Assembly: GCF_964355755.1 (NCBI RefSeq)
Contig: NC_092671.1
Span: forward strand, 1,798,001-1,862,000
Reading direction: 5' to 3'
DNA from: Antedon mediterranea
Taxonomy: Eukaryota; Animalia; Echinodermata
Length of the DNA: 64,000 nucleotides
Shown here: one piece after another, positions 1 to 64,000 of the stretch
Layout of the letters: each line of letters starts with the position of its first letter
Numbering within the stretch: the first letter of the stretch is position 1
Program-made: the position numbers and the translations under genes
Notes under the pieces: generated by a model
Told to the model about the DNA's origin: nothing
Database searches by the model: none
Seen by the model: only the letters and a program-made list of their open reading frames with translations

Positions 1-544
1 CGTTGAGTTTTGAAAAGTTATGGAAATGTGGTCTAACATATAGCAATTCAGTTTTTTAAGGCCCTTCTTCCTTGTCCGAGCCTTTGGAAATATTAAAAAG
101 TTATATTAATATAATATATTCTGTGTTTTCATGTTTTGAGAAATTGTATATCATTTCAGATGTTTCGCGCTGCGCTTTTATTTGTTTCGCGCTTCGTCTT
201 GTTCGAGCTTCCTCCGTACATACCGATAATTAATATGATTTTTCATTTCATTTTTTGTACATTATTAACAAATAGCATACAGAACCCCATACAGAACATA
301 CCCTTCTCTGAGAAAACACTTGTGGGCGATTCCCCGAATACGACATGATGGAATAGCTTTGGAGACTTTGACTTTGGAGTAGGCCTAAATCGAAACGTCA
401 AGCAACTCAACAGTTCTTTTCAGAACTAATATAGGCCTACGTGGTGTACCGCAAATTTATATCAACAAATATGTAACTTGTTTAGCACGTTTAAAATGGA
501 TAGCAAAACATATTTTTAAAAAAAACCTGAATTATTTCAAACAG

Positions 545-2292
545 ACAGCACATTAGTTCAAACGGATAGCACAATAGATAGCTCAATCAAATGAATATAA
601 CTATGATATAACTGTACTGTGCATTCTATACGGATTATCGTGTAGCACATTCTTTCAAATGGATAGCACATTCTTTCAAATGGATAGCACATTCTTTCAA
701 ATGGATAGCACATTATTTCAAATGGATAGCACATTAGGTAGCACAATCAAATGGATATAGTACTGTACATTATTCTATGATTATCGGGTAGCACATTCTT
801 TCAAATGGATAGCACATTAGGCCTATTTCAAATGGATAGCACATTCTTTCAAATGGATAGCACATTATTTCAAATGGATAGCACATTATTTCAAATGGAT
901 AGCACATTATTTCAAATGGATAGCACATTGGGTAGCACAATCAAATAGATATAGTACTGTACATTATTCTATAAGGATTATCGGGTAGCACATTATTTCA
1001 AATGGATAGCACATTAGGTAGCACAGTCAAATGGATATAGTAGGCCTACTGTACATTATTCTATACGGATTATCGGGTAGCACATTCTTTCAAATGGATA
1101 GAGAATTATTTCAAATGGATAGCACATTCTTTCAAATGGATAGCACATTATTTCAAATGGAGCACATTATTTCAAATGGATAGCACATTGGGTAGCACAA
1201 TAGTATATGGATATAGTACTGTACATTATTCTATAAGGATTATCGGGTAGCACATTATTTCAAATGGATAGCACATTAGGTAGCACAATCAAATGGATAT
1301 AATTGTACTGTACATTATTCTATAGCCTACGGATTATCGGGTAGCACATTCTTTCAAATGGATAGCACATTAGGTAGCACAGTCAAATGGATATAGTACT
1401 GTACATTATTCTATAAGGATTATCGGGTAGCACATTTTCAAATGGATAGCACATTAGGCCTATTTCAAATGGATAGCACATTAGGTAGCACAATCAAATG
1501 GATATAATTGTACTGTACATTATTCTATAGCCTACGGATTATCGGGTAGCACATTCTTTCAAATGGATAGCACATTAGGTAGCAAAGTCAAATGGATATA
1601 GTACTGTACATTATTCTATAAGGATTATCGGGTAGCACATTCTTTCAAATGGATAGCACATTAGGTAGCACAATCAAATGGATATAGTACTGTACATTAT
1701 TCTATACGGATTATCGGGTAGCACATTCTTTCAAATGGATAGCACATTCTTTCAAATGGATAGCACATTGGGTAGCACAATCAAATGGATATAGTACTGT
1801 ACTGTACATTATTCTATACGGATTATCGGGTAGCACATTCTTTCAAATGGATAGCACATTCTTTCAAATGGATAGCACATTATTTCAAATGGATAGCACA
1901 TTAGGTAGCACAATCAAATGGATATAATTGTACTGTACATTATTCTATACGGATTATCGGGTAGCACATTCTTTCAAATGGATAGCAAATTATTTCAAAT
2001 GGATAGCATGGATTTGGGTAGCACAATCAAATTGAGCACATTGGGTAACACATTGCATCAAATGGGAGCCTACTGTACAGTTATTCTATTGAATTGAATT
2101 GAAATATATATTTATACTGGGTAACCTCTTCAGTCAAAGACTGGTCTCCCAGAGGGCCCAGTTGGTGATCAGTGGCTGTGATGTACTAATACACCGGGGT
2201 AACCCCCCACTCGTCTCGAAAGATGTACAGTACTAGGTTCTTTAAAGTACACACGAGCTAGATGTGTATTCTATTATCGGGTGTAGCACATT
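545..2292. repeat. Satellite/minisatellite array of 21-bp units (TTCAAATGGATAGCACATT[C/A]T) mixed with a longer recurring block
   Basis: Dozens of copies of ttcaaatggatagcacatt; 1-4 short units alternate with aggtagcacaatcaaatggatatagtactgtacattattctata..ggattatcgggtagcacatt; degenerate at both ends. Confidence 0.95.
2091..2266 (-). mobile_element. 5'-truncated SINE with Deu/Nin-like central domain, inserted in the satellite
   Basis: Flanked by direct repeat tattctatt (2082-2090 and 2267-2275); minus strand reads ttaaagaacc...tttcgagacgagtggggggttaccccggtgt and ends in a (ttcaa)n tail. Confidence 0.7.
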
Positions 2293-4803
2293 AAAATTGA
2301 GAGGATAAGATGGACATCATAATTTATTATTAAGGGGAAAAACAGCAAATCCTTACTGAGGGGACACTCCTATAAAGCGTACATTAAGGGGACGGGGAAC
2401 ATTTAAGCTCAGTGCCAATGTTCACTCAATATATTTTCCATCACAAAATAACAAAAAAGACGAAATATTTATATCCATTTATCGTTATTAAATAAAAATG
2501 GATATCATGATAATTATGATACTTTGTTTGTCTTGAAAGTTTTCATTGGTGAAACGTTGCCTGCTACATTTTGAATTTCCGAGTCCAGATCAGTATTGGT
2601 ATTGGTTTTCCGTGATCTATTCTAACCAATGAAACAATTTTTAGAAAATGATATATCTGATAGATATCATCTAAGTGATGTTTTACATATAAGTTATAAC
2701 GTTTAACTTTTCATTCTCCATACATTCAATTCTTTTAATATAGTTCTTGTATAACACCATATCAAGTAGTAGTAGAAATTATTGTAGGGTTTTCTTATTA
2801 TTCAGTCAATTCAGTGTTTCTATACAGAAAAGAGTAGTCAGTGGCCTTAACATCAATTAATTGTATAATTTGCACCCAAGGTCGAATAGCAAGAAACTCA
2901 GGTTCAGTTACATTGGTGTTCATTGGTCAATAGGAAATGAACAGCACACTTATGGGTGGTGACAAAGTTTAGTTATTGATAAGTTGTCCTTGGGAAAAAC
3001 ACATTAGTTGGGTTGACCATGGGCTGACAGAGTTAACGACTTCGTAACGCTATCCGGGGCTCCTGCGCCTAATGTTTCCAAATTTTTATGGAACAATTTG
3101 TCCTGAAGACACTTAGGCCTAATGTATATTTTTATTTTCTATCTTAAATTATAAGTGCCATTTTCAGACTATGGGGGGCTAAGATCCTGGAGGCACTAAT
3201 AAATATATTTTTACAAATTAAGTGTTATTTCCGGCCATCGTGCAGCTCTATTTTTCAAAATGTTCTTACCTCAGCCCCAGTGACCATGGGGCTGAGGTCT
3301 TGAAGACATATTTTTATATATTTAGCTAAAAAATTATAATTTTTTTGGGGGGGGGGGGAGGTTTGGTGTTGGTATCATTTGCAATTACCATTTTCGCACC
3401 CCAGATAGTGGGAATTATTAGTAAAAATATAAATTTTCAACGATATGGTGGGGATACAATGTTAGGCCCTATTTTGTGTCAGTTAGGGTTTATAGACATT
3501 CAACCGTTGGTGGCGATGTTTAGGGCCACATTTTGGGGATTAGTCATTATTTTTCCCACCTGGCATTATACAGGCGCGGCTACGGTATGGCATAATTTTA
3601 ATTTTATTGCATATATTAATACAATACAATACTATACCAACTTTATTCACATCATTATACATAAATAGTACAATACAATGTATGTGTGTGTGAAAACGAG
3701 CCAAAAAATAGCTTTCCTGTCACAAAAAAATACACAGTATATACATGTAATGTTTTTGCAGAGGGCATAAAAAAACATAAAAAGGTGTAGACTGTAAGTG
3801 TAACTGTTGAGTTCTGAATGTAATGACAAAACAAAATTATTATACTGAAGAAATTATTTGTAATATTGTGAAATTAGCAAATTATTTGGTAATTGTTTTT
3901 TTACACTCTCTCTAATAGAATACGTTTTTAATTGGTTTGAATTAAAATAATACAAGATACATTCTGATTTTTAAAATGATAAACTATGCCGAAAGGAAAC
4001 AGTGGTAATGATGTTATACTAAAATATCATACAGTACCAGTTTTTGAATCTGATTCTTCTTAAATAAATGTCTCTGATTGAGCTAAAATTAAATATAAAA
4101 CAGACATGTATGAATGTGTTAAACAATTTTAGTTTGTGTAGAAATGTTATGCAAATGAATCAAACTACCATCATTTTCTTAAAAGGAAATTTAAAGTAAC
4201 AAATTATAGTTTATACACAGCACAAGGATGTGGTATATAAATGAGGGTAGATTTCAGAGTAATAGAAGTTTTAGGATGAATGGTATATTGTTTCTAAAGG
4301 GTAATTAAAAAGTGAATGTTAGGGAGACACTTTTATGAAAGTTCCAACCACAGTTATAATTAGGTTATATGCATTATCATGCATATAACCTCTTGATTCT
4401 GTCAGAATCTTTATTTATTTATTTCTTTATTTATTCTTTCCTTAGCACTATTTTGTCTGTCAATTATCTTGATATCAGTTTCATCTAGCTAAGTCAATTT
4501 TTCAGAGTTTATTCCTTATGGCCAGGAATCGATGTGGTTATGTTTTCACTGTTTTATAAGTTGTTTTGTGACTGTGTAATTTGGTAGTAGTCACTCACAT
4601 ACTGTAGGCCTACATTTAAAAGTAACACATCCAAATGCCAACTTCAAGTCAATGGCTACCAGATGTCTCTGTGAGACGGTTATTTGAACCAGTACCAGTA
4701 CCAGTGCAATCAAAAATTACGCGGTCTACGCGCGATTTAACAAAATCACATTTGTAATCATATCTTCACAATCATGAATCACTTTTAAACCAAATTTGGT
4801 ACC

Positions 4804-4937
4804 TGTGGTAACGGGAACTAGAGTGGGCGTTGAGGGCAGGTGGTTGAAACACGAGGTTGAGAAAGAAAGTAGACAATAAAGTGTTGATTCATAAGACTGT
4901 GTTTTCTTGCTCTTATTTAAATTGTGTGGATACTACA
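4804..4937 (+). repeat. 5' LTR of host Gypsy element
   Basis: tgtggtaac...ggatactaca, matches 17802-17935; contains AATAAA. Confidence 0.93.
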
Positions 4938-5093
4938 GTACCCATAAATTTCAGGTCATATTTCATCATATGGCAATATAATTACGTGCGTAGCGCATAT
5001 AACGCATGCTTACGCGCGCTTAAAATTGTCAAAATTGTCACAATTTATTGTGTGTGTTTTCTTGCTCTTATTTAAATTGTGTGGATACTACAA

Positions 5094-5105
5094 TTGGCGA
5101 CGAGG
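5094..5105 (+). promoter_or_regulatory. Primer-binding site of host Gypsy element
   Basis: TTGGCGACGAGG directly after an LTR-terminal ...tactaca (5053-5092) and directly before the gag ATG at 5106. Confidence 0.8.
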
Positions 5106-5241
5106 ATGAACTATAATATAGTGAGTAAACCACACCCATTTCTGGAATCTCCAGGCACGCCCGTTGTTCAGTGGAAAACATGGAAAATAATATTTCAAAA
5201 TTACTTGTCGGCTGCTGACTTGGAGGGAGCGTCGGCGGGCC
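5106..5241 (+). pseudogene. gag: Host Gypsy gag, N-terminal piece
   Basis: MNYNIVSKPHPFLESPGTPVVQWKTWKIIFQNYLSAADLEGASAG; continues in frame at 7095 once the insertion and one TSD copy are removed. Confidence 0.85.
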
Positions 5242-7085
5242 GCGATTTTTTTTTTCGTACATAAGTTGGGGACCCCTCATGAAACGTCACAAAATAAACA
5301 TGAATAATTCATCAGTTAAATTTGTTGTTCCGTGTGCACCCAAGCGTATAGCAACACGTAGACTTGCCCCAAGTCTGTATTGTTTTTTTTTTTATTTATT
5401 TGTTTTTATTTCGACCGCGATTTTTGTCTGAAAATACAGACTTGTGAAACACGTATAGAAATCGATTTGCAGACCGCAAACATCCGATAAGAATGACGTA
5501 GGTTATCATACCGTATTTGGCTATATGGGGCGGGCGGTATGTAAATATGGATTTCGAATCAACCAATGATCATTTTGTTTCAAAATGAAAAAGATCGAGT
5601 GGCCTATACGTACAGTGCTGAATGTACGATCGAGACTGTTAAAATATGAAATCGTGTTGCCAAGTTGTTTTGTTTATTAATTGGTGAGTCCTTAGCCTAG
5701 GCCTCCTTCGTAGATCCTACTCAACTCGCACGTATGACCTGCCAAATAAAACGCCAATAAGGTAGGCCTACATAATACCACCACCGGCACACAACAGGAT
5801 TCACACACAACAGACAGGGCCGGCTATACACCACTACACAGAACAGGACAGGGTCTGGGTGGGAATTAAATCAAATTATCTCCGCGTAATATTAAATCAG
5901 GGAGATGTAAATTACATCTCCCTGATTAATTGATCCATATAAAATCCTTTCTAGCCTTCAGAAACTTTCATCAATGTACCCACAAGTACACATTGTCTAA
6001 ACGTAACATAGCGCATGCGTACCATCTTAGTTGTTGAGTCTTTGAAATTCTGAAATATGAATATTAAAACAGTGTACGAGTGAGTAGCCAATCGCATGCA
6101 GCTGAAACTAGTCAACCGGATAATCTATGCACCAAGAATTCTTGGTGTCAAACCACGTGACTTTTGCGTGTTTCCCCAGACGGAGTATCCAAACTCAAGT
6201 AATACACGTATGAAACGCCATATGTGCAAAAATATTAGTTTTTTACTAATACAGTATTAAGAAAAAACTCCGTCTGGAGCCCAGACTAAGCAACACGAAG
6301 TGATTACACAACTGCGATACGATTCATTCTACAATAATAGGCCTAGGATTCTCTAGGTCAATTCACGTTCAGGTCTTCACACACACGTCCACTATGCAAA
6401 ATGTGTCGAGTCGAGGCTAATCGACAGCTAGGCAAGACATTAAACTAAGTAGTAATTGGACATAGCCCCGAAAGCTTAGACCCACAATAATAAAGAATGT
6501 GTACAATTTGTGTACTGTAATTTTTTAATTCTGCTTTTATTATCAAACAATATGGATGTATGTACTCAAAGGAACTTTAAAAATTCGCGTATATGAACAC
6601 ATGAGATGGGAAGATTAGACCCACGAGAATAAAAAATGTATTTTTGTGTAATGTTTATTGTTTAATTTTGCTGACTTATTACTCGGACTGTGTCATACCT
6701 AACACACACGTCACACACACCCACCACACAGCTACTACTAGAATATACAGGGGTTTAGAGACTAGTAATTATAGGCCTAATAGTATCAATAGAAACTATA
6801 ATTTTAACACGTAATTCTTTAGTAATAAATTATATTAAAAACACCACAAACTAAAGGCTGATTATTTTGACAATCCACACAAAACGCCGCTATTCTATTA
6901 TGAAATCGCACGCGGCAACCACAGCGGAGATAGGCCTAGAATCGTACCGCACTTGTGTAATCACTTCTTGTTGCTATACGCTTGGGTGCACACGGAACAA
7001 GAAAATTTAACTGATGAATTATTCATGTTTATTTTGTGACGTTTCATGAGGGGGTCCTCAACTTATGTACGAAAAAAAAAATCGC
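5242..7085. mobile_element. Non-autonomous TIR DNA transposon, Mutator/MULE-like
   Basis: About 115-bp terminal inverted repeats (gcgatttttttttt...gcaaca / tgttgc...aaaatcgc); 9-bp TSD CGGCGGGCC (5233-5241, 7086-7094); no transposase ORF. Confidence 0.85.
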
Positions 7086-7094
7086 CGGCGGGCC

Positions 7095-7778
7095 GCCGCA
7101 AAGCTATCCTGATAGCGTCGTTAGGTACTGAAGCTCAACGGATTTATTACACTGTTTTGAACAGTAGGGCTACTTCGGCTGCCATACCAGGTGCACAGCA
7201 GGCAGCAGATGATGATAATGATGAATTTACAAGAGCATTACAATTACTTGGTGACTATTTTGAACCTAAAATTAACGTGGTAGCGGAGAGGTACAAGTTT
7301 CGTAGCCGATCTCATGAACCAGGTGAGAACGTTCAAATGTTTGTTTTAGCTCTTAAACACTTAGCAAGTACGTGCCAGTTTGCTGGGTTGCATGACGACA
7401 TGATCCGTGATCAGATTGTAGAAAAAACAAACTCTACAAGAGTACGTGAAAGATTATTAATGGAGAAAGACTTGACCTTGACCAAAGCTATTCAGATTGC
7501 AGAGAGGGTCGAAGCAGCTGAGAAGGAACGGAAAGCGATAGAGGGGATAGCGGTAAAGATTCCTGATGAACTCAATGCAGTACCAATGCCAGTGTGTGCA
7601 CAAACGCAGGTGAACAAAAGGAGCTACCGTAACAATGGTCCTAATGGGGAAGGAAAAAGACGATGTTTTCGATGCGGGTCACAACGCCACCTGGCAAATT
7701 CTGATGAATGTCCAGCAAGGAGTCGAGTATGCCGTCAGTGTTCCAGAGTAGGCCACTTTCAGCGCATGTGTCGGGAAG
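7095..7778 (+). pseudogene. gag: Host Gypsy gag, capsid-like region and zinc knuckles
   Basis: ERYKFRSRSHEPGE, DMIRDQIV, knuckles CFRCGSQRH and CRQCSRVGHFQRMC. Confidence 0.9.
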
Positions 7779-8617
7779 GGATTAGGCCAAGTTGAGCCGC
7801 CGACAAGTTGAGCCGCCGCCAGAAAAACGTTATTTTCTATGGAACGCCAAATGCTAACTTTCGCCGGTGCTCGTTCTATTTATATTAGAGATAACGATGT
7901 ACATTCAAAAGTTTATATATCATGGAGCTATAAAATTAGATTATAATTATTGCTCCATGTATATATCATGGTTTTTAGTATATATATTATTAAATATTAT
8001 AATTAATAATTATGAAAATCTGGCTTGTAGATTCCAAAATATTAAAAAACATCACCGAAAGTGATCGTTTTTAGCCAAAAATGACGTAAACATGTTGCCT
8101 CTCAGTCGGCAGTTGTATGAACTAGGCCTACTCCATTTTTCGGTAAAATAATTACATAAAATCACGTTTTTTAGTAAAATATTTTGTGTATTAACATTGT
8201 AAAATTCAATAAAATATGATATTAAAAGATTAGTAAATAAAAAATAATATTTATTTAACCTCATTCGAAGAATGTTAATACCCTATTAATTAGTCCTGAG
8301 AGAGGACAACGTGACTTTACGTGGTAGGCCTACACGCGAGAACAATTATGAGTGCACTGAATTTTTTCCTCGAAAGATTAAAAACAATTAAATATTACTA
8401 CTTTCCTTTGCTGTGTTGTTAATTGTAATATGTAATTAGGCCTATATATTATTTATTTTCATGACACAATAAACCAAGACCATGAACTTATGTACTAGGA
8501 CACCATCCTAATCACTACGCGAAATGTCGTAAAAGACGCATGCACTGGGCGTTTCATAGAAACCTGATAGAAATCACCGGCGGCTCAACTTGTCGGCGGC
8601 CCAATCGGTCATATCCC
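7779..8617. mobile_element. Non-autonomous TIR DNA element (superfamily not assigned)
   Basis: Inverted ends containing gccgccgacaagttgagccgccg / cggcggctcaacttgtcggcggc; 7-8 bp TSD TCGGGAA(G) at 7771-7778 and 8618-8625. Confidence 0.85.
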
Positions 8618-8625
8618 TCGGGAAG

Positions 8626-9360
8626 TTGGTAATGCAAATGTTATGCAGTGTTTCGATGGAGAAGCTAATGGTGAGTGCATGAGGAAGACAAATGTTTCAG
8701 TGACTATTCGTGTGAATAATGTGAACCTACCTTTTGTTGTTGATACAGCGTCAGATGTATCCCTGTTAAGTATGAAACTGTTTCAAAGACATTTTGTGCA
8801 GGAAGCACTGTACCCAAGTGGAGTTAATTTGTTAACTTATACAAGACAAACAATTAAAATTGTTGGGGAATTTAATGCATTGGTTAAGTACAAGTCAAAA
8901 ATGGCTACAGCAAAGTTTTTAGTAGTAGACCAAGGGTGTTCTATTTTGGGAAAAGATTTAATTCAAAGGCTAGCGTTAACAATTGATGGGTCAACTATGT
9001 CATGTTTGACAATGAAAGTTGAGAACTGTGAGGGTGAGGATACCAATATGGGTTGGGTAAAAAATAAGTTTCCCCATCTATTTGGTTCTGATCTGGGACA
9101 CATTAAAGGTTTTGAGCATACAGTTAAGGTTAATTCCCAAGTGCCACCTGTGCAGCAAGCACTGAGAAGACTGCCTCTGGCAGTTCGGGACAAAGTTACT
9201 AATGAGTTGAATAGGTTGGAGAAGGAAGGAGTTATTGAAAGGGTTAAGGGGGCAACCGATTGGGTGTCTCCATTAGTAGTTGTTTGGAAGAAAAATGGTG
9301 GAATACGACTTTGTGTGGATTTGAGAAAAGTAAATGAATCCATAGTAATTGAAAAACACC
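8626..9360 (+). pseudogene. pol: Host Gypsy aspartic protease and start of reverse transcriptase
   Basis: FVVDTASDVS, ILGKD, WVSPLVVVWKKNGGIRLCVDLRKVN; in frame with gag and with 14114 after removing insertions. Confidence 0.9.
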
Positions 9361-9552
9361 TGTCGTGATGTATGTGCTTGATGGTGAATGCTTTCTTAGA
9401 TTCAAACCCAGTAATAAACAGGCTCACACACATGTAGCATTAACCATATCGAAGTGCCTTTATTCACTCAAAGGTCAACCCACAATAGGTGGCAGCAAAT
9501 AATATATTAGTTGAGTCATAACTGTAGGTGGCAGCAGATCAATACTGTGACA
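9361..9552 (-). repeat. 3' LTR of nested Gypsy element
   Basis: Matches 13982-14108 (direct) and 12684-12778 (inverted); adjacent polypurine tract. Confidence 0.92.
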
Positions 9553-9762
9553 TCTCCCTTCTTTAAATATTGTGTCTAACTTGTAATTTAAAAATAAATA
9601 AATAGTAAAGTATCATGAATTGGTTATTGCATACGTGTATCACTGTTCGTTGTATGCTAGCTTATATAACTTTGTAAAACGTTCATATAGAGTTATTAGA
9701 TTGATATGTATAGCTACAGTCAAGTTCAAGTTGTGATTTATTAATATTATTATTATACTGTA

Positions 9763-12700
9763 TTACAAGTCCAGACGCTTTGGTGGATTCACTGTTCGGC
9801 CAGATCTAGTTACATATTGGTTTTCTTGTCCGATCGTAGGTGTAGGCATGAGCTTAGGTGATTCAATTAGTGGTGGTGTATTTGTTGGCTTGGCGTCTTT
9901 TAGTGTGTCAGGTTCACTGATAATGTCCTGTGAATCATCGCTTAGTGTTTTTTGGAAGGTTTCGCCAGTTGTCCGTATGTGTCGACGGTTTCTACGATAC
10001 TGGGCTCCTGTTGATGTGGTCAGAAGGTATGATCTGGGTTCTGAACTTGGTTTGTCTATGATCGCTGGTTTCCATTTCTTGGTTTTATAGTCTTGGACCC
10101 TTACGCTTTGTCCGTTCTGAAGTTCCTTGAGTGGTTTAGCATGTTGATTATAGTGAGTATACCATTTTGTTGAACGAGTAAATTTTGTGTGATCATACTT
10201 ATTGGTGCTTATTACCGGTAAGTTTGCCTGTATCTTGCGTCCAAACATGATCTCTGCTGGTGAGGGCATTCCTGCTTGAAGGGGTGTGGTGCGTAGACAT
10301 AGGAGTGCTAAGGCAGGGTCATCTCCAGCTTCATACGACTTCTCCAGCGCTTTCTTTGTGATACCCACAAATCTCTCTGCTTTGCCGTTACATTGTGGAT
10401 ATCTCGGACTGCTTGTAGTGTGTTTAAAATTGTAAGTGTTCGTGAACATTCGAAATTCATCAGAGTCGTACTGTTTGCCATTATCGCTTATGAATGTGTT
10501 TGGAATTCCGAATTCAGAGAATATGATTTTAAGTTTGCTTACGATTGCTTGTGAGGTGATACTTGTTAACTTCCGTATTATTACATACGAACTGTAGTAG
10601 TCCACTACCAGCAAGTAGTTGTGTCCGTTCCAGTGAAATAGATCAGATCCGATTATATCCCATGGTTTGCTGGCTTCAATGGGGATCAGTGGCTCTTGTT
10701 GCTGGGCTACTTGATTGTGTTGACAAACACTACATTGTTTGACCATGTTGTCAATATCAGAATTAATACCGCACCAGAATACTGATTCTCGGGCTCTAAG
10801 TCGACATTTCTCTATACCTTGATGTCCTGTATGTATTTTGTCAAGAATCTCTCTCTGCATTTCCTTTGGAATTATAACACGGTTTCCTTTCAGAACTACT
10901 CCATTGTGACTGACTAGCTCTTCTCGAAAGTTCCAAAAAGGCATTGCTTCCTTTGGGCACGTGCTATGGTTTTCTGGCCATCCTTCAGCAATTATATGTG
11001 TAAGGATGTTAAGTGTTTTGTCGTTTTGAGTTGAATGTCTTATCTTTTCCAGTCTGGATGCTGTAGTGCATGTAATGTCGTGAATGGTAATGTCGATATC
11101 CTTTATCTCTTCGCCCTTGACTGGCAACCGTGACAGTCCATCGGCAACGGGTATTTCTCGTCCCGGAATGTATTTGACGGTAAAGTCGTACTTCTGTATT
11201 CGAAGTAGCATTCGCATGAGTCTGGGTGGTGCATTCCTCAGATGTTTTTTTGTAATAGCCTCGAGAGGCTTGTGATCGGTCTCAATGGTAATATGTCTTC
11301 CGTATATATAATGATGAAACCGTTCAAGGCCAAAAACGACACCCAGCATTTCTCGTTCAATGTTACAGTAATTTCTCTCAGTGTCTGTGAGGCTTTTGCT
11401 TGCGTAAGCAACCGGTTGTCCATTTTGCATTAGAGTCGCTCCGAGGCCTCGCATACTGGCATCAGTTTGTACAGTAACTTCTTTTTTGTGATTAAAGTAT
11501 GCCAGCGTTGGCGTTGCGCTGATTGCCTCTTTCAGTTTTTTAAAAGCGGCTTGGTGTTCTGGGCCCCATGAGAAAATCACGTCTTTCTTTGTTAAGTCTC
11601 GAAGACAACTTGTGATGGTTGCCAAATTTGGAGTGAAACGTCCAAGATAATTGGCCATGCCCAGTAGTGATTGTAGTTCTGTTACGTTTGTTGGAGGTGT
11701 CATGTTTATAATTGATGTAACTTTACTTGGATCTGGTTCAAGACCCTTGTGTGTGAGAATATTTCCAAAGAATTTAATTCTTTGGGACTTCACCATGCAT
11801 TTGTTTGGGTTGAGTTTTAACCCAACTTCCTTTGTACGGTCCATGACACGTTTTAAATTAGCGTCATGTGTTGATTCGTCTTTGCCGAACACGACAATGT
11901 CGTCTGCGATGGCAATTACACCTGGTAGGCCTTCGAATGTCTGGTCTACCTTCTTCTGAAATACATCTTGTGCTGAAACTAGTCCAAAAGGTAGTCTTTT
12001 GAAACAGTATCGTCCATATGGTGTATTGAAAGTTGTTAATAGTTTAGATGCGTTATCAAGTTTTACGTTCCAATATCCGGAGCGAGCATCAAGAATTGTA
12101 AACAGTGTGGATCCCTGTAGGCTTGGCAGCACATCATCCAGTGTCTGTGTATAATGATGAGGCCGTTTAACATGTTTATTTAAGTCTTTTGGATCCAGAC
12201 AGATACGCAATTCACCTGTAGGTTTTGTAACATACACAATGCTGTTGACCCAGTCGGTTGGCTGTTCAACTTTCTCAATTATTTCAAGATCAATCATTCG
12301 TTGTAATTCCTTTTTTAGGGCTGTCTTTAATGTTTCAGGTACTCTTCGTGGAGGGTGAATGACAGGTTCTGCATTTTCACGCAAGTCTATGTGATATTCA
12401 CCTGGGAAAAGACCAACTCCCTGGAAACATGACTTGTATTGTGACAGTAGGTCTTCTTTGGCGTCGCCGTTTTGTCCAAATCTTATGGATGAAGTGATTT
12501 CAGATATATCACTTTTCTTGTGACACTTTATGCATGTATCTATGCAGTTTAGTGTAATTAGCTTTAAGTCGAGGCACGTGTTGAGACTAAGCATTGTCTT
12601 GCCGTCATCCTCCGTAATGTAAAAGTAAAGTTTTTTCGTTGTATTACCGTGTGTACATTTGTTTGTACAGTAAGTTCCAATGTACTTCGATATGGTTAAT

Positions 12701-12771
12701 GCTACATGTGTGTGAGCCTGTTTATTACTCGGTTTGAATCTAAGAAAGCATTCACCATCAAGCACATACAT
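9763..12771 (-). CDS. pol: Nested Gypsy pol (C-terminal protease part, RT, RNase H, integrase), uninterrupted ORF
   Basis: LDARSGYW, RLPFGL, IADD, QTDASMRGLGA, TDHKPL, HTGH..CSVC, integrase D-D-E (SDLF, SDNG, AERFV), terminal TRSGRTVNPP; the first ~37 codons derive from LTR antisense and filler DNA. Confidence 0.92.
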   Translation of the reverse strand: MYVLDGECFLRFKPSNKQAHTHVALTISKYIGTYCTNKCTHGNTTKKLYFYITEDDGKTMLSLNTCLDLKLITLNCIDTCIKCHKKSDISEITSSIRFGQNGDAKEDLLSQYKSCFQGVGLFPGEYHIDLRENAEPVIHPPRRVPETLKTALKKELQRMIDLEIIEKVEQPTDWVNSIVYVTKPTGELRICLDPKDLNKHVKRPHHYTQTLDDVLPSLQGSTLFTILDARSGYWNVKLDNASKLLTTFNTPYGRYCFKRLPFGLVSAQDVFQKKVDQTFEGLPGVIAIADDIVVFGKDESTHDANLKRVMDRTKEVGLKLNPNKCMVKSQRIKFFGNILTHKGLEPDPSKVTSIINMTPPTNVTELQSLLGMANYLGRFTPNLATITSCLRDLTKKDVIFSWGPEHQAAFKKLKEAISATPTLAYFNHKKEVTVQTDASMRGLGATLMQNGQPVAYASKSLTDTERNYCNIEREMLGVVFGLERFHHYIYGRHITIETDHKPLEAITKKHLRNAPPRLMRMLLRIQKYDFTVKYIPGREIPVADGLSRLPVKGEEIKDIDITIHDITCTTASRLEKIRHSTQNDKTLNILTHIIAEGWPENHSTCPKEAMPFWNFREELVSHNGVVLKGNRVIIPKEMQREILDKIHTGHQGIEKCRLRARESVFWCGINSDIDNMVKQCSVCQHNQVAQQQEPLIPIEASKPWDIIGSDLFHWNGHNYLLVVDYYSSYVIIRKLTSITSQAIVSKLKIIFSEFGIPNTFISDNGKQYDSDEFRMFTNTYNFKHTTSSPRYPQCNGKAERFVGITKKALEKSYEAGDDPALALLCLRTTPLQAGMPSPAEIMFGRKIQANLPVISTNKYDHTKFTRSTKWYTHYNQHAKPLKELQNGQSVRVQDYKTKKWKPAIIDKPSSEPRSYLLTTSTGAQYRRNRRHIRTTGETFQKTLSDDSQDIISEPDTLKDAKPTNTPPLIESPKLMPTPTIGQENQYVTRSGRTVNPPKRLDL

Positions 12772-12789
12772 CACGACATGGTGTCAGAA
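12684..12789 (+). repeat. Inverted 3' part of the nested element's 5' LTR plus PBS
   Basis: 12684-12778 is the reverse complement of 9361-9455 (one mismatch), followed by TGGTGTCAGAA (PBS consistent with a tRNA-Leu 3' end). Confidence 0.9.
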
Positions 12790-12880
12790 TAGAGGTTAAA
12801 GAACGCACAGGTGAATTCATTAATTGTGATTTTCGGAAAACAACGGAAAAATATAGACTTATAATAATCTACAACGCAGG

Positions 12881-13993
12881 ATGGCTGAATTAACAGGCAT
12901 ACCTATTCCATCCATCGACTGGAAGACAACAAATTTGCCCGAAGCTCTACGTAAGTTCAAACGGACGTGCGAATTTATTTTTAATGGACCACTATCAGAA
13001 AAAGATGAGGTAATAAAAGTACAATACCTAATGTTATGGGTCGGCGACACAGGTCGAGACATCCGTGATGGCTGGGGTTTATCAGACGAACACAAGCAAC
13101 AGCTTGCCCCACACTGGACTGGATTTGATAATTATGTAAAACCTAAGTCAAACTTCAGAGTAGCTCGTTTCAGATTAAGGGCACTCAAACAAGAAGAACA
13201 AGAAACAGTAGATGCTTTCATTACAAAGGCAAAACTGATTGCTGATGAATGTGAATTTACAGACAAACAGGAACAGTTACTAGACACATTAATTGCAGGC
13301 CTATATAATGATACTATACGGCGCAAATTGATAGCACAAGACAAAGACATGACACTAGACGGTGCATTGAAAATTGTACGTGCATATGAAGGCACAAAAA
13401 GACAAATGGATGACATTGAAGGTACCAAGGCGATACAAGCTGTGAAATACAAGAGACAACCCAGACAAAAACCCAAATACAACACACACCATTGCTTGAA
13501 CTGTGGTGAACAGCATGAAAGAAATGACACATGCCCTGCTGCGAATGAACACTGCTTTTACTGTAAGAAAGCAGGCCACAGAAGCAAGGTTTGCTTCAAA
13601 AAGAAAAAGGACTCTACTTTCAAGAAACAATATAATAAGAAAAGAGTCAATCAACTGGGAGAAACAACACTACATCACGACGAAGATGACACAGGTAACA
13701 GTTTTGTACTTGATTCTCTTGAAAACAATGTGAATGCAGTGAAGACAGACACTCAAGCTTACGCCAATATTCAAATGACCGGCGACACCAATAGAACTGT
13801 TCGATGTAAACTCGACAGTGGTGCGGAAGTCAATGTTATGCCGATGCGAATATTCAGACAGCTATTTCCATCACAGACAGATGAGATGAACAAGCCTATG
13901 AATTTACATAGATCTAATGCAAAGCTAATTGCATATGGTGACAACAGCATAATAGCATATGGCACAAAGATGATCAAATGTACACACATGTAG
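12881..13993 (+). CDS. gag: Nested Gypsy gag plus N-terminal protease, on the opposite strand to its pol
   Basis: Knuckles CLNCGEQH and CFYCKKAGHRSKVC; protease KLDSGAEVN; the ORF runs into LTR sequence at KCTH. Confidence 0.9.
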   Translation: MAELTGIPIPSIDWKTTNLPEALRKFKRTCEFIFNGPLSEKDEVIKVQYLMLWVGDTGRDIRDGWGLSDEHKQQLAPHWTGFDNYVKPKSNFRVARFRLRALKQEEQETVDAFITKAKLIADECEFTDKQEQLLDTLIAGLYNDTIRRKLIAQDKDMTLDGALKIVRAYEGTKRQMDDIEGTKAIQAVKYKRQPRQKPKYNTHHCLNCGEQHERNDTCPAANEHCFYCKKAGHRSKVCFKKKKDSTFKKQYNKKRVNQLGETTLHHDEDDTGNSFVLDSLENNVNAVKTDTQAYANIQMTGDTNRTVRCKLDSGAEVNVMPMRIFRQLFPSQTDEMNKPMNLHRSNAKLIAYGDNSIIAYGTKMIKCTHM

Positions 13994-14108
13994 CATTAAC
14001 CATATCGAAGTGCCTTTATTCACTCAAAGGTCAACCCACAATAGGTGGCAGCAAATAATATATTAGTTGAGTCATAACTGTAGGTGGCAGCAGATCAATA
14101 CTGTGACA
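13982..14108 (-). repeat. 5' part of the nested element's 5' LTR
   Basis: Matches 9426-9552; followed by TSD ACACC. Confidence 0.9.
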
Positions 14109-14113
14109 ACACC

Positions 14114-15719
14114 CTTTACCAAAAATTGATGAATTATTAGATACCATGTCAGGCACTAAATTGTTTAGCAAATTAGATTTGAAGTCTGCATATCACCAGT
14201 TAAATTTACATGAAAATAGTAGGGACCTTACAACGTTTGTATCCCACAAGGGTTTGTACAGATTTAAAAAGGTGTGCTTTGGGTTGGCTTCTGCTCCTAC
14301 CGCATTTCAAAAATTAATGTCAATAATACTGCAAGGAATTCCCAATATTGGGTACTTTATTGATGATATTTTTGTTTTTGGCAGGACTAAATCAGACCAT
14401 GATACAGCTCTAAGGGCAGTACTCAATAGGCTTCAAGAGTATGGAATGCGCCTCAATGACAAGTGTGAGTTTGGAGTGACTAGCGTTAAAATTTTGGGCC
14501 ATGTATTAGATTCAGAGGGGCTTCACCCAAACCCAGAATTAGTTAAAGCAATAAAATGCGCTCCGGTTCCAGAAAATAAAGAGCAGGTGAAATCCTTTCT
14601 GGGCTTAGCCGGATACTATTCCAAATTTATCAAGAATTATGCAACCCTTGTACAGCCACTAAGGGATATTCAATTAGGGGAGGAATTTGACTGGAGTGAA
14701 AGGGCCAGTGGGGCATTTGCATTGATTAAGCAGAGCATTGTGACATGTCCAGCCCTTGCCTTGTTTGACCCAGAAAGGGAAGTAATTGTGACGACAGATG
14801 GGTCGGGGTATGGAATAGGGGCAGTTCTCACCCAGCTAATCGAAGGGAAGGAAGTAACCATAGCTTTCACATCAAGAAAGTTAACATGTGCAGAAAGAAA
14901 ATATTCCACAGGCGAACGTGAAGCCTTGGCATGTGTGTACTCAATTGAGAAATTTCATACGTACCTATGGGGTAGACATTTTATACTACGAACTGATCAC
15001 AAAGCACTGACAACACTGTTAGCATCCAGTGGGAATGGCCACAGACCTATGCGTATAGCTAGATGGGGTGCAAGGCTGCTAAATTATAACTACACCGTTG
15101 AATACAAACCAGGCTCTGATAATGTTGTGGCAGATGGATTATCTCGTCTGCCATTGGAATATGAAGGGGGGTCCTCGGAACAGAACAATGACATTGCTGC
15201 GGTATGTTTAGTAGAGATAGAAGAAGAGTGTTGTATAACCCTAGGACAATTTAAGGCTGAGGTAGATAAAGATGAAACCCAACAGAAAGTGATTAAATAC
15301 ATAGAGTCTGGTTGGCCAGAAAGTAAAGATATGTTGGATAGCAACATACTGCCATATTATAAAGTACGGGAGGAATTAATAGTATTAGAAAATAGAGTTT
15401 ACAGAGGTGATAGGGTGGTGGTACCAGACTCCCTAACAGTTCATTTAATTTACAAGGCACATGAGGCTCACCAAGGGATAATGAGAACTAAGAAAAGATT
15501 AAGGCAATTGTATTGGTGGCCAAGAATGGATACCCAGGTAGAAAATATAATTAAACATTGCATTGTGTGTATAGAACATGATAAAACGATAAAGATTTCA
15601 AAAGCTCCAATGACACCCATAGAATACCCATCAATGCCCTGGGAAAAGTTGGGACTAGATATAGTGGGTCCCTGCGACTTACTACCAAGCCAGTGCAGAT
15701 TTGCCATTACTTTAATTGA
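14114..15719 (+). pseudogene. pol: Host Gypsy RT, RNase H and integrase N-terminus
   Basis: LDLKSAYHQ, CFGLASAP, FIDD, TTDGSGYGIGA, TDHKAL, HEAH..CIVC, LDIVGP. Confidence 0.92.
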
Positions 15720-16918
15720 CTAGATGGTACGCTCGCTTCGCTCGCGTACCATCTAGTTCGTGCCCACAGATGGTTCTCGAATACATAGTAATTTCAGCGT
15801 AAAAACACTGGCGATTTCAAATGTACGTACGGCAGGACATTGTCGTTTACAGAAACAAATAAATAGACACAATGATTTATGTAGTCAACCAAAATTAGCA
15901 CCTAGAAACTTGTCACAAAATGAGTCGAAATTTGTTATTTGGACTCATTTAAACAAACCCAATTTTGTTAAATTATTCTTTATATTTCTTTATTATCCAA
16001 TCATTAACGAAATATTTTTTCTATAGGCCTATAAATAATATACCACTAAATAGAGTAAAACATTTCCGATTTAATACTTTATTAAAACTGTCACTGTCTC
16101 ATGGTCGATTGAAATAGTAAAGTACATTTAAAGACCACTAATACGTTTATATTTTTGTAATTATTAATTAATACAAACGTTGAGAAACAACTGACAGTAA
16201 TAAAGTATTATATTAGTATGTGTTTATAATCTAAAAGTAGGAGCTACCCACACTCACAGTAATACAGTTAATTAGTATATTTGTTTATATTATATCTAAC
16301 AGTACCAACACACTTTTGATTCAAATGGCGATCAAAAGTGGTTAATACTGTACCTATTTGCAGTATTGTATAGCATTACAATACTATTTCTGTTTATTCT
16401 CTAAGGGTCTATAAATTTACCTACTTGTGTTAAACCATGGAGGTATGCAATAATTTGGAATGTTCCATTCAATGCAAATCAATACATTTCTATAAACGTA
16501 TATTAAATCTATCAAAATAGTATTTTTTAAAGAAAATCGGCCTGTCTTCAACATTATGATGCTGTACTCTAGCTGTTCAACCGATTTTCAGCTATTAAAA
16601 ACAATTATCGTAGGAGGAGATAGGAAAATACGAAGCCTTCTCGCATTTTTGTGGCGGGTATTTTTCAAGATGGACATCCATTAGACAGTGTATACCACGA
16701 TCGAAAAACACCCCTATTTGGGGCAAATCGTTGAACCTAAATTCGTTTTAATCGTCGATAACTAATTATCTAACTTAATTTAATTAGTAAACAGGGTTAC
16801 ATCAGGTGGTTAAAATCAGTACCGAAAGTACGAACCAACTTTATATACCATCGAGTAAAAATTCTAGAAGTAAGGCGCGATTTAGCGAATTTTGCCCTTA
16901 CGTAAATTTATATATAGA
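15720..16918 (-). mobile_element. Non-autonomous Helitron
   Basis: Minus strand begins TC(TATATA) and ends with hairpin ctagatggtacgcgagcgaagcgagcgtaccatCTAG; inserted at A|T without TSD; removal restores ATT GAT TAC CAT (I-D-Y-H). Confidence 0.9.
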
Positions 16919-17717
16919 TTACCATTCTAAGTGGCCAGAGGTATGTCTTGTACCAAAAGTTACCACACAAGTCGTAATAGATTTTCTGTCGAGGGTATTT
17001 GCTCGGGAGGGCTACCCATTAGAATTGATAACTGATCATGGAGTTCAGTTTGTCAGTTACGAAATGAAACAATTTCTGAAACAAAGGGATATTAGGCATT
17101 TGCATTCTGCTATTTATCACCCACAGAGTAATGGGGCAGTAGAAAGATTTAACAAAGTGTTAAAACAAACAATACAAACTGCATCATTAGAAGGGAAAGA
17201 AGTTAAACAATATGTACAGTCATTTTTATTTGTATATAGAAACACTCCACACTCAACAACAGAGGTGGAACCAGCACTGCTGTTACATGGACGAAAATTA
17301 AGAAACCAGTTAGATATAAAAGGATTGACACCGCCATCAGATGTGGTGGTTGATAAAACTAAACTTAAAGAACTAGTAAGGGTTAAACAAGAGAAACAAA
17401 AGAAATATTTTGATAATCATAACAGTGTAAAATTACCTGTTGTACAGGAAGGAATGCATGTAAAGGTAAAGAAAACTGGATATGTACATAAGGGTAGTAG
17501 TTCATTTAGAGGGCCATTTCGAGTAGTTAAGAAGGTGGGAAATGCGACTTTTGTGTTGAGTAATAGAAAAACATATAATATTGAAAGGCTGGCTATTGTA
17601 AGCCCTGATTGTAAGAAATGGGCGACGCCATTGAATAAGGTATTGATAGATGATTTTGAAAATGAACAACCAGAACATGTAAATGTAGATAGATTCATAC
17701 AAAGAGATGTAGACTAA
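16919..17717 (+). pseudogene. pol: Host Gypsy integrase core and C-terminus
   Basis: YHSKWPEV, ITDHGVQF, YHPQSNGAVERFN, RGPF; an in-frame TAA at 17715-17717 precedes the tail PYRTRSGRVVRNP. Confidence 0.9.
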
Positions 17718-17790
17718 GTTCCGTATAGAACTAGGTCAGGTAGAGTAGTAAGGAATCCTAGTAGGTACGTTGAAGAATGTAATTTGTTAC

Positions 17791-17935
17791 AAGGGGGAGA
17801 TTGTGGTAACAGGAACTAGAGTGGGCGTTGAGGGCAGGTGGTTGAAACACGAGGTTGAGAAAGAAAGTAGACAATAAAGTGTTGATTCATAAGACTGTGT
17901 TTTCTTGCTCTTATTTAAATTGTGTGGATACTACA
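17791..17935 (+). repeat. PPT (17791-17800) and 3' LTR (17802-17935) of host Gypsy element
   Basis: aagggggaga then tgtggtaac...tactaca then TSD gtacc. Confidence 0.93.
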
Positions 17936-20134
17936 GTACCCATAAATTTCAGGTCATATTTCATCATATGGCAATATAATTACGTGCGTAGCGCATATAA
18001 CGCATGCTTACGCGCGCTTAAAATTGTCACAATTTATTTTCGATGAAATTAGAGTATGTTTCAGGCAATTTTAAGCGTTTAAAAAATTGCCATGAGTGCG
18101 CAGATTTTTGCACGCGCACTGCGCGTTATACGTTAATACACACTCTTTTTGTCCGATTTCGGCTGTACAACCTTTCCTTAATAATATCATCATATTTTAT
18201 TCACTTTTCAACGCGAAATTGCCTTATACGAGCACGTCAAAAGTGACAGGCTACGCACGTGTAAGTTAACAAAATGGTGAAAATATGCTAAATTTTAAAA
18301 TTAATATAGATCGTCAGAATGCTCGGGAACATATTTTTTATTTCATTTTCTTGAAGTGTATGTATCTTATGTATGATTTATTATTAAATTAAGGGAACAA
18401 AAGTTGATTAAGCCATAATTAATTGCATATTAAATTTAAAAAAATTCATTTCGACAATCAAACAAATTATGACATTTTCTTAGGCCAAAATAACAAACTT
18501 AACATTAACTTTCTTCCTTCAAAAGTTCATATATTAAAGTTAAAAGTATATAGTTTGACAGTGCATCATTGTTGTACATTTTTAGAGATGTCATCATAGT
18601 AAAAAATTATAATTCATTGCGGTATGTAATAATCTATCTGCACCAAAGTGGTTACTGCATAGTAAATACACGGAGGAATTTTTCTACAATTTTTAGTCAG
18701 TTGTGTATGGCTCGGTGGTGTGTGCTCGTGTCTATGGCACTCAAGGTACCGAGATCGAGTCTCACCTTGGGAAACGAAATAAGATTTTTTTTTTATTATC
18801 CGTATTGTTTGTTCAAATTTATTTCTTAGTGTATATATTATACACATGATTTATAATGAAATCTAGATAAAAAATAACTTATGTCTTTATTATTATGTAA
18901 CAGCAAATGTGGTTTATGACATTATACGCAGAGGGATCTTTGATCGGATTGTGATACCGGCTATTGTATTCGCGTTAGCAAGGTCCTATCATATATTATA
19001 AATAATTAAAGAATCTGAGAAAATCAATGAATCAAAATATCTTTTAAAAATCAATTATCTTTATTTAAATCAATGCATATAACCTATAATTCGTCATAGT
19101 GACGAATTAAATCTAGTTTACACTTTATTTCTGTAGACCAACAGGTATATCTAATAGTGGAACCACAAAAATGTAGGATAGGCTAATTTCTAATTTGCAA
19201 CCAATGGGAATTCAGAATGTTTTTAGTTGTTTACTAATTAGATGCATACTAGCACACTTCATTGTTAAATTAGCCGTTCGATAGTTGTACAAACTTTTCA
19301 ATCTAAACACCCAGCCATCCCCCGGCATCATCCAACACCTAACTCAACACAGGCGCTACTCATATGTTACTCATTTTATTCGCTCATTTGGCTGGTATAA
19401 TTCTGGGGAATTATTTTTCCCCCAAATTCCACAATTTACCTAACGGATGTCACTTACATCCTTACTGATATACTTAATAACAACCATTTGATTTACTGGC
19501 TCCTGTGACAACACACTGGACCTTTAGTACAGCGATGTCATATGAGTGGTAGCCCCAAGAGGCCAAAATGTTGTACAGTATCAGTAGAAATAAATATTAT
19601 GTATTGTTATAATCTGAATAAACTGGGGAAGCTTAACTTATTTGTGTTGTGTGTAAATGTATACTTTAAGGTTTTTAAAAGTATAAAACAGAAAGTAATC
19701 CAGCAAAATACAATTTGTTGCAAGATCAAAAAGTGTGTGTATTCACATTTATAAAATCAGCAAGTCAATTTTTATGAATATTTTAAAAATACAATTACAA
19801 AAAAATGAAAATTACAAATGTGTCATAAGAATTATTAAATACAATACCACAATAGTTCTTGTTTTCAACAACACACTAATAGAGATAGTGATGTAATATT
19901 ATACAATATTTTTTACCGTTTTCCTTGAGTACAAAGAGCGCCTTGTGGTATTCAATTTCATCAATGTGTGTGATCCATTCCTCTTGAAATAATTTCTGCT
20001 GATTTTCCTCTGCCACTAATATTTGAAAATATTAGTGGCTAACTAAAAGTTTTTCAAAAGTTGTCCACTATCATGTATTTCACGTAAATTTATCAGCGCA
20101 TATTTATGACAATGACAGATAAGTGGAAGACTAT

Positions 20135-23100
20135 TCATCCTTCTGTCGTGTAGGTTAGTTCTAAACCACGCTGACGGAAGTAGTTAACAACCCGTTGTAG
20201 TTTATCAGTAAATTCAAATGCATCATCAGACTTCAGATTGGCTTTATGTTTGGTAAGATGATCTAAAATCTTAACAGGATTTGTACTTTGGTCAGGAGGA
20301 GGTTGATCCTCATCAAGGTTTCTTTTTGATGATGATTGTGATTCAACAGTCTTTTTTGAAGGAGAAGGAGAAATAGAGTTAAGCTTAGAAACCATGCCTG
20401 TATACACAGGGTGGGTTCTTGAGTAAGGTGTGTAAGAGAGACTGCATGTTTTCTTCCACTTTTTTCTATTCACTTTTATATATATTCTATTTTTATTTTA
20501 CTCACCTCTTTGGTATTTTCTGGTACATCTTGGATTCTAAGAATATAAAAAAAATCATTATTATTTCTATGATACTGTAAAGCACTGGTACTGAAGCAAC
20601 CAGCATTACCAAGCATAACTTCACTGGAATAGCACACTGTACCAGAACTTTAAGAAAAGTTAAAAGGCCTATTGTTATTTGATTACCATGTAACAAGAAT
20701 AGTAAATTGTCACACAGGTATAGGTTTAAAGTATTTTAACCAAATTCACTCTCAGTCACTCTTACTCAATAAAAGATTTATAATATGAATATGTTTCTTA
20801 TTGTGGATAAATGGGTGTAATGTGTGTATTGACCATCAAATACCCTCTTTTTAAGCTGCTACAACTTTTTAATGTAGCAATTACAAGTGCTTTTACATCC
20901 GTATACAATACTGAAATTTTTGTATTGACTGAAGCCCTGAATAAATATGTTTTTTTATATTTATAAATTATGAACAATTAGTTTTGTTCATTATAATTTT
21001 CTTACAGTTTACAAGTTAAGCAATGTTGGGCCCAGTTGCATTCTGGATGGGAGATAGTGGTGGGTGCTGTATATACCAGAGAGTTATGGTGTACTGATAA
21101 TATCGGACTATCATGTAATAGGCATGGGTTCGAGTCTATCTGTAACATACTGATTGCATTCTTCAGGCAAGATGCTTTACTCTCATTGCCTCGTCTTTCG
21201 GATGAGATAAGCTGTTAGTCTCCTGTACATATAGTGCATGTTAAAGAACTTTGTACACTATTCTCAAAGAGTAGGGGATTGTCTCCCGGTGTGCTGATCT
21301 GGTAGGTGCTGCACTGCTGGCTGCAGTGGGGAAGAGCCTAATCTGAATTTCCTTAGTTTCCAGTTAAGCTTGAAGACCAAGAATATGTACATTTAACATT
21401 TTTACATTTTGAAGGTACTTTAAATCTCAAATCATCACAAGCCTTTTAAATAAAAAAAATTGTTGTACTGTTACACTGGATAATAATGTGTTGCCCTTTA
21501 TTTCCATTATTACAATAATTCCATAGTGGGTTCCATCTAGTGTTAATAATAAAACCTAAAATAAGTAATTGATATGTCTATGTACAAAGCCTATTAGAAT
21601 AAACTCACTCAAGCTGGTCCAACCGCTCAGAAATGCTCCACTGACGATCACTTCGAGCAGCTGGCATTGTATGTCGCCTTAATGTAGCGTCTGACTGTCT
21701 TGGTATTGCAACTTCTGCTGGGTTCTTTTTCTGTGAAATATCTGTATCCTTTTGTGTGATGGTAGGTATCAAATAAGTGTGTTCTGAAATGTGAAATGTC
21801 ATTGTATTTATAAAACATTGAGATGCAATACTGAATCAATTTGGGGTTGGTGCAGGTGTAAAAATGGAGTGAAGTCAGAAACTAAATTTTTTGACACTTG
21901 AGTTAGACTAAAAGTTAAATGACATAATAAATTTCCTACCTTTCTGGTTTAGCTTCTCAAGAGCAGCTATGTATATTTGTTGATCAAACTGTGTCTCCCA
22001 AGTCACTTCAAAATCTTGTCGATGTTTCTCTTTAAAAAAAAGTATTTCTGCTACATCTTTAAGAAGTTGCCCATTTTGATGAAGTCTCCATAGATTTGTA
22101 AGGGCTCTAGGATCCACTATGGATACATGAAATACTATTGATCCTTCTATTATCTCGAAACCTTTACCGCAACCACAGCGTAAAAAGTAAAATAATAGTT
22201 TTTGCTCTCTGTCTTGACATTTTGCTAAAATATCTTCATGTTCCAATCTATGTCTTTTTTGAGATAGTTCATCTTCAGAATCATCAGCTTTTCGTTTGAT
22301 AGATATGGGTATTTTAACGCCTTCAATAAAACATAACAATTATGAAAGTCATTTGAATGTGATTTTTTGCTCCTGAAAATAATTAGGAACAATGATCCTT
22401 TTCATAAAATCTTTACTTCAGAAAAACCTGTCTGTTACAAAAAATGTATTTGTAACACAAAAGTAACACTGCACATTTAAGAGAAGTAAAGTTGGACTTA
22501 ACCCACTTTATTTTGTATGCTATTAACCATTTTCTGAGCTGATTAATTTAATGATATAGGCCTAAACAATTATACTGTGATGCACAAATTTTAAATCAGA
22601 ATTTTTTTAATGATATATAACAAAACGGAAAATACATACATATGCCAAGTAGATGATTCTTTGCTGTTGGGTTAAGACAATTTGCAAACCTCTCTATCTT
22701 ATTTGAATCATCTTCTAGGCTTCTATCTCTTTCGAGTCGTAATAGTAAATCCCAAATAGTTTGGTAATCATTGCTCAAATTGTAGTAACCCTTGATTTCA
22801 CTTAACTCATCATTTCCAACTTCTCGTAATGCATTAAAGAGGCTTTTCCGATATTTTGACAACTTTCTTGTTACCTTATTTTGAGTATTTGTATTATTAT
22901 TACCATCTAACATATACTCAGTTACACATTCTTCTGCTTTTGTCAAACATGAAAGTTTTGAGATTTCCAGTAAGAGATGAACATTGTTATGTCTAATATG
23001 ACCACGGTCTTCTAATGAATTTAATAATTGAGTTCCAGAATCTGCAGCAGTAAGATCCCCAAAGGGGAGATGATCAAATAGGCAGAAACGCAACCATTTA

Positions 23101-23168
23101 TATTTGTGAGATTCAAAGAATTTACTGAACTGCAATTTTAATTTCATAAATTTCTCATTGTTGGCCAT
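20135..23168 (-). CDS. Gene A: short multi-exon protein with tandem DED-like domains and a TRADD-N-like domain
   Basis: Exons 22640-23168 (ATG 23168), 21940-22320 and 21609-21783 join in frame at GT-AG sites; further small exons and the last exon (~20135-20398) are less certain. Confidence 0.7.
21085..21400 (+). mobile_element. tRNA-derived SINE with Deu/Nin-like domain (intronic)
   Basis: B-box-like ggttcgagtc, then ctttcggatgaga...gttaaagaac...aagagtagggga..ccggtgt; boundaries approximate. Confidence 0.65.
21940..22320 (-). CDS. Gene A exon encoding a TRADD-N-like domain
   Basis: IIEGSIVFHVSIVDPRALTNLWRLHQNGQLLKDVAEILF; the same motif occurs in genes B and C. Confidence 0.6.
22640..23168 (-). 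CDS. Gene A exon encoding tandem death-effector-like domains
   Basis: KWLRFCLFDHL..SGTQLLNSLEDRGHI..NVHLLLEI and LSKYRKSLF..EL..IWDLLLRLE resemble the two DEDs of caspase-8/cFLIP prodomains. Confidence 0.72.
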
Positions 23169-23686
23169 TTCACAAATATATATATATATATATCTGCAAT
23201 AGAAGAGTAAAAACAAATAATTTTACTGTGTTACCTGCAAAATTGTACTAAAAAGTGAAATTTAAATGTCAGCTAATATTTAAAAAACCAATTACATTAT
23301 TATGAAGGATTAATAATAATGTATTAATGAAAATTGCAATAAAAAAAAGTCTGAGTGATTAAGGAAATCTATGCAACGTAAAAATAACACAACTATAGGC
23401 CTTGGTATAAGTGTTATATTTTTCCCTTCACAAAGACCTACCATAAAATGTATGTGTTCCCTAGGGCAGGCTTACAAAGTAATATCCTTGGAGAAATTCA
23501 TTTCTTACTAACTAAATCATTTAGTTCTGTCATTCTGTTCTTTTTTGAAAAAAATGAGCTACAGGTAAATAAGCTTAGCCTGGTTACTGATCGCCAATTT
23601 TACTCAGAGGTCTGATGGGAAATTATGCTATTGCATGAGAACAAAGGTGTAGGCTGTATGTCAATAATTTTATTGTATTACATGTT

Positions 23687-23713
23687 CAAGTAGAGGGCGC
23701 ATCCACCGGAAGT
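23687..23713. promoter_or_regulatory. CTCF-like plus ETS motif pair upstream of the gene A coding start
   Basis: caagtagagggcgc-atcc-ACCGGAAGT, conserved at 36193 and 55641. Confidence 0.5.
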
Positions 23714-25812
23714 TAACTTTGTGATTTATTTATTAACCTTGTGTCAGTTGCACACATTACCTTTAAAGGTGCAACCAAAATTAAACAATAAAAAAAAAAT
23801 GGGGGAAAAAGAAAGCAAATCATGTACATACACATTTACAACAAATAATTAATAAGCATACCCAATATATGGAAAGTGAATGTATAATCTTAGAGGTATA
23901 CTTTTGTACAAAAATATATACAAACTTATAAATAAGTGCATTACTGGAGCATGTGTCGTTTATTCATTCAATGGTAATGCTAGCTTTCATTGTCTGTCAG
24001 AATCGATGCATACAGTATAATTACAATATGAAATTATAAATACTTACCACCTCTTTCTTATTTTCCTTTTTGCAGTAGTCATTTTAATTTGATTTTCTGG
24101 ATTTGTAAAGCAGAATCATAATCATTTGAATTTCAAAAAAGTCACAAAATCTTTTTTTGTGAACACTTATTTACATTGTTTATGTGTAAAAATGTTAATA
24201 AAATTTAAATTGCCTGTGTGCTTCATTTATATATTATTAGATTAACAAAATTGGGTTGAGTAAAGCATGGAGGTATAAAATTAGAATACCTCCAAGAGTA
24301 AAGTATACTGGTTATGTGCACAGGTAGGTCAGTAAGTTCTAATTAATATTATTGATACATACTTACAGATTTACATTTCTCCCAGTTTCTCGTCAAAACT
24401 CATTTACTCAAAAGTACGATTTTGTTATGTAATGCTCTTTTAGTTCAAAAGAGCAGCAGGTATTGTTGTGGAGATAATAGGCCTACTGTAGCGACTATAA
24501 TTATACAATGTACAGTATTGTGATAAACCCAAGCCACACTGAACAAGGACCAAAGGTCTATGGTATACCCATGGAACAAATAAAGGTGTAACAATATGAT
24601 TATTTATGTTTGCTTCCTCTATGATTAAGCAGCGAATCAACCACCTCCATTTTAACTTAAGTTCAAATAATGAAATAGGGCCTTTACCTTTATATTTTTA
24701 ATGGGTAGCTCCAGGTTTAAAATTGTTATTGTTTGTTATTAAATATTTAACTAATAATTTAGTTTAAGTTGTTTTAAAATTTTGTTTAAATGTATTGTAG
24801 GGCCCCTCGGAAGAGCAGTTTTTATTTTATTACTGAGAGGGCTACTGACCCTACTGAAAGAAAACGAAATAAAAGAAAGCGAAATAAACTTGTTGCAACA
24901 ACATTAATACACATTAAACAGCATAGAAGTAGCATTGTTTTAAAAAGTGGTGTTCAAGACTTTTTCATAGTAATTGTTACAATACCTGAACTAAGAATTT
25001 GTTGTTGTTGTCAATTTAGGTGAATTTCTTATCTTTACTACACTATAAACAAAACAAAAAAGAAATTGTTAAAATGGGTACGGTATATGGTGAGTGAAAG
25101 CACAGTTTTATTATCTAGTGTAGATTATTTTCTATGTTTGTTTTAATCAAGAACTATAGTAGCTATATTAAGATACTTATTTGACCCTCCTGTTATCAGG
25201 TTTGCAGTTATTAAGTATGTGGAAAAAACTATTATATTAGTTTTAGGCATTTCAGGTAGTCTAAATAGTTTGATGCATATCACCAACAATTCAATGTGAA
25301 GTCACTGTACTTGGATCAAACACTTTAAAAAAAAATTTTAACAACTTTCTCAATTATTTTTATTATGTGTGGATTATACAAACTTTAAAAAAATCACAAT
25401 TATTATGTTAATACCATCATAATTTATTACATATCATAATTATCATATTTTCTGTGTTTCATTAAAAGTATATTCAATAAAAATAAGTCTTAGTGGATGA
25501 AAGGAACAAATGACATTCATGAATCAAATCACGAAACAAAATAGTGGACCAATTGAAAAAAAGAAAACTTACATTAAAAATTGAATGTGCATCTGTATAA
25601 TATACGTGTAATAATTAATGCATTGTAAAATCTTTGGATATTTTAGTTGAAATCTAAATGATAACAAAATAATAAATTTTTTATCTAAAGTAGTTTTATT
25701 AAGATTTTAACCTGCTTGTTAGTGGCAATGATTTACTGTTTAATAAATAAAATAAAAAATAAAAAAATTAAATTTAAAATTAAAATGTAGTTTATTATTA
25801 CGATTTACATTT

Positions 25813-28800
25813 TAGGCTAGTCAATCTAGCATTTTGAGTGAAACAAATTGCAAACAGACATTTATTTTTTTTTAAATGGTTACATATGATAAGGTGATTA
25901 TTTTTTGAGCATCACACCTCTGACACTCATTCCGAAGGTATGCAAATTAGCTTAAATATGCAAATTAGGGTGAAATTACAGGGTTACCATATCTTAAAAA
26001 CTACTAATCGTAGAGAGTTCATTTTTGCACAGTCTGGTTCAGAATATATATATTTATATTTGCTCTAATGAGACATTTTACATTAAAATGTCCGGAAGTA
26101 CCAAATTTTGACCCTTGACCCCATTTCTCAATATTTACATAAATATGTGATTAAAATGTCTGTAGAGACTTTATTTTGGACTCAATGACTTGGATATTGT
26201 TTTTCAATACCCACCATAGAACTGTATTATAATTCCTAAAATCACAACTTCGTCATGCACCTCGAAAGTATGCAAATTAGTAGTAAAAGTAATATTAAAT
26301 ATGCAAATTAGGGAGTGAAATTACAGCGTTGCCATATCTCGAAAACCGCTAATGCTAGAGTGTTGATTTTTTCACTAAAATATTTAAAATGTATATATTT
26401 ATATTTACTGTAATGAGACATTTTACAAAAAAATGCCCGGAACTATGACATTTGACCCTCGACCCCATTTCTCAATATTGCATATATAAAGAAACTAAAA
26501 TGTCTGTAGAGACTTTGTTTTGCCCTCAAATGACTCGGATACAGGTTTCTAATACCCTTTTTACACTATCGACTGAGAGAGGAACACGAGTTAAACTCGG
26601 AGGCAATTTCCATTTACACTAGCCAAAAAAACTGCGAGATGAACTCGAGTTGCGCCCATTTACACTACATCGATCACCCCGGTGCTGTCAATCAAATCAC
26701 TATTGCAAGCGCACACGTGGAACTTAACTGACTAATGGTTTAAATGTTAAAATACTGGAACATATCGATAAATCTCATATAAAAACATAATAATCCGAAT
26801 TTACACACAATTTATTTAATTTTGAATGTAGTCCAGTGTTATATTTTCTTCGTGGCTATTAAGATTATCATTTATTATTTAAAAATTAGGGCCTAACAAT
26901 TATTTTTATTTTAAAATGACTGCATTTCTGCCTTGTAGACTGTACGTACAAATAGGCCTTAAATTGTTAGGTTGGCGTCGTAAAAATAGGGTAGGTATGG
27001 TAAGTATTTAAAATAAAAAATGTATTTGTTAATTAGCATAACAATGTATCAATGAAGGAAAATTATTATATGGTAGGCCTACTTTTTCAGTTCCTAAAGA
27101 CGTCAGTATTATATATATTTTTCCCTTTTTCAATAATTAGGCCTACATATAGAATCGGCCAGGGTAGAGTTACACCAATATTACATTATTTTTGGCTTTC
27201 TGGTAAGGTAGAATGCACACGAAAAATTTCAATATTTTCAGCAGAAAAAAAAATCACAAATTTGTTTTTGCCTTTAAATATAAATAAATAAATAATAAAA
27301 TAACGAACAGCACAATATATCGTACAATTATTATTTTAAGCAAAAAGGGTGTATTTTAAGCAAAAAACCTATTTTGTTCGCATAATATATTGTATTTCTG
27401 TGACAAAATGTTACATTTTCACGTCAATGACCTTTAACAGCTCGGTGTTGAACCACAAAAACCGTTTACACTTCTTGTCCCCGGTGTAGATTCGACTACA
27501 CCGGAGAAGGTACACCGGAAAACATTCAGCTTCGTTTCACCCTGGGGAGACCACACCGGGGTGGTTGGATTTTCCCATTTACACCAGTCAATAAAAACCA
27601 CAACACCGGCGTTTAACGACCCGGTGTACTAACAACTGCGGGGTTACACCGCTGTTACAGTGATAGTGTAAAAGGGGTATAATAGCCAACATAGGAATGT
27701 TTAGTAAATCTCAAAATCACACCTGTATCACTCACCTTCAAAGTATGCAATTTATTAGTACAAGTTACATGAAATATGCAAATTAGGGGGTGAAATTACA
27801 GGTTCCTATATGTATCGAAAACCGCTAAGGTAGAGAGTTGATTTTTTCAAAAACTTGTTCAGAATGTACATATTTATATTTGCTCTAATGAAACATTTTA
27901 CGAAAAAATGAACGGAAATACAACAATTGACCCTTGACCCTATTTATCAATGTTTGCATACATAATGCGACTAAAATGTCTGTAGATAATTTTTTTGGAC
28001 TCAAATGACTCGGATACAGTTTTCCTATTGTCAGCATAGGACCTCTTTGTAATTCCCAAAATCACATCTTTGTCACATACCTTGAAAGTATGCAAATTAT
28101 TAGTACAAGTTACATGAAATATGCAAATTAGGGGTGAAATTACAGTCTTCCCATATCTCAAAAACCATTAATTCTAGAGAGTTGATTTGAATTCAGAGTT
28201 GATTCAGAATGTACATATTTATATTCGTGTAATGAAACATTTTACGCAAAAATTGTCTTGATTGAATTATGACATTTGACCCTTGACCCTATTTCTCAAT
28301 ATTTTCATATAATTCAACTAAAATATCTGTACAGACTGTTTTGGCCTCAAATGACTCAGATTTTCAGGTTTTCTATAGCCAGCATAGAAATGTTAGTAAT
28401 TCTCAAAATCACACCTTTGTTACTTCCCTAGAAAATATGCAAATTAGTAGTACAAGAGGTGAAAGTTGCCATATCTCTATCGGTCATTAGCGTTTTTCGA
28501 GATACATAAGGCTGTAATTTGAATATTTCATATTATAACTTGTACTAATAATTTGCATACTTTCGAGTTGCTTGACTTTTGGAATTCTAAACGATCCTAT
28601 ACTGGCTATATAAAACCTGTATCCAAGTCATTTGAGGCCAAAACAAAGTCTGTACATACATTTTAGTTGCATTATATGCAAATATTGAGAAATAGGTTCG
28701 AGGGTCAAATGTCATACTTTCGATAATTTTTTTTTTCAATAATGACCCAGATACAGGTTTTCTATAGCCAGCATAGAACTGATTAGTAATTCTCAAAATC

Positions 28801-30314
28801 ACACCTCTGTTACTTCGCTTGAAAGTATGCAAATCAGTAGTACAAGAAAGTTGCCATATCTTTCTCTCTCGGTCATTAGCGTTTTCGAGATACATAAGGC
28901 AATTCACTGTAATTTGCATATTTCATATAGCTTGTACTACTAATTTGCATACTTTCGAGGTGCTTGACTTACTGGCTATATAAAACCTGTATCCGAGTCA
29001 TTTGAGGCCAAAACAAAGTCTGTAGATACATTTTAGTTGCATTATATGCAAATATTGAGAAATAATAATAATAATAATATCCTGGATTTATATAGCGCCT
29101 AATGTTGTGAAACCTCTAAGCGCTGTACATAAACTAATACGAAAAAAGGGAATTCCAACTATGCCAAAACGAAAGCGTGATTTTGGGAATTACAAAGCGG
29201 TCCTATGCTGACTATAGGAAACATGTCCAAGTTATTTGAGTCCAAAACAAAGTCTCTACAGACATTTTAGTCGCATTATGTATGCAAACATTGATAAATG
29301 GGGTCGAGGGTCAATTGTTGTATTTCCGGTCATTTTTTCGTAAAATGTTTCATTAGAGTAAATATAAATATGTACATTCTGAACAAGTTATTGAAAAAAT
29401 CAACTCTCTAGCCTTAGTGGTTTTCGATATATAGGAACCTTTAATTTCACCCTCTAATTTGCATATTTCATGTAACTTGTACTAATAATTTGCATACTTT
29501 GAAGGTGAGTGATACAGGTGTGATTTTGAGATTTACTAAACATTCCTATGTTGGCTATTAGAAACCTGTCTTCGAGTCATTTGAGGGCAAAACAAAGTCT
29601 CTACAGACATTTTAGTTTCATTTATATATGCAATACTGTATTGAGAAATGGGGTCGAGGGTCAAATGTCATACTTCCGGTCAATTTTTTGTAAAATGTTT
29701 CATTGGAGCAAATAGAAATATGTACATTTTGAATACGGCTGTGAAAAAATCAGCTCTCTAGCATTAGTGGTTTTCGAGATATAGGACAACTGTAATTTTT
29801 TCCCCTTATTTGCATATTTTATTTAAATTGTACTACTAATTTGCATACTTTCGAGGTGTGTGACAAAGGTGTGATTTTGGGAATTACAAAGTGATCCTAT
29901 GCTGGCTATTAGGAACCTATGTCTGGGTCATTTGAGGGCAAAATAAAGTCTCTACAGACATTTTAGTCACATTGTATATGCAAACATTGAGAAATGGGGT
30001 CGAAGGTCAAATGTTGTACTTCCGGTCATTTTTTCGTAAAATGTTTCATTAGAGTAAATATAAATATATACTTTTTGAATAGATCAGTGAAAAAATCAAC
30101 TCTCTCGGACTAGTAGTTTTTGAGATATGGTAACCCTGTAATTTCACCCTAATTTGCATATTTAAGCTAATTTGCATATCATCGGGATGAGTGACAGAGG
30201 TGTGATGCTCAAATTTTGATCTCCTCATCATATATGACCATTTAAAAAAGAAAAATCTCTGTTTGCAATTTGTTTCACTTTGGGCTGTTTTTTTTTGCTA
30301 GATTGACTAGCCTA
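25813..30314. mobile_element. Non-autonomous foldback-type DNA transposon with TAG...CTA ends (Academ-like)
   Basis: TIR taggctagtcaatctagc / gctagattgactagccta; 3-bp TSD TTT, with the empty site acatttatgaag seen in the paralogous region near 38268; arms made of ~350-bp repeats, direct on the left and inverted on the right. Confidence 0.8.
26553..27679. mobile_element. PIF/Harbinger-like MITE nested in the foldback element
   Basis: TIR taccc(t/c)ttttacactatc / gatagtgtaaaaggggta; TSD TAA; internal tttacac repeats. Confidence 0.8.
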
Positions 30315-30336
30315 TTTATGAAGATCCAAAAGTTTA

Positions 30337-31326
30337 TAAAAGTAACAACAAAACGGTTTGCATCCAGCTCTCGTGTAGAGCTGTCCATTTTTGGTAGAAC
30401 CTCAGTAGGTTTTGCTTTTGCATCATATATTCTTTGCTTCCACGTTACAATGATAGTATCATCATTAGCTTCTGGTATTTTTGATGGCTTTAATTTGTTT
30501 AAGCCCACAGCATTGTCTGTAATTTGCATAAATCTAGGGAAGATAAAGCTAATGTTTTTATCAGATGCTTGCTCCACAGTAGATAAACATGAAATTGATA
30601 CCTCTTTCAACTGTAAAGCCTTCGTCAACAACTTTTTCCTTTTTTCAAAAGCTTTAGAATTTGACAATTTAATTGTTGAGTTATAGCAGATGGAACTAAT
30701 TTGTTCTTCAGTGTAAGGTATGTCTTGTTGGTTGATAGCTGCATCCTTAAGGCGGTGTACAACTATGTCAATGTAACGTCTTATGGGAGATGTAAAGTGG
30801 GTATAGAAGTCAATTGATCTTGACCCTTGGAAATGCTTTGACCAGAACATTTGTAATCTGACTTTTCTTGTATCATGTTGTAATGTGCCATCATTACAGA
30901 GAGCTTTGGATGTTTATTATCAGTACAAACAATCTGGATAATCTTCATCATTTCAGCAAGACTGGCATCGGAACCTTGCTTGGTATTATTTACAATTTCC
31001 ACCAACTTGTTCCATTCCTGTGTCAGCATTGTAATTGTGTTACTTTGTTCACCGCATTTACATACATTATCACAATTGCACTGTGAAGAATCAACATAGT
31101 CTTTAAACTTCCCTAACATCTCTTTACTATTTCTAATATCAGGTAAGTGTTTGACTTGAAATTCCTGGAGCTTTTCAGGATCAGGTGAAAGTTGCCTTCT
31201 GAGTGGCACAGATTGAGGAAATCTTTCCATCAGATACTCTGCTACAGCTTTGTTTGCAAGAATCATGAATTCTTCAATCAATGAATGTGCAAGAGGATAA
31301 GATACCTCTTCTTCATTTTCATCCTC
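30337..31326 (-). pseudogene. HELZ2: HELZ2-like RNB-domain relic
   Basis: Highly similar to ~43473-44487 (AHSLIEEFMILAN, YTHFTSPIRRY); frameshifting deletion near 30815-30830; both ends truncated. Confidence 0.9.
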
Positions 31327-31334
31327 TCTTTTTA

Positions 31335-31757
31335 TTTTTTTTTTGGTTATCCTTAGTTGCGGATAACCCTTGTGATTGTAAATATCTTTTTTTTCATCTT
31401 CTTCTTTGTTATTAGTTATCCGCTTAGTACATACGTACAATAGTTTCTCTTTCATTTTGGACTCAATCGACTCTTTGGATAGGAAGGCTGCTCACAAACT
31501 ACTGTGTGTGCGATAGGCAGCACAACGAAGCCAAGACTAGCTGCGATTGACGAATTTTGTTGCTCTATTTCAGAGATCATGCAGGTTATTGGATCCCCCG
31601 ATATAGAGAAAATTGAACGAAAACATTATGAAAGGGGTTTTGCTTTTTCAGTTCATAATTATAAGCGGTCGCACCCCTACCCCAACCCAAAAAAGGACAA
31701 TTTCTGGTAACTTAACAGGGCCTTTTATTCGGGTAACTATGGTAAGTTACTTCTAGC
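31335..31757 (+). mobile_element. Small Helentron-type non-autonomous element (tentative)
   Basis: 5' palindrome ggttatcc-ttagttgc-ggataacc (31345-31368); 3' gtaact..agttac hairpin followed by ctag. Confidence 0.4.
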
Positions 31758-32317
31758 ATTCTTAACTGTTGAATTAACACCCGCTTTGAATAAAAGCCTC
31801 CCTCAAATAAACGTCACCATTCCCTCCAATAAAACATCATCTGGAATAAACGCTCCGCCACATGCATTTACAAAATAATTGTATCACAACACATTTCATT
31901 AACTACCATAATCTACAATTTACCAAGCATTTTGACATAATTTTTTGATATTAATTGTGCTGTATTTTTTTACATCTAGGTGGTATTTATTTGATTATAC
32001 ATGTTACCATATTATACCCCCAAAAAAGATGCCTCCCCTCCCCCTAAAAACTCTTTTGAACAATGAATGCCAGGGGCGTTTAATCGGATACACATGGCAA
32101 GTTACTTCTAGCATTCTGAAAAGAACTGTTGAGTTTGACGTTTATATCAAAATGTTCTCGTGGACAGCAATAACTAGTACTTGAAATTGAAACAATTTAA
32201 AGTATCAGTTATTGCATAACATTACTGTCTAAGGATAATGATTGAAAATGCTCATCTGGTTTGTAGGTATAAGTATATTGAAATTATTCTTTTTTCCAAA
32301 CCAATAATTAGTAAAAA

Positions 32318-32370
32318 CTAACCTTGACAGTTTCGCTGTCCTGATCGGACAGCTTCTTCAGAAATAATGA
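32318..32370 (-). ncRNA. Hammerhead-ribozyme-like motif, Penelope-like element remnant
   Basis: Minus strand CTGAAGA-a-gctgtcc-gatca-ggacagc-GAAAC-t-GTC; perfect 7-bp helix II, weak helices I and III. Confidence 0.5.
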
Positions 32371-32582
32371 CGATCTATCATCAAACAGACTGACCTCTAG
32401 AGGGCCTATTCTGTTTAATGTTTAATTCCTCTTGAAATAATTTCTACTGATTTTCCTCTGCCACTAATATTTGAAAATATTAGTGGCTAACTAAAAGTTT
32501 TTCAAAAGTTGTCCACTATCATGGATTTCACGTAAATTTATCAGCGCATATTTATGACAATGACAGATAAGTGGAAGACTAT

Positions 32583-35500
32583 TCATCCTTCTGTCTTGTC
32601 GGTTACTAGTCCTAAACCAAGCTGACGGAAGTAGTCAACAACCTGTTGTAGTTTATCAGTAAATTCAAATGCATCATCAGACTTCAGATTGCCTTTATGT
32701 TTGGTAAGATGCTCTAAAATCTTAACAGGATTTGTACTTTGGTCAGGAGGTTGATCCTCATCAAGCTTTCTTTTTCTTGACGATTGTGATTCATGAACAG
32801 CCTTTTTTGAAGGAGAAGGAGAAATAGAGTTAAGCTTAGAAACCATGCCTGTATACACAGGGTGGGTTCTTGAGTAAGGTGTGTAAGAGAGATTGCATGT
32901 TTTCTTCCACTTTTTTCTATTCACTTTTATATATATTATAATTTTATTTTACTCACCTCTTTGGTATTTTCTGGTACATTTTGGATTCTAAGAATATAAA
33001 AAAAAATCATTATTATTTCTATGATACTGTAAAGCACTGGTACTGAAGCAACCAGCATTACCAAGCATAACTTCACTGGAATATCACACTGTACACCAGA
33101 ACTTTAACAAGTTAAAAGGCATATTGTTATTTGATTACCATGTAACAAGGATAGATATAATTTTCACATAGGTATAGGTTTAAAATGGAGGTATTTTAAC
33201 CAAAGTGATAAATTCAGGTCGATACCCTCCTGTGATACATTTTTTTTCTTTCACATTAAAAGATCTATTAATGCATTGACCAAAAAAAGAATATTTCAGA
33301 ATTTCACATTTAACACATGTCTAGAATTGTCACTCTTACTCAATAAAAGATTTATAATATGAATATGTTTCTTATTGTGGAGAAATGAGTGGAATGTGTG
33401 TATTGATCCTCGAATACTCTATTTTTGAGCTGCTACAACTTTTTAATGTAGCAATTACAAGTGTTTTTACATCCGTATATAATACTGAAATTTGTATTGA
33501 CTGAAAAGCCCTGAATAAATATTTTTTTCATATTTATAGACCCCAGATATTGAAATATAAATTATGAACAATTAGTTTTGTTCATTATAATTTTCTTACA
33601 GTTTACAAGTTAAGCAATGTTGGGCCCAGTTGCATTCTGTATGGGAGATAGCGGTGGGTGCTGTATATACCAGAGAGTGATGGTGTGCTGATAATATCGG
33701 ACTATCAGGTAATAGGCATGGGTTCGAGTCTATCTGTACCATACTGATTGCATTCTTAGGCAAGATGCTTTACTGTCATTGCCTCGTCCTTCGGATAAGA
33801 TAAACCGTTAGACCCCTGTACATATAGTGCACGTTAAAGAGTAGAGGATCGTCTCCCTGTGTGCTGATCTGGTAGGCGCTGCACTGCTGGCTTCCGTGGG
33901 GGAGGGCCTAACCTGAATTTCCTTAGTATCCATTTAAGCTTAAGAATATGTACATTTAACATTTTTTTTTTACACTTTGCAGGTAATTTAAATCGCAAAT
34001 CATCACAAGCCTTCTAAATAAAAAAAAATTGTTGTAATGTTACACTGGATAATAATATGTTGCCCTTTATTTCCACTATTAAAATAATTCCATGTTATTG
34101 ATGGTGTGCCAAAACATAGTGGGTGCCATCTAGTGTACAACTAGGCCTAATTAAAATAAACTCACTCAAGCTGGTCCAACCGCTCAGAAATGCTCCACAG
34201 ACGATCGCTTCGAGCAGCTGGCATTTTATGTCGCCTTAATGACAGACTAATTGGTATTGCAACTTCTGTTGGGCTCTTTGAAACATCTGTATCCTTTTGT
34301 GTGATGGAAGGTATGACATAAGTGTGTCCTGAAATGTGAAATGTCATTATATTAATATAACATTGAGAAGCAATACTGAATCAATTTGGGGTCGGTGCAG
34401 GTGTAAAAATGGACTGAAGTCAGAAACTAAATTTGTTATTTTTTGACCATTGAGTTGGACTAAAAGTTAAATGACAATCAATTTCTTACCTTTCCCATTT
34501 AGCTTATCAAGAGCATCTATGTATATTTGTTGATCAAACTCTGTCTCCCAAGTTTCTTGAAACTCCTGCCGATGTTCGTCTGTAAAAAGTATTCCTGCTA
34601 TATCTTTGAGAAGTTGCCCACTTTGATGCAGTTTAAAGAGATTTGTAAGGCCATTGGGATCAACAAACGTTACATGAAATACTATGGATCCATGTGTGAT
34701 TTCATCAAATTGACATTTACGGAATGTAAGGTAACCTATCAAATTATTCTCTTTGTCATAACATACTGCTCTAATCTCTCCATCCGTAAACTGTCTTTTT
34801 GGAGATGGTAGATCTTCAGAATCTTCAGGTTTGCGTTTTTTTACAGAAAAGGTTACTTGAGCACCTTTAGTAAAAACATATACATTTTCATTAAAACAAG
34901 TTAAATAAGCCTAATGTGTAATGTGATTTTATGAAAGCATCTAAAATGACTCATTGAAACAATCAGTGTGCGATGCATATTCAGTTACTAAAATATTGTA
35001 CATTTAATTATATTAAATTTACAGGAGTAGTAAACAGTAAAAACAAAATACATACAATTGCCAAGTAGATGATTCTTTGCTGTTTGGTTAAGACATTTTG
35101 CAAACCTCATTATTTTGTTTGGTTCATCTTCAAGAAGTTTTTCTTTTTCCAGTTGAAATACCAAATCCCAAGTATTTTGGAAATCACCGGACAATCCGTA
35201 GTGATCAATAATTCGACATAGCTCTTTTTTTTCGACTTCTAGTAATGCCTTAAAGAGACTCCTACGATATTTTGACAGCCTTTTGTGTGCCGAATTTTGA
35301 TTATCTATAATAGCTCTGTCTAAAATATATTTAGTTACAAGGTCCTTTGCTTTTATCAACTCTGAAATGTCTGCTATTTCCCATAAAAGATGAACATCAT
35401 AATGTAGTATACAACCACGTTCCTCTAGTGAATTTAATAACTGATTTCCTGTAGTGGCGCTGAGGTAACTCAAAGGCAGATAATCAAATACACAGAACCT

Positions 35501-35590
35501 TAACCATTTGCATTTGTGAAATTCATATAGTTTACTGAATTCCGTTTTCAAGTCCTTAAACTTCTCATCAGCATCATCGTTAATTGCCAT
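32583..35590 (-). CDS. Gene B: short multi-exon protein with tandem DED-like domains and a TRADD-N-like domain
   Basis: Exons 35056-35590 (ATG 35590), 34490-34864 and 34166-34328 join in frame; the last exon (~32583-32847) parallels gene A; intermediate small exons uncertain. Confidence 0.7.
33680..33960 (+). mobile_element. Duplicated copy of the intronic Deu/Nin-like SINE
   Basis: Paralogous to 21085-21400 with a small internal deletion; boundaries approximate. Confidence 0.6.
35056..35590 (-). CDS. Gene B exon encoding tandem death-effector-like domains
   Basis: KWLRFCVFDYL..GNQLLNSLEERGCI..DVHLLWEI; LSKYRRSLF..TWDLVFQLE. Confidence 0.72.
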
Positions 35591-36192
35591 TTCACCAAAT
35601 GTTTCTGTCTGCAAAAGAATTGTTGAAAATGTTTATGTGCAAATATGATAATATAAAAGAAACTTTAAAAAGGCAACCATTCAATATATTAAAACTTTAA
35701 AAATTGAAATATTGATAATTAAGTCCTTGTATGTCAATTTTCATAAATACTCACTTGTTAAGGACAAGCAGGGGCACTCATTAATATCAGTATAATTCCT
35801 GCATTAATTGTGTCGGAATGCTTTGATAGACTTACATATTGTGGATAATATATGTAATATGTAGATAGGCAGCGGTGATGGTGGATCAACAGTAGGAGCT
35901 ATTAAATGTTCACCTACATTATTTTTATTGTTTTGTCCTTCACATTGCCCTACCTTAACATTTCCCAGGTTTACAAAGTATTATCCATGGAGAAAAGAAT
36001 TTACTGCATAATACATTATCAAGGTTTTTTTTTTAATGGGCTAAAACTGAGCCAAACCTTGTTACTGATAGCCAGGCAAAGAGAATTACACCACCAAGGT
36101 ATGATGGGAAATTATGCTATAGTGCGTGAGAACAAAGGTGTAGGCTATTGTATTGTGTTATGTGAATGAAAGGAAAAAGATGCTTAATATTT

Positions 36193-36219
36193 CAGGTAGA
36201 GGGCGCATCCACCGGAAGT
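36193..36219. promoter_or_regulatory. CTCF-like plus ETS motif pair upstream of the gene B coding start
   Basis: caggtagagggcgc-atcc-ACCGGAAGT. Confidence 0.5.
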
Positions 36220-38593
36220 CTACTTGGTGATTGACAGGATTTTTATTTTGTCAGTGGCACACATAATCTTCTTTAGTGGTGCAACAAAAAAAAACAAAAA
36301 AAACAATGAGGTAAAAAAGAAAAGCAAATCATTTACATACACTAATTACAAAAAAAAGAAATAACAATATATCCAATATATAGATTAATAAAATAAAGAA
36401 ATCATGGAGGTAATTTTGTACAAAAATGTAATTAAAATTCAGTTTAGTGCATTACTGGAGCATGTGCAGTTTACAATTCAGTTCAAATGGTAATATAATC
36501 TAAAGTGCTAGCAGGTGTATAGTATTGTGAACATTAATGCATACATTATAATTACAAACAGGCCTGCTGCAAAAAGGAAATAAGAAAGACAAATTATAAA
36601 ATTAGGAGGTAATTGTATTATTTTGATTTGGTTGGGTAAAGTATACTGGTTAAAGTGCACAGATAGGTCAGTAAAGTTCCAATTAGTCTATATATTATTA
36701 TTGATACGTACTTACAGATTTACTTCTTTGCATGCATTTCTCCTAGTTTCTCTCCAAAACTCATTTACTCAAAAGTACGATTTTATTATTTAATGCTCTT
36801 TTAGTATCAAAAGAGAGCAGCAATTATTGTTGTGGAGATAATAGGCCTACTGTAGCAACTATAATTATACAATAAATTATACAATGTACAGTATTGTGAT
36901 AAACCCAAGCCAGACTGAACAAGGACCAAAGGTCTATGGTATACCCATGGACAATTTCTCCATGGGTATACCATAGAATAAATGAAGGTGTAAATATGAT
37001 TATTTACGTTTTCTTCCTCTATGATTAGGCTGCGAATCAACCACCTCCATTCAAATAATAAAATAGGGCCTTAACCTTTATATTTTTAATGGGTAGTTCC
37101 AGGTTTAACATTTCTGATTGTTATAAAATATAATTACCTTTTTGCAACAGCATTGATACACATTGATCAGTGTAGAAGCAGCATTGTTTTAAAAAGGTCG
37201 TGACTTTTTCATGATTGTTACAAGACCTAAACTAAGAATTGTTTATGACTAGGATTTTCCTATGTGAAATTGAAAAATTGTCATAAAGGAAATTTAAGGT
37301 CAATTTAGGTTAATTTTCTATCTTTACTACAATAAAAACAACAAAAAAAAAAAAATTGTTAAAATGAATATATGGTGAGTGAAATCACAGTTTTATTATC
37401 TAATATAGATTATTTTCTATGTCTGTTTTAATCAAGAACTATAGTAGCTATATTAAGATACATATTTTACCCTCCAGTTATTATTATTATATTATTATTG
37501 TATTAGTTTTAGGCATTTCAGGTAGTCTCAAATAGTTTGAGGCATATCTACCACCAATTCAATGTGAAGTCACTGTAGTTGAATCAATCACTTTAAACAA
37601 AAATTTCCCAATTATTTTTTTTCTTTAGTATTTTTATTATGTGTGGATTATACAAACTTTCAAGAAATCCCAATTATTATGTTAATACCATTATAATTCA
37701 TTACATATCATAATTATAACCATTATTTTATCACCATTAATTAACCATTGTCATAATTACATATTAGAATACATTTTCAACAAATTACAACTTTAAAAAT
37801 GATGTAAAATTATTATTTCATAATTTTACAGTAAAGTTACTGATAATAAAAATAAGAAAAATGTATAAAAATATACAAAATAGAAATATATTTTCTGTGT
37901 TTCATTATTAGTATATTCAATAAAAATAAGTCTTAGTGGATGAAAGGAAGAAATGAGTACATTTATGAAACAAATCACAAACATGCAAACAAAATAGTGG
38001 ACCAAGGAAAAAGAAAACACCTTTAAAATTTACATTAAAAATTGAATGTGCATCTGTATAATATACGTGTAATAATTAATGCATTGTAAAATCTTTGGAT
38101 ATTTTAGTTAAAATCTAAATGATGATAACAAAATAATAAATTTTTTATCTAAAGTAGTTTTATTAAGATTTTAACCTGCTTGTTAGTGGCAATGATTTAC
38201 TGTTTAATAAATAAAATAAAAAATAAAAAAATAAAATTTAAATTAAAATGTAGTTTATTATTACAATTTACATTTATGAAGATCCAAAAGTTTATAAAGA
38301 TTTTACAAAGCCAAAATTTACATTTAAGATATTAAAATGACGACTGTAACAATATTTATGACTTTTAACAACAACTACATATATCTATATAATGTTAATC
38401 TTTGTTATTAAAAATACTTGACTACAAAAATAATCACTGCAGAACTACAGAATTATTAGCTCTTTTTTCTTTTTGACTTAAAGTCAGGTTTGCAATACAC
38501 CATGTGTTTCCAAAGTATGGTTGAGAATGTCTTGATGTTTCTTCTTTACTTGTCAGATGTTTCTTGATGTTGATAGCCTTGCTACATTCAAAC

Positions 38594-41500
38594 TTACGGT
38601 TTGAAATCTGATGCATGATCAACAAGGCATTTATTTTGCCTGTACATTTGTAGTAATTCCTTCCACTTGGGGTGAGTTTGAAGCAAGTACTGGTTCCCTG
38701 TAAAGAAAACAAAATGTCGTGAGGTAAACCACCAGTGTACTTTTTGTCAATAATTCTTATTTCTAATTCTCTCTTTAATCTTTTTAAAAACTGCCAAAAC
38801 ATAATGTTAGTATTTGTCCCTTCTTCAGCCTATGGTAGTTATGTCTTCCTATACAAGAATTACTTTTGTAAATGAAAAAGGAGCCCAAAACCAAAATTGG
38901 AGAGCTAACTTCTTTCATAGTACTTACCTATAAGAATGAATCCTTTCTTGGCCCTGGTCAGTGCCACATTCATTTGGTTTTCATCAGCTATAAAACCTAA
39001 ATTCATCTTCATCCATCGAATACTTGGTCTCTTTTCAATCTCAACTCTTGGTAATGAACGTACAGTTGACATGATTACGTAATCACATTCACTTCCTAGT
39101 GGATGGAAAATAAATTTGTTTAATGCCAAAAAAAAAAAATTCATAGTATCACAAATTGCGATTTGTAGTTTTGTTTTGAAAAACTAAACACATTATGTGA
39201 ATAAATATCAAACTATCTAAATAAATCTTTTTCGTAATTTGTTTCATCAGATTTTTGATTCCCATATTAGAAAAGTACACATGAAAGTAATCTGGCCACA
39301 GAAGTAAATATGTCTGTTACTAATTCTGTCTGTTCATGTCTAACAAGTTCATGTACATATATCAGAAATGAATTGACCTTGACTGAGTACCACAGTTGAT
39401 ACTTGAACCTCCTCTATTCCACACACTTTCAGATCATCTCTGATTCGTTGACATTGCAAGCGATACTGCGATAGTATCAAAATATCTTTAGGTTTCACTC
39501 CCTTGTCCAGCAGTTTACAAGCAATTCTCACCTACATAACATTTTAATTGACAACATTTAGTATTAAAAGTACAATTTGTATCATAACAGTAATAGTTGT
39601 ACAAAGATTTAGGCCTAAAACTAAATGGTCACTGATCACAAAGCCCATATGTAACAATTAATGCAAACTTTTATAAACACCACACCCATCAACCACCTCC
39701 TCCTGTATACATCAAAGTAGATTACTAACCACATGATACACTTCTTGTGGGTTGCTTTTACTTTGTTCACCTCCCTCTGAGCTGTTAACAGTCAATGTCT
39801 CCTCTTTTCCATACACATGGCAGAACACGGTTGGACAACTGGAACCAGCTGGCCAAAAATTTGTTTCCCAGTTTTTAATTTTGCGATTTTTAACAGAATC
39901 GTCTGTCACCAATTTTTTCTCATAGAAAGCGTTTGATGGAAACTCACAGATCTTTTGGTGCTAAAAGAAATGAAAAAATTAAATGTGAGTAAACACTATA
40001 TAAAACAGACTGGCAGCTCTTGCAATATAGGTGCCTCACTAGTAATAAAAATACTTTTACTTTCAGTTTTTTATTTATATATTTTTTATGTAAATATAAA
40101 TTAAAATAGTAGAGATATACCATTCTGTACTGTATAGTTAACATCATTGTCTTTGCCTCATAACGCTCTAGTAGAGATATACCCATACCTAAATCCTCTG
40201 CATGCTTCTCTTTAATGATTGGTCTGAAAATTAACACAATTATATTATGTAAATAAAATCCAATACTTAAGACATGAAATTTGGCGGAGGGGGTTGGGGG
40301 AAGGTTTATAGACAAAGCGATTCCAGTTTCAGTCATTCGCTTTCATTCTTACCTCAACTGTTTGTGATCTCCAATAAGTACAACTTGGTAAGGTGAACAC
40401 ATAACAAGAGGGATAAGAGACTCAGGTTCACTACACATCCCTGCTTCATCTATGATACACTGTATAATACTGCAGTATTCTGGGATGAATTTTGAACCAG
40501 CTGAAGTGCAAGTTGCTAAGATGATTTTATATTTCTTAAGTTCTTCTTCCTGTAATTATTAAGAAGATTCCAATGTTAAAGGTCATTTTTGTTTGTTTTA
40601 CCAAAGAGAACGTGTAGCACAGTGAACGTTAGACTTCTGATTGCGAGATCAGGAGTTTTAGTGCTTGTAGCATCGCTTGTGCCCTTCTTAGCAAAGACGG
40701 TTTAAATTTAAATTTACCTTTGCTGAATTTATCAGTTGATGATATGATTTTCTTTTTTTTTTAGGAATGACATCACCTGGTATCAGTTGTCGAAAATCTC
40801 GATCAAACTTGCATATTTCGGCACTCTTAGAATTGTCACCGGTCCTGATGAGATAGTGTAATGCAATGTTGACATGGTCAGGGTCAGTAGAGGTCAGTAT
40901 ATCAGCTTTTTTCCCAACGTTTTTCTCCCATGGCAACGGAAAATCTTTCTTCTCAATAGTTTCACTGTAAACTCGAACAATAGATAATCCTGGAAACTTT
41001 TTTAAATAACCTAATAATAAAACAAACATTTACTCTGGTGAATTGTGAGCAGTAAGATTCATAACATACTCCATGAATGCACTGAATTTATATACATGAC
41101 CAACAGCGTTCTAAGGACAAGGCAATAAGAAGAAAACTGCTTGCTTCTAACAGGCCACAAACAAAACTATACAGTGGTGGTCTTTGTCTCTATGTCTGAT
41201 TTTCAAAGTATTATATAATCAAATTATTAATTACATCATCAGTTAAAAAAGATTACCTGCAACAACATCAACAGACTTGTTAGATGGGCCGCAGTAGAGC
41301 ACCTGTGGCTGCCCTTTGCCAGTAGGTTGTATTTGTGTGTTCATCTCTGAAAAATAGTATGCAAGTTGCGCTCCTGTCACAGATTTTCCAGTTCCTTAAA
41401 TAAAAATAAAATCTTTAAGCTCTTTTGAACACTCAAAAAGTTGACTTGATTAATTTAAAATGATTTCTGGTACAAAATGTTATGTTAATGTTGATAGGGT

Positions 41501-44500
41501 CAATGTGTGTAACAATGCAATGACATCCTACTTACCTGGCGGTCCCTGTATAAATGTAAATGGTTTTGCCAAAGCTGTCTTTATTGCCTTCTCTTGGACA
41601 TCATTTGGTGGTGGCAAATCTACACCTTTTATCTTCCCAACTTTTATTCTTTTTGCAATTTCAACAAGTCTATTATAAATTGAACCTAAAAAGAATAAAT
41701 ATGTCTTGTTGAAGATTAATTCAATTATTTTAAATTAGGAAATAGAATTTTAGATATTAATACAACACCATTTTTAAACAATAACATTAATACTCACTAT
41801 CTTCTTGTCCTCCCACCTTAAACTTTTTAAGAAGAACAATATCTCTGTTTAATGAAGATTTATTTTCACTTAGGCCTTTCACAGATCTTTCAAGACGTCT
41901 TTGAATAAATTAAACAATTGAAATACTGTAATTAATTGGTAAACATTCCTAAAAATGATTCACAAATAGACATTTTTCATCAAAACAGGTAAAAGGTATA
42001 CACTACAGTTATCCATGCTACCACTACTACTAATAATAATAATAACAACAATAATAATAATAATCAAAAGTTTATAATGTGCTAATTTCCAAATAAATGA
42101 TCGAAGGTGCATTGTATCCTGAACTTTGCTAACTACATGAGTTTTTAAATTAATTTTAAGTGAATCAAAAGTGGGATGAATGTTTGCAAAAAGGTGGGAG
42201 TTTGTTCCAAAGAGTGATGCAACAAAAAAAATGTGCGTTGAGGAACAAATAGCAATGATTTGTCAGAAGAGCAAAGGCGACGAGATGGAACATATCAAAG
42301 AATATATAAGATGGACGGACAAAAAATAGAGCTTTAAAAGTTCAAACAAGCATCATGAAGATAAACATTGTTTAATGAAGGTCAGTGATAATCTGGAGTG
42401 ATATGATGACGGCATGGTGTAAAGTGAATATACTTTCGAAGCACATACTATTTATGAAGGCAGTAATTTATTGTTCAAACTAACTTTTCTGATTCTCCTT
42501 GTGGTATGAGCTCAAGAATACAAAGTGGTTTCTTCTTTAGCTTTGTGGAGATGACACTATGTGGCAGTGTGGGGCTCTTTCCAATGCCAGACTGGTTTAA
42601 TCTTATTCCAATTTCCATCTGTACTTCTTTAACTTTGACATTTCTTATATAGCAATGGCCAACCCAAGTACACTTAACTTCAGAGCGATTCTGACTTAGA
42701 TTTTTGTGTGGTATGTCAATACCAGAATAGCGAACACATAAATAATCTGATGGATTAAATCTGAAATTCAATTTTATGAAATATATTAACTTCATATAAT
42801 CTCTTCAGGCATGTCAAGACATTTTAGTACTGCAAGTACAATATATATTATTTGGAACTTTTTGAATTGTAAAAAAATATAAATACCTTATACTTCGGTC
42901 CTCACAGAAATCAGTCGGTAGCTGAAACACACCATTGTAAATCTGTTTATCTGAAACAAATTTCCAATCGATTGATACATTTCGTATGATGAGGGTATCA
43001 TCTTCAGATACAGCATTTGATGCAGATTCCATTGATAGCACTGCCAACCAACGTTCCTGATATGTAGGTATGTCCTTTGCATCTCTGGGTTTCTTATTTG
43101 CTAACTGAGAGAAACATGTAACAGGATCAGAACGATGATCTAGACATATGTCCAGTTCAGGTGTCAAGTTGAAGAGTTGGATTTTAGGTTCAGGAATTCC
43201 TCGCTCAAATCCTGCCATAAGCTTAACTTCAACCATGTGCCCTAGATTGTATTCTCTTTCAAACTCCACAAAATGGTATCTGTTTCCATGCTGATCTAGT
43301 ATTTCAGATGTCAATTTTTTTTTCAACAGTTTTCCATTCTCACTTTTACCCATAGTTCTTTGGTTTTTTTCTTTAGTTTTAATTTCTTGGGAAGCAACAT
43401 ACATGGCAGCATGAATTTGATGGATATCGTCATCTTCAATTCCAGAAAGAATTTCTTGCCAATGAGTACTGTTAAAAGTAACAACAAAACGGTTTGCATC
43501 TAGTTCTCCTGCAGAGCTGTCCATCTTTGGTAGAACCTCAGTAGGTTTTGCTTTTGCATCATATATTCTTTGCTTCCACGTTACAATGATAGTATCATCA
43601 TTAGCTCCTGGTATTTTTGATGGCTTTAATTTGTTTAAGCCCACAGCATTGTCTGTAATTTGCATAAATCTAGGGAAGACAAAGCTAATGTTTTTATCAG
43701 ATGCTTGCTCCACAGTAGATAAACATGAAATTGATACCTCTTTCAACTGTAAAGCCTTCGTCAACAACTTTGTCCTTTTTTCAAAAGCTTTAGCATTTGA
43801 AGACTGAATTGAACAATTATAGCAGATGGAACTAATTTCTTCTTCAGTGTAAGGTATGTCTTGTTGGTTGATAGCTGCATCTATAAGGCGGTGTACAACT
43901 ATGTCAATGTAACGTCTTATGGGAGATGTAAAGTGAGTGTAGAAGTCAATCTCAAGGGAATGATGTGCCAGATCTCGACCATCGGAAATGCTTTGACCAG
44001 AACATTTGTAATCTGACTTCTCTTGTATCATGTAGTAGTGTGCCATCATCACTGAGAGCTTTGGGTGTTTAGTATCAGTACAAACAATCTGGATAATCTT
44101 CATCATTTCAGCAAGACTGGCATCTGAACCTTGCTTGATTTTATTTACAATTTCAACCAATTGGTTCCATTCACGTGTCTGCATTGTAATTGTGTTACTT
44201 TGTTCACCGCATTTACATACATTATCACAATTGCACTGTGAAGAATCAACATAGTCTTTAAACTTCCCTGCCATTTCTTTACTATTTCTAATATCAGGTA
44301 AGTGTTTGACTTGAAATTCCTGGAGCTTTTCAGGATCAGGTGAAAGTTGCCTCCTGAGTGGCACACATTGAGGAAATCTTTCCATCAAATACTCTGCAAC
44401 AGCTTTGTTTGCAAGAATCATGAATTCTTCAATCAGTGTCAGTGAATGTGCAAGAGGATATGACGCCTCTTCTTCATTTTCATCCTCATTGTATGAAAAT

Positions 44501-47500
44501 CTACCTTCTTTAAGGCGAGCTGCACGAGTCTTCTGAGCTAATTCATTCAGTTTATTAATTGCAGTTACAATAGATGGTTTTACATCATTATTTCCATTAT
44601 GAATGATGTCTTCTACTTCTTTGTACGTGAATTTTTGTCTGGAATGAATGACCGATTTCACTATTTTTGTGTCAGAATGTAGACCGTCGTTTCTTATGTC
44701 CATAAATATAGACATTGTTAATCTATCCTTTCCTGGAATTAAACTGCAGAAGTCATTACTAAGTCGTGATGGCAGCATGTTGATGGGAGCTGAAAGTGTT
44801 GGATAATATGTAGTGGCTCTCTTCTGTACCTCTTCATCAAGCATTGTTTTGTTTCCTACAAAATAGCTGACATCAGCGATATGAACGCCTACTTCATAAT
44901 GATTATCAGCAAGTCTATGTATGCTAAGTGCATCATCAATATCTTGACAACCCTTGGGGTCAATACTGAATGTTTCAGCTTTTCTGAAATCAGTTCTCTC
45001 TTTTATTTCATCTTCTGGAATTGTCCAATTTTCAGAAAACTTCCTGTCAAGTTCTTCACGAACTTTTTTCTTCCAAGTATCTCCAACATCATGTATAAGC
45101 TTTAGAATTTTAATCCCCTCTGCTTTGTTAGTGGCTGGTGGCAGCTCTTCTGTAACAAATCCCATTGGATACGTCATTTTATCGGGCCATTTCCAATAGC
45201 GTACTACAAACAGTTTATGAAGACGGTCCTTGTTGGTTACCACAACGTTGCGTTCTAAGTAAAATGGCTTATCACTGTTGACCTGTTTACTTAAGATGTA
45301 TATGTCTACAGTAACATCCTCACTCGGTGATTTGTTTTTGTCCTTTGTCTGTATGCAAAGTTTTGGAAAGTCTTTGTTTACAGGTACCATAAGGCTGTTA
45401 CTATGCTGATCTAGCATGCATACCAGTTTACGCAAATATGGGTTTGATGCTCTTTTCAAGACATGGACAACCCTACCATACATTTTGTCAGGCTTGTTTT
45501 CTGGTTTATCACTTAATTCATCAATTTCAACTTCTTCTAGAATTTCTTTATTCTCTTGCATTTCTATAATTACGTCATCATTGTTTAAAGCACGCCCTCT
45601 GTTATGCTTACTGATGATTGAAATATTCATTGGAATATCTTCCTCTAAAGTGGTAGCATATGTCTTTCCTTGAACATTAAGATGGAATTTGCATCTCTTG
45701 TATTTTTCTGGTTCTGATTCAAGCAGTGGTTCATATTTCTTGTCTTGATCTAATTCTTCGCTACTTATGTCGGTGTCTTCTGGATCATACTCTTCAAAGA
45801 ATTCAGAACCTTGAAGATTTGAATGGTCTTTTTCTGGAACAAATAACTTCTTAGCAATTTCTTCTAGCTCTTTTTTTTCATAAAGAGTGGTTCTTTGTTT
45901 TGTTAACTCAATATTTGCTTGTACATGATTTATGTCCTCACTTTCTTTGTCCAATTTCTGATTCGAGGGTTCATGACTTTTGGATTCTTTCAAATTTGAT
46001 AATGTTCTTTTTTTATTTCCAGAAAACAAGTCATCTGTTTCCATTACTTGCTTAACTTGTCTCCTAGGCTCTTTCAGAATTGAATCCTCAATTTTTTTCA
46101 TATCAATTTCTTCTTCATCTTCTGACTGCCAGTGTTCATTTTCGTCACCTTCTGGAACCTCCAAAAATAAGTTAAAATCACCAATGACAAAGTTTTCAAC
46201 TTCATCTACACCTACTGTGGATAAAAGCGGAAAATCCTCACTAGTCTGTCTTGTTGTTTTAACCTCTGCAGACTTCTTTCTCTTTGAAGCATCAACAGCT
46301 TTTTTTCTGACAGATGGGTTAAAGGGAGTAGCAAAGGGATTAAGTCCAATATTCATAGTCTTGGTGTTTCTACGTATTTGCTGAAGGTTTAAATTGCTTG
46401 GATGCAAACTTCTGTGTTGTTCACATTTGTGGAGGAACTTTTCCCACACTTTTGAACAATCACCAATAGAACACATGGTTATAGGATCCCCAACAACCAC
46501 CAGGAGCGATTTTGCTCTTGTAAACGCAGTGTTTAACAGCTTTTCATCAGAAAGAAATCCATAGTAAAATTCTGCACTTTCAACCGGATTACTATATTTG
46601 GCTGTGACATGTGTCCTTTCAAGTGTTGCTCTTGTTCGCACAACACTGATGAACAAGGCCCGAAATTCTTTACCTTTACAAAATAAATAATATATAATAT
46701 TGTAATAGAATAAAAGGAAATTTAACAGAATCATGTAGCATATGGTCTAGAATAGAATACCTTGTACATTTCTCACGCCTTCAACGTTCACATCGTGCAA
46801 CTTGCGTTTTCTGAGTTCTTGCCGAATTTCACGCACCTGAAATTATGTTAAATTTTATGTTAAATTATGTTTATCTGCATACATTCACCCCTGGTGATCA
46901 ATTAAAACCAAGTGGGATAGACGTACCTGTGATTTGTATGGTGTAACAACACCAATATCTTTCTTGTCTCCCCATTCTGGTGGCCAGTTGTGATAAAGAT
47001 CTGCCACTCGTATTCCAATCTCTACTACTTCATCTCTATTACAATATGATGTTTCTATGAAATGATCTTGGCCCCTGACTGCATAAAACGATAACGGGTA
47101 CATTGTTGGGTGTGATTGATGTTTATTCATTGAAAGTAGTTTGGTTTTGTAGAACGTTGTCGATACAAATGACAAAATTTCTTCACAAGTTCGGTAGTTT
47201 ATATGCAGAAATATTGTGTTTTTGTCACCCGTGATATTGTAATGATCATGTAGGCGTTTAAGAATAGATTTATCAAATCCACCGATGCGTGCCTCTTCGG
47301 AATAAACCTACAGAAATAATATTGTATTTTATACATATAAATTGGGAGACTTATGTAATAATAAATGTTGTATTACTGTTATTGGAAACATTTTGGGATG
47401 CTTTGGTTCTATCCCTCTATTTCAGGGCTCCTTGTTTAAGGTGACAACTTATTGTAATGATTTAATATGCATAGGCCTAACTCCTAAGCCCTCATGACAC

Positions 47501-50500
47501 AAAAGTGTTTTGTGTAAACACACCATTGTGAAACTTCTTTTTTTTAATTTATTTATAAATTACCTTTGGGCTCATTTGAATATGATCACCAGCAATTGCT
47601 ACACATGTCTTCCTCTCTGCCATTGCTAACGGCATGATAGCTTGAGTCTCTAATGCTTGACCCGCCTCATCAATTAGTATCTGTGTGAAATGGCCTTTCA
47701 AGTTCAGTCGTACTAAAGTCAAAGCCATATTAAGGGTACAGATGACAACTCGAGATCTCTTCACATCATTTCTAGTTGGTAGATTGATTGTGTTTGTGGT
47801 TTTGTCAATCAGACAATACTTCTTAACATCTGGATGTATGGTTTTAATGCGTCGTTCAGTTTGATACAAACGAAGTAGTGTTGGTTTGAGACCTCTACGT
47901 TTTGGGTAAGTTTTGATATAGTCATCTAAATGTTCAGTAATGTACAGATCTGCCCCACTAAGAAATAGAATAAAGACATTAAATAAAATGTCATACCATA
48001 CCCACCTCTATCATTTTAGCTGTTATATATATTAATTTTTATTACAAACCTATTGGACATGGTGCAAATCAAAACCTTGGTACCGTGTTTCAGGAGGATC
48101 TTCTTTACAGACTCTGCCATGGTTCTTGTTTTTCCTGTACCAAACGGACCATATATCACCAATGGTGGCTTGCTAATTGCTGTAGTTCCTGCCATACGCA
48201 TATACTCTATTGCTTGTTCTTGTTTCTCGTTGAGGACGTCAGTAGACAAACCAGGTGGAATAGCCAGTGTATATCCTTGTAATGGTAATACAGATTCCAT
48301 GTTTTCCAAGCTATCAATTGCATAGTGCATCTCACAGAAAAGTAAGCGGTCAACCTGGAACTGAACTTCGACATGTATTTTAGTTTTTGCTTCAAGTTTG
48401 AGATTTTCTACAAATTTTGCATTCAGCTTAACGTAGATATAATCTTTTGTATGACCATCGATTCCTTCATCAGATATGATTTTAAGTTCATAAGCTTCAT
48501 TTGATTCTGAATCAAATTTGCACAATACACTTTGTACAGACTCCATGATTAGCAGACTTGATTCAACGTCACAATTTAGAGTTTCTGTTAATTCTATTTT
48601 CCCATAGAGTTCACCATTTTGAGCAATAAACAGTTCAGTACCAGTATAAGATTCAACCGTGACATTATTTTCAATTTCCATCTCTGTTTTTGTCTTGAAC
48701 CTTCAATTAAGAAAACATGTTTTTTAGTATTCAAAATTGTATTCACTTACTAACTAGTTTACAGTATATTACATAAATTTCAAATTTTTTTTGCATATTT
48801 TGTCCTTCTGTAGTATTATTGTAATCGCTACGCTATTGCTTCGCATTGCTGACGCAATCGAGAGAGCTCCTTGAATAAAGAAAAATTGCGGTGGTTGGCG
48901 AATCACACAATCAACTTTTTCAGAATATCTAAGTTGTTTGCATGGACAATCTAGAAGCATTTCTTTGTATATCGAGTATTGCTGACAGGCATCATGACTG
49001 TAAACAGTTTAGTGATTATATTAATATGAGTAGCAGATAAGTATCTCTTGTCTGACCCTAATTTTCTCTTATTATTTCTGTCTTCATTAGTGTCCCTGAT
49101 CTAAAAATCTAAAAATCGTCTTGACAATAGTCAGCTACATACAGTCTGAACAGTTTGAACGAAATTGGGTGACTATACCTGTTAATCATTTTCATTCTAT
49201 CTCTTTCCTCCAAATTCACCATCTGGTGCATTCTATGTTTGTAATTCTCCTGAGTTAGCTCACTTTCATTCAAGTAATCAATATTTAGATTGGCACCAGG
49301 TGGCTTGTATTTCTTTAAGAGATCCTTGTCACATGGACTAGGTTGAGTTGATGTGACTATCTCTGTATTACTTGTGTCCCAAATAATGATGGACTGACGT
49401 TCACTCAACTGCTTCATGTATTCTTCTTTTGCACCGACATGAACATTAAGTTTTCGAACCATAACTGGCTTCTTCCCAAAATCAAAGACAACCCATTGAT
49501 GGAAGCTTCCAAGCTTGTTGCTGGCGAAATGTACATCTATGCTGTATGTACTGAATGTACCTTCCTTTATAATCATATTTCCAGGGCAAACCTGGGGTTT
49601 ATCTTCATGTTTTGGTTGTGACAAAAAAAAGTGAAAGCGATGTTCATCGTATAGTAAGCTAACACGTTTTAGTCTTTCTACCTAAAGATTTAGTAATAAG
49701 ACATATGTTTTTAGCCATATTATATTTCATTTAATATTTCTTTTTTTTTCATTTTTTAAGTTTCGAAATATTAAGACCAAAGCCAACGAAAGTAAGCATT
49801 TTAAATTGAATAACATTGATATTGTTTGAGCCCTTGAAAACACTATTAAGCAATTCCCTTTAAAATTTGAAATCGAGCACACTGCTACTGTGTAATCTTG
49901 AAATTAAGAAACCTTCACTTACACCTCCAATACACTCCACTTGAAACCTCCCGCAGTCTTTAAATACGTTGTCAGACTTTCTTTCAAGCTCATCAATAAA
50001 ACAGTCATGTTCTGTATCACAGTAAATCCGAATATTTGGTAATTCCTTTTCAGTCATCTAAAAAAATTGAGTAGTGTAGGTTACACTCATTATATTAATT
50101 AATGAACCTGCTTAGAACAAAGACTATATATACTATATATGCAGATAGTGATCTTGTTAATAAAAGACCAAGTACTCAACATTTAATTTTTATTGTTTAC
50201 ATGTATAATTTTCTTCAATCAATTGGCAAGTCATATATTGACTAGTTTATTGGGTCTAGTATTATCATATAAGTAGTTTAGAGGCCGTGACTACTCAATA
50301 TGGTAGTCAAATCTTGAATACTAGGTCCCCTTAATTATTGCTTACTTAATTTCAAGTACAGTATATTACTATAATAATATGTTTGTAATTTTCTTACCAC
50401 TTTGACGCTGGAAGTTGCTGAGTTGTACTCAATCATGAGTTGATCCATGAATAAGAAGAGTTTACCCAGCTTGGCTTTTTCTCTTTTCATCAGTCGATAT

Positions 50501-53475
50501 TCATGTCGTTCTTTCCATTCTTCCAATTCTTCTTGCGTATGTGCCTGCATGCACTGGTAGTTAGCTGAGTCTTCATTAGAGTGTCTGGTATTAGTGAAAA
50601 AAAATATGTTTTAGTGTTTAAAATAAATGTATTGAGGTGTTATTACAACAGTATAATAAATACAATTATAGTAAACAATATGCAAGACTCAAGAATAATC
50701 CAGCAGTTCTTTTCTTGGTTTCTGTACATTTAACTGTGAGAAAAAAAGGTTTCTACAATTGAAACTGAAGTGAAAGGAGCCAAATTGTAATATACTTTAC
50801 CTATCGCACATAACGTATAGACCATTGACAATATCAAGAGGTGGACTTCGATGTTTCCAATTTCTGTCTGTGTCGGAGGTAATACACTGGTTGTGTTCCA
50901 AATTGCTGACATGGGAGACTAGTGATTCAAAATCCATCTCGCAATAAGAACAATGGTAATTTACAGGCACATGTTGAGGGCATGTTATTTGTTGATTAGT
51001 TTCCAGATTTGCTGGTACGCCTACTGCAACTGGTGCAGTAGAGGCAATAGACTGAGTAGATAGTTGAGCCTCACCGATAGGCAGAGGACTTAAAGAAGTC
51101 TGTTTGACTTCTTGCATCTCATCCTGTTCACAAAGTACACTCCTAAATGAAATTTCAAGTTGTCGACATTTGTGCAAGCAGGCGGGTTCTACTAACGTTC
51201 TATTTTTGTTTCCAGATTGTGGATCTTCATCGAGCTGTAATTATTACACGAAAAGTTGAAAATAAACATAACACAATGTTGTGGTTTTTTTTATACATTT
51301 TTCACAATTGGATACTTTCATTGTCATGTTTACCTTACTGTTTGAATTTTCTAAACCAGAAGCTGTAACAGTGTTTTCGGATGTATTTGCTGCAGTGGTA
51401 TGTCTTTTGGTACTAGCACCTACATAAATAGAATACAATTTAATAGATGTAAACTTTAAGGGCTTTCTTTTTAACTCATTTTGATATTACCACCAATCAT
51501 ATTACGTTTTGTGATGTTTCCTAAGTATGTTGTGCATATAATAATCTAAATTTTCTACATTGAATATTTTAAAAAATCCAAAAGGAAGGTTTAATCTATC
51601 GTTTTGCATGAATAGGTCTTAAAAAAATTGCAAACAGAAAACTGCATTTCGTGGCAAATTAAGCACCCAAATCAGCTCATTGCTCTGTGCATGCATTGTC
51701 ACAACAAATACATAACTATAATAATTATATAGCCATCAGATCACTGAATTACAAATAAAGGCGAACAGTTTGCGGATTAGTTTTTAGGAATTTTGTGTAT
51801 GTACTGTTTTCTATATATGTTTGAAATGAATGAATGAATACATAGGCAATGAACGACGTATTTAAATGTTAGGATTGGTGTGATTTCACTTTTAATATTA
51901 TGCTCTATGGTTTTAAGTTCTGTTTATCCATTTTTTTCTCCCTAGCCTAATAAGCAAAGTCATGATTTTGTTGCTATTCATGAACAGTAAAGTCACTCTA
52001 ATGTCATTATCGTAATTAAGGTAGACTCACACAAATTAATTTCTCACCTTTTCTGCTTAGCTTATCAAGAGCCTCTTTGTATACTCCTTTATCAAACTGT
52101 GTCTCCCAAGTCTGCTCAAAGTCCAGTTGGTGTTTCTCTGTAAAAAGTATTCCTGCTATATCTGTTAAAAGTTGCCCACTTTGATGCAGTTTCCAGAGAT
52201 TTGTAAGGCCATTGGGATCAACTAAAGAGACATGAAATACTATGGATCCTTTTGATAAGTGAAAAGCTTCACAACGGCGGAATAAAAAGTAACAAGTAAT
52301 TTCTTTCAGTTTGCCATAACATAATGCTAAAACATCTTCAAGAATTATTCTGTTACTTTTTTTAGATGGTAGTTGATCTTCAGAATCTCCAATTTTTTGT
52401 TTAAAAAATATCTGTATTTCAGCACCTGCGGTAAAACATTTAGACATTAATCAATTTTAAACAAAAAATGTTGATTGAAGAAGTGAGTGTCAAGTGGCTT
52501 GACAACATCATAACAAAATATTAATCTTTATTTCAATAAATACACTGATTGTCTATGGTTGTATTGAGAATACAAACACAAAAATAATGAACACTGTACA
52601 TTGTATTGTAAAAATATATCAACAAATTGTTTGAAGGTTTGCATGGCAAACAAACACTAGTAAAGTACACCATGTGGAAAATATATTTAGTAAAGCTAAG
52701 AATGCCCCAAAGTTTTGTTTGTTGCACTAAAACTGACTTAGTAATTCATAATTGTTCATCACCTGGCAGGCTATGAATCAAGCAAAACCAGGCTTGTTGG
52801 TTGACACTAAGATAACAAAATTACAGTTGGCCAAAATATTAGCCTCACTCTTTGTGTCATAACAATATAATACTGTAAATGCATCCATTTTCATGTTTTT
52901 AAATGATATAATTTATACAAAAATAGAAAATACGTACTAATGCCAAGTAAATGATTCTTTGCTGTTTCACTGAGAGATTTTGTAAACCTCCTTATTTTTC
53001 CTGGTTTATCTTCTAGAAATTTTGCTTTCTCCAGATGAAATATTAAATCCCAAATATTTTGGAAATCATTGCTTAACTTGTAGTAAGAAATAATACCACT
53101 TAAGCCATTTGTTCTGACATCTCGTAATGCCTTAAAGAGGCTTTTCCGATATTTTGATAGCTTTTTATTGGTCGTTTTTTGACCATTTGTAATACCTCCA
53201 TCTGACATATACTCGGTTACAAGTTCTTCTGCGCTTTGCAAATATGAAATTTTAGCGATTTCTAATAAAAGATGAACATTATTATGGCTAATATAACCAG
53301 CTTTCTCTAGTAAATTTAATAATTGAATTCCAGAATTTGTAGCAGCGAGGTCTTCTGAAGATATGTGCTCAAATAAAAAGAATCGCAACCATTTAAATTT
53401 GTGAGGATCACTGTACATTTTACTGAAGTTAGATTTCAAGTCCATGAACTTCCTATTAGGATCATTGTTTGCCAT
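38594..53475 (-). CDS. HELZ2: Gene C: HELZ2-like helicase/3'-5' exoribonuclease with N-terminal tandem DED-like and TRADD-N-like domains (23 coding exons, ~3154 aa)
   Basis: Exons 52938-53475, 52048-52425, 51334-51419, 50801-51234, 50398-50584, 49923-50057, 49179-49681, 48050-48700, 47564-47957, 46927-47307, 46761-46836, 42887-46673, 42485-42760, 41798-41898, 41536-41685, 41257-41394, 40718-41010, 40353-40549, 40121-40223, 39730-39960, 39378-39531, 38928-39095, 38594-38697; all GT-AG and phase-compatible, total 9465 nt. Motifs GPFGTGKT/DEAGQ/LNTAFTRAK, SIDPKGCQDIDDA, GPPGTGKS/DEAGM/MNVALTRAK. Confidence 0.88.
42031..42450 (-). mobile_element. Degenerate L2/CR1-like LINE 3' fragment in a gene C intron
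   Basis: Minus strand encodes a TLWNKLP-type RT C-terminal motif and ends in an (att)n tail. Confidence 0.5.
42887..46673 (-). CDS. HELZ2: Gene C large exon: end of helicase 1, acidic linker and RNB (RNase II/R family) domain
   Basis: GKEFRALFISVVRT, RGRALNNDDV, TFSIDPKGCQDIDDALS, GVHIADV, EEFMILAN, YTHFTSPIRRY. Confidence 0.93.
52048..52425 (-). CDS. Gene C exon encoding a TRADD-N-like domain
   Basis: SKGSIVFHVSLVDPNGLTNLWKLHQSGQLLTDIAGILF; phase-1/phase-1 exon. Confidence 0.65.
52938..53475 (-). CDS. Gene C first coding exon, tandem death-effector-like domains
   Basis: KWLRFFLFEHISSEDL..SGIQLLNLLEKAGYISHNNVHLLLEI; LSKYRKSLF..IWDLIFHLE. Confidence 0.75.
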
Positions 53476-55640
53476 TTCAAGAAATGTTGTCTGCAAAAGA
53501 AAAAAGTTTGTAAAGTTTAACTCAAATTGCATGTGTGCTTTATGCGCGCAAACCAAGCATCCATTGGCTGGGGCCGTCTAAAGGGGCCGAGGGGCGGAGC
53601 AAGCCCCATCACAGAGGCCTTGGGACAGTGGGTGCAAAGATAGGTCCTCGAAAATTGCACATATACTTTGAAATAGACAAAATTTGTGAGGTGAGAAAAT
53701 TTTGAAAAATAAAGCTGCAAGGTCTCCGGAAATTACACTTATACCTTGAAAATGTATATATTGGGAAGGAAAATAGGCCTGATTTTAGATACACCAAAAC
53801 CAACTAGGGTAGTAAACATTGCTGTCGGACTGCGGCTTTTAAGATTCCATCGAAAGCAGGACACTTGGAATACTGAATCTATGCTACCGTTTTCATACAG
53901 TAGCTAGAAAATATTGATTTAATACTATATCGATACATACAAGCATTGATCTACAATCAATTTTTGATTTCCTAAATTCTTTCTCCCTTTGTCTTTCCCA
54001 TGTGCTCTCTTTCTTTTTTCTTCTTTATACCCAGCCTGGTACGAATTTGCTATTCCCCCTGCCTCCTCACCTATTACGCTACATGGGTAGAGCTTCCAGA
54101 AACTCCAGACGATATTAAACAATAATCTAAGGGTAGTTTTAGTTGCTTTTTAAGTTGAAAATCCTTGAAATCCTACCCACACTCAGTAGGGTATTGTTTT
54201 ATTTTCATTAGGAAATATCATATTTTCCTCCCCGACAAATGTGGTCCGCTCTCTTTTTACTCAAAATGCCTTTACTCACCATTGCCTCATGGTGGATGGT
54301 TTGTTTAGGTAAAGCAAGAAATTGTTAAACAAATTAACTCCATGGCAGCCAAATGGATAGCGGCCGATATGCACTATGACCGTAGACAGTAATATCTCAA
54401 GATCTATAAGCATTGGTTGAGTAAAGTATACTGGTTACAGTGTACCAGTAGGTTGAGTTCCAATGAATCTATTACTATTATTGATACATACTTACAAATA
54501 TTTCCTTTTGTATTTTTCTGTATGTTTTACAGAAACTGACAGATTTATGCAAAAGTATGATTTTGTTAGTTATTGCTTTTGATCAGAAGAGAGCAGTTAT
54601 TGTTGGGTGAAATGTGTCTACTTTAACGACAACAACTATCATACAATTGTGATAAGCCTGCTTGAATTGAAGGTTCAAAGGTCTATCTCTTTGTCATAGA
54701 CAAATAAAGGTGTAAAAACATTATTTATGTTTACGTCCTTCATGGTTTAGCTGCAAATCGACCACAACCAAGTTATTTTAAACTGTTTATATACTGTATT
54801 TTTTACAATGAGGTGGTACATCAAAATAAATAATGTACAAACTAGGGCCGACTGTTTTTTTTTAACCGTAACATAAATGTGTTGTGTGCACATAATAATA
54901 AACTACTATTTTCAAAATCCAGTTATCCGACCTAAGCTTCATTATAAATATCAGTGACAAAAAGCCTTTATTTCAGTTCATCATTACCGTAAAAGGTAGA
55001 ACCAGACGAAAGCACAGTATAGGACATTTTGTTTTTTAATATCCGGCTCTGGCCTTTCCTAAATATAATACTATTATTTGTTTGCTTTACTGTTTTTTTG
55101 TGTGCATTGCTGCAGGGCTCTGGGGTGCAGGCCCTTGGGTTAAGCCAGTGAGTGCTCATATAGTCCTTTTCAGAGTTTTAGCCAAATTCAATCAAAAAAA
55201 TAGTAGTAGCTTTTTTTGAAAGTTGATTAGATATGCGACTTCATGTTCACCAATATGGATGTCGTCGTAGGATATCCATACACCAAAGTATCTAAATTTA
55301 TTGTGGTTGGTGATTACCCATTACCACGTGTTCAGCTACATTAATATTATTAGTGTTTTGTCCTTCACATTGTCCTATCTTAATGTGTCTCCTAGGTTTA
55401 CAAACTAATATCCATGGAGAAAAGAATTACCTGCCGGTGCTGAATAAAATTATTACTAACGGCACTTTTTTTAAACTGGGCTAAAGTGAAGCCTACTGTA
55501 GACTGAGCATAGACCTTGTTATAGAGAATTATACCACTGAGTCTTATGTGAAGTGATGCTATAGTGAACAAGAACAAAGGTGTAGGCTATCATGAATATC
55601 AATAATGTTATCATTGTATTCAGTTGAAAGATGCTTATTT

Positions 55641-55667
55641 CAAGTAGAGAGCGCATCAACCGGAAGT
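55641..55667. promoter_or_regulatory. CTCF-like plus ETS motif pair upstream of gene C
   Basis: caagtagagagcgc-atca-ACCGGAAGT. Confidence 0.45.
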
Positions 55668-57529
55668 TTACTTGGTGATTTTTATTGGTGATTTACAGTA
55701 TTTATTTATTGGTGTTTACTTTTTTCATTATCTTTGATTGTGCCACCAAAATAAAACAAATGAAGGAAAAGAAAGCAAATCATGTAGGCCTACATATATT
55801 TACAAATGAAAGGAAATAACAAATTTACACTGTATATAATATAAAAATAAAATACATTAAAATTAAGAAATGTGTAAAATTAATGTTTTTTATTGTATAT
55901 TGTCTGGTCTTCTCTCCATCATTTTGTTGATGGTTGTTACATTATATATATTTTTAAAATTTATATGTATCATCTGGACAGTTTGTCTGAAATAAAAATG
56001 CTTATACTTCTAGGCCTCTACAAAAAAGAAAAAATAAATAAATTAGAACATTATAGTCATTTTGATGTCTCCTAATCGTGTTGGGAGTGGTGCATTTTTC
56101 ACTAAACAGCTTTTAACTATACTAATTTAGGTTTGGTTTTTAAACTTGTATTCAGGCATGTTTTCCACTGTTTGATCTGTATACCAGAACCAGATCCTTT
56201 GGAAGCGTGGCACCTTCACCAGGTGAGCATATTGGAAGCTGATTGGACAAAACAAGGTGTACTGAATGTAACAGATTCCAGCAAATCATCACATCACTGT
56301 ACCATTTTAAATAGGTAAGAAACTTTTACACTTCTGTGTTTTTTATTTTGTATTGACACATTTAGAAAAAGGTAATTTGGAATGATTGAAAATATTTGTA
56401 GAGTGACTCCATATTTGGAAATTTCTTCAATAGCTAAATATTTATAATGTAGGCCTACTTTTTAGATAAGTGTAATTCATATACAATATCAATAAGTTAT
56501 ACCAATTTTAATTAAAACATATCCCCAGAAAACTTGTATCCACAGTATTCATAAATCTTGACTATGTAGCCGTATATATAATAATAATCTACTTGGAGTC
56601 TCCTTATAATATTTATCATGGTATAAAAAATGTAACATTTTACAAATATAAGATTAGAAATAAACTGTCTTTAATGATTTAATGCTGAGTTCTTTAGAAT
56701 TGTTATTATCATAATTAAATACATTGCCATTGAAATCATCACCATTATCATATCACCATACATATAATATAAGCATCAACATTTTCAAAAATTACAATTT
56801 TATATTGATACATGATTTCAAAATTTTACAGTAAATCCTATTGACAATAAAAATAATAAAATGTCAAAAAATATACAAATTAGAAATATATTTTCTGTGT
56901 TTCATTAAGTAAGTATATTCAATAAAAGAAACAGTTTAAGTCTCAGTACTGTGGATGTGGAATAAAGAAAGAAACATGCAAACAAATATTTATTAGTATA
57001 AAATTGAATTGAAGTGTGGACCAATTTAGAAAAAGAAAATACTTTTAAAATGTACATGAGAAATTGAGTGTATGCCTACATCTGTAATTGTCTAATATAA
57101 TAATTAAGGTATTGTGAAATCTAACATCTTTAGATATTTTAGTTGAAATCTAAAATGATACCAAACATTTAAAGATTAAAACATAATTTTGTAGTTTAAA
57201 AATATAGTTTACACATCATTATGATTTACAAATATGAAGATCCAAAAGTTTATAAAGATTTTACAAAGCCAAAATTTACATTTAAGATTTTAAAATGATG
57301 ACTGTGTACAATATTTGTGACACTACTAACTACTAAATCTATATCTATATATAAAGTTTATCTTCGTTACTAAAAACACTAAGCTGCATCATTGAAAGAA
57401 AATGTAATAGCTCTTTTTTTGTCTTAGTAAAATTTGATACACCATGTGTTTCCAAAAGCAACTAAAGTATGGTTGAGAATGGCTTGATGTTTCTTCTTTA
57501 CTTGTCAGATATCCTTGCTACATTCAAAC

Positions 57530-60500
57530 TTAAGGTTTGAAATCTGATGCGTGATCAACAAGGCATTTATTTTGCCTGTACATTTGTAGTAATTCCTTCC
57601 ACTTGGAGTGAGTTTCCAATAGGTACTGGTTACCTGTAAAGAAAAAAAAGGTTATTAAGTGCACTTTTTGTCAAAAATAAATTATTAGTATCGTCCCTCT
57701 TAATCTTTGTTGGCTTGATTGTAGTCATGTCGTGTGATAAAAGAATTACTTTTTTTAATGAAAATGGAGCCCAAACTTTGTCCTTGTCACTATTTCTTTA
57801 TTATCTCATAGTACTTACCTATAAGAATGAGTCCTTTCTTGGCTCTGGTCAGTGCCACATTCATTTGGTTTTCATCAGCTATAAAACCTAAATTCATCTT
57901 CATCCATCTAATACTTGGTCTCTTTTCAATCTCAACTCTTGGTAATGAACGTACAGTTGACATGATTACGTAATCACATTCACTTCCTAGTGGATGGAAA
58001 ATAAATTTGTTCAATGCCAACAAAAAAATTCATAGTATAACAAATTGCGATTTGCAGTTTTGTTTTTCTATTTATGTTCATGGAGAGAAACTAATCACAT
58101 TATGTGAACAAATATCAAACTATCTAAATAAATCGTTTTCGTAATTTGTTTCATCAGTTTTTTGATTCCTATATTAGAAAAGTACAGATGAAAGTAATCT
58201 GGCCACAGAAGTAAATATATATGTTACTTCTGTCTGTTTATGTCTAACAAGTTCATGTACATATATCAGAAATTAATTGACCTTGACTGAGTACCACAGT
58301 TGATACTTGAACCTCCTCTATTCCACGCACTTTCAGATCATCTCTGATTCGTTGACATTGCAAGCGATACTGCGATAGTATCAAAATATCTTTAGGTTGC
58401 ACTCCCTTGTCCAACAGTTTACAAGCAATTCTCACCTACATGAAATAAAAATTGACAACATTTATATATTAAAAGTACACCTTGTATCATAACAGTAACA
58501 TTTGTACAAAGATTTAGGCCTATAACTAAATGGTCACTGATCACATTATGTAGCAATGCAAACTTTACACCCATCAACCCCTTCCTCCTGTGTACATGAA
58601 AGTAGATTACTAACCACATGATACACCTCTTGTGGGTTGCTTTTACTTTGTTCACTTCCTTCTGAGCTGTTAACAGTCAATGTCTCCTCTTTTCCATACA
58701 CGTGACAGAATACGGTTGGACAAATGGAACCAGCTGGCCAAAATTTCCTTTGCCAGTTTTTAATTTTGCGATTTTTAACGGAATCGTCTGTCACCAATTT
58801 TTTATCATAGAAAGCGCTTGATGGAAACTCACAGATTTTTTGGTGCTAAAAGAAATGGAAACATTAAATGTGAGCAAACACTATAAAAACAGCATGGTTG
58901 TACTAATGGCAGTTCTTGCAATATAGCAATATGTTGCATTTTTTATCGTATTCCTTTTGAAATAGAAATTAAAATAGTAGACTTACCATTCTGTACTGTA
59001 TGGTTAACATCATTGTCCTTGCCTCATAACGCTCTAGTAGAGATATACCCAGACCTAAATCCTCTGCATGCTTCTCTTTAATGATTGGTCTGAAAGTAAA
59101 TGAACACAATTATATTATTAAATAAAATCCAATACTCACATGAGGACTGGGTGTGAAATCTGGTGAAAATGAGGATAATACTCGATTTACAACAAGGAAT
59201 TTATCAATGTCTTGTGTTCGAATTTAGCCTTATTTAAAGAGAAGGTTGGGGCGGGTTTATACTCGGTCATAGACAAAGCGCTTCCCAGTTTCAGATTGAC
59301 ATTTCATTCTTACCTCAACTGTTTGTGATCTCCAATAAGTACAACTTGGTAAGGTGAACACATAACAAGAGGGATAAGAGACTCAGGTTCACTACACATC
59401 CCTGCTTCATCTATGATACACTGTATAATACTGCAGTATTCTTTGACACAATTAGAACCAGCTGAATTGCAAGTTGCTAAGATGATTTTATATTTCTTAA
59501 GTTCTTCTTCCTGTAATTATTAGGAATAATATATACAGTAATATTTTCAAAAATGCAATAACAACTGATTTTAAAATTGTCAATCATTTTATACAAAAGT
59601 CTCATTTGAGTAAAATTTGGGTTTACCTTTGCTGAATCTATCAGTTTTAAATATCTTGATCTTGTTTCCTCAGTAACGACTGTTTCTGGTCTCAGACGTC
59701 GAAATTCTCGATCGAGCTTGCATATTTCAGCACTCTTAGAATTGTCACCGGTCCTGATGAGATGGTGTAATGCAACGTTGACATGATCAGGGTCAGTAGA
59801 GGACTGTATATCAGCTTTTTTCCCGACGTTTTTTTCCCATGGCAATGGAAAATCTTTCTTTTCAATAGTTTCACTGTAAACTCGAACAATAGGTAATCCT
59901 GGAAACCTTTTTAAATAACCTAATAATAACAAAATGACAATTACTTGATGAATTGTTGAGCCTTTGACAAGTCATAGAATTAAGAATACTATTAGAAGCA
60001 CTAATAGTAAACAATTTAATACTCTTTTCTAATTAGTGTACAGCTAAATTGTTCCTAGTGTATTTATATAAACTCAACCAATATCCCATTCAAACGACTA
60101 GAGAAACGCTGCTTGAGAATCAAAACTGCAGACATGTCTCGACTTTTTGTCACGTTACTAAAGCGATTTGTTCGATATGGTCGTTGTTTCATGTTCCGTG
60201 ACTTGCTACATTTATTCATTTTGTCATCTTATTCATTACTATGCCCTGCAGCTGTACTTTTTTCTGCATTTTTACTTTATTTTTTCAACTTTTATCTACT
60301 GGTATTATGTTTATTTTTATTTTTTTTCATTATTTTTAATTGATTAATTTTTTATTTATCTTGCCTTCGTCCTTTTTCTAAATTATCTCTTGTCATTATT
60401 GTTTTGTTACTTTTATCTTTTGGATGTAAATAAATGTTTTTTGAATTGAATTCAATTTTCTCTAGCACTCGTCGGACTCCTACCTGTACCTTAAGGCAAT

Positions 60501-63500
60501 ATCATTCATGCTACGCGCCACAGCAATATATTATCCAATTATGAGTTATTTTATCAAGTCAAATCAAAAGAAATTACCAGCCACAACGTCAACAGACTTA
60601 TTAGATGGTCCGCAGTAGAGAACCTGTGGCCTGCCTTTACCAGTAGGTGGTATTTTTGTGTTCATCTCAGAAAAGTAATATGCTAGTTGTGCTCCTGTTA
60701 CAGTTTTTCCAGTTCCTGAAATCATTATAATACAATGTTACAACACTTACACCTGGCATCTATAATGAAATTCAATAAGTAAAAAATTGAATACATTATT
60801 TATATCTGTGCAATGACATCCTACTTTACCTGGAGGTCCTTGTATAACTGTAAATGGTTTTTCCAGAGCTGCCTCAATTGCCTGCTTTTGGACATTATTT
60901 GGTGGTGGCAAACCTACACCTTTTATTTTTCCAACTTTAATTGTTTTTGCAATTCCAGCAAGTATGTTTGCAGTAGAACCTTTAAAAAAAAATGTTTAAA
61001 GAGTGAAAAAGCAACCGGTCTTTTTTTGAAGTGCACCAACATTTTTTTTTAATAAATAAGTTCAATATAATACTTACTATCTTCCTTTCCTCCCATCTTG
61101 TGCTTTTTAAGAAGAACAATATCTTGATTTAACTTGTTTCCACTAAGACCATTTACAGCCCTTTCAAGGCGCCTTTGGATAAAAAAATTCAAATAATTTA
61201 AAATATCAAAACTGCAAATTCACAAACTGTTTTTAATATTGTTAGACTCAATAACAAATTTGTTACATTAAGATGTTGTAGCAGCATCCAGACTAATGTT
61301 TTAGTAGGTTGTTCACATGTGATGCAAAATCATAACTTAGTGGACAATGAACATAATCTTTTTTCCGAGCAGGATTTTTTTAAACCCCCTATAGTATATA
61401 CTATGGAATTTATTACTGTAGTACCAAAGATGTATGTGTTAAGTTTAAACTCACCTATCTGATTTTCCTCTTGGAATGAGCTCAATAATACAAAGATGTT
61501 TCTTTTTTGGCTTTGGATAAAGTACACTCTGTGGCAGGGACGAGACAGACTGGTTTAACCTAATGCAAATTTTTTTCTGCATTTTATCCAGGTTAACTTC
61601 TGTTGTGTAGCAATGGCCAACCCAAGTAGATTTAACTTCAGAGCGATTCTGACTTAGCTTTTTGTGTGGTACGTCGAGGCCAGAGTAGCGAACACATAAA
61701 TAATCAGAGTGATAAAATCTGAAATTAAATTGTATAAAACTCCTATAATATGCTTATGTAAGTACTATACTAATTTCATCTCCTTGGCTTGTCTAAAAAT
61801 TTGAGTAACCTTGGAGTGCTACATAAATGGTATAAATAATTATACTGTATGCATGAATTTCCAACCACAGTAGAAATGTTGAATTAAGAAATAATATAAT
61901 AGGATTAAAAGTTCTTGTTTATACAGAATGTTTACTGTATATATAAACTATGCCTACAGTGTTTTACAAAACCATAAATTCTACATTAGGTTTGTTAAAT
62001 TTGGAACTTAATTTGAAACTTATTATAAAAGCTGAAAAGATATAACTACCTTATACTTCGATCGACACAGAAATTGGTTGGTAGCTGAAACACACCATTG
62101 TAACTCTGTTTATCTGAATCAAATGTCCAATTTATTGAGACATTCCTGATGATAAGACTGTCATCTTCAGATACAGCATTTGATGCAGATTCCATTGATA
62201 GCACTGCCAACCAACGTTTCTGATATGTAGGTATGTCATTCGCCCCTCTAGGTTTCTTATTTGCTAACTGAGAGAAACATGTAACAGGATCGGAACGATG
62301 TTCTAAACATATGTCCAGTTCAGGTGTCAAGTTGAAGAGTTGGATTTTAGGTTCAGGAATTCCTCGTTCAAGTCCTGCCATAAGCTTAACTTCAACCATG
62401 TGCCCTAGAGTGTATTCTCTTTCAAACTCCACAAAATGATATCTGTTTCCGTGCCGATCTAGTATTTCAGATGTCACTTCTTTCTTCAACTGTTTTCCAT
62501 TCTCACTTTTAACTACAGTTCTTTGATTTTTTTCTTTCTCGGTAGTTTCAATTTCTTGGGCAGCATAATGCATTGCAGCGCGAATTTGATGGATATCGTC
62601 ATCTTCGATTCCAGAAAGAATTTCTTGCCAATGAGTACTGTTAAAAGTGACAACAAAACGGTTTGCATCTAGTTCTCCTGCAGAGCTGTCCATCTTTGGT
62701 AGAACCTCAGTAGGTTTTGCTTTTGCATCATATATTCTTTGCTTCCATGATACGTTGATAATATCATTATCAACCCCTGGTATTTTTGATGGCTTTAACT
62801 TGTTTAAGCCCACAGCCCTACCAGTAATTTGCATAAATCTAGGGAAGACAAAGCTAATATTTTTATCAGATGCTTGCTCCACAGTAGATAAACATGAAAT
62901 TGATACCTCTTTCAACTGTAAAGCCATCGTGAACAACTTTGTTCTTTTTTCAAAAGCCTTGGCATTTGACGATTTAATTGTTGAGTTATAGCAGATGGAA
63001 CTGATTTCTTCTTCAGTGTAAGGTTTGTCTTGTTGGTTGATAGCTGCATCTATAAGGCGGTGCACAACTATGTCAATGTAACGTCTTATTGGAGATGTAA
63101 AGTGAGTGTAGAAGTCAACTTCAAGAGAATGATGTGCCAGATCTCGACCATCGGAAAGGCTTTGACCAGAACATTTGTAATCCGACTTCTCTTGTATCAT
63201 GTAGTAGTGTGCCATCATCACAGAGAGCTTTGGGTGTTTATTATCAGTACAAACAATCTGGATAATCTTCATCATTTCAGCAAGACTGGCATCGGAACCT
63301 TGCTTGATATTATTTACAATTTCCACCAACTGGTTCCATTCCCGTGTCTGCATTGTAATTGTGTTACTTTGTTCACCACATTTACAGACATCATCACAAT
63401 TGCACTGTGAAGAATCAACATATTCTTTAAACTTCCCTAACATCTCTTTACTGTTTCTGATGTGAGGTAAGTGTTTGACTTGAAATTCCTGGAGAGTATC

Positions 63501-64000
63501 AGGATCTGGAGAGAGCTGCCTTCTGAGTGGCACACATTGAGGAAATATTTCCATCAAATACTCTGCGACAGCTTTGTTTGCAAGGATCATGAATTCTTCA
63601 ATCAGTGAATGTGCAAGAGGACATGATGCCTCTTCTTCATTTTCATCCTCATTGTATGAAAATCTACCTTCCTTAAGGCGCGCTGCACGAGTCTTCTGAG
63701 CTAATTCATTCAGTACATGAATTGCAGTTACAATGGATGGTTTTACATCATTGTTTCCATTATGAATGATGTCTTCTACTTCTTTGTACATGAATTTTTG
63801 TCTGGATTGAATCACAGATTTCACTATTTTTGTGTTAGAATGTAGACCGTCATTTCTTATGTCCATAAACACAGACATTGCTAATCTATCTTTTCCTGGA
63901 ATTAAACTGCAAAAGTTGGTACTAAGTCGTGATGGCAGCATGTTGATGGGAGCTGAAAGTGTTGGATAATATGTAGTGGCTCTCTTCTTTGCCTCTTCAT
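57530..64000 (-). CDS. HELZ2: Gene D: second HELZ2-like paralog, 3' part (RNB and helicase 2); 5' end lies beyond the window
   Basis: Large exon 62050->64000 parallels gene C; downstream exons (e.g. 61455-61718, 61078-61172, last exon 57530-57633 ending DFKP*) keep gene C intron positions. Confidence 0.88.

Follow-up and report, generated by a model that had tools for sequence, protein, structure and literature searches.

A likely single gene joining a tandem death-effector and TRADD-like N module to a HELZ2-type helicase/exoribonuclease in the feather star Antedon mediterranea

In the feather star Antedon mediterranea, from which the DNA analyzed here derives, a gene on the minus strand encodes a HELZ2-type protein headed by a pair of death-effector domains (DEDs) and a TRADD-like N domain. 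Two database models and the splice signals indicate that module and HELZ2 are likely one spliced crinoid gene. The odds are roughly balanced that this module-fronted HELZ2 works as a combined destroyer of foreign RNA and alarm. Judged by its sequence, the protein is predicted likely to link an attack on foreign RNA with signalling for cell death or immunity. What would follow if the fusion is expressed and signals? First, a death-fold module would turn an RNA-degrading helicase into a sensor, adding a third route to those of RIG-I-like receptors and NLRs. Second, the fusion would allow HELZ2 to be tested directly for discrimination of foreign RNA. Because the general theme has been published, the surprise is limited.

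Gene structure and predicted domains

The window is the whole stretch of DNA analyzed, 64,000 nt. Within it, a script rebuilt the gene as 23 exons on the minus strand, from the ATG at 53475 to the TAA at 38596-38594, with GT..AG borders at 22 of 22 introns and 3154 codons (3154 aa, a ~9.5-kb frame) free of internal stops. The phase-consistent 23-exon chain proposed in a preliminary description was thus recovered. A splice acceptor precedes coding exon 1, so a 5' UTR exon probably lies further upstream. A single contig from run X3 covers 51197-53488, and the adjacency of module and HELZ2 DNA is therefore not an assembly chimera. All features below lie on the minus strand.

Coding exon 1 (52938..53475) holds the start codon and the tandem DED (DED1 ~aa 6-93, DED2 ~aa 108-177), as placed by exon boundaries, the acceptor, a fold model and matches to caspase-8. 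Pfam scores the exon as DED at E=1.3e-6 and 28.9 bits, below the curated cut-off of 35.9. The fold model (11 helices, pLDDT 93.5) contains two helical death-fold domains packed as in caspase-8; its best match is the human caspase-8 tandem DED (TM 0.72, E 3.9e-5), with TM 0.70-0.74 across caspase-8 chains, and cFLIP and vFLIP/MC159 are also among the matches. A family profile, with a shark caspase-8 match left out, reaches human caspase-8 at E 3.9e-9 and covers both DEDs. Profile, model and structure search therefore all bear out the death fold suggested earlier. The pair resembles the caspase-8/cFLIP prodomain in its two packed DEDs and conserved inter-DED motif; it differs from caspase-8 in its low identity (~16%), in having no caspase domain, and in the DED2 hydrophobic pair and RxDL motif, which do not appear to be conserved. 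Exposed Phe-Leu pairs and the RxDL charge triad mediate filament assembly by caspase-8. In an alignment of the family consensus to caspase-8, mapped by eye, the DED1 pair is hydrophobic (Phe-Phe), the DED2 pair is Ser-Tyr, and RxDL is absent from the focal tandem DED. The DED exon has a dN/dS of 0.43-0.50 in all three pairs among copies B, C and D of the local array, the signature of a pair under purifying selection.

Coding exon 2 (52048..52425, phase 1-1) encodes the TRADD-like N domain, whose first strand is followed by a basic loop. Its top two ESM Atlas matches are TRADD-like_N (score 0.94, 216-219 shared features), and its family profile matches Pfam-passing coral and amphioxus TRADD-like_N (E 3e-6, in 90 proteins); together these uphold the TRADD-N-like assignment of the preliminary description. 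The exon has the GS and hydrophobic strand, the following helix and the RRM/ACT-like alpha+beta fold of the TRADD-N superfamily, the last in an alpha/beta model of pLDDT 77. Pfam on exon 2 by itself is weak (E 0.08-0.11), and PF20694 is matched at E<=0.1 by 4 of 16 family members. Foldseek with the exon 2 model gave no match at E<=0.001 and returned ferredoxin/ACT-like folds instead, with the solved TRADD-N structure 1f2h at rank 22 (E 0.59, TM 0.41); a PDB sequence search with the TRADD-N profile returned nothing relevant. Vertebrate TRADD clusters score 0.77 in ESM Atlas, and the vertebrate hallmarks, PF09034 and a Death domain, were not found by Pfam in the focal protein. By these sequence comparisons the domain is of the TRADD-like/DEDD2 kind and not vertebrate TRADD, and for that reason TRAF2 binding finds no support. 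The exon's dN/dS of 0.72-1.11 gives little sign of constraint.

The HELZ2 body follows. Exon 3 (51334..51419) is a Ser/Thr-rich linker between module and HELZ2, identical in RefSeq model P0002. Exons 4-5 (50398..51234) were assigned by exon rebuild and motif check to further linker, a shortened C2H2 finger (aa 429-448) and a degenerate C3H finger. The zinc fingers noted earlier are both degenerate: relative to the paralogues P0003 and P0004, 3 residues are missing from the C2H2 finger and 7, including the second Cys, from the C3H finger. Intact N-terminal zinc fingers, as expected of HELZ2, are lacking, as are the upstream CCCH repeats and TPR of P0003/P0004. Exons 6-8 (in part; 48235..50057) encode a MOV10-like accessory region ahead of helicase 1 (aa 542-900), with a weak MOV-10_Ig-like match (E 0.036) and 67-75% identity to Antedon paralogues. 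Helicase 1, of the SF1 (Upf1-like) class, spans ~aa 910-1345 (exons 8-12, 46404..48234), with Walker A at 938, Walker B at 1065 and motif VI at 1302. The HELZ2 OB-fold/cold-shock region (aa 1565-1664, exon 12, 45445..45744) scores above the PF25049 cut-off (E 2.9e-15 and 7.3e-15). The RNB (RNase II/R) 3'-5' exoribonuclease domain (aa 1814-2190, 43867..44997; PF00773, E 6e-81 and 1.7e-80) has its D-P-x4-D-x-D-D motif at aa 1826-1835, with four of four acidic Asp kept. A post-RNB region in exons 13-14 (41798..42760) comes from the exon rebuild, with an RNA joint at 42760/42887 in a paralogue-like contig; exon 13 and the start of exon 14 are absent from the RefSeq model and conserved in a neighbouring copy. 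Exons 15-23 (38594..41685) complete the protein with SF1 helicase 2 (~aa 2670-3123, by domain search and motifs) and the stop codon. Pfam finds AAA_11/AAA_12 twice, and both helicases keep Walker A, Walker B, motif III and motif VI. Two Upf1-like SF1 helicases, both intact in these motifs, therefore stand on either side of an RNB domain, the HELZ2 arrangement and the order first described.

Human HELZ2 (PRIC285/PDIP1), an interferon-regulated helicase and RNB exoribonuclease, has the same order of zinc-finger region, SF1 helicase 1, cold-shock/OB, RNB and SF1 helicase 2 (PMC10516660, PMC9839780). The catalytic aspartates are canonical in the focal protein, whereas human HELZ2 has Asn at the second (PMC10516660); the focal protein also differs in its added N-terminal tandem DED and TRADD-like N domain and in its degenerate fingers. 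According to the same two sources, human HELZ2 unwinds structured RNA through its SF1 helicases and digests it 3'->5' through its RNB domain; by homology, the crinoid protein may do both. In an RNB tree built by a quick method from 27 of 90 search matches, four Antedon copies group (support 100) as sister to three Anneissia copies (support 99), which supports its orthology with animal HELZ2.

Partners, precedents and possible roles

The module has many relatives. A module profile finds 102 proteins, and the 66 that were scanned include NACHT NLRs, Roc-COR GTPases, kinases, TRIM/NHL, TIR and PARP14 proteins, a very large GTPase and two caspases. Eight of ten looked-up module proteins belong to A. 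mediterranea, among them the caspase P0175, which has a QACR motif. On this profile evidence the tandem-DED pair is a mobile crinoid module. Many family members pass the Pfam DED cut-off; the family as a whole is mostly missed by Pfam, and the focal RefSeq entry therefore has no DED call. A large crinoid family is thus exposed, and its own candidate caspase gives an entry point to cell-death signalling in an echinoderm class whose immunity has been little studied. Recruitment of FADD or caspase-8 orthologues, as proposed earlier, gives way to the family's own tandem-DED proteins, such as P0175, as the more likely partners. A complex prediction for the focal tandem DED and the P0175 prodomain scored 0.00 in both runs, which were made without alignments or control folds and weigh neither for nor against the pairing.

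How might the module be used? Several molecules would load on one viral or retrotransposon RNA, clustering their tandem DEDs. The clustered DEDs could then nucleate homotypic assembly with the crinoid DED family (caspase P0175, DED-bearing NLRs, kinases), and this assembly would trigger cell death or immune signalling. The TRADD-N domain may serve as a second adaptor surface. RIG-I and MDA5 combine tandem CARDs with an SF2 helicase. Like them, the focal protein begins with a tandem death-fold adaptor and carries an RNA helicase behind it, and it likely works in a similar way. The analogy drawn in the preliminary description is fair, but the resemblance would be functional only: the adaptor is DED rather than CARD, there are two SF1 helicases rather than one SF2, and the exoribonuclease is the protein's own. 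Pfam found no tandem CARD, SF2 helicase or RIG-I C-terminal domain in it.

There is partial precedent for the architecture. Kaur et al. 2021 (PMC8195603) describe lineage-specific expansions in invertebrates of DED, Death or CARD with TRADD-N and variable effectors, and a general model of a constant DED+TRADD-N region with a variable effector; the death-fold and TRADD-N modules they list sit on RNA helicases and RNases of marine invertebrates. For example, their supplement tabulates CARD+TRADDN+RLR helicase, Death+TRADDN+DDX60, CARD+DED+TRADDN+Ankyrin+YafQ+two SF1 helicases (Amphimedon), and GT4+TRADDN+HELZ or MOV10 (Stylophora). The focal gene shares with these expansions the constant death-fold and TRADD-N region and the variable antiviral or RNA-directed effector; it differs in that its death fold is a caspase-8-like pair from one exon. 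The supplement text (12 of 13 files, file 4 in part) holds no RNB row and no DED+TRADD-N+HELZ2 row. DED+TRADD-N+HELZ2/RNB was likewise not found in literature searches on HELZ2 with DED, echinoderm, and caspase-8, apoptosis or antiviral terms, covering mostly titles and abstract starts. The earlier impression that the architecture is undescribed thus stands, within these searches, for the exact combination but not for the theme of death fold, TRADD-N and helicase.

Among the 90 long RNB-search matches, only the focal protein and P0005, a second Antedon paralogue, carry a tandem DED, but TRADD-N without DEDs also heads HELZ2 in corals and amphioxus. Specifically, the database models P0059 (Oculina), P0067 (Montipora) and P0068 (Branchiostoma) are GT4 + TRADD-like N + HELZ2; as in the focal gene, TRADD-like N precedes a full HELZ2 with RNB, but with a GT4 enzyme instead of the DED pair. 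Neither the crinoid DED profile nor Pfam found a hidden death fold between GT4 and TRADD-N. In the RNB tree these proteins group with the HELZ2 of their own hosts, which suggests separate captures. A bolder and tentative proposal is that crinoid HELZ2, whose vertebrate counterpart is known only as an effector, is a RIG-I-like pattern receptor on an SF1/RNB scaffold, in which RNA binding would polymerize the tandem DEDs and engage a crinoid-wide network (~100 module proteins, including a caspase) leading to cell death. Under that proposal HELZ2 took up adaptors more than once and independently, DED+TRADD-N in Antedon and GT4+TRADD-N in corals and amphioxus, so the whole family may have a latent sensing role.

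It is rather improbable that the module is instead a guard, decoy or brake, firing only when a viral antagonist or protease attacks HELZ2, or tying up DED partners as cFLIP/vFLIP do, which would keep the cell alive while it clears RNA. The presence of cFLIP and vFLIP/MC159 among the fold matches, the DED2 patch and RxDL unlike those of caspase-8, and the fast evolution of the TRADD-N exon would suit such a role, and human HELZ2 is reported to dampen L1-RNA-induced interferon (PMC9839780). However, the best sequence and fold matches are caspase-8 and not FLIPs, and the same module heads many sensor-type proteins and therefore fits an output domain.

One transcript or two

The single-gene reading agrees with two automated models. 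RefSeq P0002 is 100% identical to the rebuilt model over aa 1-2517, including the junctions 52938/52425 and 52048/51419, both of phase 1; it omits 110 aa conserved in the neighbour and is therefore not flawless. P0005 has the same domain order, with a module 54-55% identical and a different linker, which in part aligns to the inner linker of the TPR-type P0003 (E 1e-8). By a scoring matrix built on the 19 introns downstream, and as percentiles against all GT/AG sites of the gene, donor and acceptor reach the 81st and 96th percentiles at intron 1, the 97th and 99th at intron 2 (628 nt), and the 99th and 83rd at intron 3 (99 nt). In RNA run X5, which is spliced, 6 of the 22 introns have their positions confirmed by paralogue-like contigs; these differ from the focal copy by ~8-16% and therefore come from paralogues or other alleles. 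Among 15 of the 25 X5 joints none falls at 52938/52425 or 52048/51419, but with thin cover there and contigs that show presence only, this weighs neither for nor against the junctions.

There is a small chance that the locus instead makes two units or main isoforms, a short tandem-DED+TRADD-N adaptor and a separately initiated HELZ2 with a short N-terminus, with the fusion a prediction artefact or minor product. Stand-alone module proteins are modelled for the neighbouring copy D (P0001/P0092), several relatives terminate right after the TRADD-N exon, and the frame has Met codons at aa 374 and 434. Read-through of the exon 2 donor hits a stop after 10 residues, so a short isoform is possible, and intron 2 contains ATTAAA hexamers; however, this hexamer is common at 33% GC, and intron 2 has no AATAAA. 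Introns 2 and 3 are also short, intron 2 has a strong phase-1 donor and acceptor, the focal copy lacks C/D-like downstream exons after exon 2, and a second paralogue is modelled with the same fusion through another linker.

Neighbouring copies and origin of the fusion

Further copies lie in the window on the minus strand. Copy A (57533..64000), which ends at the window edge, is the 3' part of an upstream HELZ2 paralogue, P0003 (100% identical over 650 aa), whose database model has a TPR and zinc-finger type N-terminus. Copy C (30275..35590) consists of a tandem-DED exon, a TRADD-N exon, two exons like those that open TPR-type HELZ2, a second but broken TRADD-N and a frameshifted RNB fragment, and is likely a broken fusion gene. 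Copy D (19879..23168) repeats this layout without the RNB fragment, and its RefSeq models P0001/P0092 (366 and 443 aa) are short tandem-DED + TRADD-N proteins. In both copies the exon to which the module is spliced matches, at its end, the start of P0003/P0004, and one RNA contig connects a TRADD-N exon end to an exon homologous to that start. The same start matches the conserved N-terminus of TPR-HELZ2 in other animals (15 non-Antedon rows against P0003, E 4e-16). Copies C and D, which are truncated, thus appear to splice the module onto the ancestral first exon of HELZ2.

The fusion is recent and lineage-restricted. It is present in none of the three Anneissia HELZ2 models and was seen in one species only, and the DED pair is absent from the three tetrapod/teleost and all other non-Antedon matches among the 90. 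The fusion would have arisen in the tandem array, when the module became joined by splicing to the 5' end of HELZ2; internal exons would then have been lost to differing extents among the copies, leaving the module in place of the TPR and most zinc-finger exons.

The loop of the TRADD-N domain raises another alternative. In copies C and D and in P0005, this disordered loop has a pair of basic clusters resembling the bipartite nuclear localisation signal consensus, and many relatives have a basic cluster there. The module could thus be mainly a DEDD2-like localisation and scaffold unit that directs HELZ2 into the nucleus or nucleolus, where retrotransposon or nuclear RNA would be its target and death signalling would play no part; nucleolar DEDD2 has the architecture DED + TRADD-N (PMC8195603). 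This is unlikely: the first cluster is weakened in the focal copy, and DEDD2 has one DED where the crinoid module has a caspase-8-like pair under purifying selection. Equally unlikely is a near-neutral by-product of tandem duplication and exon shuffling, with a functionless module on a copy starting to decay. Truncation or breakage in copies C and D, a single young clade for the four Antedon HELZ2, degenerate zinc fingers and a TRADD-N dN/dS near 1 speak for it. Against it, the 9.5-kb frame is open across 22 introns, no catalytic motif has been lost, the DED dN/dS stays at or below 0.5, and the fusion persists in two paralogues 65% identical to each other.

A HELZ2 gene with a tandem-DED and TRADD-N module

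The exon chain rebuilt from the DNA runs on the minus strand from 53475 to 38594, with 23 exons, 3154 codons and no internal stops, and all 22 introns are bounded by GT..AG. This confirms the 23-exon chain of the preliminary description, together with its junctions at 52938/52425 and 52048/51419, both of which are phase 1. For the critical intron 2, which is 628 nt long, the donor ranks at the 97th percentile of background sites and the acceptor at the 99th, scored with a matrix derived from the 19 downstream introns. A contig from DNA run X3 covers 51197-53488, meaning that the DED and TRADD-N exons adjoin the first exons of the HELZ2 side in the DNA, with runs X1-X3 representing a single sample, possibly identical to that used for assembly. 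The RefSeq model, P0002 (XP_071943708.1, named “HELZ2-like”), carries no DED annotation. Its sequence and that of the rebuilt model are 100% identical at aa 1-2517 and from residue 2627 to the C-terminus, so the NCBI pipeline made the same DED/TRADD-N/HELZ2 joins. The 110 aa that it omits (exon 13 and part of exon 14) are conserved in the neighboring copy and were retained. The locus is a real gene and very probably a single spliced one.

Exon 1 is a true tandem DED. It falls below the Pfam DED cut-off, and the preliminary description's DED-like repeats are supported by two other lines of evidence. First, a profile of 51 family sequences, from which a shark caspase-8 match was left out, matches human caspase-8 over both DEDs (E 3.9e-9), followed by cFLIP and FADD. 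Second, the AlphaFold model (pLDDT 93.5) has 7 Foldseek matches of 248 at E<=0.001, and the top ten are caspase-8 tandem-DED or caspase-8/cFLIP assembly entries (TM 0.71-0.74). The claim of a TRADD-N-like domain in exon 2 is also supported. This predicted alpha/beta domain (pLDDT 77) has no significant Foldseek match among solved structures, with TRADD-N itself at rank 22. Its identification as TRADD-like N relies instead on ESM Atlas features, where the top two are TRADD-like_N clusters (0.94), and on a family profile that retrieves, from coral and amphioxus proteins, the TRADD-like domains that pass the Pfam cut-off.

The remainder is true HELZ2. Pfam finds AAA_11/AAA_12 twice, OB_HELZ2 and RNB (E 6e-81); both helicases keep Walker A, Walker B, motif III and motif VI. 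The RNB acidic motif is intact as described, with all four aspartates present, and so is motif IV. The zinc fingers are weakened: the C2H2 finger is three residues short, a deletion common to P0005 (the second Antedon fusion paralogue), and the C3H finger lacks its second Cys.

Proposed mechanism and alternatives

What could such a protein do? Human HELZ2 is an interferon-induced 3'-5' RNase that degrades structured RNA ATP-dependently (PMC10516660), and it restricts LINE-1, mostly via helicase 2 (PMC9839780). By homology, the Antedon protein, whose frame, folds, motifs and family are established, would unwind structured RNA and degrade it 3'-5'. The RNA-loaded scaffold would cluster tandem DEDs, which in turn would recruit DED proteins of the same family. 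The obvious candidate partner is P0175 (XP_071950579.1), an A. mediterranea caspase named “caspase-6-like” with a QACR motif; its prodomain is a tandem DED of the crinoid module family, not called by Pfam, which makes P0175 a probable initiator caspase. The fusion protein would be like a RIG-I-type receptor in its working, if it works at all, but is not itself one. Overall, the chances of this activating sensor-effector mechanism are about even.

In caspase-8, the DED2 hydrophobic pair and RxDL have a role in the filament. Neither is conserved in this gene in the family alignment to caspase-8, which speaks against a simple copy of that filament. A module that acts as a brake or guard is a less likely reading, although the best placed of the alternatives. 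Somewhat less likely again is that the locus yields separate transcripts rather than one fusion.

Spliced RNA from run X5 has joints at no fewer than six of the 22 intron positions, among 15 of 25 joints listed (49179/48700, 48050/47957, 47564/47307, 46927/46836, 42887/42760 and 40121/39960, all matching rebuilt introns). Among the listed pieces, the long ones diverge from this gene by roughly 8-16%, so the joints validate the exon layout of paralogues or distant alleles rather than of this copy. Two short contigs are nearly identical to this gene: one, inside exon 4, differs at 3 of 195 nt, and the other, inside exon 12, at 1 of 226. One X5 contig splices a TRADD-N exon end to the HELZ2-derived exon at 34327; this single contig indicates that some copy splices the module onto HELZ2-type sequence.

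DEDD2-like nuclear targeting is improbable. The disordered TRADD-N loop has a pair of basic clusters (52330-52410, exon 2, with equivalents in copies C and D) resembling a bipartite NLS; the pair is strong in C, D and P0005 and weaker in this gene. Neutral decay is equally improbable. Across copies B (this gene), C and D, the DED exon has a dN/dS of 0.43-0.50, and the TRADD-N exon one of 0.72-1.11.

Distribution of the fusion and its module

The RNB-region search found 90 proteins (2208-5000 aa) among 2316 candidates, with P0002 as the best match. A DED pair occurs in two, P0002 and P0005, and TRADD-like N in five: these two plus P0059, P0067 and P0068 (Oculina, Montipora, Branchiostoma), which join a GT4 glycosyltransferase and TRADD-like N to a full HELZ2. 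In the GT4 models, from two corals and an amphioxus, HELZ2 apparently captured conflict modules on separate occasions. Residues 1-305, searched against proteins of 1674-5327 aa, retrieve P0002 and P0005 only among 2119 candidates. Both of these fusion proteins are from A. mediterranea. The DED exon search (1658 candidates, 315-2000 aa) has a sole match, an A. mediterranea protein that is the database model of the window's second module copy. P0058 (Dendronephthya) has a HELZ2 core with ankyrin repeats. A quick RNB tree built from 27 chosen rows groups the four Antedon HELZ2 in a single short-branched clade, next to the three from Anneissia, which all lack the module.

The module profile retrieves 102 proteins among 1.84 billion representatives, with a HELZ2 core in none of the 101 non-query hits. 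Partners in the 66 scanned include NACHT-LRR, Roc-COR, kinase, TRIM/NHL, TIR, ZU5-UPA, PARP14, very large GTPase and caspase; ten sources looked up were A. mediterranea (eight), Anneissia (one) and a shark caspase-8. The tandem-DED module family (P0099-P0199) is large and mostly crinoid-looking, with varied partners: P0099 has four module repeats and a Roc GTPase, and P0100, P0101 and P0128 have DED pairs and doubled TRADD-N with ubiquitin, TRIM/NHL or LRR.

The theme of the fusion has precedents in print. Full-text literature searches on HELZ2 with death effector domains, echinoderms or caspase-8, in a collection lacking most subscription journals, gave no account of this fusion. According to PMC8195603, invertebrates have expanded sets of proteins in which the DED and TRADD-N region stays constant and the effector varies; the effectors named include Mov10, DDX60, RLRs and several RNases. 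Its tables list a sponge CARD+DED+TRADDN+YafQ+twin SF1 helicase and, from coral, GT4+TRADDN+HELZ/MOV10. RNB had no match in the text covered, 12 of the 13 supplementary files, with one of the 12 truncated.

The tandem array and its surroundings

Four units lie on the minus strand of the window: copy A (P0003, a TPR-type HELZ2), of which the 3' end is present, this gene, and copies C (30275-35590) and D (19879-23168). Downstream of the module, C and D have two exons matching the start of P0003 and its relative P0004. That start aligns to the N-terminus conserved among the TPR-type HELZ2 of sea stars, urchins, hemichordates and amphioxus; P0003 is matched by a profile built on 15 non-Antedon rows (E 4e-16), and the short copy D piece is not significant alone. 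P0005 has the module next to sequence that matches P0003 aa 677-708, and in this gene the joint sits further down HELZ2. The array layout would account for the fusion's origin: on the simplest reading, splicing would first have joined the module to the 5' end of HELZ2, and copies would afterwards have shed TPR and zinc-finger exons to different extents. The first exon of P0003 and P0004 is internal in C and D, so copy A (57533-64000 and beyond the window end) and P0004 may have unannotated tandem-DED and TRADD-N exons upstream.

After the P0003-like exons, C and D have a broken second TRADD-N exon (32494-32948 and 19879-20497) with a same-site stop and frameshift. It is 94% identical in DNA, versus only about 73-80% for the DED and first TRADD-N exons, a difference that points to gene conversion in recent times or to a truncation common to both copies. 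Copy C has a frameshifted RNB fragment further downstream. Copy D has two isoforms in RefSeq models, and its product may be a short free adaptor.

Retrotransposons are often near DEDD2-clade TRADD-N genes, according to PMC8195603. An LTR retrotransposon with RT/RNase H/integrase matches occupies 4804-18034 (plus strand), with 233-nt terminal repeats (4804-5036 and 17802-18034) that are 99% identical. Within it is inserted a second element, with short repeats at 9356-9560, 12684-12784 and 13982-14116. Its pol ORF (9763-12783, 1006 aa) is on the minus strand and its gag-like ORF (12857-13993) on the plus strand, so part of it is inverted. A degenerate tandem array lies near the window start (531-2089), and a degenerate block of direct and inverted copies of a ~350-nt element lies between copies C and D (25837-30279).
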